This document shows positions 1 through 20,867 of a stretch of DNA of 20,867 nt, one piece after another. The stretch is from positions 1-20,867 of the forward strand of contig NZ_SNUY01000066.1 of NCBI RefSeq assembly GCF_004376175.1, in the 5' to 3' direction. The stretch comes from Halalkalibacterium halodurans (GTDB lineage: Bacteria > Bacillota > Bacilli > Bacillales > Bacillaceae_D). A model generated the notes under the pieces. It did not search any database. It was not told where the DNA came from and was given only the letters and a program-made list of their open reading frames with translations. A program made the translations under genes and the position numbers. How positions within the stretch are numbered: the stretch's first letter is position 1; the number at the start of each line of letters is the position of its first letter.

Positions 1-354
1 GCACAGCATTTCTTCGCAGAGAACCACATATCGTTTGACGTAAAACAGGTCATCGGGCTAACAAATGAAGACGATGTCTCTAGAGAGTATCGACCTCTCA
101 AGCAAATCATCGAGAGACTAAATCGCACGTTTAAAGGGAATTATCGATCGACGCACGGCTTTGGTTCTGAACAAGGATCTGTTTCTTTTGTGACATTGTT
201 TGTGGCTTACTTTAACTTCTTACGTCCACATTCTTCACTCGAAGGGAAAGTGCCAGTAACAATTCCAGAATTAGAAAAGCTACCAACCATGCCAGCGAGG
301 TGGACAGCCCTTATTGGATTAGCTCAAGACTGGATTCAACAACAGTCAGCCTAA
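1..354 (+). CDS. Transposase, C-terminal fragment (retroviral-integrase/rve-type DDE); 5' end lies outside the window
   Basis: Frame 1 is open from nt 1 to TAA at 352-354. It is absent from the ORF track because it has no start codon. The translation ...KQIIERLNRTFKGNYRSTHGF...FVAYFNFLRPHSSLEGKVP... carries the ERxNRTxK and YNxxRPHxSL signatures found downstream of the catalytic Glu in rve-type IS transposases. IS family not assigned. Confidence 0.75.
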   Translation, partial: AQHFFAENHISFDVKQVIGLTNEDDVSREYRPLKQIIERLNRTFKGNYRSTHGFGSEQGSVSFVTLFVAYFNFLRPHSSLEGKVPVTIPELEKLPTMPARWTALIGLAQDWIQQQSA

Positions 355-379
355 CTTTTGTTTAGCTGAGCCCTATTCA

Positions 380-530
380 GCTATCGGCGAAGCGAACTCT
401 TGACAAACCGAACTTGCCAATGGTTTAAAATGGAAAAAGTCAAGGGTTTATTTAGCATGCCTTCTTTTGTTCCCTTCGCCCTTGATTGACCTCTGAATAA
501 ACCATTGGTGTGTTTGTCAAGAGCGATAGC
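380..530. repeat. ~151-bp imperfect palindrome (long hairpin) immediately 3' of the transposase fragment
   Basis: Complementary arm segments were read directly: 380-386 gctatcg / 524-530 cgatagc; 397-408 ctcttgacaaac / 512-523 gtttgtcaagag; 417-427 ccaatggttta / 499-509 taaaccattgg; 439-446 gtcaaggg / 479-490 cccttgattgac (with a bulge). About 38 paired nt in total. It may be an IS terminal region plus an inverted solo end, or a MITE-like element. Confidence 0.7.
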
Positions 531-688
531 GTGGCATTTCCACCTAATAAATGGTAGGTAGTATGAACCGTGCTAGTTTTTCATAGAACTTTTGACACTA
601 CCTGGGATTGTCAAATCCAAGCTCGACTTAAATGGAAAGATAAAAGACTGAGAGAGAAGGACAACATGTCAAAATAATCGTAAAAGAA

Positions 689-776
689 GTCAAGATAGTG
701 GCAACAAGAGGGAGGGGAATATGCAATAATGAAAGCGCCAACATATAAAGTCTGAAAAATCTGAATAAAAGGAAGG
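689..776 (+). promoter_or_regulatory. Conserved regulatory cassette, copy 1 (upstream of the GH43 gene)
   Basis: Aligns by eye with 3706-3793 at roughly 70-75 percent identity with one indel in each copy. Conserved parts are GTCAAGATA(G/A)TGGCA, a perfectly conserved 19-mer TATGCAATAATGAAAGCGC (720-738 = 3737-3755), and AGTCTGAAAA. A candidate weak sigma-A promoter is TATGCA ... TATAAA (744-749). The promoter hexamers are not confidently resolved. Confidence 0.6.
730..743 (+). promoter_or_regulatory. cre-like site (CcpA catabolite-responsive element)
   Basis: TGAAAGCGCCAACA compared with the cre consensus WTGNAANCGNWNNCW. The TG, AA, central CG and distal C positions match, with one deviation at the W position. 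It lies 45 nt upstream of the GH43 start. Confidence 0.6.
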
Positions 777-787
777 GAGAGTGAGAC

Positions 788-3607
788 ATGAGCAAGATTC
801 AAAGTTTAGCTGGGATGCTCCTTTTTGTCGTCATGGTCGCGACATTGCTTGCCTTCAGTTCACAACTGGCGGTGGCAGAAAACGGAACGAGTGCCGGCCT
901 CATTCTTCACTATGACATGACCAACATCGAGGGAACGAAGGTGATCGACAGTACGGGTCGTTTTGAAGGAACGCTCGTCAATCCTGAAAATGCTGAGTTC
1001 ATTCAAGGGACTGATGTTGGGGTGATTCGTTTTAAGGGAGGGAATTCGAACGCTTACATTGACCTACCAGAAGGGGTGCTAAATGGCTTGGAAAGTGTGA
1101 CTGTTTCCTCTTTAGTTCATTGGAATGGGGAACGAGAGGCGGAATGGATTTTTGCGCTAGGGCAGGACGACAATCGCTATCTTTTTGTCACTCCGAGGCG
1201 TAATTCCGGTGATCGTTCAGCGCGCGTCGGGCTAGGAATCACCGGCTGGAGAAATGAAGCGGGGGCCAATGCGACTACGGGAGCGCTACAGGCAAATGAA
1301 TGGAAATTGGTGACTGCGGTTCTGTCAGGTTCCGAACAAACGTTAACATTGTACATCGATGGAGAGCAAGTCGGGACAGGCTCGACGAATGGGTATACGT
1401 TAGAGCAGATCCGCAATGTGAACGGTCGAAGTGGTTATATTGGGCGTTCATTCTATGGGGCAGATCCTTTTTTTGGTGGGATGATTGCTAGTTTTGAAGT
1501 GTATAGTAGGGCCTTAACGGCAACGGATGTAAGCGCATTAAACGAGAAGGCAGATGAGAAAATAGCGAAAATGGACGACCTCCTTTTGCAACATGCAGCA
1601 AGTCAGCTAGACTACAGCACCTTTTTAAATCAAAACGCGGATAAAGATGAAGTCACAACCGATCTAAGCTTGCCTAAGCAAGGGGCTCACGGCACAACGA
1701 TTACGTGGGAATCTCACAACGAAAGCATCATTTCAAATGAAGGGAAGGTGACGAGGCCGTCCTATGAAGATGGGGATCAAACGGTGAAGATGACAGCGAA
1801 AATCACCGATGGGGTGAGCACTGTAACGAAGGAGTTTACGGTCATTGTCTTGAAGCGGCCTCATGATGCGGTTGCAGTCACATTAGATGCACAAGCATTG
1901 ATCGTGTACAACATCCACGATGTTCGCGGGAATTTAACGTTACCGACAAAAGGAGAACACGGTTCAACGATCACGTGGACATCAAGTAATCCGCAGGTGG
2001 TGACAGCGACAGGAGAAGTGACCCGGCCTGAAAATGGTGCTGGTGATACAATGGTGAAGCTCACCGCTACCCTCACATTAAATGAGGAAACGGTGACGAA
2101 GGCCTTTTTAGCCCATATGAAGGAGCTACCGGAGCAGGTAGACTTTGCTGGCTATTTGTTCAGCTATTTTACGGGTGAAGGGTTCGCCAACGGGGAGCAA
2201 ATATATTTTGCTTTAAGTGAAGGAAACAACCCGCTCAAATGGAGAGAGCTAAACAATGGTAATCCAGCCATTACGTCCGATTTAGGGGAAAAAGGGTTAA
2301 GGGATCCGTTTATTATTCGCTCTCCTGAAGGGGACAAATTTTATATGATCGCGACAGACTTAAAGATCCACGGTAATGGAAACTGGGATCGGGCCCAGCG
2401 TTTCGGCAGTCGAGCGATTATGGTGTGGGAATCGGATGATTTAGTGCATTGGTCTGAGCAGCGAATGGTCGAAGTGGCGCCGCCAGAGGCTGGAAACACG
2501 TGGGCACCGGAAGCCTTTTATGATCATACGACAGGTGAATATGTTGTCTTTTGGGCATCGAAGCTCTATGACAATGAGGAGCATAGCGGCTCGACCTATA
2601 ACCGCATGATGTATAGCACGACGAGAGATTTTTATACATTTTCAGAACCGAAAGTGTATATTGACTACGGGTATTCCGTCATTGATACGACGATGATCGC
2701 CCATAACGATCGAATTTATCGCTTCTCCAAGGACGAGCGAAGCAATACGCCGTCTACTCCTAACGGCAAATTCATTTTCCAAGAGGTCGGGAATTCAGTG
2801 CTTGACTCTGATTTTACGCTCATTAAAGAAGGGATTGGCAAAGGGTCCATTAGTGCAGGAGAAGGGGCGACGATCTTCAAATCGAATACGGAAGAAAAAT
2901 GGTACATGTTCATTGATGAGTTTGGAGGAAGAGGCTATATTCCGTTTGAAACGACCGACTTAGATTCAGGAGAGTGGACGGTCTCTGCTAGCTTTGAATT
3001 GCCATCCCGTCCGCGCCACGGAACGGTTCTCCCGGTAACACAAGCCGAGCACGATGCTTTGACGACCAAGGTTCCGACGGTTTCCGTGCCGCCAGCCGTG
3101 CAAAAGCCAACTGGTGTCACCCTTGATCAAGAATCGTTGCGGTTAACGGTCGGGAGTACGGCGCAACTAACGGCAACCGTCACGCCTCATGAGGCGGTGA
3201 ATCAAGACGTTGTTTGGTCAAGTAATCACGAACAAGTAGCCATTGTTGATGAAGAGGGGAAGGTGACGGCCGTAGGTAAAGGAAAGGCAAGGATTACTGT
3301 CACAACGGTGGATGGAGGGCTCATTGCCATCAGCGAGGTGACCGTTGAAGAGGAGGAAGGGCCTACACCAACAGTTGATTTCGATCATCTCATTCAGCTG
3401 ACAGAATCGTACGTGACGAACAAGGAAGTGACGGACGCGCTCATTCGCAAGCTTCAAGCAGCAAAAAAATCGGCAGCGAAAGGTCAGCAAAAAGCAGTCA
3501 TTGGGCAATTAAGAGCCTATGAAAATCAACTGAACGGGCAAACAGGTAAGTCGATCAGGAAGGAAGACGCGCAACGGTTAATCTCGTTAGCCAATCAATT
3601 AAGATAG
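788..3607 (+). CDS. Secreted multidomain glycoside hydrolase: signal peptide, LamG (Laminin_G_3) domain, two tandem Ig-like repeats, GH43 five-bladed propeller, Big_2 domain, helical tail
   Basis: 939-aa ORF with RBS AAGGGAG at 773-779. The signal peptide is MSKIQSLAGMLLFVVMVATLLAFSSQLAVA/EN. The LamG-type region is ...WKLVTAVLSGSEQTLTLYIDGEQVG...FGGMIASFEVYSRALT. Two repeats (about nt 1650-1855 and 1925-2130) have the pattern LxLPxxGxHGxTITWxSxN...GxVTRPxxxxGDxxVK(M/L)TA. GH43 hallmarks are RDPFIIRSPEGDKFYMIATDL (catalytic base Asp), VIDTTMI, and GEGATIFKSNTEEKWYMFIDEF (acid Glu). The Big_2-like region is LRLTVGSTAQLTATVTPHEAVNQDVVWSS...ARITVTT. The GH43 subfamily cannot be assigned by eye. 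Confidence 0.88.
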   Translation: MSKIQSLAGMLLFVVMVATLLAFSSQLAVAENGTSAGLILHYDMTNIEGTKVIDSTGRFEGTLVNPENAEFIQGTDVGVIRFKGGNSNAYIDLPEGVLNGLESVTVSSLVHWNGEREAEWIFALGQDDNRYLFVTPRRNSGDRSARVGLGITGWRNEAGANATTGALQANEWKLVTAVLSGSEQTLTLYIDGEQVGTGSTNGYTLEQIRNVNGRSGYIGRSFYGADPFFGGMIASFEVYSRALTATDVSALNEKADEKIAKMDDLLLQHAASQLDYSTFLNQNADKDEVTTDLSLPKQGAHGTTITWESHNESIISNEGKVTRPSYEDGDQTVKMTAKITDGVSTVTKEFTVIVLKRPHDAVAVTLDAQALIVYNIHDVRGNLTLPTKGEHGSTITWTSSNPQVVTATGEVTRPENGAGDTMVKLTATLTLNEETVTKAFLAHMKELPEQVDFAGYLFSYFTGEGFANGEQIYFALSEGNNPLKWRELNNGNPAITSDLGEKGLRDPFIIRSPEGDKFYMIATDLKIHGNGNWDRAQRFGSRAIMVWESDDLVHWSEQRMVEVAPPEAGNTWAPEAFYDHTTGEYVVFWASKLYDNEEHSGSTYNRMMYSTTRDFYTFSEPKVYIDYGYSVIDTTMIAHNDRIYRFSKDERSNTPSTPNGKFIFQEVGNSVLDSDFTLIKEGIGKGSISAGEGATIFKSNTEEKWYMFIDEFGGRGYIPFETTDLDSGEWTVSASFELPSRPRHGTVLPVTQAEHDALTTKVPTVSVPPAVQKPTGVTLDQESLRLTVGSTAQLTATVTPHEAVNQDVVWSSNHEQVAIVDEEGKVTAVGKGKARITVTTVDGGLIAISEVTVEEEEGPTPTVDFDHLIQLTESYVTNKEVTDALIRKLQAAKKSAAKGQQKAVIGQLRAYENQLNGQTGKSIRKEDAQRLISLANQLR

Positions 3608-3608
3608 T

Positions 3609-3653
3609 GGAAAAGCTAGTTTCTAGGTTAAAGCCTCGGAAGCTAGCTTTTTC
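3609..3653 (+). terminator. Rho-independent terminator candidate after the GH43 gene
   Basis: aaaagctag (3611-3619) pairs with ctagctttt (3643-3651). Inner pairings are ttc/gaa and agg/cct. The 3' arm runs into a T tract (tttttc). Confidence 0.6.
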
Positions 3654-3705
3654 TACTTTAAGAAAATGTCGAAAAGATGAAAGGGTAAAAAAAATCGCAA
3701 ATGTT

Positions 3706-3793
3706 GTCAAGATAATGGCATAAAAAAGGTTGAGAGTATGCAATAATGAAAGCGCTAACAATATTTAGTCTGAAAAGTCAGATAACACGAAGG
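3706..3793 (+). promoter_or_regulatory. Conserved regulatory cassette, copy 2 (upstream of the GH59 gene)
   Basis: Paralogous to 689-776 (see that entry). Weaker similarity with indels extends upstream: AATGTC(A/G)AAA and AATCG(T/C)AAA at about 664-688 versus about 3664-3705. Confidence 0.6.
3747..3760 (+). promoter_or_regulatory. cre site (CcpA catabolite-responsive element)
   Basis: TGAAAGCGCTAACA fits WTGNAANCGNWNNCW at all constrained positions (flanked a...a). It occupies the same position within the conserved cassette as the site at 730-743. Confidence 0.7.
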
Positions 3794-3798
3794 CGAAG

Positions 3799-3836
3799 GT
3801 TAGACCTGAAAAGGGGAGCCCCCGATTTCAGCTAAC
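3799..3836 (+). other. Stable stem-loop in the long 5' leader of the GH59 gene
   Basis: Pairings are gttag(3799-3803)/ctaac(3832-3836), ctgaaa/tttcag and gggg/cccc, giving about 15 bp with small bulges and an agc loop. No T tract follows on either strand, so it is not a canonical terminator. Confidence 0.55.
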
Positions 3837-4007
3837 ATAAACAACAAAAAGTGGAACATAACAGAGCGAAGAAGGTCAGGTTGGGCAACGGAAGACAACA
3901 CAATGAAGGAATTTGCTGACCATCCTCTATTGGAAGGGAGGGACAGATTGTTTTGCTATTTAGCTATCACAAATCGTTCGACCGATAATCAGAGGAAGGA
4001 GAATTTC

Positions 4008-7000
4008 ATGGGAACGAAAAAAAAGATGAAAGTTGCAATTGGATGGATGTGTATTATTTGCCTGCTTTTCAGCTCTATTCCGTTTATACCAACTAGCGAA
4101 ACGAAGGCGGAAGCTGCGACAAAAACGATTACCATTGATGGAAACAAGGTGGATCCCTACAACCGATTTAAAGGCTTTGGAACCGTATCAGCAAACAATA
4201 CGACTCGTTTATTGCTAGATTACAAAGAAGAGCATCCAGAAAAATATTGGGAGATTATGAATCAGTTGTTTAATAAAGAGACGGGGGCTGGGCTCACACA
4301 CGTCAAAGTAGAGCTTGGGGCCGATGTTGACTCCTCTTCTGGAACGGAACCGGCCACGATGCGCTATGCTGATGAACCAGCAAATGTGCTCAGAGGGGCT
4401 GGATTCCAATTCGCGGCAGATGCGAAATCCATCAACCCGAATATTACGACGGAAATTTTGCGCTGGGGTGAACCTCGTTGGACTTGGAATGGGGCGGCCA
4501 ATAAAGAGTATGAAAATCGCTACCAATGGTATAAACAAACAATCGATGCTGTTTATGAAGAGTATGGCTTTCAATTGGACTATATCGGAATCTCGCAAAA
4601 CGAAAGAGCGATCAACAATAATGGGCGAAATGAAGTCGAATGGCTGAAATATTTTACATCAAGAATAAAAGAGGAGCCCAATTATGAAGCAGACTATCAG
4701 GATATTAAACTAGTAGCCGCTGATGGCTATCGCGATACGGCCACCATCAGCCGGACCTTACTCGACAATCCAGACTTAATCGATGAAATCGACGTCATTA
4801 GTTCCCACTACGGGTTGACTGGATCGAATGAACTGGCTCAATTGCAAGAGAAGCTGATCGAAGATGGAAAAAAACCGAAGGAAATTTGGGTATCTGAAGG
4901 AATTGCGCCGATGATCAATGCTCGCTATCGGCTAAATATGGAGCCTCACTATAACGGGTTAGGGGGACGAGCAGGAATCATTGATGTCACGTCACGGATC
5001 ATTTCCGTCTATTCTTGGACAGGAGCAGGGAATTTGCCGCTTCAAGCCGTGTCATTTGATTTTCAACCATCGGTTGCTGCGTTTTACGAAGGGTCTAACT
5101 ACAATCCGAAACACCTCATTAGCGCATCCGACCCGTGGTCTGGCTTTTATGAAATGGACGGCGGGGTTCAAGGGGTCCGTCATGTTATGAATTTTGTCGG
5201 CTACGATGACCGGACGACACCGGAAAATGAGCGTTGGATGTATGTAAAGGATGCCACGTATAGCGATGGGAATTTCTTTGACGGTGGTGTCGATGTTGAT
5301 ACGAGTACGCATAACTACATGACTTTAAAAGACCCTGAAACGGATGACTACACGACGGTTTTTGCCAACAATACAAAACAGACACGGACGTACAAAATCG
5401 AGGCAAAAAACTTGAGTGGAAAAGAGAATGCATCCGTGTATGTTTGGGAAACTCGTGGGCCATATGCAGGACAAGCCTATGATGCGAACTGGTTTAAACA
5501 GATTAATGTCATCACACCTACGGAAGGTGAGTACGAAATTGAAGTCAAGCCGTACTCGATTGTCACGATAACGACGTTAGATAAAAAAGCGGAAATCGAC
5601 GGCTTTGAATATGAATCACAGCCGGTAGATCTTACAAAAGATACGATCATGCCATTGCCGTATACGGATGATTTTGAGTATGATCGCTATCCTGTCGATG
5701 AAAAAGGTAGAGATTACGTGGATCGTCGCGGAGGCACCCCGCGGTATACGACGGATCAGCGTGGTGCATTTGAAGTCGTGAAGGAAGCAACCAAGCCTGT
5801 CACGAAAGGAAGTGCGGAACGTACGAAGCGGGAAATACCGAATGCAGACGCTCACGGAAACATGCTTCAGCAAAAAATCACCCCTGACATCATCGGGGCT
5901 GAATGGGCTGTCTGGGGAGGGATCGATGGGGCCGAGTCAAACAGTAATCCATATACGACAATCGGTGATTTCCGTTGGGTCAACTATAAAGTGTCGTACG
6001 ACTTTTTGTTTGATACGTATACTCCTGAAGTAAGCGGTCGAGCCAATTACGCACTGATTGGCGTTCGTCAAGTGAAGGCTGGCGGCGTCGATTCCAGCGC
6101 GCCGTATAATGCTCGCATCTATACAGACGGAACATATGAAATTCTCAGGTTCGGAAACGTGGTGGAAAAGGGGACGGTTGAAGATTTCGATCAAGAGGTT
6201 TGGCATAACCTTGCGTTTGAAGCAAAAGAGAACGTGTTTACCCTTTACCTTAACGGCGAAGAAATAGCTTCTTATACGGATAAGGATGCAACCGTCATGT
6301 CTGGGCGAGTCGTGTTAGGTTCAGGTTATTATGAAACGCTGTTTGACAATGTGAAAGTGGAACCAATTGAGGGCTATACGTATGAATCAGATAAATTTGA
6401 TAATGCCCGAGGGAAAACTTACGATTCTGAAGAAGAAGCGTTAAACAACATCGATGCCAACAATCCGATCGGCTATGTTGGGAAGTGGAGTTATACGCAA
6501 GCAGGATATGCCCACTTCAATCGTACACTGATGACCGCAGCGACAGATGTCCCTGTGTGGAACGGGGTCACGGTAGGCCATCGGGATTCAACAACGGAAC
6601 AAGGAACGTTAAATAAAGTGTTCTACAATGGAAGTTGGTCTTCAAACAGTGCGAATGCGTGGGGATCTAACGGGGCTTCCTTTGAAATTACTTTTAAAGG
6701 GACAGAGATTCGGCTGTACGGTGTGACCAACCCATCGAACGGAACCGCGGACGTCTATTTAAATGGCGAGTTGGTCGGCGAAGCAAACTACTTCAACAAT
6801 AGCGAAATCACGCAAATGGTCTGGTCGCAAGATAACCTCGAAGACAAAGAGCATACCGTGAAGGTTGTCGCGAAAGAGCGGTTTACGAGCTTTAGCCGAG
6901 CAGAAATCACCACAACCGACTCTGTATTAGCTGTGAAAAAACTAGGGCCGAACGAGATTGTCAAAGTATCAGATGAGGCAGACATCGGCACAGAAGAAAA

Positions 7001-7805
7001 TACTGTCTACGCGTTTCGGAAAAATACGTCCTGGGGATCAAATAACACTAATGCGTGGGCCAACTTTGATGATGATCCGTACATTCTCATTCACTTTACG
7101 GGAACAGGCATTGATTACCTTGCAGGAACGGGAGAACAGACGCTGTACAAATTCGAGTTGGATGGTGAAGACGTCGGTAACTTTGGTGTCGATCCTAGCA
7201 CCGGCATCAGGTATTCCGTTCGAGATCTTGAGGAAGGTCCACATACGTTAAAAGTATCTTTAGGAGAGAATGAACGAAAAGAAACGTTTATGGACTATCG
7301 CGGCGTCAATATTTATAGCACCCCTCAAGCCGACAAACCGACAAGCACGATGATCTTCCAGTTTGAAGGAACAGGATTTAATTTATTCGGAGCCACTCCA
7401 GATGCGCTCATCGACGTCTATATCGACGGAGAACTAGTCGACGAAAATCATCGAGTTCATGCCAAAGGTGACAGGCAAACCTCATACCACATAAGAGGGC
7501 TAGACGATACGAAGCATCTAGCCAAAATTGACATCAAAGGCGGCACCTTTGTGTTCGATGGTCTAGACGTCATCAAAGGCTCATCGAAAAAGGAACAGGA
7601 GGATGTGAAGGGAAAGCTTCAACAGTTATACGAGGCCAATCAAGGCAAAGACAAAAAAGCCTACACGAAAGAAAGCTGGAAGGTGTTCCACAAAGCGATG
7701 CAACATGCGAAGGCGGTGTTGAAAAATCCGAATAGCTCAGTGGATAAACTAGCAGCCGCCCTGACAGCTCTGCAGGAAGCAGTCGAAGGGTTGGAAGAAA
7801 AATAA
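4008..7805 (+). CDS. Secreted GH59-family (galactocerebrosidase-like) beta-galactosidase/galactanase with a C-terminal extension of three CBM-like beta-sandwich repeats and a helical tail
   Basis: The start was moved from the track's ATG 3903 to ATG 4008. RBS GGAAGGAG lies at 3994-4001, and the N-terminus [38 protein letters not shown] is a classic Sec signal peptide. Colinear matches to human GALC, recalled from memory: [17 protein letters not shown]...[24 protein letters not shown] vs GIGAVSGGGATSRLLVNY...[31 protein letters not shown] vs DYIGIWNE (acid/base Glu); IWVSEG vs LWSSED (nucleophile Glu); [10 protein letters not shown] vs [29 protein letters not shown] vs IGDYNWTNLTIKCDVYIET (lectin domain). 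Beyond about nt 6400 there are three repeats: F(E/K/T)GT(E/G)I.LYG...DVYLNGE..G / ...HTVKV (approx 6480-6910, 7000-7270, 7340-7580). A FIVAR-like helix follows: [26 protein letters not shown]...L. Confidence 0.88.
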   Translation: [1265 protein letters not shown]

Positions 7806-7812
7806 CTTGAAA

Positions 7813-7853
7813 GAAGCAACCTATTCCTTGATGGAGTAGGTTGTTTCTTTTTC
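7813..7853 (+). terminator. Rho-independent terminator after the GH59 gene
   Basis: gaagcaaccta (7813-7823) pairs with taggttgtttc (7837-7847) with one mismatch. The loop is 13 nt and is followed by TTTTT. Confidence 0.7.
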
Positions 7854-7975
7854 TAGCTTTTTGAAATCTTTCATCTCCTGAATCTAATTTGATTCCGCAC
7901 TTTTTTGTATAAACATGCTAAACTTTTACTCTAGACGCTAGAGACAGCAATCAACAAATGGATAGAGGGGATTTC

Positions 7976-8521
7976 ATGAAGATACATCCAAAAGCTTTTC
8001 TTTGCAACGGGATGGACTGTGTCATACGATCGGCAACTGAGGATGATGCGAGAAATTTATCGGAAGTAAGGCTGCAAATCGATGGCGAAACGGAATATTT
8101 AGATCGAGAACAGGGCGAGGCGTTTTTAGATGAATCGGCCTTTAAACAGATTATCAGAAAGGATACGGAAAATAGCTATCATTTGTTTTTAGTAGCAGAA
8201 GTGGATAAGCGAATTGTCGGCTTCTCTCGCTGCGAAGGAAACAAACTGAAACGGTTGGCTCACAAAGTCGAATTTGGCGTTTGTGTGTTAAAAGAATGGT
8301 GGGGATATGGGATCGGAAAGCACCTTTTGGCCGAATCCATCCATTGGGCCGACACAAGTGGAATCAAGAAAATGAATTTAAGTGTGCTTGAAACTAATGG
8401 CAAGGCAATTAAACGATATGAACAATTTGGATTTGAAGTGGAAGGGGTGTTACAAAAGGACAAACGACTTTCAGACGGAACATACTACAATACCGTTTTG
8501 ATGGGAAGGTTTAAGGAGTAG
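7976..8521 (+). CDS. GNAT-family N-acetyltransferase
   Basis: ATG 7976 is preferred over 7958 because RBS GAGGGG sits 5 nt upstream. The acetyl-CoA binding motif is VLKEWWGYGIGKHLL, and the tail LSVLETNGKAIKRYEQFGFEVEG is typical of GNAT. Confidence 0.85.
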   Translation: MKIHPKAFLCNGMDCVIRSATEDDARNLSEVRLQIDGETEYLDREQGEAFLDESAFKQIIRKDTENSYHLFLVAEVDKRIVGFSRCEGNKLKRLAHKVEFGVCVLKEWWGYGIGKHLLAESIHWADTSGIKKMNLSVLETNGKAIKRYEQFGFEVEGVLQKDKRLSDGTYYNTVLMGRFKE

Positions 8522-8658
8522 AGGTTCATACATAAAAGATGTTTTTCTGAGCGAGTGAAAATGCAACGTATTAACGTCACCTTTATTTATGACCATTTAA
8601 TGGTGCTAAATGTGGTAAAATTTGATATAAAGGGACGTCAACTATTTTGGAGGTATGC

Positions 8659-9207
8659 ATGAATATCGGTGCCGAGTATTTAAACGTCGTGATTGAGAGA
8701 TTTGAAAGTGTTAAACGACTAGGTGATCGAACATTAAGTCAATTATCAAATGAGGACATCCATTGGTCCCATCACGATGAGTCCAATAGTGTGGCGATCA
8801 TTGTCAAGCATATGAGTGGCAATATGATTTCCAGATGGACTGATTTTTTAACGACCGACGGAGAGAAAGAATCTCGCAATCGTGACGAAGAATTTACCGA
8901 CGATATCACTTCTAAAGCAGAACTAATGGCGATCTGGGAAAAAGGGTGGTCTGCACTCATGAAGGCGCTCGGTGAACTACAGCCTGACGATTTACTGAAG
9001 ACGGTAACGATTCGCGGGGAAAAACATCTAGTCCTAGCAGCCATTGAACGGCAGGTGGCCCATTATGCTTATCATGTCGGACAGATCGTATATATTGGAA
9101 AGGAACGAAAACATACAGATTGGGAAAGCCTCAGCATTCCAAAAGGGCAATCCGAGACCTACTTACAGCAAATGCTAAATAAACATAGGTCAGATAATGA
9201 AAAGTGA
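8659..9207 (+). CDS. DinB-superfamily protein (DUF1572-like)
   Basis: ATG 8659 is preferred over the track's TTG 8647, with GGAGG at 8649-8653. Motifs are ...SNSVAIIVKHMSGNMISRWTDFLTTDGEKESRNRDEEF... and ...QVAHYAYHVGQIVYIGK..., the His-containing four-helix DinB pattern. Confidence 0.75.
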   Translation: MNIGAEYLNVVIERFESVKRLGDRTLSQLSNEDIHWSHHDESNSVAIIVKHMSGNMISRWTDFLTTDGEKESRNRDEEFTDDITSKAELMAIWEKGWSALMKALGELQPDDLLKTVTIRGEKHLVLAAIERQVAHYAYHVGQIVYIGKERKHTDWESLSIPKGQSETYLQQMLNKHRSDNEK

Positions 9208-9252
9208 ACAGGGGAATTCGTTGAGGCAAGTTCGTATGAAGGAAGTGTTGCT

Positions 9253-10086
9253 ATGAAGTTCACGACGAATGACGGATTACAGCTTGTTTACGACCGTCAT
9301 GGAAAGGGAGCACCTTGTCTTTATTTACACGGCGGACCGGGCTATTGGAGTAAGTCATTTCAACAGTGCACACAAAGGCTTTTAGAAGAGAAACTAGAAA
9401 TGATTTATTTGGATCAGCGTGGCTGTGGACGCTCGGATCATTGCCCAAACAAAAACTATTCGTTGCAGCGGCTCATTGATGATGTGGAGCAATTGAGGCA
9501 TAGGTTGGGAATCGATGAATGGTATGTGATGGGGCACTCATTTGGAGGAATCCTTGCTGTCCATTACGCTCACCGTTTTCCCGATAGAACAAAAGGGCTG
9601 ATCCTGGTCAATGCATCGTTACACATGTTAGATTCCCTTCGTCATCAGTTAACAAAAGGTGCAACGATTTTAGGAAGACCAGAAAAGGAACACACTACAA
9701 ATGATCTTGATTTGATCATGAAAGACTATTTGGCGATGGTACAGACTTTGTTAAAAAACGACACGTATTTCACCTTTCAGTTTGTCGACATCACCCAGAA
9801 AAAACGAATGGATGAGGTGGATCGGGATGGATTGAATAGTGACGTCGCCTTTCAACGGTATGTTTTTTCCTCACTTGACTACTTTCAAGATTTTACTCCA
9901 TTAACGGCAAAGATTATGAAACCGACACTGGTTATCGCTGGAGCATATGACCATGCGATTGGCCCGAAACATCATCAGCGGTTCAAATTTGAACATTCTG
10001 ATGTCCGCGTATTAAAAAGCGCACACCATCCTTATCTTGAACATCCAAGCGAATTTCAACAGGCGGTCTTAGACTTTATTGACTAG
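9253..10086 (+). CDS. Alpha/beta-fold hydrolase, proline-iminopeptidase-like (S33)
   Basis: HGGPG oxyanion motif (LYLHGGPGYW). The nucleophile elbow is GHSFGG. The C-terminal HHPYLEHP supplies the catalytic His region. RBS is GAAGGAAG. Confidence 0.85.
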   Translation: MKFTTNDGLQLVYDRHGKGAPCLYLHGGPGYWSKSFQQCTQRLLEEKLEMIYLDQRGCGRSDHCPNKNYSLQRLIDDVEQLRHRLGIDEWYVMGHSFGGILAVHYAHRFPDRTKGLILVNASLHMLDSLRHQLTKGATILGRPEKEHTTNDLDLIMKDYLAMVQTLLKNDTYFTFQFVDITQKKRMDEVDRDGLNSDVAFQRYVFSSLDYFQDFTPLTAKIMKPTLVIAGAYDHAIGPKHHQRFKFEHSDVRVLKSAHHPYLEHPSEFQQAVLDFID

Positions 10087-10112
10087 CTCCATTCAAATGA
10101 ATGGGCTTTTTT
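10087..10112 (+). terminator. Rho-independent terminator after the hydrolase gene
   Basis: ccattc (10089-10094) pairs with gaatgg (10099-10104) around the loop aaat, followed by gc and TTTTTT (10107-10112). Confidence 0.65.
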
Positions 10113-10137
10113 GTCATGAAGCAAGAACAAAAATCTT

Positions 10138-10166
10138 TTGACACATGAAGTGGTCTCGTTTAAAAT
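10138..10166 (+). promoter_or_regulatory. Sigma-A promoter of the zagA/yciC-like gene
   Basis: TTGACA (10138-10143), a 17-nt spacer, then TAAAAT (10161-10166). This is a near-consensus promoter. Confidence 0.75.
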
Positions 10167-10172
10167 TGAAAA

Positions 10173-10187
10173 TAGTAATTATTACGA
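10173..10187 (+). promoter_or_regulatory. Zur box (Fur-family 7-1-7 operator)
   Basis: TAGTAATtATTACGA matches the B. subtilis Zur consensus TCGTAATnATTACGA at 13 of 14 positions, with matching AAA/TTT flanks. It lies 7 nt downstream of the -10 and so covers the transcription start region. Confidence 0.8.
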
Positions 10188-10215
10188 TTTACAAAAAGGA
10201 TTTTAGGAGGCCCAT

Positions 10216-11415
10216 ATGAGTCAAACGATTCCGGTCACGGTTTTAAGTGGATATCTTGGATCAGGGAAAACAACGTTGCTTAATCATCTATTGAAAAATC
10301 GCCAAGGGTTAAAAATTGCGGTAATTGTCAATGACATGAGTGAAGTGAACATTGACGCCGAATTGGTGAAGCAGGGCGGTGAATTGTCTAGGACGGAAGA
10401 GAAATTAGTTGAGATGTCCAATGGCTGTATTTGCTGCACATTACGTGAGGATTTGTTAATTGAAGTCGAGAAGCTAGCACGTGCGGGAAATATTGATTAT
10501 ATCGTCATTGAATCGACCGGCATTAGCGAGCCGATCCCTGTGGCACAAACATTTTCCTACATTGACGAGGAACTTAACATTGATTTAACGAAGTTTTGCC
10601 GCTTGGATACGATGGTGACGGTTGTGGATGCGAATCGTTTTTGGCATGATTTTCGCTCAGGTGACAGCCTGCTTGATCGAAAGGAGGCGCTCGGTGAGGA
10701 AGATGAGCGGGAGATTGCCGATTTGCTTATTGATCAAATCGAGTTTTGCGATGTGCTGCTGTTAAACAAGTGTGATCTTGTGGAAGAAGCGGAGCTTGAG
10801 AAACTAGAAAGCGTGCTCAAAACTTTACAGCCAAAAGCGAAAATCATTCGCACGATTAACGCGGAGGTTGACCCGAAAGAGATATTACATACGGGGCGAT
10901 TTAACTTTGAAGAGGCGAGCAACTCTGCCGGTTGGATCCGAGAGCTTACAGCTGGACACGCGCAGCATACACCGGAAACGGAGGAATATGGGATTTCGTC
11001 GTTCGTCTATACGAGACGGGAGCCGTTCCATTCAGAACGCTTCAACCACTGGATTCATTCGATGCCTGAAAATATCGTTCGAGCTAAAGGGATTGCATGG
11101 TGCGCCACGCGAAACAACTTGGCGCTTTTACTCTCACAGGCGGGACCGTCTGTAACCATCGAGCCTGTTTCATTTTGGGTTGCCAGCCTTCCAGAGGCAG
11201 AGAAGCAGCACATTTTACGAGAAAATCCCCACTTGCTAGAGGCTTGGGATGAAACGTACGGAGATCGTCATACTAAATTAGTGTTTATTGGAACCGACTT
11301 AAACCCGGAAGAGATTACACGTGAATTAGATCACTGTCTGTTAACAGACGGAGAGTTTTCGTCGGATTGGGAGCAGCTAGAAGACCCATTCAAGTGGAAT
11401 TTGCAAAGAGCGTAG
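10216..11415 (+). CDS. zagA: COG0523 zinc metallochaperone GTPase, ZagA (YciC) orthologue
   Basis: 399 aa with RBS AGGAGG. It is near-colinear with B. subtilis YciC as recalled from memory: IPVTVLSGYLGSGKTTLLN (P-loop), MSNGCICCTLREDLL (CxCC metal motif), IVIESTGISEPIPVAQTF (switch II), LLLNKCDLV (NKxD), and the CobW_C region FVYTRREPFHSERF...VRAKGIAWCA. A Zur box lies upstream. Confidence 0.93.
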   Translation: MSQTIPVTVLSGYLGSGKTTLLNHLLKNRQGLKIAVIVNDMSEVNIDAELVKQGGELSRTEEKLVEMSNGCICCTLREDLLIEVEKLARAGNIDYIVIESTGISEPIPVAQTFSYIDEELNIDLTKFCRLDTMVTVVDANRFWHDFRSGDSLLDRKEALGEEDEREIADLLIDQIEFCDVLLLNKCDLVEEAELEKLESVLKTLQPKAKIIRTINAEVDPKEILHTGRFNFEEASNSAGWIRELTAGHAQHTPETEEYGISSFVYTRREPFHSERFNHWIHSMPENIVRAKGIAWCATRNNLALLLSQAGPSVTIEPVSFWVASLPEAEKQHILRENPHLLEAWDETYGDRHTKLVFIGTDLNPEEITRELDHCLLTDGEFSSDWEQLEDPFKWNLQRA

Positions 11416-11429
11416 ACGGCTCCTCTAAA

Positions 11430-11465
11430 AAAGATAGAGCTCAACTTTGATTGGGTTCTATCTTT
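11430..11465 (+). terminator. Weak terminator or attenuating hairpin between the two COG0523 genes
   Basis: aaagataga (11430-11438) pairs with tctatcttt (11457-11465) around an 18-nt loop. The downstream sequence is only moderately T-rich (cattgttt). Confidence 0.4.
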
Positions 11466-11475
11466 CATTGTTTAT

Positions 11476-11507
11476 AAATAAGGATAATTACGATTTATGA
11501 AACGTAA
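11476..11507 (+). promoter_or_regulatory. Degenerate Zur-like operator upstream of the second COG0523 gene
   Basis: The right half-site plus flank, ATTACGATTTA (11487-11497), is identical to the right arm of the boxes at 10181-10191 and 17612-17622. The left half TAAGGAT matches TCGTAAT at only 3 of 7 positions. The same ATTACG is also part of a second palindrome, TTACGaTTT-atg-AAACGTAA (11488-11507). Confidence 0.45.
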
Positions 11508-11540
11508 CAATAAAAGAGTACACATTTGGAGGGAGATCAA

Positions 11541-12488
11541 ATGGTGAAAGTACCGGTATTTATCTTAAGTGGTTTTTTAGGAAGCGGGAAAACAACGTTA
11601 CTGGAACGGCTGTTAGTTGAAAGTGAAAAGAGAAAACTAAAATCTGCGGTGTTAATGAATGAGATGGGAAAAACCGATACAGATGGCCAGATGATTTCAG
11701 AGAAAAGTCATCAGGTCGAAAAGTTATTAGATGGTTGTATGTGCTGCAATAAAAAAAGTGAAGTGGTTAACTGCATGGAAACGTTGTTAGCGCGAAAGCC
11801 TGACGTGCTTTTTATTGAGCTAACAGGTGTAGCCAACCCTGAAGAAGTAGTCGACTCGTTGACAGAGCCTCAGATCATTGATCGAGTGTACGTGAAGAAG
11901 ATAATTACATTAATCGATGCGGAGAATATTCTTGCTTATAACAGTTTGTTTGACTCCGATCGAGAGCTTGTAAAAACAACGAGACGGCAAGTGGAGGTAG
12001 GGGATTTCCTCATAGTTAATAAAATCGACTTAGTGTCAGATTCAAAAAAAGCGAAAATCGAAAAATTCATTAAACGGCTCAATCCTGTTGCCAAGACCGT
12101 ATTTTCTACGTACAGCAAGGTGGAGTTAGATTCACTTTTTAATACGGCACCATCCTCGATCGAGCACAACCGTATGAGACTCAAAACGAATGATCATCAT
12201 CATTCGTTTTCAAGAGTGAAAAGCATCACCTTATCCCTCTCCACACAAACAAGAAAGAAGGACATTGAAAGGTTTTTGAAAAAGTGGAAACCCCGACTAC
12301 TGAGGGCTAAAGGGTATGTTCATTTTGAGAATGGTACGTATTTGATGCAGCAGGCCATGAAGCGGGTTCAATGGTCACGTGCCCTTTTTCATGGCGAGCC
12401 GTACATTGTCTTAATCGGAATCGACTTACACGAGCATGAGATCAAAGAAGATTGGGCGCAGCTTGTGGAGAAAGCAACGGTTGGATAG
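11541..12488 (+). CDS. Short COG0523 (CobW/YjiA-like) GTPase with intact motifs
   Basis: ATG 11541 is preferred over the track's TTG 11526, with GGAGGG at 11528-11533. Motifs: P-loop GFLGSGKTTLL, CxCC GCMCC, FIELTGVANP, VNKIDLV, a His run NDHHHSF, and the CobW_C region LLRAKGYVHFENG...YIVLIGIDL. 315 aa. Confidence 0.88.
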   Translation: MVKVPVFILSGFLGSGKTTLLERLLVESEKRKLKSAVLMNEMGKTDTDGQMISEKSHQVEKLLDGCMCCNKKSEVVNCMETLLARKPDVLFIELTGVANPEEVVDSLTEPQIIDRVYVKKIITLIDAENILAYNSLFDSDRELVKTTRRQVEVGDFLIVNKIDLVSDSKKAKIEKFIKRLNPVAKTVFSTYSKVELDSLFNTAPSSIEHNRMRLKTNDHHHSFSRVKSITLSLSTQTRKKDIERFLKKWKPRLLRAKGYVHFENGTYLMQQAMKRVQWSRALFHGEPYIVLIGIDLHEHEIKEDWAQLVEKATVG

Positions 12489-12494
12489 ACGAAG

Positions 12495-12522
12495 TAGCTG
12501 CCTTATGCGGCTGCTTTTTTTT
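12495..12522 (+). terminator. Rho-independent terminator after the second COG0523 gene
   Basis: gctgcc pairs with ggctgc (one internal mismatch) around the loop ttatgc, followed by T8 (12515-12522). Confidence 0.65.
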
Positions 12523-12544
12523 GATGACTTCATTTTTTTCTAAA

Positions 12545-12559
12545 TCATAATAATTCTGA
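12545..12559 (+). promoter_or_regulatory. Fur-family 7-1-7 operator (Zur-like, specificity ambiguous) upstream of the permease pair
   Basis: taaaTCATAATaATTCTGAttta is a palindromic 7-1-7 site with Zur-type AAA/TTT flanks. It matches 11 of 14 positions to the Zur consensus, and also 11 of 14 to the Fur and PerR consensus boxes. The discriminating dinucleotide is CA in both arms (Zur CG, Fur GA, PerR TA). It overlaps a possible -10, CATAAT (12546-12551). Confidence 0.5.
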
Positions 12560-12616
12560 TTTACTGTTTGTCCGCATAGAGATGAAATAACCTACGTGCG
12601 GAGAGAAGGGAACTGG

Positions 12617-13618
12617 ATGGATACGAAACAGGATTATACGGGAGTTGTAGGTTTTCTGTTGCTTGGGCTAGCGGCGATCGTGATGGTCTTTCATAAGCAG
12701 TTCACGCTCCATCAGCTCATCTTGCCTGAATCGCTATTAACGTTCAATGTGATTTTTTTAAGTATTTTTATCGAAGCGATTCCGTTTGTGTTAATCGGTG
12801 TATTGATTGCTGGAATCATTCAAGTGTTTGTTACCGAAGCTCATCTTAAACGATTCATTCCGCAACATCCGTTCTTGGCGGTCATTTCCAGCTGTTTCAT
12901 TGGAGCGCTGTTTCCGGCGTGTGAATGCGGGATTGTTCCGATCGTGCGTCGCTTAATCGCAAAGGGAGTTCCCCTTTACGCCGGAGTAGGGTTTCTCCTG
13001 ACAGGTCCTTTGATTAATCCGATCGTGCTGTTTTCCACCTATGTGGCGTTTGGAGGAAGTCTACCGATGGCCTTTTTACGTATGTCGCTCGGGCTCGTCA
13101 TCGCCATCATTGTCGCTGGGCTGATTGCGAGTGTTTTTAGGCGAAATCAGCTAAAGCGGACAAGAGAAGATGTCACACGTGGTGAAACTGCTGGATCGAA
13201 GCCTCCGTTAGGCGAAAGGTTTAACGCGATGTTTCGACATTCAATTGATGAATTTTTTGACATGGGAAAGTTTTTAATGATCGGTGCACTGTTAGCTGCA
13301 TTCGTTCAAACCTATGTTTCAACTAGCTCTCTCCTCGGACTTAGTGAAGGGATCGTTACGTCTACGCTCATCATGATGGGACTTGCTTACCTTCTTTCTT
13401 TATGTTCAGAGGCGGATGCCTTTATTGCGGCTTCCTTTCATCATGTGTTCCCGCAAACCTCGCTCCTTGGATTTTTAATTTACGGCCCAATGTTAGATTT
13501 GAAAAATACGATCATGATGCTGGCGGTCTTTAAGTTTCGATTTGTCATGGTGCTAATGGTGATGATCACAGGCACCGTTGCGGGGATTTTGCTACTAATG
13601 CATCCATGGATTGACTAG
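12617..13618 (+). CDS. Polytopic membrane permease, COG0701 / DUF318 (ArsP_1-like) family
   Basis: ATG 12617 is preferred over the track's GTG 12596, with the GGAGAGAAGGG RBS region upstream. The protein is highly hydrophobic with about 8 or more predicted TM segments. It carries the family-typical Cys motif FPACECGIVPIVRRL and a second half with LSLCSEADAFIAASF. The stop overlaps the RBS of the next gene. Confidence 0.8.
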   Translation: MDTKQDYTGVVGFLLLGLAAIVMVFHKQFTLHQLILPESLLTFNVIFLSIFIEAIPFVLIGVLIAGIIQVFVTEAHLKRFIPQHPFLAVISSCFIGALFPACECGIVPIVRRLIAKGVPLYAGVGFLLTGPLINPIVLFSTYVAFGGSLPMAFLRMSLGLVIAIIVAGLIASVFRRNQLKRTREDVTRGETAGSKPPLGERFNAMFRHSIDEFFDMGKFLMIGALLAAFVQTYVSTSSLLGLSEGIVTSTLIMMGLAYLLSLCSEADAFIAASFHHVFPQTSLLGFLIYGPMLDLKNTIMMLAVFKFRFVMVLMVMITGTVAGILLLMHPWID

Positions 13619-13629
13619 GAGGGCAGACG

Positions 13630-14361
13630 ATGATGTACATACGCACAAACCAATTGCTGAAAGCGGTCATCTTATTGCTGTTTGCGGTGTTTCTCTTCCT
13701 GTTGCATGAGACGGGAGAGATCGCTCGGTTTATCAACCCCCAATACGTGCACCTCAGTCAAATTGCGTCGATCCTCTTCTTGTTTTTATTTTTCATCCAA
13801 GTGCCGAGAATGTTCACGAATTCAGAGGACGACCTTTGCGGGTGTGGCCTTTGGGGCTGTAGTCATGGAGAAGAAGGACGTTTTGCTATGAAGCATGTTA
13901 TTTCCTATGGACTCATCAGCTTGCCACTAATGATCGGCTTTCTGTTCCCATTTAAAGATTTTGGAGCGGCTGAAGCGCTAAAACGAGGGGTTCAGTATCA
14001 AGTATCCCAACACGAAGCACGCGATGAAGCCTCTTTAGAGAAAAATGTGCAAGAGCTGCTGGAGCAGTCTGCTTTGATATTACACCGTGACAATTTCGTT
14101 AGCTCATTGCGGGCGCTAACGACATACCCTACGCGCTTTGTTGGCAAACCAATTTTGCTAGAAGGGTTTATTATAGAGGACTGTCAGGATGAAAAGGTGA
14201 CGGTCATTACACGATTTCTCGTCACCCATTGTGTCGCGGACAGCCATGCGGCAGGATTCATCCTTGAGCATGAGGATTCATTAGGGGGAAGAGAGGATCA
14301 ATGGCTTCAAGTAATGGGTGTGTTAGATGTCAAAATAGAGACTCGGAAATTAAATAGCTAA
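13630..14361 (+). CDS. TIGR03943 / DUF1980 partner subunit of the two-component membrane permease
   Basis: RBS GGAGGG at 13618-13623. There are two N-terminal TM helices, a Cys/His cluster DDLCGCGLWGCSHGEE (about nt 13831-13875), a third TM helix, then a soluble domain with the family-typical motif THCVADSHAAGFIL. It is translationally coupled to the COG0701 permease. Confidence 0.75.
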   Translation: MMYIRTNQLLKAVILLLFAVFLFLLHETGEIARFINPQYVHLSQIASILFLFLFFIQVPRMFTNSEDDLCGCGLWGCSHGEEGRFAMKHVISYGLISLPLMIGFLFPFKDFGAAEALKRGVQYQVSQHEARDEASLEKNVQELLEQSALILHRDNFVSSLRALTTYPTRFVGKPILLEGFIIEDCQDEKVTVITRFLVTHCVADSHAAGFILEHEDSLGGREDQWLQVMGVLDVKIETRKLNS

Positions 14362-14502
14362 TTCTGGGTCTTTTGGGGGATGAAAGCGAGATTCAAGAGG
14401 ACCAATTGGAATTTTCAACGTCATTTTCAAAAAAGTGCATGTTAAATAAACCACAAGCAGTGGATTTTTTAAAAAATGTATTTTAAGATGTTGATGATGG
14501 CT

Positions 14503-16005
14503 TTATAGGGAGAGCAGAGATTTAATTATGGGATCTATAGTTGAGAAATGATTCTTTTCTGCTTCCTTCATCCAGGCATCGGCATGTTGGCACATGCCGA
14601 TGATGTAACTTCGAATATTCCAATGTCTAGAACTACGACCTCTTGAATCCTCTAAACGATAATCAATTTTTTGTCGTTTGATACAACGCTCGACCCCAGT
14701 ACGTAAAGCATAACGCTTATACCATTCCTTACTATCACGTTTTACTCTAGGAAAAAGACGAGGGTTATCCTTCGTCGATGTATAAAAGGTCCGTCCATAA
14801 GCAGATTCTGAACAAGGTGTGGGACATGTCCATTTTCCAACGACAGCTGGACAGCGCCATTTACGGCGATATCGTTTCTTATCGACTCCCCAATCGAGCA
14901 TTTTTCTACCGATGGGACAGATTGGAACGCCGTCTAAGTTAATGTCCATTTCATTGTAGATGAACTGTTTTGAACGCCTTGGATTGAGGTCAATGATGGC
15001 AGAAACATCATGGTGTTCTAACATTTCATAGATCGGATAAGCATCCAGAGCTGAGTCTAGGATGACTTCACCAAACGTCCAATCGGGATACCAATGTTTG
15101 AGTTCATGGAAGGTACTGACAAACAAGACAGAGTCATGTTTACTGGCACGATACATCCTAGGATAAATCGGTAAATCATAAGGACTATCCGAAGCAGCTA
15201 CCATGAAAAGACTTCTACCATAATAGTACTTTTCACGAGAACTATCCCAACCGTAATCAGCATCAGGGTCTGAAAACTGCCGTTGACATTGGCATTTCCA
15301 ATTACCTTGTTTACGGCAGTCACAAAGGAACTTACCATAAGGCCGACCACCTGTTATCACGGGAGATCCGTCAGCCATCATGCTTAGTGATTGGGTGTTC
15401 CCTACTAATCCTTTCGATGCGGATGGATGAACGAATAAAGACTGAAAAAGGATTTGGAGCTGGTCGTGGGCCTTGGCTGTATATCGAACTTTCTTGTTTT
15501 TTAAGGCACGCTTCACTAACTTTTGAACAATTTTCGGATTTTTCGGTTCAAGTTTCTGATTCTTTTTTCCTTTCTTTTTTGCCTTCTTTAATTTTCGCTT
15601 CTTCCGATTGGATAGATGTGGAGAAGGAGCTAACCAAAGGCGATTGAAAAAGTCATAAAAGGTTCCTACTCCAGGAACATTATCCGGAGTAAAGCCACTA
15701 AGAATAGCCCAAATGGGAGTTGTTTTTAAGGTGAACACCCATTGATCTACACTGGTAACCTTTTGATCATGCATAAGCATTAAACTACGAAGCATATCAC
15801 AAGGATTACGGGGTTTTCTTCCTCTGGGATTCGAGGAATAGCGATGTTTCAGGAGAGTGCCAGCATCGGTTAGATCAACCAAAGAACACCAAACGATAGG
15901 TTTGGAGTAAAAATCCGTTAAAAAAGTTTTGTCATCGAATTGTAGATCTAGCTGTTCAACAACAAAGTTAAGATAAGATTCATGTGTACGAATGTTAGTA
16001 AGCAT
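14503..16005 (-). CDS. DDE transposase, IS1182-like
   Basis: 500 aa. The N-terminal DUF772-like region is GRKPRNPCDMLRSLMLMH...S. A Lys-rich linker follows. The DDE region has DPDADYGWDSSREKYYYGRSLF and VILDSALDAYPIY. A Cys-rich insertion is VPICPIGRKMLDW...WRCPAVVGKWTCPTPCSES. The C-terminal region RTGVERCIKRQK has the pattern typical of IS1182/IS5-type enzymes. The family call is from memory. Confidence 0.8.
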   Translation of the reverse strand: MLTNIRTHESYLNFVVEQLDLQFDDKTFLTDFYSKPIVWCSLVDLTDAGTLLKHRYSSNPRGRKPRNPCDMLRSLMLMHDQKVTSVDQWVFTLKTTPIWAILSGFTPDNVPGVGTFYDFFNRLWLAPSPHLSNRKKRKLKKAKKKGKKNQKLEPKNPKIVQKLVKRALKNKKVRYTAKAHDQLQILFQSLFVHPSASKGLVGNTQSLSMMADGSPVITGGRPYGKFLCDCRKQGNWKCQCQRQFSDPDADYGWDSSREKYYYGRSLFMVAASDSPYDLPIYPRMYRASKHDSVLFVSTFHELKHWYPDWTFGEVILDSALDAYPIYEMLEHHDVSAIIDLNPRRSKQFIYNEMDINLDGVPICPIGRKMLDWGVDKKRYRRKWRCPAVVGKWTCPTPCSESAYGRTFYTSTKDNPRLFPRVKRDSKEWYKRYALRTGVERCIKRQKIDYRLEDSRGRSSRHWNIRSYIIGMCQHADAWMKEAEKNHFSTIDPIIKSLLSL

Positions 16006-16045
16006 AATTATTCCCCCATTTCAAGTGATGAAAAAACCTTTCACT

Positions 16046-16074
16046 TAATTATTTGAGGAACAAATGTTTGTCAA
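16046..16074 (-). promoter_or_regulatory. Sigma-A promoter for the IS transposase
   Basis: On the minus strand: TTGACA (complement of 16069-16074), a 17-nt spacer, then TAATTA (complement of 16046-16051). It lies about 40 nt upstream of the transposase ATG. Confidence 0.5.
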
Positions 16075-16113
16075 GAGGAAAGTTTGTTCGCACTCCTGTT
16101 TTGGGGGTGAAGC

Positions 16114-16144
16114 AATAAAAAAGCCCTAGTCAAAAGACTAGAGC
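16114..16144 (-). terminator. Rho-independent terminator of the rpsN2 / degenerate-COG0523 operon
   Basis: The minus-strand RNA reads gctctagtc-uuuu-gactagggc (a 9-bp stem including one G-U pair), followed by TTTTTTATT. The plus strand has no T tract after the hairpin. Confidence 0.8.
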
Positions 16145-16263
16145 TGGTGCGGAAAATTAATTTCCGAGTAGCTATTCAAACAACATGGAGGGGTTTTATT
16201 ACCTGTCATCCGCGTCATCGAGTGGGAGGAAATTGAACCTCCCGCAAACCCATACGTCTATCC

Positions 16264-17292
16264 TTAACCAAAGGCGATTCGATCATGGTTTGGTTGTAGG
16301 CACTCATGAAGGAGACGACTAAGTGCGTCACGATCTAGCTCAAAACCAATAAACAATAACTCTGTTTGAACGTCACGGTTCTCCATTAGATCTGTGGTCG
16401 TTGTGTCAACTTGAATATGGGCACCTACTTGAGAAATGGAGTGAAGCTCACCTGTTTGCGGGTTATAGCAACGCCCCTTCATGCGAAAAATGTCGTTCGG
16501 AAGATGCTCGAAAAATCGCTCCAACTGGTGAATGCCAACAGGCTGTGAGCTTTGATAGAAAAACGTATCAACCCCGTAGTTGTGGATCACTTTTACATGT
16601 TGTCGTGAAGCGACAAGGTTCCGCTGTTCCACATAAAGAGACGCATAGCCGTTCTTGTCAAAGGTTGTATGCCCCTTTTGGCAACGTTGAATGGCTTCGT
16701 GCAAATCACATAGCAACGCTCGTGGCTGGAGCACGCGTAAAAAGGCTGTAAGTTCACCGAGGCGCTCAGAGGAAAGCCCATACTGGTGATAAAGACAAAG
16801 GGTGTCCGCTAACTCTAGCTGAAGGATGAGCGCTTCCCCTAACGTTTGAGTGAAATCTTGGTCAGCGGTGATAATCTCGTGTTCTGAGAAGTAAGAAAAC
16901 CAAAACGCTTTAGCATCCAATACATGAATATGGGATGCAATGAACCAGTGATGATCTGAAGTGAATTGCTCTAAAAGGCTGTCGATGGATGAGAAAGGAG
17001 AAACATCTAAAAGAATCTCATCTGTGCTACGGTTTTGGTGCTCTTTAGCTAATAACGACATCAAATCAGCTTCGGTTGTCGCTTCCACATGATGGATCGC
17101 CTCGCCAATAAAGCTCGTGACCGGAAAAGGATCCTCACCATTTAATGTAAGCTTCATAGCTTTGGGGTGAAAGCGAATGATCTTTACGTGGTTTTGTCGG
17201 TTTTCTTGATAGCTTTTCATCAACTCTCTCTTCCCGTTTTCCGAGAAGCCTGAGATCACTGTGAGTGGCTTTTGTCTATTCAACCTCGACAC
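16264..17292 (-). CDS. Degenerate COG0523/CobW-family paralogue (predicted GTPase-dead, lacking the CxCC motif)
   Basis: 342 aa from GTG 17292. An alternative TTG at 17283 has better spacing from AAGGGG. The N-terminus aligns to the COG0523 P-loop region but reads LTVISGFSENGKRELM instead of GxxGSGKTTLL. No CxCC is present: the equivalent region is IGEAIHHVE. Switch II IESTG is replaced by LLDVSP, and NKxD by LYHQYG. The CobW_C domain is preserved: VDTFFYQSSQPVGIHQLERFFEHLPNDIFRMKGRCYNP...ELLFIGFELD. It starts 15 nt after the rpsN2 stop with no intervening terminator. Confidence 0.8.
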   Translation of the reverse strand: MSRLNRQKPLTVISGFSENGKRELMKSYQENRQNHVKIIRFHPKAMKLTLNGEDPFPVTSFIGEAIHHVEATTEADLMSLLAKEHQNRSTDEILLDVSPFSSIDSLLEQFTSDHHWFIASHIHVLDAKAFWFSYFSEHEIITADQDFTQTLGEALILQLELADTLCLYHQYGLSSERLGELTAFLRVLQPRALLCDLHEAIQRCQKGHTTFDKNGYASLYVEQRNLVASRQHVKVIHNYGVDTFFYQSSQPVGIHQLERFFEHLPNDIFRMKGRCYNPQTGELHSISQVGAHIQVDTTTTDLMENRDVQTELLFIGFELDRDALSRLLHECLQPNHDRIAFG

Positions 17293-17307
17293 CCCTTGTC
17301 TAATTCA

Positions 17308-17577
17308 TTACCAGCTTGATTTTTTCACGCCAGGAATTTGCCCTTTATGTGCAAGCTCGCGAAACGCAATCCGTGACAGCTTGAACTTGCGTAAGACGCC
17401 CCGTGGTCTGCCGGTCATTTCGCATCGTCTCGTTAACCGAGTAGGGGAGGAGTCTCGAGGAAGCTTTCGGAGTGCTTCGTAGTCACCTTTTTCTTTTAAC
17501 TCTTTTCTTAATTCTGCATAACGAGCGACGAGCTCCTGACGTTTTTTTTCCTTTGCGACTTTTGATTTCTTCGCCAT
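17308..17577 (-). CDS. rpsN2: 30S ribosomal protein S14, long zinc-independent (C-minus) paralogue
   Basis: The start was trimmed to [13 protein letters not shown]..., with ATG at the complement of 17575-17577 and RBS AAGGTGG. The 89-aa product is nearly colinear with B. subtilis YhzA/RpsN2 as recalled (...[51 protein letters not shown]). It lacks the CxxC...CxxC zinc ribbon of the 61-aa form. Confidence 0.93.
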
Positions 17578-17603
17578 AACGTTTACCACCTTTCTTTTGA
17601 AAA

Positions 17604-17618
17604 TCAAAATCATTACGA
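17604..17618 (-). promoter_or_regulatory. Zur box 1 upstream of rpsN2
   Basis: aaaTCAAAATcATTACGAttt matches the Zur consensus at 12 of 14 core positions, with a perfect right arm and flanks. It lies just downstream of a candidate minus-strand promoter, TTACTT-16-TATGAT. Confidence 0.75.
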
Positions 17619-17670
17619 TTTATATCATAGTAGAAATAGCGTCCGAAGTAAAGGGCTGTGACGAAATCAA

Positions 17671-17685
17671 TCGTAATCGTTACGG
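17671..17685 (-). promoter_or_regulatory. Zur box 2 upstream of rpsN2
   Basis: TCGTAATcGTTACGG has a perfect left arm and a right arm matching 5 of 7. It lies 67 bp from box 1. It overlaps a second possible minus-strand promoter, TTGGCT-16-TACGAT. Confidence 0.6.
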
Positions 17686-17761
17686 TTTGTTAGCCAAACT
17701 TAGTTGCTTAAGGCGATAATCACTCAGCGACAACAGAAAAAAGAGCTAATGAATCGAGCGA

Positions 17762-17789
17762 AACCTCTCTGAGATTTCTCAGAGAGGTT
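17762..17789 (-). terminator. Perfect 12-bp hairpin downstream of the isochorismatase-family gene (terminator candidate without a clear U tract)
   Basis: aacctctctgag (17762-17773) pairs with ctcagagaggtt (17778-17789) around the loop attt. Only a short TTT follows on the minus strand. Confidence 0.45.
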
Positions 17790-17813
17790 GAACCATTTAG
17801 AAGAAAGCCTATC

Positions 17814-18371
17814 CTACCGAAATTGATTATGTGTAGGCTCGAACAAAGCTTCGTTCGTATTTCTGACGATTGAAAAGTGGTCTACATTGTAATGGCCGTG
17901 GAGGGCTTCGTTATGATGAAGAATGATTTGTTTAGCAGACAACGTTTTTGAATCAGTAGTAGAATGTCCATCTCCAACTAATGTGACATCAACATGACGG
18001 ACGGTGGCCGTTCTGACGGCAGTATCGATACAATGTTCTGTTTTACAACCCATCATCACAAGGTGTTGGATGTTGTTTTCCGTTAAATATGTGTCTAGTG
18101 GTGTACCGTAAAAACAATTGGTGGCGGATTTATTAAAAATAACCGCTGATGGGGGCACCTTAATGTCTTTGTGAATGTCGAATCCAGGCCCTTCTCCATT
18201 GGCAACATCTACATCTCTTATAAAAACAATAGCGGCGTTTTCAGTATTCGCTTTTTCAATGACCGTATTGATGTTTGCTACGAGACGTTCTTTCTCAAAA
18301 ACGGGTGGAACTTCTTTAGAACCTTCGATTAATTCCTGCTGGGCGTCAATAATGATGAGGGCTTGTTTCAA
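17814..18371 (-). CDS. Isochorismatase-family cysteine hydrolase
   Basis: TTG start with a strong RBS, GGAGGAG, 5 nt upstream. Catalytic triad context: ALIIIDAQ (Asp), FNKSATNCF (Lys), LVMMGCKTEHCIDTAV (Cys). 185 aa. Confidence 0.85.
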   Translation of the reverse strand: MKQALIIIDAQQELIEGSKEVPPVFEKERLVANINTVIEKANTENAAIVFIRDVDVANGEGPGFDIHKDIKVPPSAVIFNKSATNCFYGTPLDTYLTENNIQHLVMMGCKTEHCIDTAVRTATVRHVDVTLVGDGHSTTDSKTLSAKQIILHHNEALHGHYNVDHFSIVRNTNEALFEPTHNQFR

Positions 18372-18475
18372 CTAATCTCCTCCTGAAATTTACTATGATT
18401 CAAGTATACTGCAAATTTTTAGTAAGTGACTAAATTTCTTTTAAGAGAGTAGCGGCGGGTTGTTCCTACCTATTG

Positions 18476-18509
18476 TAAATTTGACAAATTTAGAAACTCC
18501 TTTAGATTT
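18476..18509 (+). promoter_or_regulatory. Candidate promoter of the PepSY gene with an overlapping perfect palindrome
   Basis: TTGACA (18481-18486), a 16-nt spacer, then TAGATT (18503-18508). The -35 is embedded in the perfect inverted repeat TAAATTTG-a-CAAATTTA (18476-18492). Confidence 0.45.
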
Positions 18510-18572
18510 CACGTCCTTTTCACAACTTTTGTTTACACTGACTTCGGAAAACAGAAAGGAGAAGGAGTGGAC

Positions 18573-19958
18573 ATGGTGGGAGCGGCAAACGAGAGGGTGA
18601 AAACAAAGGAGGCCGAGCAGGGAAAGCGAGCGCGATACCGAGTCGTATGGCGGTGGCATTTTTATGCAGGCCTCATATTTTCACCGTTTTTGATCATTTT
18701 TGCGATTAGTGGGGGCGTCTATCTTTTTAAACCACAAATTGAAGCGTCCTTGTACCAAGAGTTGTACTACGTTCAGGAAATAAAGGAAGCTACGTTAACC
18801 CCGTCTGCCTTAGTGGCACGAGCGAAGGAAGCGTTTCCTGAGTCGCCTGTAAGCTCGGTACGATTTTACGACGATCCTCAGCGGACGACGGAGATCAGCA
18901 TGATGAAGGATGGGGAACGGATTTCCGTTTATGTAAATCCTTACAATGGGGAAGTTCAAGGCTCTCTCGTGAACAGTGAAAAGCTAACAGAAATCTTTAA
19001 AAAGATTCATAGTGAATTGTGGGTTGGCGGTACGTTTGCGAACAGGCTTGTCGAGCTTGCAGCCTGTTGGGCGGTGATCTTATTACTTACTGGACTTTAT
19101 ATTTGGTGGCCGAGAAGCAGAACGTCCATTTTGGGGACCATCCTTCCGCGATTCAAGAAAAAAGGACGGGTCTTTTGGCGTGACATGCACGCGGTGCCGG
19201 CGTTCTGGTTATCCTTGTTCATCTTCATTTTAATTGCAACAGGTCTCCCTTGGACAGGAGTAATGGGGGAGCAAATCAATCGTATCGCTACTTCAACGAA
19301 TACGGGGTATCCCCCGTATGCACTTAGTTTTAGGGACAAGCCGGAGTCGACTGTTAAAACAAAAGAAGTGGCAGACGATGTTCCGTGGGCAACTGAACAA
19401 TTAACGGTTCCTACCTCCTCAGGAGGACAAGTCCCGATTTCTCTTGAAGATGTGACGTACCTTGCAGAGACAAGAGAAGTGAACAAACCATATACGATTT
19501 CGATGCCGGAAGGGGACACGGGTGTCTATACGATCGCCAGCTCCCATACGAAACCTGGGGATAATGCTACCATCCATGTGGATCAGTATAGTGGGGCGAT
19601 TTTAAGTGATGTGCGTTTCCATGATTACGGGATGATGGCGAAAGGGATTACGATCGGAATCGCTCTTCACGAAGGACGATTGTTCGGCTTGCCCAATCAA
19701 ATTCTTGGTTTGATCACCTGCCTAGGTTTGATCGGGTTAATTGTTAGCTCGTGGGTGATGTGGAAAAAGCGAAAGCCTCAACGGTCATTAGGGGCACCTA
19801 CTCAAGTGAAGGATCGAAAGGTTTCGCGAACGGTTTTTGTCATCATGATGGTCATGGGAATCATCATGCCTCTCGTCGGGCTCTCAATTATTTTCATTTA
19901 TTTCTTGGATCGCTTTGTTTTATCTAAAATGAAGCGACTGCAAGCGTGGTATTCATAA
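18573..19958 (+). CDS. PepSY-associated TM-helix membrane protein (PiuB-like)
   Basis: ATG 18573 lies after tandem AAGGAG RBSs; the track starts at GTG 18567. The signature is RWHFYAGLIFSPFLIIFAISGGVYLFKPQIE, followed by a periplasmic domain, further TM helices (LAACWAVILLLTGLYIWWP, HAVPAFWLSLFIFILIATGLPW) and a C-terminal TM pair. Confidence 0.8.
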   Translation: MVGAANERVKTKEAEQGKRARYRVVWRWHFYAGLIFSPFLIIFAISGGVYLFKPQIEASLYQELYYVQEIKEATLTPSALVARAKEAFPESPVSSVRFYDDPQRTTEISMMKDGERISVYVNPYNGEVQGSLVNSEKLTEIFKKIHSELWVGGTFANRLVELAACWAVILLLTGLYIWWPRSRTSILGTILPRFKKKGRVFWRDMHAVPAFWLSLFIFILIATGLPWTGVMGEQINRIATSTNTGYPPYALSFRDKPESTVKTKEVADDVPWATEQLTVPTSSGGQVPISLEDVTYLAETREVNKPYTISMPEGDTGVYTIASSHTKPGDNATIHVDQYSGAILSDVRFHDYGMMAKGITIGIALHEGRLFGLPNQILGLITCLGLIGLIVSSWVMWKKRKPQRSLGAPTQVKDRKVSRTVFVIMMVMGIIMPLVGLSIIFIYFLDRFVLSKMKRLQAWYS

Positions 19959-19969
19959 TTGGAGGAGGA

Positions 19970-20278
19970 ATGAATGTGAGACAGGCACGTTTCTATTATA
20001 TTTTCGTCATTTTACTGGTGGTTGTGGCAGGATGTACAGCCAATACCGATCCGGCAGAACTGTCACAAGACAGAATGGAGGTCATTGACGTAGCGTTTGC
20101 GATTTCGGATGAGCTAAAACCAAACACTCTCCATGAGTTGGCGATTCACGTCACACAAGGAGACGAGAATGTGACAGATGCGACAGACATTCAATTTGAA
20201 ATTTGGCAAGGCCACGATCGGGAGCAAGGAGAGCTTATCGAAGCAAGCCATGTGGAAGACGGGATCTATATAAATTGA
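19970..20278 (+). pseudogene. YtkA-like (FixH-fold) lipoprotein gene, apparently 3'-truncated by the IS630 insertion
   Basis: The lipoprotein signal is MNVRQARFYYIFVILLVVVAGC (lipobox VVAG/C). The domain pattern ...LAIHVTQGDENVTDATDIQFEIWQGHDREQGELIEASHVEDGIY matches the first two thirds of the YtkA-like domain. The ORF then stops (..IYIN*) directly at the edge of the IS630-type element. Confidence 0.55.
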
Positions 20279-20348
20279 ATTAAAGGGTTACAATCACTCT
20301 CTGTCGAAGTATAAGCGTAACACTTATCAATGAATGGAGAGAAACCCA

Positions 20349-20867
20349 ATGACTGATTCACGTCAACATGAAATTCAAACCCTGCTTGCATTAATGAAAA
20401 CAACTAAAGATAAACGAATGTATGAACGTTATCAAGCCATCTATTTATATTTACAAGCCTATTCTAAAAAAGAGATTACTACCATGATCGGACGTTCCGA
20501 AAAAACCATCTATAATTATGTGAATGCCTATGAAGAAAAAGGGTTAGATGGTTTAACGATAGGACAATCACCGGGAGCCCCCCGTAAATTAACACCTGAA
20601 CAAGAGCATGAATTAGCTCAAGTTATCGCAACCAAACTTCCAGTTGATGTTGGTTTTCCAGCTAAGCATAATTGGACTCTGAAGATCATTGCTTCGTTTA
20701 TAGAGAAAGAATGGAACAAAAAGTATACTCTTCGTGGTGTCTCACGGCTTTTACACGATTTAGGTCTTAGTTATACGAAACCTACTTATACGCTAGCAAA
20801 AGCTGACCGAGTGAAACAAAAAGAGTTTATGGAAGAGACCTTTCCTACCTATAAAAAAAACTTTTAA
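20349..20867 (+). CDS. IS630-family transposase OrfA (HTH DNA-binding part)
   Basis: ATG 20349 with RBS GGAGAG 7 nt upstream. The HTH region is YSKKEITTMIGRSEKTIYNYVNAYEEKGLDGL, followed by GAPRKLTPEQEHEL and a winged-helix WTLKIIASFIEKEW...TLRGVSRLLHDLGLSYTKP. It ends ...TYKKNF* on an A8 run. Confidence 0.85.
   Translation: MTDSRQHEIQTLLALMKTTKDKRMYERYQAIYLYLQAYSKKEITTMIGRSEKTIYNYVNAYEEKGLDGLTIGQSPGAPRKLTPEQEHELAQVIATKLPVDVGFPAKHNWTLKIIASFIEKEWNKKYTLRGVSRLLHDLGLSYTKPTYTLAKADRVKQKEFMEETFPTYKKNF
20853..20860 (+). other. A8 slippery run at the end of IS630 orfA (candidate programmed frameshift site)
   Basis: tat AAA AAA AAc ttt taa. The A8 run is in frame as K-K-N, 2 codons before the orfA stop. 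The DDE-encoding part must lie beyond the window. Confidence 0.5.

Follow-up and report, generated by a model that had tools for sequence, protein, structure and literature searches.

A candidate Zur-controlled zinc-limitation gene cluster in Halalkalibacterium halodurans with a motif-less COG0523-like gene behind rpsN2

Organization and conservation of the locus

The DNA analysed here is a 20.9-kb stretch of a Halalkalibacterium halodurans contig (hereafter the window), within which 7.5 kb carry three COG0523 paralogues, a permease pair and a gene for a zinc-free S14 protein. Coordinates are those of the window, and the Zur boxes and promoters are predictions.

10138–10166, + strand: sigma-A promoter of the zagA-like gene (TTGACA-17-TAAAAT, 11/12)
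10171–10189: Zur box 1, AATAGTAATTATTACGATT (25.4 bits; orthologous boxes before zagA in genomes L001–L007)
10216–11415, + strand: ZagA/ZigA-like COG0523 GTPase, 399 aa (Walker A GSGKT, CICC, NKCD)
11430–11465, + strand: weak hairpin after zagA (15 pairs, 4 G-C, poor T tail)
11477–11495: Zur box 2, AATAAGGATAATTACGATT, degenerate (12.9 bits, right half perfect)
11541–12488, + strand: short COG0523 GTPase, 315 aa (GSGKT, CMCC, NKID)
12491–12517, + strand: intrinsic terminator-like hairpin with a T run
12524–12551, + strand: promoter of the permease pair (ATGACT-16-CATAAT, 9/12)
12543–12561: Zur box 3, AATCATAATAATTCTGATT, weak (18.1 bits; overlaps the -10 hexamer)
12617–13618, + strand: ArsP_1 (COG0701) permease, 333 aa (P0157, 100% identical)
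13630–14361, + strand: TIGR03943/DUF1980 subunit, truncated (residues 1–235 native, last 8 derived from the insertion sequence)
14335–16175, - strand: insertion sequence of 1,841 bp (imperfect inverted repeats of 19 nt at its termini)
16176–16267, + strand: separated 3' end of the TIGR03943 gene (28 final codons and the stop)
16264–17283, - strand: COG0523-like CobW_C protein, here called pseudo-G3E, 339 aa (without Walker A, CxCC and NKxD)
17308–17577, - strand: rpsN2, long zinc-independent (C-) ribosomal protein S14, 89 aa (single Cys)
17602–17620: Zur box 4, proximal rpsN2 operator (23.9 bits)
17624–17652, - strand: rpsN2 promoter (TTTACT-17-TATGAT; same form in L001)
17669–17687: Zur box 5, distal rpsN2 operator (23.2 bits)

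The gene identities given in the initial annotation were borne out, namely two intact COG0523 GTPases, the permease pair, rpsN2 and a motif-decayed COG0523 gene. The 399-aa protein matched the NCBIfam ZigA model over its full length with 529.6 bits, below the cut-off of 600. No zur gene is present in the 20.9-kb window.

Conservation of the gene order and of the boxes extends to 12 related genomes and four further contigs. In L001–L007, L009 and L011 the order and the relative positions of the boxes are kept, and in L008, L010 and L012 partly so. The cluster with its boxes is also found in two other H. halodurans assemblies. This recurrence of the same arrangement in about 15 related alkaliphilic Bacillaceae lends Zur repression of the cluster good in silico support.

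The permease pair and its disruption

The initial annotation missed that an insertion sequence interrupts the TIGR03943 gene. The element, which encodes a DDE transposase (14503–16005), is flanked by a 5-bp target duplication, TCAAA, at 14330–14334 and 16176–16180, and was absent from the two other H. halodurans assemblies examined. The intact protein has 263 residues, and in intact strains its gene and the convergent one share 4 nt at their 3' ends. Since the insertion deprives the small subunit of its conserved C-terminal 28 residues, the transporter may be impaired in this strain.

The permease pair is most likely a metal (zinc) importer. Orthologues of the small subunit share the Cys/His motifs HDHSxCGPWGCSHE and THCVADAHA, the pair shares its locus with zinc chaperone genes, and its linkage to a Zur box is kept across the Bacillaceae, including Bacillus methanolicus and Ureibacillus, where a box precedes ArsP_1-DUF1980. 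Placement of box 3 on the predicted -10 hexamer is moreover the geometry of repression. These points stand against an alternative that we regard as the less likely one but still take seriously, in which the pair exports a metal or transports something else and is under indirect or activating Zur control. In its favour, the nearest named NCBIfam models for the permease are efflux transporters (SO_0444 Cu/Zn efflux, 80 bits; SaoE efflux, 65 bits), although both scores lie well under cut-offs of at least 300; the homologous permease of Streptococcus mutans has been tied to acid tolerance, and the upstream boxes in B. anthracis were read by their authors as possible activation, that is, positive regulation (PMC6336718). 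The truncated subunit is also tolerated by this strain.

A COG0523-like protein without GTPase and metal motifs

The gene for pseudo-G3E starts with a TTG codon 24 nt past the rpsN2 stop. An S14 gene immediately precedes the CxCC-less COG0523 gene at nine of the ten full-length loci of the family in L001–L012, in the H. halodurans assemblies (the window, L013 and L014) and in all four of the further, distant family members looked up. Its presence on the mRNA of S14 at every full-length locus examined but one suggests that pseudo-G3E most likely has the zinc-free S14 or the ribosome as its target or partner.

The loss of Walker A, CxCC and NKxD could instead mark a decaying pseudogene without a function of its own. 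Two H. halodurans strains differ here by seven non-synonymous and six synonymous changes, the densest change in the cluster, and only C-terminal fragments are left in L011 and L012. We nevertheless consider decay improbable, because full-length frames are kept across at least 15 clusters formed at 50% identity, and the relatives, at 34–49% identity to the window protein, retain 81 invariant columns among eight members. The gene has kept its place and its coupling to rpsN2, the same place is occupied by more distant members of the family that retain Walker A, and in the predicted fold a match to YjiA remains.

Candidate Zur operators

A search of the window for TCGTAATNATTACGA with at most three mismatches returned seven matches against 0.97 expected, a number reached in none of 100 shuffles. 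The five sites proposed in the initial annotation were recovered with the positions and mismatch counts it gave, at 10173 (one mismatch), 12545 (three), 17604 (two) and 17671 (two), together with the half-site at 11479, which has four mismatches overall and a perfect right half. The 11-mer ATTACGATTTA does occur exactly at 10181, 11487 and 17612 only, and its one-mismatch copies on the opposite strand, at 12541 and 17667, supply the remaining half of site 3 and of site 5, respectively.

We scored the window with a 19-nt matrix built from seven ChIP-bound boxes of the B. subtilis Zur regulon (PMC4324032 Table S2). The five sites are its five highest scores, with three of them (sites 1, 4 and 5, at 23–25 bits) inside the 21–28 bits spanned by the training boxes, site 3 weaker and site 2 a degenerate half-site; the maximum in shuffled sequence averaged 11.1 bits, with a 95th percentile of 15.7. 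Intergenic DNA here is only 35% G+C, but the idea that the boxes are chance A+T-rich palindromes without a regulatory role is highly improbable, as an A+T-rich first-order Markov background predicts 0.0005 occurrences of at least 18 bits for the local intergenic DNA (1.1 kb) and gave none of at least 22.8 bits in 2 Mb of simulated sequence, and the positions of the boxes are shared by genera with only 40–85% protein identity.

Control by another Fur-family regulator (Fur or PerR), with a response to iron or peroxide, is very improbable. The TAATnATTA centre is common to Zur, Fur and PerR boxes, and the 7-1-7 core of box 3 has three mismatches to each of the three consensus sequences, so that site 3, judged by its core alone, is indistinguishable from a predicted Fur or PerR box. 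The other four of the five cores are nearer to the Zur consensus, however, with sites 1, 4 and 5 differing from it at 1–2 positions and from Fur and PerR at 4–6; no Fur or PerR match with two mismatches or fewer was found in the window; orthologues of box 3 retain the Zur-type ATTACG half-site; and the gene content (COG0523 genes and a C- S14) is that of a classic Zur regulon.

The boxes abut or overlap predicted sigma-A promoters, which are simple consensus matches and no commoner than in shuffled sequence. Box 1 begins 5 nt past the -10 hexamer and would thus cover the transcription start of zagA. Box 4 begins 4 nt past the -10 hexamer of rpsN2, with its centre 34 bp before the ATG, and box 5, at a distance of 67 bp from it, lies 17 nt before the -35 hexamer. 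Together, sites 4 and 5 are predicted to form tandem operators of the single rpsN2 promoter. A spacing of about 66 bp is kept in relatives, and tandem operators at about 34, 101 and 165 bp from the ATG are found in H. halodurans (two boxes) and five other relatives. As both of these sites belong to rpsN2, the five operators of the initial annotation stand as sites but make up four operator regions.

Judged by position, site 2 is a putative decayed form of an operator whose orthologues in relatives are strong boxes 51–59 bp before the same gene. Its score is unremarkable genome-wide, and chance would produce one like it about 0.5 times in every 20 kb; within its own 125-bp spacer the probability of such a score is about 0.003. 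A consensus promoter search found no convincing -35 hexamer for the short COG0523 gene at site 2, and read-through from the zagA-like gene is possible. The initial annotation also placed a box before every transcription unit, which fits all units except that of the transposase.

Comparison with known Zur regulons

The B. subtilis Zur regulon (zagA/yciC, rpsNB/yhzA, rpmEB, znuABC and folEB) shares the operator sequence with the cluster, and both encode a COG0523 chaperone and a C- S14. Its genes are scattered in separate operons, whereas those of H. halodurans lie within 7.5 kb. In B. subtilis, rpsNB is not followed by a motif-less COG0523 gene, and the regulon boxes of PMC4324032 Table S2 include none for an ArsP_1/TIGR03943 pair; the tandem rpsN2 operators are a further difference.

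In B. anthracis, Zur binds upstream of BAS1633 (yciC), BAS1632 (ArsP_1 permease) and BAS1786 (COG0523) in EMSA, and the permease was likened to a subunit of the S. mutans two-component permease (PMC6336718). Its pair of COG0523 genes under Zur and its ArsP_1 permease operon (BAS1632) have counterparts in the present cluster, with orthology of the permeases resting on the family description in that paper (PMC6336718); the B. anthracis cluster as described has neither an S14 paralogue nor a motif-less COG0523 gene.

For Bacillus (Shouchella) clausii, a Zur site, TAAtTCGTAATCATTACGATTTA, has been predicted before a yciC-S14p operon (Haas et al. 2009, Additional file 5), so COG0523 and S14 paralogue genes under one Zur site have already been seen, although with a canonical yciC first, unlike the order rpsN2-pseudoG3E. 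The same table does not contain the present cluster. It lists B. halodurans C-125 BH1790 with a box, cAAAgCGTAATtATTACGATTTA, at -196 (Haas et al. 2009, Additional file 5). Since its box differs from all five sites, BH1790 is probably a fourth paralogue located elsewhere.

The closest parallel in context to pseudo-G3E is mycobacterial Mrf (MSMEG_6069/Rv0106), a COG0523-like protein encoded in a Zur-controlled c- operon with zinc-free ribosomal proteins including S14 (PMC7431043); Rv0106 lacks the canonical Walker A and CxCC (PMC2770081). The parallel does not extend to sequence family. The NCBIfam MRF model gave no match to the window protein at E ≤ 1 and a best E of 0.006 among its relatives (model cut-off 375 bits), while ZigA weakly matched all eight members, which suggests that the similarity to Mrf is probably convergent.

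Model and implications

Matrix scores, core distances, overlap with predicted promoters and conservation support the proposal of the initial annotation that three COG0523 paralogues, an ArsP_1/TIGR03943 pair and a zinc-free S14 form a cluster for zinc limitation under the control of Zur. We are confident, on this sequence evidence, that this is the strain's main gene cluster for zinc limitation (Zur). The further claim that its parts have mostly not been studied was overstated, given what is known of ZagA and the zinc-free S14, the EMSA of the B. anthracis permease box and the B. clausii prediction.

In the model that we infer, zinc-loaded Zur dimers would occupy 9-1-9 inverted repeats, AATCGTAATnATTACGATT, at or just past the -10 hexamers when zinc is sufficient, and would block RNA polymerase at three or four promoters, repressing zagA, the short COG0523 gene, arsP-TIGR03943 and rpsN2-pseudoG3E; the short COG0523 gene, with its decayed operator, may partly depend on zagA read-through. 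As zinc falls, Zur would leave the DNA. By homology, the genes then expressed would encode a GTP-dependent zinc chaperone of the ZagA/ZigA type, another, shorter GTPase of COG0523, a membrane permease of two subunits, the small one with conserved Cys/His motifs, that most likely imports a metal (zinc), and a zinc-free S14 with which 30S subunits could be assembled without zinc. Pseudo-G3E, COG0523-derived and with GTP binding and the CxCC metal site apparently lost, would most likely work with this S14 or the ribosome.

In B. subtilis, derepression is graded and rpsNB comes last (PMC5007448). With two strong operators 67 bp apart at rpsN2 and one weak operator at the permease pair, derepression in H. 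halodurans is predicted to be tight and late for rpsN2 and earlier for the permease. The cluster is of an already known type, ordinary yet well preserved. Its sole unusual part is the COG0523-like protein without GTPase and metal motifs behind rpsN2, and the CxCC-less COG0523 subfamily to which it belongs is the most interesting lead.

Gene content of the cluster

Domain and profile matches recovered the gene content proposed in the initial annotation, namely the COG0523 paralogues, the permease pair and an S14 of the Cys-less type. The features are as follows.

10216-11415, plus strand: ZagA-like COG0523 protein, 399 aa, motifs GSGKT/CICC/NKCD (Pfam cobW 204 bits, CobW_C 89 bits)
11541-12488, plus strand: short COG0523 protein, 315 aa, motifs GSGKT/CMCC/NKID
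12617-13618, plus strand: ArsP_1 permease (ArsP_1 236 bits)
13630-14361, plus strand: TIGR03943/DUF1980 protein (TIGR03943 120.3 bits, cut-off 88.8)
14335-16175: insertion sequence (IS) of 1,841 bp with 19-nt imperfect terminal inverted repeats, a TCAAA target duplication and a transposase; absent from two other H. halodurans assemblies (L013, L014)
14503-16005, minus strand: DDE transposase
16264-17283, minus strand: 339-aa protein in which CobW_C is the only domain kept, here called the motif-less COG0523
17308-17577, minus strand: long-form S14 (rpsN2), 89 aa, single Cys

The product of the first gene carries the Walker A, CxCC and NKxD motifs and the cobW and CobW_C domains of COG0523 subfamily 1 (ZagA/YciC/ZigA), and its best match is the NCBIfam ZigA model (full length, 529.6 bits, below the 600-bit equivalog cut-off). 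One-to-one orthology to B. subtilis ZagA is not assured, because relatives carry a second ZagA-like paralogue (62% identical) and strain C-125 carries BH1790. The S14 protein lacks both CxxC pairs, as in the zinc-independent (C-) RpsNB type, and scores 121.9 bits against NF006477 (cut-off 77) and 74.9 bits against the type Z model (cut-off 77).

The second ZagA-like paralogue of the relatives adjoins the cluster behind a strong Zur box of its own (16438-17601 in locus L001, 16846-18009 in L002, 13895-15058 in L011). At about 62% identity to the window's protein, it may correspond to BH1790 of B. halodurans C-125, which has a different box (Haas et al. 2009). Between the window and L013, zagA shows six synonymous and no non-synonymous differences, and the short COG0523 gene contains an in-frame 3-nt indel (315 aa in the window, 316 aa in L013 at 10950-11900).

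Predicted Zur operators in the window

A pattern search placed the five proposed Zur-type palindromes at their annotated positions and with the same mismatch counts. Allowing up to three mismatches, the window contains seven copies of TCGTAATNATTACGA, where 0.97 would be expected, and a count of seven was not reached in any of 100 shuffles. These matches include the sites at 10173 (one mismatch), 12545 (three), 17604 (two) and 17671 (two); the site at 11479 has four mismatches, which all fall in its left half, the right half being perfect. The 11-mer ATTACGATTTA recurs exactly at 10181, 11487 and 17612, as had been claimed, and single-mismatch copies on the opposite strand at 12541 and 17667 form the other halves of sites 3 and 5. 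Outside the 7-1-7 core, all five sites continue as AAT...(A/G)TT, so that their flanks agree with the longer Bacillus-type Zur operator, the 9-1-9 repeat AATCGTAATnATTACGATT.

As the initial annotation had suggested, the sites were also scored with a Zur matrix. This was a symmetrised 19-nt matrix trained on seven boxes of the B. subtilis Zur regulon for which ChIP-on-chip showed binding (adcA, folEB, yczL/yciC, rpsNB, yrpE, rpmEB and S903; PMC4324032 Table S2). The five sites are the five best scores of the 20.9-kb window (25.4, 23.9, 23.2, 18.1 and 12.9 bits). The training boxes themselves score 21-28 bits, and the maximum of shuffled windows has a mean of 11.1 and a 95th percentile of 15.7 bits. 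Sites 1, 4 and 5 (25.4, 23.9 and 23.2 bits) therefore fall inside the range of bound B. subtilis boxes, site 3 (18.1 bits) lies under that range and over the 95th percentile of the shuffle maximum, and site 2 (12.9 bits), taken alone, falls short of the training range. When the background is an A+T-rich model of the local intergenic DNA, the 1.1 kb of local spacers should contain 0.0005 sites of at least 18 bits by chance, and the 125-bp spacer of site 2 should contain 0.003 sites that score as well as site 2 does.

The 7-1-7 consensus sequences of the B. subtilis Fur-family regulators Zur, Fur and PerR, which Fuangthong and Helmann are said to have set out in 2003, reportedly differ at discriminating positions that read C-G in Zur, G-A in Fur and T-A in PerR. 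By this comparison sites 1, 4 and 5 are clearly of the Zur type in sequence, and site 2 is closest to Zur, by one mismatch only. Site 3 is equidistant from all three. An Rfam search of the window at gathering thresholds found no RNA family, and hence neither a riboswitch nor a known sRNA.

Mismatches of the five sites to the Zur, Fur and PerR consensus sequences as reported for B. subtilis.
Site 1 (10173): Zur 1, Fur 4, PerR 4
Site 2 (11479): Zur 4, Fur 5, PerR 5
Site 3 (12545): Zur 3, Fur 3, PerR 3 (tie)
Site 4 (17604): Zur 2, Fur 4, PerR 4
Site 5 (17671): Zur 2, Fur 6, PerR 6

Conservation in related genomes

A profile of the motif-less COG0523 was used to scan one genome per species and found 12 loci (L001-L012) in Alkalihalobacillus, Halalkalibacter, Anaerobacillus and relatives. 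The gene order and boxes of the window, whose recurrence in relatives the initial annotation had left to be checked, are kept in L001-L007. In these loci rpsN2 and the motif-less COG0523 gene form a unit that is headed by one to three boxes and is arranged convergently with zagA, the short COG0523 gene, arsP and the TIGR03943 gene; further boxes stand ahead of zagA and arsP. The same gene set in a similar layout is found in L009 and L011. A further locus, L020, carries a collinear arrangement on one strand (2636-9050), in the order cobW, S14, a CxCC-less COG0523 with Walker A kept, cobW, cobW, ArsP_1 and DUF1980, with Zur-like boxes also ahead of the upstream NifU_N and dCTP deaminase genes.

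The comparison bears on the two weaker sites. Ahead of the short COG0523 gene, L003-L006 and L009 have a strong box (20-24 bits) at a distance of 51-59 bp from the start codon, L012 has a weaker one, and L001, L002, L007 and L011 have none. Site 2 of the window, whose distance to the ATG is 55 bp, lies at the same position, and three adjacent positions distinguish it from the L003 box. Because a strong box occupies this position in some relatives and is absent from others, we read site 2 as a decayed copy of a real but evolutionarily labile operator. The orthologues of site 3 retain at least one ATTACG half-site in most species, which settles the predicted Zur identity of site 3 by descent, though the H. 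halodurans copy is weak.

Placement of the operators relative to predicted promoters

Promoters were predicted as consensus matches only, which are no more frequent in this region than in shuffles. Box 1 lies 5 nt downstream of the end of a near-consensus promoter predicted for zagA (TTGACA-17-TAAAAT, 10138-10166), and on the minus strand a predicted rpsN2 promoter (TTTACT-17-TATGAT, 17652-17624) ends 4 nt before box 4. Box 3 overlaps the predicted promoter of the permease pair (ATGACT-16-CATAAT, 12524-12551). The consensus search found no acceptable -35 hexamer for the short COG0523 gene at box 2. A weak hairpin follows zagA, with 15 pairs, 4 of them G-C, and a poor T tail, and the short COG0523 gene may thus receive partial read-through from zagA.

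Box 5 lies 17 nt upstream of the predicted rpsN2 -35 hexamer. It might be the operator of a divergent promoter, and there is a single divergent match nearby (TAGCCA-18-GATAAT, 9/12). This match is oriented towards the isochorismatase terminator and is followed by no ORF, and the tandem spacing conserved in relatives favours an auxiliary operator of rpsN2 instead. Across H. halodurans and its relatives, the centres of the boxes upstream of rpsN2 fall into three distance classes relative to the ATG, at about 31-40, 98-108 and 162-173 bp. The two nearest classes are present in H. halodurans and the full set in L001-L004 and L010; the metagenomic contig L019 has three boxes at the same 64-67 bp spacing. 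In the window, nothing scoring at least 6 bits was found at the place of a third box, about 65 bp further upstream. Given the conserved spacing, sites 4 and 5 are better described as the tandem operator array of one rpsN2 promoter than as two separate units.

The triple arrays upstream of rpsN2, with boxes 64-68 bp apart, occupy 9538-9688 in L001, 9481-9630 in L010 and 3524-3673 in L019. Promoter-like sites on the opposite strand lie between the boxes of L001, where some boxes might also control a divergent transcript.

The permease pair and its interruption by an insertion sequence

The ArsP_1 and TIGR03943 genes lie 11 nt apart, and their adjacency and model scores identify them as a two-gene permease. 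Orthologues of the TIGR03943 protein share the motifs HDHSxCGPWGCSHE and THCVADAHA and a His-rich stretch, which would fit a metal substrate. More than 2,000 relatives of the ArsP_1 protein are found at E<=1e-20, most of them with no annotation beyond 'permease', and the closest named NCBIfam models are efflux systems, with scores far under their cut-offs. The ArsP_1-DUF1980 pair also has a Zur box ahead of it in Ureibacillus (L016) and in B. methanolicus (L015), whose copy of the pair is divergent from an L33-cobW unit; at a Paenibacillus locus no box of at least 14 bits was found. In B. anthracis, yciC (BAS1633) has as its neighbour an ArsP_1 permease operon (BAS1632) whose upstream DNA bound Zur in EMSA (PMC6336718). 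Literature searches returned nothing specific on DUF1980/TIGR03943 with zinc, on COG0701 with Zur, on the halodurans Zur regulon, or on SaoE/SO_0444/SMU.747/UPF0718. The compact conserved grouping argues for counting the ArsP_1/TIGR03943 pair as part of the zinc response across Bacillaceae.

Both other H. halodurans assemblies align to the window over 10068-14334 and 16176-20269 with nothing between. The intervening element is an IS by its transposase (DDE_Tnp_1 and DUF772), its inverted repeats, the TCAAA duplication read directly from the sequence on both sides, and the empty site in L013 and L014; the match to the IS1182 family is weak (56 bits against a 270-bit cut-off). It has inserted within the 3' end of the TIGR03943 gene. 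Intact strains encode a protein of 263 aa (L013), and the last 4 nt of its gene are shared with the end of the convergent COG0523-like gene. In the window, 235 residues are identical to this form, after which the frame reads into the IS, so that the terminal motif WEEIxxPxDPYVYP, conserved in all nine aligned orthologues, is missing and the small subunit is incomplete. Loss of this tail indicates that the small permease subunit is damaged in the window strain, and natural strains with and without the truncation offer a ready-made comparison. Assemblies GCA_034259345.1 and GCA_036223865.1 represent strains free of the IS.

The flanks of the cluster also vary. About 860 bp (9208-10067) between the DUF1572 gene and zagA, where an alpha/beta-hydrolase gene (9253-10086) sits, are missing in L013 and L014, a strain-specific insertion or deletion at the cluster edge. 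A second mobile-element gene lies at the window end, where 20334-20867 encodes the N-terminal part of a helix-turn-helix transposase-like ORF (Terminase_5, HTH_33, HTH_29); similarity to L013 ends at 20269. A PepSY_TM membrane protein and YtkA-like gene pair (18567-20278) adjoins the cluster, with no Zur box found upstream. Upstream, 788-7805 encodes two secreted glycoside hydrolases of very large size, one of 939 aa (GH43-like, laminin-G, Big_2) and one of 1,300 aa (GH59, CE2_N, FIVAR), which have no relation to the zinc cluster.

A COG0523 subfamily linked to zinc-free S14

The closest database protein to the motif-less COG0523 (P0001, from Halalkalibacterium, formerly Bacillus, halodurans) is 98% identical and stood in for it, an exact match for the GTG-start form being absent. 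The subfamily is small, with only eight clusters among 5.8 billion proteins in a word-indexed search and 18 members at E<1e-30 in an exhaustive profile search of 1.84 billion representatives. Below those 18, scores drop to about 90 bits, the level at which canonical COG0523 proteins carrying the full motif set first appear. Every member above this gap lacks CxCC and NKxD. Walker A is still present in the four most distant full-length members (P0020-P0023), indicating that the motifs were lost stepwise, CxCC and NKxD first and Walker A later. Eight members that share 39-49% identity have 81 invariant columns, which argues that this is not a dead gene. Between the window and L013, the gene differs by six synonymous and seven non-synonymous changes in 1,020 nt, the densest between-strain change of the cluster.

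The predicted structure (AlphaFold, moderate confidence, pLDDT 63.7) finds E. coli YjiA as its best match (E 3e-13), and the model was used solely to confirm the YjiA-like fold, not for residue placement. A search of PDB sequences with the subfamily profile gave no match at E<=0.01. In the inner clade, the CxCC position reads E-A-x-H-x-x-E, and H-x-H and S-E-H motifs are also conserved, making a histidine-based metal site possible.

In the window the gene begins 24 nt downstream of rpsN2, behind two Zur boxes, an arrangement shared by relatives. Among L001-L012, nine of the ten loci with a full-length family member have an 89-aa S14 gene directly upstream, as do the H. halodurans assemblies and each of four more distant members that were checked, two of which retain Walker A. 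The exceptions are L008, where the protein is full-length and rpsN2 was not detected, and L011 and L012, which hold C-terminal fragments only; a look-up of P0023 gave no record.

Relation to known systems and a possible mechanism

Several parts of the cluster have precedents, and the proposal that they have mostly not been studied is overstated. In B. anthracis the permease, yciC and a second COG0523 gene are under Zur (PMC6336718), and a yciC-S14p Zur operon was predicted in B. clausii (Haas et al. 2009). The same table of that study also lists B. halodurans BH1790, with a box that agrees with none of the five sites here; BH1790 is thus probably a fourth paralogue elsewhere, and the present cluster is absent from the table. 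With operator, chaperone, S14 switch and ArsP_1 permease link documented in other bacilli, the cluster is a well-conserved addition to a known type. The S14-linked CxCC-less COG0523 subfamily is the sole part for which we found no earlier description.

A parallel is mycobacterial Mrf. This COG0523-like protein is encoded together with zinc-free ribosomal proteins in a Zur-regulated operon and brings a hibernation factor to remodelled ribosomes (PMC7431043). A relative, M. tuberculosis Rv0106, has been noted to lack canonical Walker A and CxCC motifs (PMC2770081). The motif-less COG0523 likewise shares a predicted Zur-controlled unit with a C- ribosomal protein gene. Membership of the MRF family itself can be set aside: the NCBIfam model NF047431 (cut-off 375 bits) matches four of eight relatives, at best with E 0.006, but does not match the window protein at E<=1, and ZigA weakly matches all eight members. 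On these sequence matches we treat the resemblance to Mrf as convergent, and by analogy we hypothesise a role directed at the ribosome.

The proposed mechanism starts from what is established for B. subtilis. There, zinc-loaded Zur represses by occupying Zur boxes. ZagA-type proteins are zinc chaperones, and the zinc-free S14 (S14*) permits ribosome assembly when zinc is too scarce for zinc-binding S14. The B. subtilis operators are released at different times, rpsNB last (PMC5007448). In H. halodurans, the two strong operators would give a tight, late release of rpsN2 and the motif-less COG0523 gene, and the weak box 3 an early release of the permease, which would import zinc; the motif-less COG0523 may work with S14*. 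A more specific version, which we think rather unlikely, is that this protein is a nucleotide-independent factor for the alternative ribosome, a Bacillaceae counterpart of Mrf that evolved independently from a ZigA-like ancestor. It would aid entry of S14* into the 30S subunit or couple zinc status to hibernation, possibly through the HxH and ExxH histidines of the inner clade acting as a low-affinity zinc sensor.

Taken as a Zur regulon cluster, the locus adds little to existing knowledge, and the S14-linked subfamily is a reasonable experimental lead. It is a clade-restricted COG0523 offshoot that appears to have given up GTP and Cys-based metal binding and stays tied to zinc-free S14, providing a second, independent case beside mycobacterial Mrf in which the function of COG0523-like proteins at the ribosome can be addressed.

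Follow-up and report, generated by a model that had tools for sequence, protein, structure and literature searches.

The window analyzed here, 20,867 nucleotides from Halalkalibacterium (Bacillus) halodurans (RefSeq assembly GCF_004376175.1, NZ_SNUY01000066.1), harbors a two-gene membrane permease locus within an island of COG0523 genes, a ribosomal protein S14 paralogue and Zur-type boxes. The features are as follows, with no strand given for the boxes.

10169-10191: Zur box (AAAATAGTAATTATTACGATTTA) belonging to the first COG0523 gene, matching the Zur 15-mer at 13 of 14 positions; position weight matrix (PWM) score 30.0 bits, the best in the window
10216-11415, plus strand: COG0523 GTPase, ZigA/YciC-like, with CxCC and with cobW and CobW_C domains
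11475-11497: weak Zur-type box with one good half-site before the second COG0523 gene; PWM score 13.2 bits, fifth in the window
11526-12488, plus strand: second COG0523 GTPase with CxCC and a His-rich stretch, identified by profiles
12491-12517, plus strand: intrinsic terminator (11-bp stem, then a T-run) separating the permease unit from the second COG0523 gene
12541-12563: permease-pair operator, a predicted degenerate Zur box (TAAATCATAATAATTCTGATTTA), identified by matrix score, consensus match and orthologous boxes
12567-12579, plus strand: conserved 13-nt element TTTGTCCGCATAG (consensus CTTGTCCGCATAT) between the operator and the ribosome-binding site
12617-13618, plus strand: ArsP_1/COG0701 permease (PF03773) of 333 aa, with 100% identity to a permease of equal length annotated in H. 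halodurans
13630-14334, plus strand: codons 1-235 of the TIGR03943/DUF1980 subunit, the 5' part of a split gene, delimited by profiles and orthologue alignment
14335-16175, minus strand: inserted IS element of 1841 bp, delimited by terminal inverted repeats, target duplication and an empty site
16181-16267, plus strand: 3' end of the TIGR03943 gene, displaced by the insertion (QHGGVLLPVIRVIEWEEIEPPANPYVYP and stop), the same as the C-terminus of the intact protein
16264-17292, minus strand: degenerate COG0523-like protein with CobW_C only, a degraded Walker A and no CxCC
17308-17577, minus strand: ribosomal protein S14 paralogue without zinc-binding cysteines, a classic Zur target
17600-17622: Zur box before the S14 paralogue, 12/14 to the Zur 15-mer; PWM score 24.6 bits
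17667-17689: another Zur-type box, at a greater distance upstream of the S14 paralogue; PWM score 18.3 bits

Profile searches confirmed the families to which a preceding sequence-only reading had assigned the two genes. The permease matched PF03773 with 236.5 bits against a cutoff of 32.3, over profile positions 3-283 of 294, and its frame is open further upstream, to a GTG at 12596. The partner ORF (13630-14361) matched TIGR03943 with 120.3 bits (cutoff 88.8) and the DUF1980 N- and C-terminal domains with 72.4 and 75.8 bits, respectively (cutoff 25.9). Scores against two equivalog models of efflux proteins fell far below their cutoffs: NF040736 (SaoE efflux transporter) gave 64.8 bits against 325, and NF033936 (SO_0444 family Cu/Zn efflux) 79.8 bits against 300, with only the N-terminal part aligned (permease residues 47-185 to profile positions 1-136). 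Because of the latter score, we do not regard the window permease as a member of the SO_0444 family. The two genes had been described as translationally coupled, and the spacing is indeed tight, with 11 nt between the permease stop codon (TAG, 13616-13618) and the partner ATG (13630) and an AGGAGGG overlapping the stop, but the genes themselves do not overlap.

The end of the second gene had to be revised. It had been placed at 14361 and the gene taken as whole, an artefact that left the split unnoticed. The window ORF agrees with the intact orthologue, an H. halodurans protein of 263 aa, as far as residue 235 (14334) and no further, the following eight codons belong to the IS element, with a stop at 14359-14361, and the DUF1980 C-terminal profile match ends at position 112 of 141. 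The IS has terminal inverted repeats of 20 nt and is flanked by a 5-bp target duplication (TCAAA at 14330-14334 and 16176-16180), and the empty site in another strain confirmed the insertion. Its transposase gene (14503-16005, minus strand) encodes a DDE transposase with a weak IS1182 match in profile searches. The last 28 codons of the partner (residues 236-263) are thus cut off and now lie at 16181-16267. The lost stretch includes P256, P259, Y260 and Y262, all invariant or nearly so among homologues, and the window partner is a disrupted family member that lacks a complete C-terminal domain with its invariant P-Y-x-Y-P. The allele is probably inactive and, since the accessory subunit lacks its last 28 residues, the two-part system is probably non-functional in this strain. 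In another strain (GCA_036223845.1), the permease may be frameshifted at the T-run that lies at 12753-12759 in the window, unless the difference is a homopolymer error. Together with the IS insertion, this suggests that the system is dispensable, at least in culture.

The motifs singled out beforehand, FPACECGIVP in the permease and DDLCGCGLWGCSHGEE and THCVADSH in its partner, are all present in the window sequence. In sequence comparisons, FPACECGIVPIV was invariant in 120 permease homologues and LSLCSEADAF in 44. No variation was observed at C102-E103-C104, located in a membrane segment, across the 120 homologues; in work on ArsP, such a C-x-C cysteine pair is a hallmark of the ArsP_1 family. 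Both motifs were placed at helix breaks in an AF2 model of the permease (pLDDT 84.6). For the TIGR03943 subunit, we compared 143 representatives sharing less than 50% pairwise identity: R195, C201 and D204 were conserved in all of them, position 200 was always Cys or His, and C77 and H79 were conserved in 82% and 85%, respectively. The loop contained Cys or His in 135 of the 143 representatives and at least three His in 64. Loss of the Cys/His clusters among homologues had been named in advance as a result that would speak against a metal importer; the clusters proved to be conserved family-wide, and the residues of the His/Cys loop and of the [C/H]-C-x-A-D site are candidate metal ligands. 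The two-subunit family is large, with 3745 representative clusters matching at E-values up to 0.001.

No solved structure was found by sequence for either the permease or the TIGR03943 subunit. The best matches in a fold search with the permease model were TRAP transporters (SiaQM) and DASS-type proteins, at non-significant values (E ≥ 0.24, TM-scores of about 0.4), so this likeness is weak and does not indicate homology. In these elevator transporters, which have helical hairpins, a large transport subunit is likewise paired with a small membrane subunit, but the accessory domain of the window pair resembles an OB fold and not a periplasmic binding protein. The accessory domain itself retrieved generic OB folds only (best E-value, 1e-3). 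Positive-residue counts gave an ambiguous topology, and the model was poor over residues 66-130.

The terminator at 12491-12517 splits the second COG0523 gene from the permease, which leaves the pair with a promoter and an operator of its own. The pair had been placed directly downstream of the two COG0523 genes; both are adjacent and encode CxCC, but the terminator intervenes. The Fur-family palindrome reported upstream of the pair was also found, its core (TCATAATAATTCTGA, 12545-12559) matching the Zur, Fur and PerR 15-mers equally, at 11 of 14 positions each. Over its full length (12541-12563), the operator agrees with the 10-1-10 Zur box at 17 of 20 positions, with intact AAAT/ATTT flanks and with C and G at positions 2 and 14, as in Zur boxes. 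Using a PWM built from 43 independent Zur boxes of S14-paralogue and ZigA-like promoters, the operator scored 18.9 bits (third-best in the window; background 99.9th percentile, -10.6), which is lower than the lowest training box (20.8 bits), and neither of its halves is a perfect TCGTAAT. The candidate promoter reads ATGACT-16-CATAAT, and its -10 element lies inside the box. These results argue that the operator is a degenerate Zur box rather than a Fur or PerR box, and the position of this box over the promoter places the pair in the predicted Zur regulon.

The five best PWM sites of the 20.9-kb window coincide exactly with the five promoter regions within the island, two of which belong to the S14 paralogue, and the next site scored -3.2. 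Zur-type sites matched nine times in the window against 1.3 expected, and none of 100 shuffles gave as many as nine. Just upstream of the box of the first COG0523 gene lies a promoter (TTGACA-17-TAAAAT, 10138-10166), and the encoded protein scored 529.6 bits with the ZigA model, under the cutoff of 600. The degenerate COG0523-like gene (16264-17292) lies downstream of the S14 paralogue, and its orthologues are placed likewise in relatives; a Ribosomal_S14 domain was found in the orthologous locus of the paralogue.

The 13-nt element downstream of the operator recurred in 26 of the 80 loci, with no more than two mismatches to CTTGTCCGCATAT and with constant spacing to both the box and the start codon. 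An RNA hairpin was considered for it and rejected, as RNAalifold returned only weak Shine-Dalgarno pairing (-1 kcal/mol) and no covariation. By eye, pairing with the start-codon region occurred in some species only, and the element could not be read convincingly as part of a sigma-A promoter. An Rfam search over positions 10000-18000 (E-values up to 1) turned up no known riboswitch or leader RNA ahead of the pair.

We then compared the locus across 80 species. The permease directly preceded the DUF1980 gene in all 80 loci, an order also seen in Streptococcus, Paenibacillus and Anoxybacillus. In close relatives, TAAATCGTAATnATTATGATTT occupies the position of the permease-pair operator, and the orthologous boxes of 13 of them read TAAATCGTAATnATTAT(G/T)ATTT at an unchanged position. 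A Zur box with up to two mismatches was present within 400 nt upstream of the pair in 39 of the 80 species, against 3.5% of control windows. Allowing three mismatches, these values rose to 53 species and 6.75%, leaving 27 species without a recognizable Zur box. A Fur box with up to two mismatches occurred in none of the 80 species and a PerR box of that quality in one. The initial caution that the operator could not settle the metal is thereby largely lifted in favor of Zur, by the PWM, by the canonical orthologous boxes and by an enrichment seen for Zur and not for Fur or PerR. A COG0523 gene was located within 3 kb of the pair in 52 species, the orthologue of the second COG0523 gene was immediately upstream of the permease and co-directional in 26, and the S14 paralogue was part of the locus in 19. 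Hence, the suggestion that the genomic context is linked to zinc held up, and the locus appears to belong to the response to zinc limitation. The Zur link extends beyond Bacillaceae, since in Paenibacillus a one-mismatch Zur box precedes the pair by about 55 nt and a cobW gene is convergent with it, and the Anoxybacillus pair has a divergent cobW with a Zur box. The streptococcal homologues and the second Bacillaceae copies, at the loci examined, had neither a Zur box nor a COG0523 neighbor, suggesting that zinc may be the substrate of one subfamily only.

Part of this picture has already been published, making the idea less new than assumed. In Bacillus anthracis, purified Zur binds in EMSA to the promoter region of BAS1632, whose product is an ArsP_1 protein resembling SMU_747c (Kandari et al., 2019; PMC6336718). 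The authors took the position of the box as a sign of activation and named no substrate (PMC6336718). The BAS1632 operon resembles the window pair in its ArsP_1 permease, its adjoining COG0523 gene (yciC, BAS1633) and its promoter Zur boxes. However, BAS1633 is apparently divergent and shares a control region with BAS1632, as judged from the identical EMSA primers listed for both targets (PMC6336718), whereas the window has two co-directional COG0523 genes and the pair a weaker box of its own. Streptococcus mutans SMU.746/747 and Streptococcus pyogenes ScfAB combine the same two families, ArsP_1 being followed by DUF1980 as in the window, and the streptococcal representative P0300 carries the invariant [C/H]-C-x-A-D. 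Unlike in the window, the COG0523 neighbor and the Zur box are absent from the streptococcal locus examined. Acid tolerance, biofilm formation and soft-tissue fitness are the phenotypes described for these genes, which are not known to be linked to a metal. We found no substrate assignment in the literature on DUF1980, TIGR03943, COG0701, UPF0718 or ScfAB, and a 2025 review still listed the function of the two-component permease family as unknown.

With its place in a Zur gene set and its conserved metal-binding residues, the pair is a reasonable zinc-importer candidate. Our main reading, inferred from sequence and given a probability of about one half, is that the two genes encode a secondary transporter made of two subunits, repressed by Zur and belonging to the zinc-starvation response of Bacillaceae and related bacteria, with Zn(II) uptake across the cytoplasmic membrane as its likeliest function. 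When zinc is scarce, Zur would leave the operator over the -10 region and both genes would be transcribed. The ArsP_1 subunit would form the translocation path, in which the pseudo-symmetric P-A-C-E-C and L-C-S-E-A-D motifs at the predicted helix breaks could offer thiolate and carboxylate ligands suited to a divalent cation of borderline or soft character. The TIGR03943 subunit would act as a membrane-anchored accessory with a Cys/His-rich loop and an OB-fold-like domain, and its invariant [C/H]-C-x-A-D site may capture the metal or hand it on, with the co-regulated COG0523 GTPases as possible recipients. As no ATPase gene lies alongside the pair, energy would presumably come from the membrane potential. 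Profile searches revealed no sequence relationship to ABC or ZIP transporters, although ZnuABC, ZIP/ZupT and Haemophilus influenzae ZevAB share the proposed role of zinc acquisition under scarcity. ZevAB is likewise a two-gene system distinct from ZnuABC, with its expression under the control of FNR and not of zinc. A broader and more tentative proposition is that ArsP_1 and TIGR03943 proteins constitute a zinc uptake class not recognized before, neither ABC nor ZIP, that is widespread in Bacillota, with the TIGR03943 subunit relaying Zn(II) between the permease and COG0523 proteins by means of its His/Cys loop and the [C/H]-C-x-A-D site of its OB fold. If true, it would also explain why S. 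pyogenes needs ScfAB in zinc-poor host tissue.

Exporters of metallophores are established members of Zur regulons, as in the staphylopine and pseudopaline systems. With this precedent, the pair could be a Zur-controlled exporter, either of a zinc-chelating small molecule released to scavenge zinc or of a competing toxic metal (Cu, Cd) for which uptake systems derepressed by zinc starvation provide a way in. The ArsP_1 relatives with a named function, that is the SO_0444 Cu/Zn family, SaoE and ArsP (from NCBIfam names and Shew_3410), are all efflux proteins. One of them, the ArsP-related Shewanella gene Shew_3410, confers zinc resistance, which indicates that the fold can handle zinc and to that extent speaks for the main reading. 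These exporters share their Pfam family with the window permease but, unlike the pair, they are induced by metal excess, and the sources examined on them do not mention a TIGR03943 partner. We consider this explanation unlikely, considering that the window permease scored far under the cutoffs of both efflux models, that no genes for making a chelator were seen around the pair, either in the window or at the other loci inspected, and that its constant neighbors are intracellular zinc chaperones, which fit inward delivery better.

COG0523 proteins serve cobalt and iron as well, as exemplified by CobW and the nitrile hydratase activators. Accordingly, the pair might import another metal, such as Co, Ni, Mn or Fe, that zinc-independent enzyme paralogues require during zinc shortage, or a broad range of soft metals including Cu(I). 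The CxC, CC and His-rich motifs are not specific to zinc, and the Cys-rich motifs would also suit Cu(I), Cd, arsenic or sulfur compounds. The Paenibacillus pair is preceded, at a distance of about 1.3 kb, by a cobalamin riboswitch, but control of the pair by this riboswitch was rejected: a terminator and a separate Zur box intervene, and we attribute to it the preceding methyltransferase gene instead. The regulator signature is specifically that of Zur, Fur and PerR boxes showing no enrichment, and the neighboring COG0523 gene is of the ZigA/YciC type. The chances of this explanation are therefore small.

ArsP carries methylarsenite, and a non-metal substrate (an amino acid, an organosulfur or an organoarsenic compound) would give the cysteines another chemistry and make the Zur link secondary. 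Amino-acid transport was proposed by the S. mutans authors, and the streptococcal homologues have phenotypes in acid tolerance and virulence that are not known to involve zinc. Nevertheless, profiles detected no ars genes (ArsR, ArsC and the like) among the ORFs neighboring the permease in the window, the combination of Zur and COG0523 recurs across many genera, and expansions of a His-rich loop are typical of metal handling, all of which makes such a substrate quite improbable. Lastly, a Fur or PerR operator, through which the pair would answer to iron or peroxide, was rejected as very improbable despite the equal match of the 15-mer core, given the Zur-like positions 2/14 and flanks, the four other Zur-type boxes of the island, the Zur boxes at orthologous sites and the lack of Fur/PerR enrichment in the 80 species.

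Deletion experiments in the window strain would probably be uninformative owing to the truncated partner, and the IS allele serves as a warning about unsuitable strains. Starting from a published hint, the binding of Zur in B. anthracis, the comparative data arrive at a defined hypothesis that names individual residues, C102, E103, C104, C263, E265 and D267 of the permease and C72, C77, H79, H200, C201 and D204 of the accessory subunit. It concerns a family that includes streptococcal virulence and fitness genes. A firm zinc link would add a new importer type to the short list of those known, would give the COG0523 chaperones a possible membrane partner and would provide a testable account of the in vivo phenotypes of ScfAB.

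The 10.1-17.7 kb segment of the window, which has a G+C content of ~44% overall, is a zinc-starvation island with the following features:

10216-11415, COG0523 gene, ZigA/YciC-like
11526-12488, second COG0523 gene
12491-12517, intrinsic terminator, separating the permease from the second COG0523 gene
12617-13618, ArsP_1 permease
from 13630, TIGR03943/DUF1980 gene (partner, or accessory subunit)
16264-17292, minus strand, degenerate COG0523-like gene, 3' of the S14 paralogue
17308-17577, minus strand, ribosomal S14 paralogue without zinc-binding cysteines

The permease is 100% and the partner 97% identical to annotated proteins of Halalkalibacterium (Bacillus) halodurans, the source of the window. 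Given the terminator at 12491-12517 and a promoter-like site ahead of the permease whose -10 (CATAAT) falls within the palindrome at 12545-12559, the pair forms a separate transcription unit with its own operator. The degenerate COG0523-like protein matches the CobW_C domain only, has a degraded Walker A motif (GFSENGKR) and lacks CxCC; its gene lies directly 3' of the S14 paralogue, a placement kept in relatives, whose counterparts are 42-48% identical. The protein is reminiscent of the COG0523-family factor that mycobacteria encode beside alternative ribosomal protein genes. Two Zur-type boxes precede the S14 paralogue (17600-17622 and 17667-17689; 67 nt apart, start to start), resembling the arrangement reported for B. 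anthracis yciC. Upstream of the island, two very large secreted glycoside-hydrolase-like proteins (788-7805; 939 and 1300 aa), the larger with a counterpart at an orthologous locus that matches Glyco_hydro_59, appear unrelated to the zinc island.

Profile searches bore out the family assignments of the sequence-only reading: the permease scored 236.5 bits against PF03773/COG0701 (cutoff 32.3), and the partner 120.3 bits against TIGR03943 (cutoff 88.8) and 72.4 and 75.8 bits against the DUF1980 N and C domains (cutoff 25.9). The locus is real and belongs to a known family without characterised function. Among 80 species-representative loci, the permease gene was directly 5' of the DUF1980 gene in all 80; a COG0523 gene lay within 3 kb in 52 (co-directional and directly upstream in 26, divergent in 17), and an S14 paralogue was present in 19.

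The same reading had found the 15-mer TCATAATAATTCTGA equally close to the Zur, Fur and PerR consensus sequences, and our recount agrees (11/14 each), but its view that the metal was undecided largely gives way to flanks, matrix scores and a cross-species survey that favour Zur. The permease operator retains intact 10-1-10 Zur-box flanks (17/20), with Zur-box-like C and G at positions 2 and 14. With a position matrix built from 43 distinct Zur boxes that lie in S14-paralogue and ZigA-like promoters of related genomes, permease promoters left out, the five top sites in the window were the island promoter regions (30.0, 24.6, 18.9 for the permease, 18.3 and 13.2 bits); next came a site at -3.2, and the 99.9th percentile of random positions was -10.6. 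The permease site falls slightly under the weakest training box (20.8). The equivalent position in 13 close relatives reads TAAATCGTAATnATTAT(G/T)ATTT, with a perfect left Zur half. Within 400 nt 5' of the permease, a Zur box occurred in 39/80 loci at ≤2 mismatches and 53/80 at ≤3, compared with 3.5% and 6.75% of 2000 control windows drawn from these loci, while a Fur box with ≤2 mismatches was found in none of the 80 and a PerR box in one. The Zur signal extends beyond close relatives to Paenibacillus (1 mismatch, ~55 nt upstream) and Anoxybacillus. Together, these comparisons point to Zur as regulator and mark the H. halodurans operator as a weakened Zur box.

At five loci (L025:~200-225, L026, L027, L029, L030), from Alkalihalobacterium, Alkalihalobacillus sp. 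BA299 and Ammoniphilus, the operator position holds AAATCAGAAC-n-ATTCTTTTTT-like sequences and no Zur box. These could reflect drift or altered regulator specificity, and the H. halodurans box, with half-sites TCATAAT and TCAGAAT, appears to be an intermediate form. A 13-nt element, CTTGTCCGCATAT, at 12567-12579 (e.g. L001:8938-8950) lies ~15 nt 3' of the Zur box and ~50 nt 5' of the permease start; it recurs with ≤2 mismatches in 26/80 loci, including some with boxes drifted from the Zur consensus, and showed no Rfam match, covariation or clear promoter fit.

Several Bacillaceae carry two copies of the pair, the second more divergent (L047:2892-4523, L061:11050-12660, L066:11049-12662, L081). 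The second copy looked at (L081, Bacillus shivajii) had no COG0523 neighbour or Zur box, and neither did the streptococcal locus. Since some members lack this context, the zinc link marks a clade, not necessarily the entire family. In Streptococcus (L082:4967-5098), a 43-aa ORF (Pfam SPJ_0845_N) stops at the permease start, and an AdcR-like site with 1 mismatch (TTAACAATTTAA) lies ~75 nt 5' of it. The Paenibacillus chitinolyticus locus (L084:3406-3613 and 11624-11703) contains a cobalamin riboswitch, 5' of the methyltransferase gene preceding the pair, and a ZTP riboswitch 5' of folD; a terminator and a Zur box intervene between the cobalamin riboswitch and the pair.

The Cys/His clusters, whose lack of conservation the sequence-only reading had named as an argument against itself, proved to be conserved. 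The accessory-subunit family has 3745 representatives (E ≤0.001), and in 143 of them sharing <50% pairwise identity R195, C201 and D204 were invariant, with Cys (102/143) or His (41/143) at position 200, giving R-x4-[C/H]-C-x-A-D. In the loop that follows the second membrane helix, C72, C77 and H79 were each present in 74-85%; Cys or His occurred there in 135/143 and at least three His in 64/143, with long His-rich expansions in some genera. The AlphaFold model (mean pLDDT 74.7; residues 133-263 confident) predicts a three-helix N-terminus and a beta-barrel domain whose best PDB matches were generic OB folds (E ~1e-3). A three-helix anchor would place the His/Cys loop and OB domain across the membrane from each other, and a two-helix anchor, as predicted for streptococcal ScfB, would place both inside. 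In the permease, FPACECGIVPIV and LSLCSEADAF are invariant and sit, in a model with pLDDT 84.6, where one short helix gives way to the next (85-98/103-115 and 246-260/264-273), which suggests that two pseudo-symmetric hairpin tips make up one site. No solved structure similar in sequence to either subunit was found, and the permease model gave only non-significant matches, to TRAP/DASS-type transporters.

The partner gene, previously read as one uninterrupted ORF ending at 14361, is interrupted. Its 243-aa ORF agrees with the intact 263-aa orthologue through residue 235 and then diverges; the 28 missing codons (QHGGVLLPVIRVIEWEEIEPPANPYVYP plus stop) lie at 16181-16267, the true 3' end. Inverted repeats of 20 nt (14334-14353 and 16157-16176) flank a DDE transposase gene with a weak IS1182-family match, and the empty site is present in another H. 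halodurans strain, GCA_036223845.1, where the alignment breaks at 14334/16176 with a 5-bp overlap. The IS is thus 1841 bp (14335-16175), with a TCAAA duplication, and splits the gene after codon 235. The lost segment includes the invariant or near-invariant P256, P259, Y260 and Y262 and the final strands of the barrel in the model, and this allele is probably inactive. In GCA_036223845.1, the permease lacks one nucleotide of a T7 run (L088:7100-7160, corresponding to 12753-12759 of the window); the resulting frameshift falls at ~codon 47, and the gene is called as two pieces (47 and 276 aa). The deletion may be a genuine inactivating mutation or a homopolymer sequencing error.

Most economically, the pair would act in Zn(II) uptake upon Zur derepression, powered by the membrane potential, with the accessory subunit as metal-binding component. 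We infer substrate from regulation and direction from substrate, and put the probability of zinc import at about one half; the remainder is split between export, a different metal and a substrate other than a metal. Against zinc import, ArsP_1 relatives with an assigned function are exporters, the ligand set suits Cu(I) or Cd too, about one third of the 80 surveyed species have no Zur box, two H. halodurans strains carry damaged copies of the genes (in one, possibly just a sequencing error), and two anchor topologies are in play. In Shewanella, an ArsP-related gene gives protection from zinc.

The link to Zur is not new, since BAS1632, an ArsP_1 permease gene adjoining yciC, has a promoter region to which B. 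anthracis Zur binds; the authors likened BAS1632 to SMU_747c, named no substrate and suggested activation (PMC6336718). The streptococcal homologues SMU.746/747 and ScfAB have phenotypes in acid tolerance, biofilm and in vivo fitness (PMC5584981), and a 2025 review still treats their function as unknown (PMC12173739). Literature searches by family names returned nothing beyond the BAS1632, streptococcal and Shewanella reports. What our analysis adds to the print record found is the breadth of the Zur association, a conserved ligand map and an explicit import hypothesis: the pair's place in the Zur regulon is well supported by sequence comparison and its role in zinc uptake plausible, the copy in this window being disrupted.

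What the first reader, a model, noticed from the sequence alone, without database searches (positions are those of the whole stretch)
16264..17577. GTPase-dead, CxCC-less COG0523 paralogue co-transcribed with the zinc-independent S14
The ORF at 16264-17292 keeps the COG0523 fold outline and a good CobW_C domain, but every functional motif has decayed. The P-loop reads GFSENGKRE instead of GxxGSGKTT. The CxCC metal site is gone (IGEAIHHVE). Switch II is LLDVSP and NKxD is LYHQYG.

It still has a long intact reading frame, starts 15 nt after the rpsN2 stop, and shares the dual Zur-box promoter and the strong terminator at 16114-16144. So it appears to be maintained and expressed only in zinc starvation, together with the alternative S14.

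This suggests a nucleotide-independent role, such as an adaptor or assembly factor for exchanging C+ S14 for C- S14, or a ribosome-associated factor. As I recall it (unverified), mycobacterial alt-ribosomal-protein operons also encode a COG0523-related factor, which is a possible analogy. I do not know of a described pseudo-GTPase member of this family.
Basis: partly seen in the sequence, partly recalled or inferred. Interest (0 to 1): 0.78.

Follow-up and report, generated by a model that had tools for sequence, protein, structure and literature searches.

The report
Dead metallochaperone GTPase paired with zinc-free S14
A conserved gene just downstream of the zinc-starvation form of ribosomal protein S14 encodes a relative of zinc-chaperone GTPases that has lost both its metal site and its GTP site, much like, but independently of, the mycobacterial ribosome-hibernation helper MRF.

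Summary
The minus-strand ORF 16264-17283/17292 in this Halalkalibacterium halodurans window encodes a full-length COG0523 homologue. Against canonical COG0523, hhalign gives 99.9% probability. The AF2 model has pLDDT 89, and its best PDB match is YjiA.

- **G motifs.** All are non-canonical: the P-loop reads GFSENGKRE, the CxCC loop is deleted, ExxG reads LDVSP, and NKxD reads YHQY. The CTD RxKG motif survives.
- **Not a pseudogene.** About 14 orthologues in alkaliphilic Bacillaceae (28-49% identity) are intact. dN/dS is 0.2-0.39.
- **Linkage.** The gene almost always lies 16-99 nt downstream of an 89-aa zinc-free S14, behind conserved Zur boxes.
- **Order of decay.** A sister grade, also S14-linked, lacks CxCC but keeps Walker A.

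Corrections:
- The "terminator" at 16122-16145 lies inside a strain-specific IS insertion (14335-16175).
- The likely start codon is TTG at 17283.
- A Walker-A-less COG0523-like protein is already described: Rv0106/MRF, which binds the 30S subunit.

The window protein is not an MRF member. It gives no NF047431 hit and never groups with MRF (0/200 bootstraps). It is therefore an independent, undescribed parallel.

A ribosome/S14-directed, nucleotide-independent role is the best inference, but it is untested.

The parts
16264..17283 (-). Gene for the degenerate COG0523 paralogue. It is 339 aa from TTG at 17283; the mechanical ORF from GTG at 17292 gives 342 aa. Residue numbers in this report use the 342-aa frame.
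   Evidence: NCBI-annotated orthologue P0001 (98% identity) starts at MNRQ. hhalign against canonical COG0523: probability 99.9%. AF2 pLDDT 89. Best Foldseek match is YjiA, E 2e-14.
17224..17250 (-). Degenerate Walker A / P-loop, GFSENGKRE. It aligns to GFLGSGKTT. The central Gly and the Mg-binding Ser/Thr are missing.
17083..17109 (-). IGEAIHHVE, the strand that precedes the position of the CxCC loop. The NGCxCC loop itself is deleted. H67 and E70 are conserved within the clade.
16996..17013 (-). LLDVSP in place of switch II / Walker B (I-E-S-T-G): Glu is replaced by Asp and Gly by Pro.
16924..16932 (-). Clade-specific H121-I-H123 on the strand before the VDA motif. Canonical proteins have T/V at these positions.
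16777..16794 (-). LYHQYG in place of the guanine-specificity motif L-N-K-x-D.
16297..16569 (-). CobW_C domain (aa 242-332), the only part that Pfam recognises.
   Evidence: PF07683, E 5e-14
16474..16485 (-). RMKG, the retained RxKG motif of the C-terminal domain. This is the arginine finger in canonical COG0523 proteins.
   Evidence: PMC13001444
17292..17297 (-). Shine-Dalgarno-like AAGGGG, 8 nt upstream of the TTG start. No terminator-like site was found between S14 and this gene.
17308..17577 (-). rpsN2: the 89-aa S14 paralogue that lacks the zinc ribbon (one Cys only).
   Evidence: PF00253 E 1e-28; NF006477 E 1e-35
17601..17621 (-). Zur box 1, AAATCGTAATGATTTTGATTT. It lies just downstream of the -10 hexamer. 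An equivalent box is present at -39 to -50 in all 14 orthologous loci scanned.
17624..17652 (-). Sigma-A-like promoter match: TTTACT, 17-nt spacer, TATGAT.
17668..17688 (-). Zur box 2, AAACCGTAACGATTACGATTG, upstream of the -35 hexamer.
14335..16175 (-). Strain-specific IS insertion, given as context rather than as part of the system. It has a DDE transposase at 14503-16005 and 20-nt terminal inverted repeats. It sits 88 nt downstream of the gene's stop and carries the hairpin plus T-run at 16122-16145.

Best explanation
**What it is (shown).** This is a Zur-box-preceded two-gene unit, rpsN2 followed by a COG0523-derived pseudo-GTPase. The second protein keeps the two-domain G3E + CobW_C architecture but lacks a canonical P-loop, the CxCC metal loop, switch II and NKxD.

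**How it arose (inferred from comparison).** It descends from canonical zinc-metallochaperone paralogues within the same Zur island of alkaliphilic Bacillaceae, by stepwise decay:
1. The CxCC loop and the Asp of NKxD were lost in the common ancestor with a sister grade that still has Walker A.
2. Switch II was lost next.
3. The P-loop then eroded gradually.

The position directly behind the zinc-free S14 was kept throughout.

**What it does (inferred, untested).** The protein is made together with S14* only under severe zinc starvation. It acts without nucleotide hydrolysis or thiolate-bound zinc, as a binding or adaptor protein for S14* or the S14*-containing 30S subunit. It may escort S14* into newly assembling 30S subunits, or it may mark or modulate zinc-free 30S subunits as MRF does in mycobacteria.

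This would be a convergent counterpart of MRF, not an orthologue.
For: **Homology and fold**
- hhalign against canonical COG0523: probability 99.9%, E 4e-32, over 326 columns.
- AF2 model with a 50-sequence alignment: pLDDT 89, pTM 0.89.
- Foldseek: YjiA is the top hit at E 2e-14, followed by MeaB.

**Motif loss across the clade**
- No GxxGxGK[ST], C.CC or NKxD in P0001-P0019, whereas nearly all full-length canonical hits have them.
- No PF02492 hit.

**Selection**
- Intact 333-350 aa orthologues at 28-49% identity in Halalkalibacterium, Halalkalibacter, Alkalihalobacillus, Alkalihalobacterium, Anaerobacillus, Salipaludibacillus and Evansella.
- dN/dS is 0.20-0.39 (Fisher p = 2e-9, 1e-3 and 1e-9 for three pairs).
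- In the same species pairs, dN/dS is 0.09-0.16 for the canonical 320-aa paralogue and 0.02-0.06 for S14.

**Linkage to S14**
- S14 lies immediately upstream, on the same strand, in 11 of the 12 species with an intact degenerate gene (the window species among them). It also does so in both sister-grade genomic loci that include the upstream DNA. Other neighbours differ between loci.
- Two of the three loci without an adjacent S14 hold truncated or frameshifted remnants.

**Regulation**
- Zur boxes are present upstream in all 14 orthologous S14-bearing loci scanned.

**Independence from MRF**
- No NF047431 hit, while MRF itself scores 559 bits and the window's canonical paralogue 197 bits.
- The family profile scores MRF at a median of 1.75 bits, against 57 bits for canonical proteins.
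- In the NJ tree, PSE+SIS groups in 197/200 bootstraps and PSE+MRF in 0/200.

**Precedent for the mechanism**
- S14* serves de novo ribosome assembly late in zinc starvation (PMC5007448).
Against: - There is no direct evidence of any ribosome or S14 contact. The argument rests on gene order plus an analogy to a non-orthologous protein.
- The whole neighbourhood is a Zur island rich in COG0523 genes. Adjacency to S14 could therefore partly reflect the history of tandem duplication rather than partnership.
- Halalkalibacter oceani keeps an intact copy behind its own Zur box, with no S14 within 4 kb. Cis-coupling is therefore not obligatory.
- B. subtilis and most bacteria use S14* without such a factor.
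- The RxKG arginine finger is strictly retained. It has no obvious use in a nucleotide-free adaptor, unless it serves as an interdomain latch.
- The H. halodurans and Salipaludibacillus proteins still fit GxxxxGK / GxxxxGKT. Residual nucleotide binding is therefore not excluded.
- Transcription, Zur control and the TTG start codon are predictions.
Confidence: 0.45

Rival explanations
1. **Regulatory pseudoenzyme for canonical COG0523 metallochaperones.** The protein pairs with one of the active COG0523 paralogues in the same Zur regulon. It either supplies its intact RxKG arginine finger in trans (GAP-like) or blocks their closed state. This would tune zinc delivery during severe starvation. 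On this reading, the S14 linkage is only co-regulation.
For: - R270 and K272 are 100% conserved and G273 is 86% conserved in the degenerate clade, although the protein's own G site is gone.
- In ZigA and MigC, RxKG is the catalytic arginine finger, and an isolated cognate CTD can supply it in trans at low-micromolar Km (PMC13001444).
- Two to four canonical COG0523 genes lie in the same island in most loci.
Against: - In the published experiments, trans rescue worked only for the cognate CTD, and only on RxK-mutant hosts.
- The fixed neighbour is S14, not any particular canonical paralogue. Those vary in distance, strand and number.
- RxKG, together with the equally conserved Q158/E160, can be explained as an interdomain latch (the open-state salt bridge described in PMC13001444).
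- MRF also keeps the Arg (RTRG) and works on ribosomes.
Confidence: 0.2
2. **Remodelled metal sensor or buffer.** The thiolate CxCC site was replaced by a His/Glu/Asp site built from H67, E70, D96, H121 and H123. Through this site the protein binds zinc or another metal more weakly. It then reports or buffers metal status, for example by metal-dependent stability as in MRF.
For: - These residues are at least 86% conserved in the clade at positions where canonical proteins have Leu/Gly/Cys/Glu/Thr.
- His content is about double that of canonical paralogues (4.0% against 1.9%).
- MRF binds zinc through Cys and His residues in the equivalent region, and zinc controls its Clp-dependent turnover (PMC7431043).
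Against: - No coordinates were available, so I could not test whether these residues cluster in space.
- MAFFT and hhalign place H67 and E70 differently relative to the lost loop.
- H138 and E137 are not conserved in the Evansella and Salipaludibacillus members.
- This reading is compatible with the ribosome hypothesis rather than exclusive of it.
Confidence: 0.12
3. **Non-functional relic.** The gene is a decaying duplicate carried along in the rpsN2 transcript. It has not yet been disrupted.
For: - All catalytic motifs are lost.
- Nonsynonymous rates are 2-3 times higher than in the canonical paralogue.
- Two genomes hold truncated or frameshifted copies.
- One close species pair has Nd 18.5 against Sd 2.5.
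Against: - The reading frame of about 340 codons is open in at least 14 species at 28-49% identity.
- dN/dS is significantly below 1 in the pairs with enough substitutions. The one deviant pair is not significant (p = 0.4), and its neighbouring genes are also elevated.
- About 35 positions show clade-specific conservation of at least 86%, which indicates new constraints.
- The AF2 model is confident.
Confidence: 0.04

Closest known systems
MRF (MPY recruitment factor; MSMEG_6069 / Rv0106; NCBIfam NF047431), Mycobacterium
   Same: - COG0523-derived two-domain protein without Walker A, switch II (VHLAP here, LDVSP in the window protein) or NKxD.
- Keeps the CTD arginine (RTRG).
- Zur-regulated and encoded with zinc-free ribosomal protein paralogues, including S14.
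- Lack of GTPase activity was predicted as early as 2009 (PMC2770081).
- Binds the 30S subunit (PMC7431043).
   Different: - Not orthologous. The window protein gives no NF047431 hit, its family profile scores MRF at about 2 bits, and the two never group in the tree (0/200).
- MRF keeps a CxxC plus His zinc site that controls its stability. In the window protein that loop is deleted.
- MRF sits at the end of a four-gene alternative r-protein operon. Here the gene follows S14 alone.
- MRF's partner MPY has no established counterpart requirement in Bacillaceae.
Canonical zinc-linked COG0523 GTPases (ZigA, ZagA/YciC, YjiA, ZNG1), including the window's own paralogues at 10216-11415 and 11526-12488
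   Same: - Same fold and domain order.
- Same Zur regulon and genomic island.
- Shared QxE, RxKG, SQxG and FIG signatures and the C-terminal Cys.
- YjiA is the best structural match.
   Different: - Lacks GxxGxGK[ST], CxCC, ExxG and NKxD.
- No PF02492 hit.
- ZigA model score is 48 bits against a cutoff of 600, while the window's 399-aa paralogue scores 530.
- It therefore cannot work as a GTP-driven thiolate-zinc chaperone.
CxCC-less, Walker-A-positive S14-linked COG0523 proteins of Anaerobacillus, Alkalihalobacterium sp. APHAB7, Ammoniphilus and Alteribacillus (P0020-P0025, P0167-P0169; undescribed)
   Same: - Closest relatives; PSE+SIS groups in 197/200 bootstraps.
- Same length.
- CxCC is lost and NKxD is degraded to NKxN/K.
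- Same position directly downstream of the 89-aa S14.
   Different: - They keep GxxGxGK[ST] and the switch II Glu, and PF02492 still detects them.
- They may still bind or hydrolyse a nucleotide.
- They represent the intermediate stage of decay.

Membership tests
COG0523 / G3E P-loop GTPases (as active enzymes) | Walker A / G1 motif GxxGxGK[ST] | tested here: not met
   The window protein reads GFSENGKRE: no central Gly, and Arg in place of Ser/Thr. Most orthologues read GFSLKDKC.
COG0523 / G3E P-loop GTPases (as active enzymes) | CxCC high-affinity metal motif | tested here: not met
   No C.CC anywhere in the protein or in P0001-P0025. hhalign shows the NGCxCC loop as a deletion.
COG0523 / G3E P-loop GTPases (as active enzymes) | Switch II / Walker B ExxG and guanine-specificity NKxD | tested here: not met
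   LDVSP and YHQY occupy the aligned positions. Glu to Asp and Gly to Pro are conserved across the clade.
COG0523 / G3E P-loop GTPases (as active enzymes) | GTP binding and hydrolysis | not testable with these tools
   This needs purified protein. Sequence predicts loss, but GxxxxGK persists in this species.
COG0523 superfamily (by descent and fold) | Full-length homology to the G-domain plus the CobW_C domain with RxKG | tested here: met
   - hhalign probability 99.9%, E 4e-32.
- PF07683, E 5e-14.
- RMKG retained.
- AF2 pLDDT 89; Foldseek YjiA E 2e-14.
- The Pfam G-domain model PF02492 does not detect it.
MRF (NF047431, ribosome hibernation factor-recruiting protein) | Score above the curated cutoff of the equivalog model (375 bits) | tested here: not met
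   No hit at E<=1 for the window protein. None for P0007, and 17 bits for P0014. MRF P0172 scores 559 bits.
MRF (NF047431, ribosome hibernation factor-recruiting protein) | Common ancestry of the Walker-A-less state | tested here: not met
   - In the NJ tree, PSE+MRF groups in 0/200 bootstraps.
- PSE is nested in a Walker-A-positive grade (197/200).
- This is a distance method on divergent sequences, so it is indicative only.
MRF (NF047431, ribosome hibernation factor-recruiting protein) | CxxC plus His zinc site that controls stability | tested here: not met
   The loop is deleted and no CxxC is present. The MRF feature is taken from PMC7431043.
MRF (NF047431, ribosome hibernation factor-recruiting protein) | Zur-controlled co-expression with zinc-free ribosomal protein paralogues | tested here: inconclusive
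   Gene order and Zur boxes fit. No expression data were available.
MRF (NF047431, ribosome hibernation factor-recruiting protein) | Binds the 30S subunit and recruits a hibernation factor | not testable with these tools
   Requires ribosome fractionation or cryo-EM.
Bacillus-type Zur regulon | Zur box (AAATCGTAATNATTACGATTT) overlapping the promoter | tested here: met
   - Two boxes with 2 and 3 mismatches flank the -35/-10 match.
- Only 5 such sites occur in the 20.9-kb window, all in intergenic regions ahead of zinc-related genes.
- The box is conserved in all 14 orthologous loci scanned.

The most novel reading that the evidence does not exclude
The protein is a dedicated escort for the zinc-free S14: a bacterial ribosomal-protein chaperone that evolved from a metallochaperone by discarding both metal and nucleotide sites. 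It would bind newly made S14* and deliver it to nascent 30S subunits in severe zinc starvation. Together with the independently evolved MRF, this would mean that association with the small ribosomal subunit is an old, general property of the COG0523 scaffold and not a mycobacterial peculiarity.
Probability: 0.2. Interest if true: 0.8.

Novelty: new variant of a known kind. Interest (0 to 1): 0.6.

Why it matters
**The open question.** The clients and mechanism of COG0523 proteins are a long-standing problem in metal homeostasis. The only ribosome-linked, Walker-A-less member known so far is mycobacterial MRF.

**What this lineage adds**
- It is a second, independent lineage that lost the metal and nucleotide sites while staying tied to the zinc-free S14.
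- Living intermediates (CxCC lost, Walker A kept) show the order of decay.
- It argues that the COG0523 scaffold has a nucleotide-independent, probably ribosome-directed activity. Reviews have so far only speculated about this (PMC11672702).

**Why it is tractable**
- The strict retention of the RxKG arginine finger without a GTP site is a clean natural test of what that motif does besides catalysis.
- The system sits in a cultivable, genetically accessible Bacillus relative.
- The clade is narrow (alkaliphilic Bacillaceae), so the general impact depends on experiments.

Tried and rejected
1. **Sequence-profile search of the PDB** with the 7-member family alignment. It gave no hit at E<=1. Only the fold search found YjiA.
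2. **First AF2 run** with 7 sequences. It gave pLDDT 64.8. It was superseded by the 50-sequence run at pLDDT 89.
3. **The search for related loci with the 19-sequence alignment.** It failed because no stretch was conserved enough. The 7-sequence alignment worked.
4. **Orthology to MRF.** Rejected.
5. **Motifs shifted rather than lost.** Rejected by hhalign and regular-expression scans.
6. **Pseudogene.** Rejected on dN/dS and conservation.
7. **Native terminator at 16114-16144.** Rejected; it is IS-borne.
8. **Net charge or pI as a discriminator** between an r-protein escort and other roles. It was uninformative, because all COG0523 groups are acidic (pI about 5).
9. **Rfam scan of the window.** No RNA family was found.
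10. **Literature.** No paper in the held library combines "pseudo-GTPase" with COG0523. None with "halodurans" was among the 10 papers listed for that term combined with Zur, S14 or yciC.
11. **Spatial clustering of H67/E70/D96/H121/H123.** Not testable, because model coordinates are not exposed.
Full report
**1. What is in the window**

The window matches Halalkalibacterium (Bacillus) halodurans. The best database relative of the target protein is 98% identical and named from that species. Other strains align at 98-99% DNA identity.

The finding's ORF is on the minus strand at 16264-17292 (342 aa from GTG). A TTG at 17283 is the more plausible start:
- AAGGGG sits 8 nt upstream of it.
- NCBI's call and all orthologue N-termini (MEKQ...) agree with it.

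Directly upstream, on the same strand, lies an 89-aa S14 (17308-17577). It matches the long-form S14 model (NF006477, E 1e-35) and has a single Cys, so it is the zinc-independent paralogue.

Upstream of S14 there is a -35/-10 match (17624-17652) bracketed by two Zur boxes (17601-17621 and 17668-17688, with 2 and 3 mismatches to the Bacillus consensus). The only other such matches in the 20.9-kb window precede two canonical COG0523 genes and a permease gene (10170, 11476, 12542). The region from 10.1 to 17.7 kb is therefore a Zur island. It contains:
- two bona fide COG0523 genes (10216-11415 and 11526-12488),
- an ArsP_1/DUF1980 permease pair,
- and, convergent to them, rpsN2 plus the target gene.

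**2. The observation**

Pfam sees only CobW_C (aa 242-332, E 5e-14) and no cobW G-domain, even at E<=1. NCBIfam gives only a partial ZigA match of 48 bits against a cutoff of 600.

The protein is nevertheless a full-length COG0523 homologue:
- hhalign of a 7-orthologue profile against 28 canonical COG0523 proteins gives probability 99.9% and E 4e-32 over 326 columns.
- An AF2 model built with a 50-sequence alignment has pLDDT 89 and pTM 0.89, with the alternating strand-helix order of a P-loop NTPase followed by a beta-rich CTD.
- Its best PDB matches are the three YjiA entries (E 2-4e-14), then MeaB.

The profile alignment places each quoted string opposite a canonical motif:

| Window protein | Canonical counterpart |
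|---|---|
| GFSENGKRE | GFLGSGKTT |
| (deletion) | NGCxCC loop |
| LDVSP | ESTG |
| YHQYG | NKxD |

The motifs are therefore lost, not shifted.

One motif is strictly kept: RMKG (16474-16485). This is the RxKG "arginine finger" of the COG0523 CTD (PMC13001444).

**3. Family, selection and linkage**

*Distribution.* An exhaustive profile search of 1.84 billion representatives found about 19 close relatives without any G motif or CxCC (P0001-P0019). All named ones come from alkaliphilic Bacillaceae: Halalkalibacterium, Halalkalibacter, Alkalihalobacillus, Alkalihalobacterium, Anaerobacillus sp. MEB173, Salipaludibacillus and Evansella.

*Sister grade.* Next come 5-8 proteins of the same length that lack CxCC and the Asp of NKxD but keep GxxGxGK[ST] and the switch II Glu. 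They come from Anaerobacillus alkaliphilus and A. alkalidiazotrophicus, Alkalihalobacterium sp. APHAB7, Ammoniphilus and Alteribacillus. Ordinary COG0523 proteins follow after these.

*Tree.* In a bootstrapped NJ tree:
- the degenerate clade is monophyletic (200/200);
- it is nested within the Walker-A-positive grade (197/200).

*Erosion of the P-loop.* It is gradual inside the clade: Salipaludibacillus still reads GMTEQGKT, H. halodurans GFSENGKR, and most others GFSLKDKC.

*Selection.* Pairwise Nei-Gojobori dN/dS is 0.20-0.39 for pairs with dS 0.03-1.0, and differs significantly from neutrality (p = 2e-9, 1e-3, 1e-9). One very close pair has Sd 2.5 and Nd 18.5; this is not significant, and its neighbouring genes are also elevated. 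In the same species pairs:
- S14 has omega 0.02-0.06;
- the canonical 320-aa paralogue has omega 0.09-0.16.

The target is therefore constrained, though 2-3 times more loosely than its active paralogue. About 35 positions are at least 86% conserved within the clade but differ from canonical proteins. These include H67, E70, D96, H121-x-H123, C275 and the block FWFxYxSEH.

*Linkage.* In 11 of the 12 species with an intact degenerate gene (the window species among them), an 89-aa S14 lies directly upstream on the same strand (gap 16-99 nt). It also does so in both sister-grade genomic loci that include the upstream DNA (gaps 32 and 247 nt as called). The remaining neighbours differ between loci. 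A Zur box sits at -39 to -50 from the S14 ATG in all 14 orthologous loci scanned.

*Exceptions.* They are informative:
- B. solitudinis keeps only a 202-aa 3' fragment, and Bacillus sp. JCM 19034 only a frameshifted fragment. Both lack the adjacent S14.
- H. oceani has an intact copy behind its own Zur box, with no S14 within 4 kb.

**4. Corrections to the finding**

The hairpin plus T-run at 16122-16145 lies inside a 1.84-kb IS element:
- It spans 14335-16175, with a DDE transposase at 14503-16005 and 20-nt inverted repeats.
- It is absent from other H. halodurans strains. There, the target gene's stop overlaps the end of the convergent DUF1980 gene by 4 nt.
- The insertion lies 88 nt downstream of the target's stop and truncates DUF1980 (243 aa against 263 aa).

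The native operon therefore has no such terminator.

The claim that no pseudo-GTPase member of this family has been described is also incorrect. Haas et al. 2009 noted that Rv0106 lacks Walker A, has CXSC instead of CXCC, and probably has no GTPase activity (PMC2770081). That protein was later named MRF.

**5. Relation to MRF**

MRF is expressed with the C- ribosomal proteins under Zur, binds the 30S subunit and recruits the hibernation factor MPY. Zinc bound at its CxxC/His site makes it a Clp substrate (PMC6094098, PMC7431043).

I recovered Rv0106 (P0172), which scores 559 bits on NCBIfam NF047431 (cutoff 375). By comparison:

| Protein | Score on NF047431 |
|---|---|
| MRF, P0172 | 559 bits |
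| Window protein | no hit at E<=1 |
| Sister grade, P0022 | 67 bits |
| Window's canonical 399-aa paralogue | 197 bits |

The family profile scores MRF proteins at a median of 1.75 bits, against 57 bits for canonical proteins. The canonical set consists of the best hits of the search, so this comparison is biased, but the direction is clear. PSE+MRF never groups in the tree (0/200).

Because Walker-A-positive relatives sit between the two groups, the loss of the P-loop happened independently in each. The parallel extends to detail: both replaced the switch II Gly by Pro (LDVSP and VHLAP), and both keep the CTD Arg. The window protein works like MRF only by analogy. It is not a member of that family.

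**6. Mechanism**

*Shown.*
- Descent from COG0523, loss of the canonical motifs, and purifying selection.
- Conserved S14-target gene order behind Zur boxes.

*Inferred.*
- Co-transcription: the gap is 24 nt, with no terminator-like or promoter-like site between the genes.
- Zinc-starvation-only expression.
- Absence of GTP hydrolysis.

*Best explanation (confidence 0.45).* The protein is a nucleotide-independent binding protein for S14* or for S14*-containing 30S subunits. In B. subtilis, S14 is an essential early-assembly protein and S14* exists to allow de novo ribosome synthesis late in zinc starvation (PMC5007448). A partner made stoichiometrically with S14* would therefore most plausibly act during 30S assembly as an escort, or on the finished zinc-free 30S subunit as MRF does. 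Swapping S14 on mature ribosomes is unlikely.

*Rivals.*
- **Regulator or trans-GAP of the canonical paralogues (0.2).** This is prompted by the conserved RxKG.
- **Remodelled His/Glu metal sensor (0.12).** This is compatible with the main idea.
- **Relic (0.04).**

The retained RxKG and Q158/E160 may simply preserve the interdomain latch described for the open state of ZigA and MigC.

**7. Novelty and score**

The kind, a Walker-A-less COG0523-like protein tied to zinc-free ribosomal proteins, is known from mycobacteria. This Bacillaceae family is not described in the searched literature. It fails the MRF model and is more completely degenerate, with no Cys motif at all. It also comes with extant intermediates.

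I rate it a new variant of a known kind, with interest 0.6. It is surprising and useful to specialists in zinc homeostasis and ribosome remodelling. However, it is taxonomically narrow, and its functional claim is untested.

Noticed in passing
window 14335-16175: A 1.84-kb IS element is inserted in this strain only. It has a 500-aa DDE transposase at 14503-16005 (minus strand) and 20-nt terminal inverted repeats at 14334-14353 and 16157-16176. It cuts the 3' end of the DUF1980 permease-partner gene (243 aa against 263 aa in IS-free strains). It also carries an outward-blocking hairpin plus T-run at 16122-16145.
   Followed up: yes
window 10170-14361: Zur-box matches at 10170 (1 mismatch), 11476 and 12542 precede two canonical COG0523 genes (399 aa with CICC; 320 aa with CMCC) and an ArsP_1 + DUF1980 two-part permease. 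Together with rpsN2 this forms a roughly 7.5-kb Zur island. In Anaerobacillus the same genes form one co-directional array with S14 in the middle (L018).
   Followed up: partly
window 16924-16932, 17083-17109, 16996-17013 (residues H121/H123, H67/E70, D96): Clade-specific conserved His, Glu and Asp residues sit at or near the former metal and nucleotide site. His content is double that of canonical paralogues. This may be a remodelled N/O-ligand metal site.
   Followed up: partly
P0162 (Salipaludibacillus sp. LMS25), compared with the window protein: One member of the degenerate clade still has a formally intact Walker A (GMTEQGKT) while lacking switch II, NKxD and CxCC. P-loop erosion is therefore gradual and lineage-specific.
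   Followed up: partly
L005/L016 (Bacillus solitudinis), L017 (Bacillus sp. JCM 19034), L013 (Halalkalibacter oceani): Two genomes hold truncated or frameshifted remnants of the gene without the adjacent S14. H. oceani has an intact copy with its own Zur box (about 3912-3932 in L013) but no S14 within 4 kb. Whether rpsN2 exists elsewhere in these genomes was not checked.
   Followed up: partly
L010 vs L011 (Halalkalibacter alkaliphilus vs H. flavus): This very close pair shows 18.5 nonsynonymous against 2.5 synonymous differences in the target gene (omega about 2; not significant, p = 0.4). The neighbouring DUF1980 gene is also elevated (0.82).
   Followed up: partly
P0134, P0150 (metagenomic, unnamed): These are Walker-A-less COG0523-like proteins of 414 and 426 aa with a CxxC motif. 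They group with mycobacterial MRF in the NJ tree (166/200). They may be MRF-like proteins outside Mycobacterium. Their source organisms are unknown.
   Followed up: no
window 20334-20867 and 788-7805: The window ends in a partial ORF with HTH/Terminase_5-type domains typical of IS630-like transposase N-termini. Its 5' third encodes two very large secreted glycoside hydrolases (GH43-like of 939 aa and GH59-like of 1300 aa). Both are unrelated to the finding.
   Followed up: no
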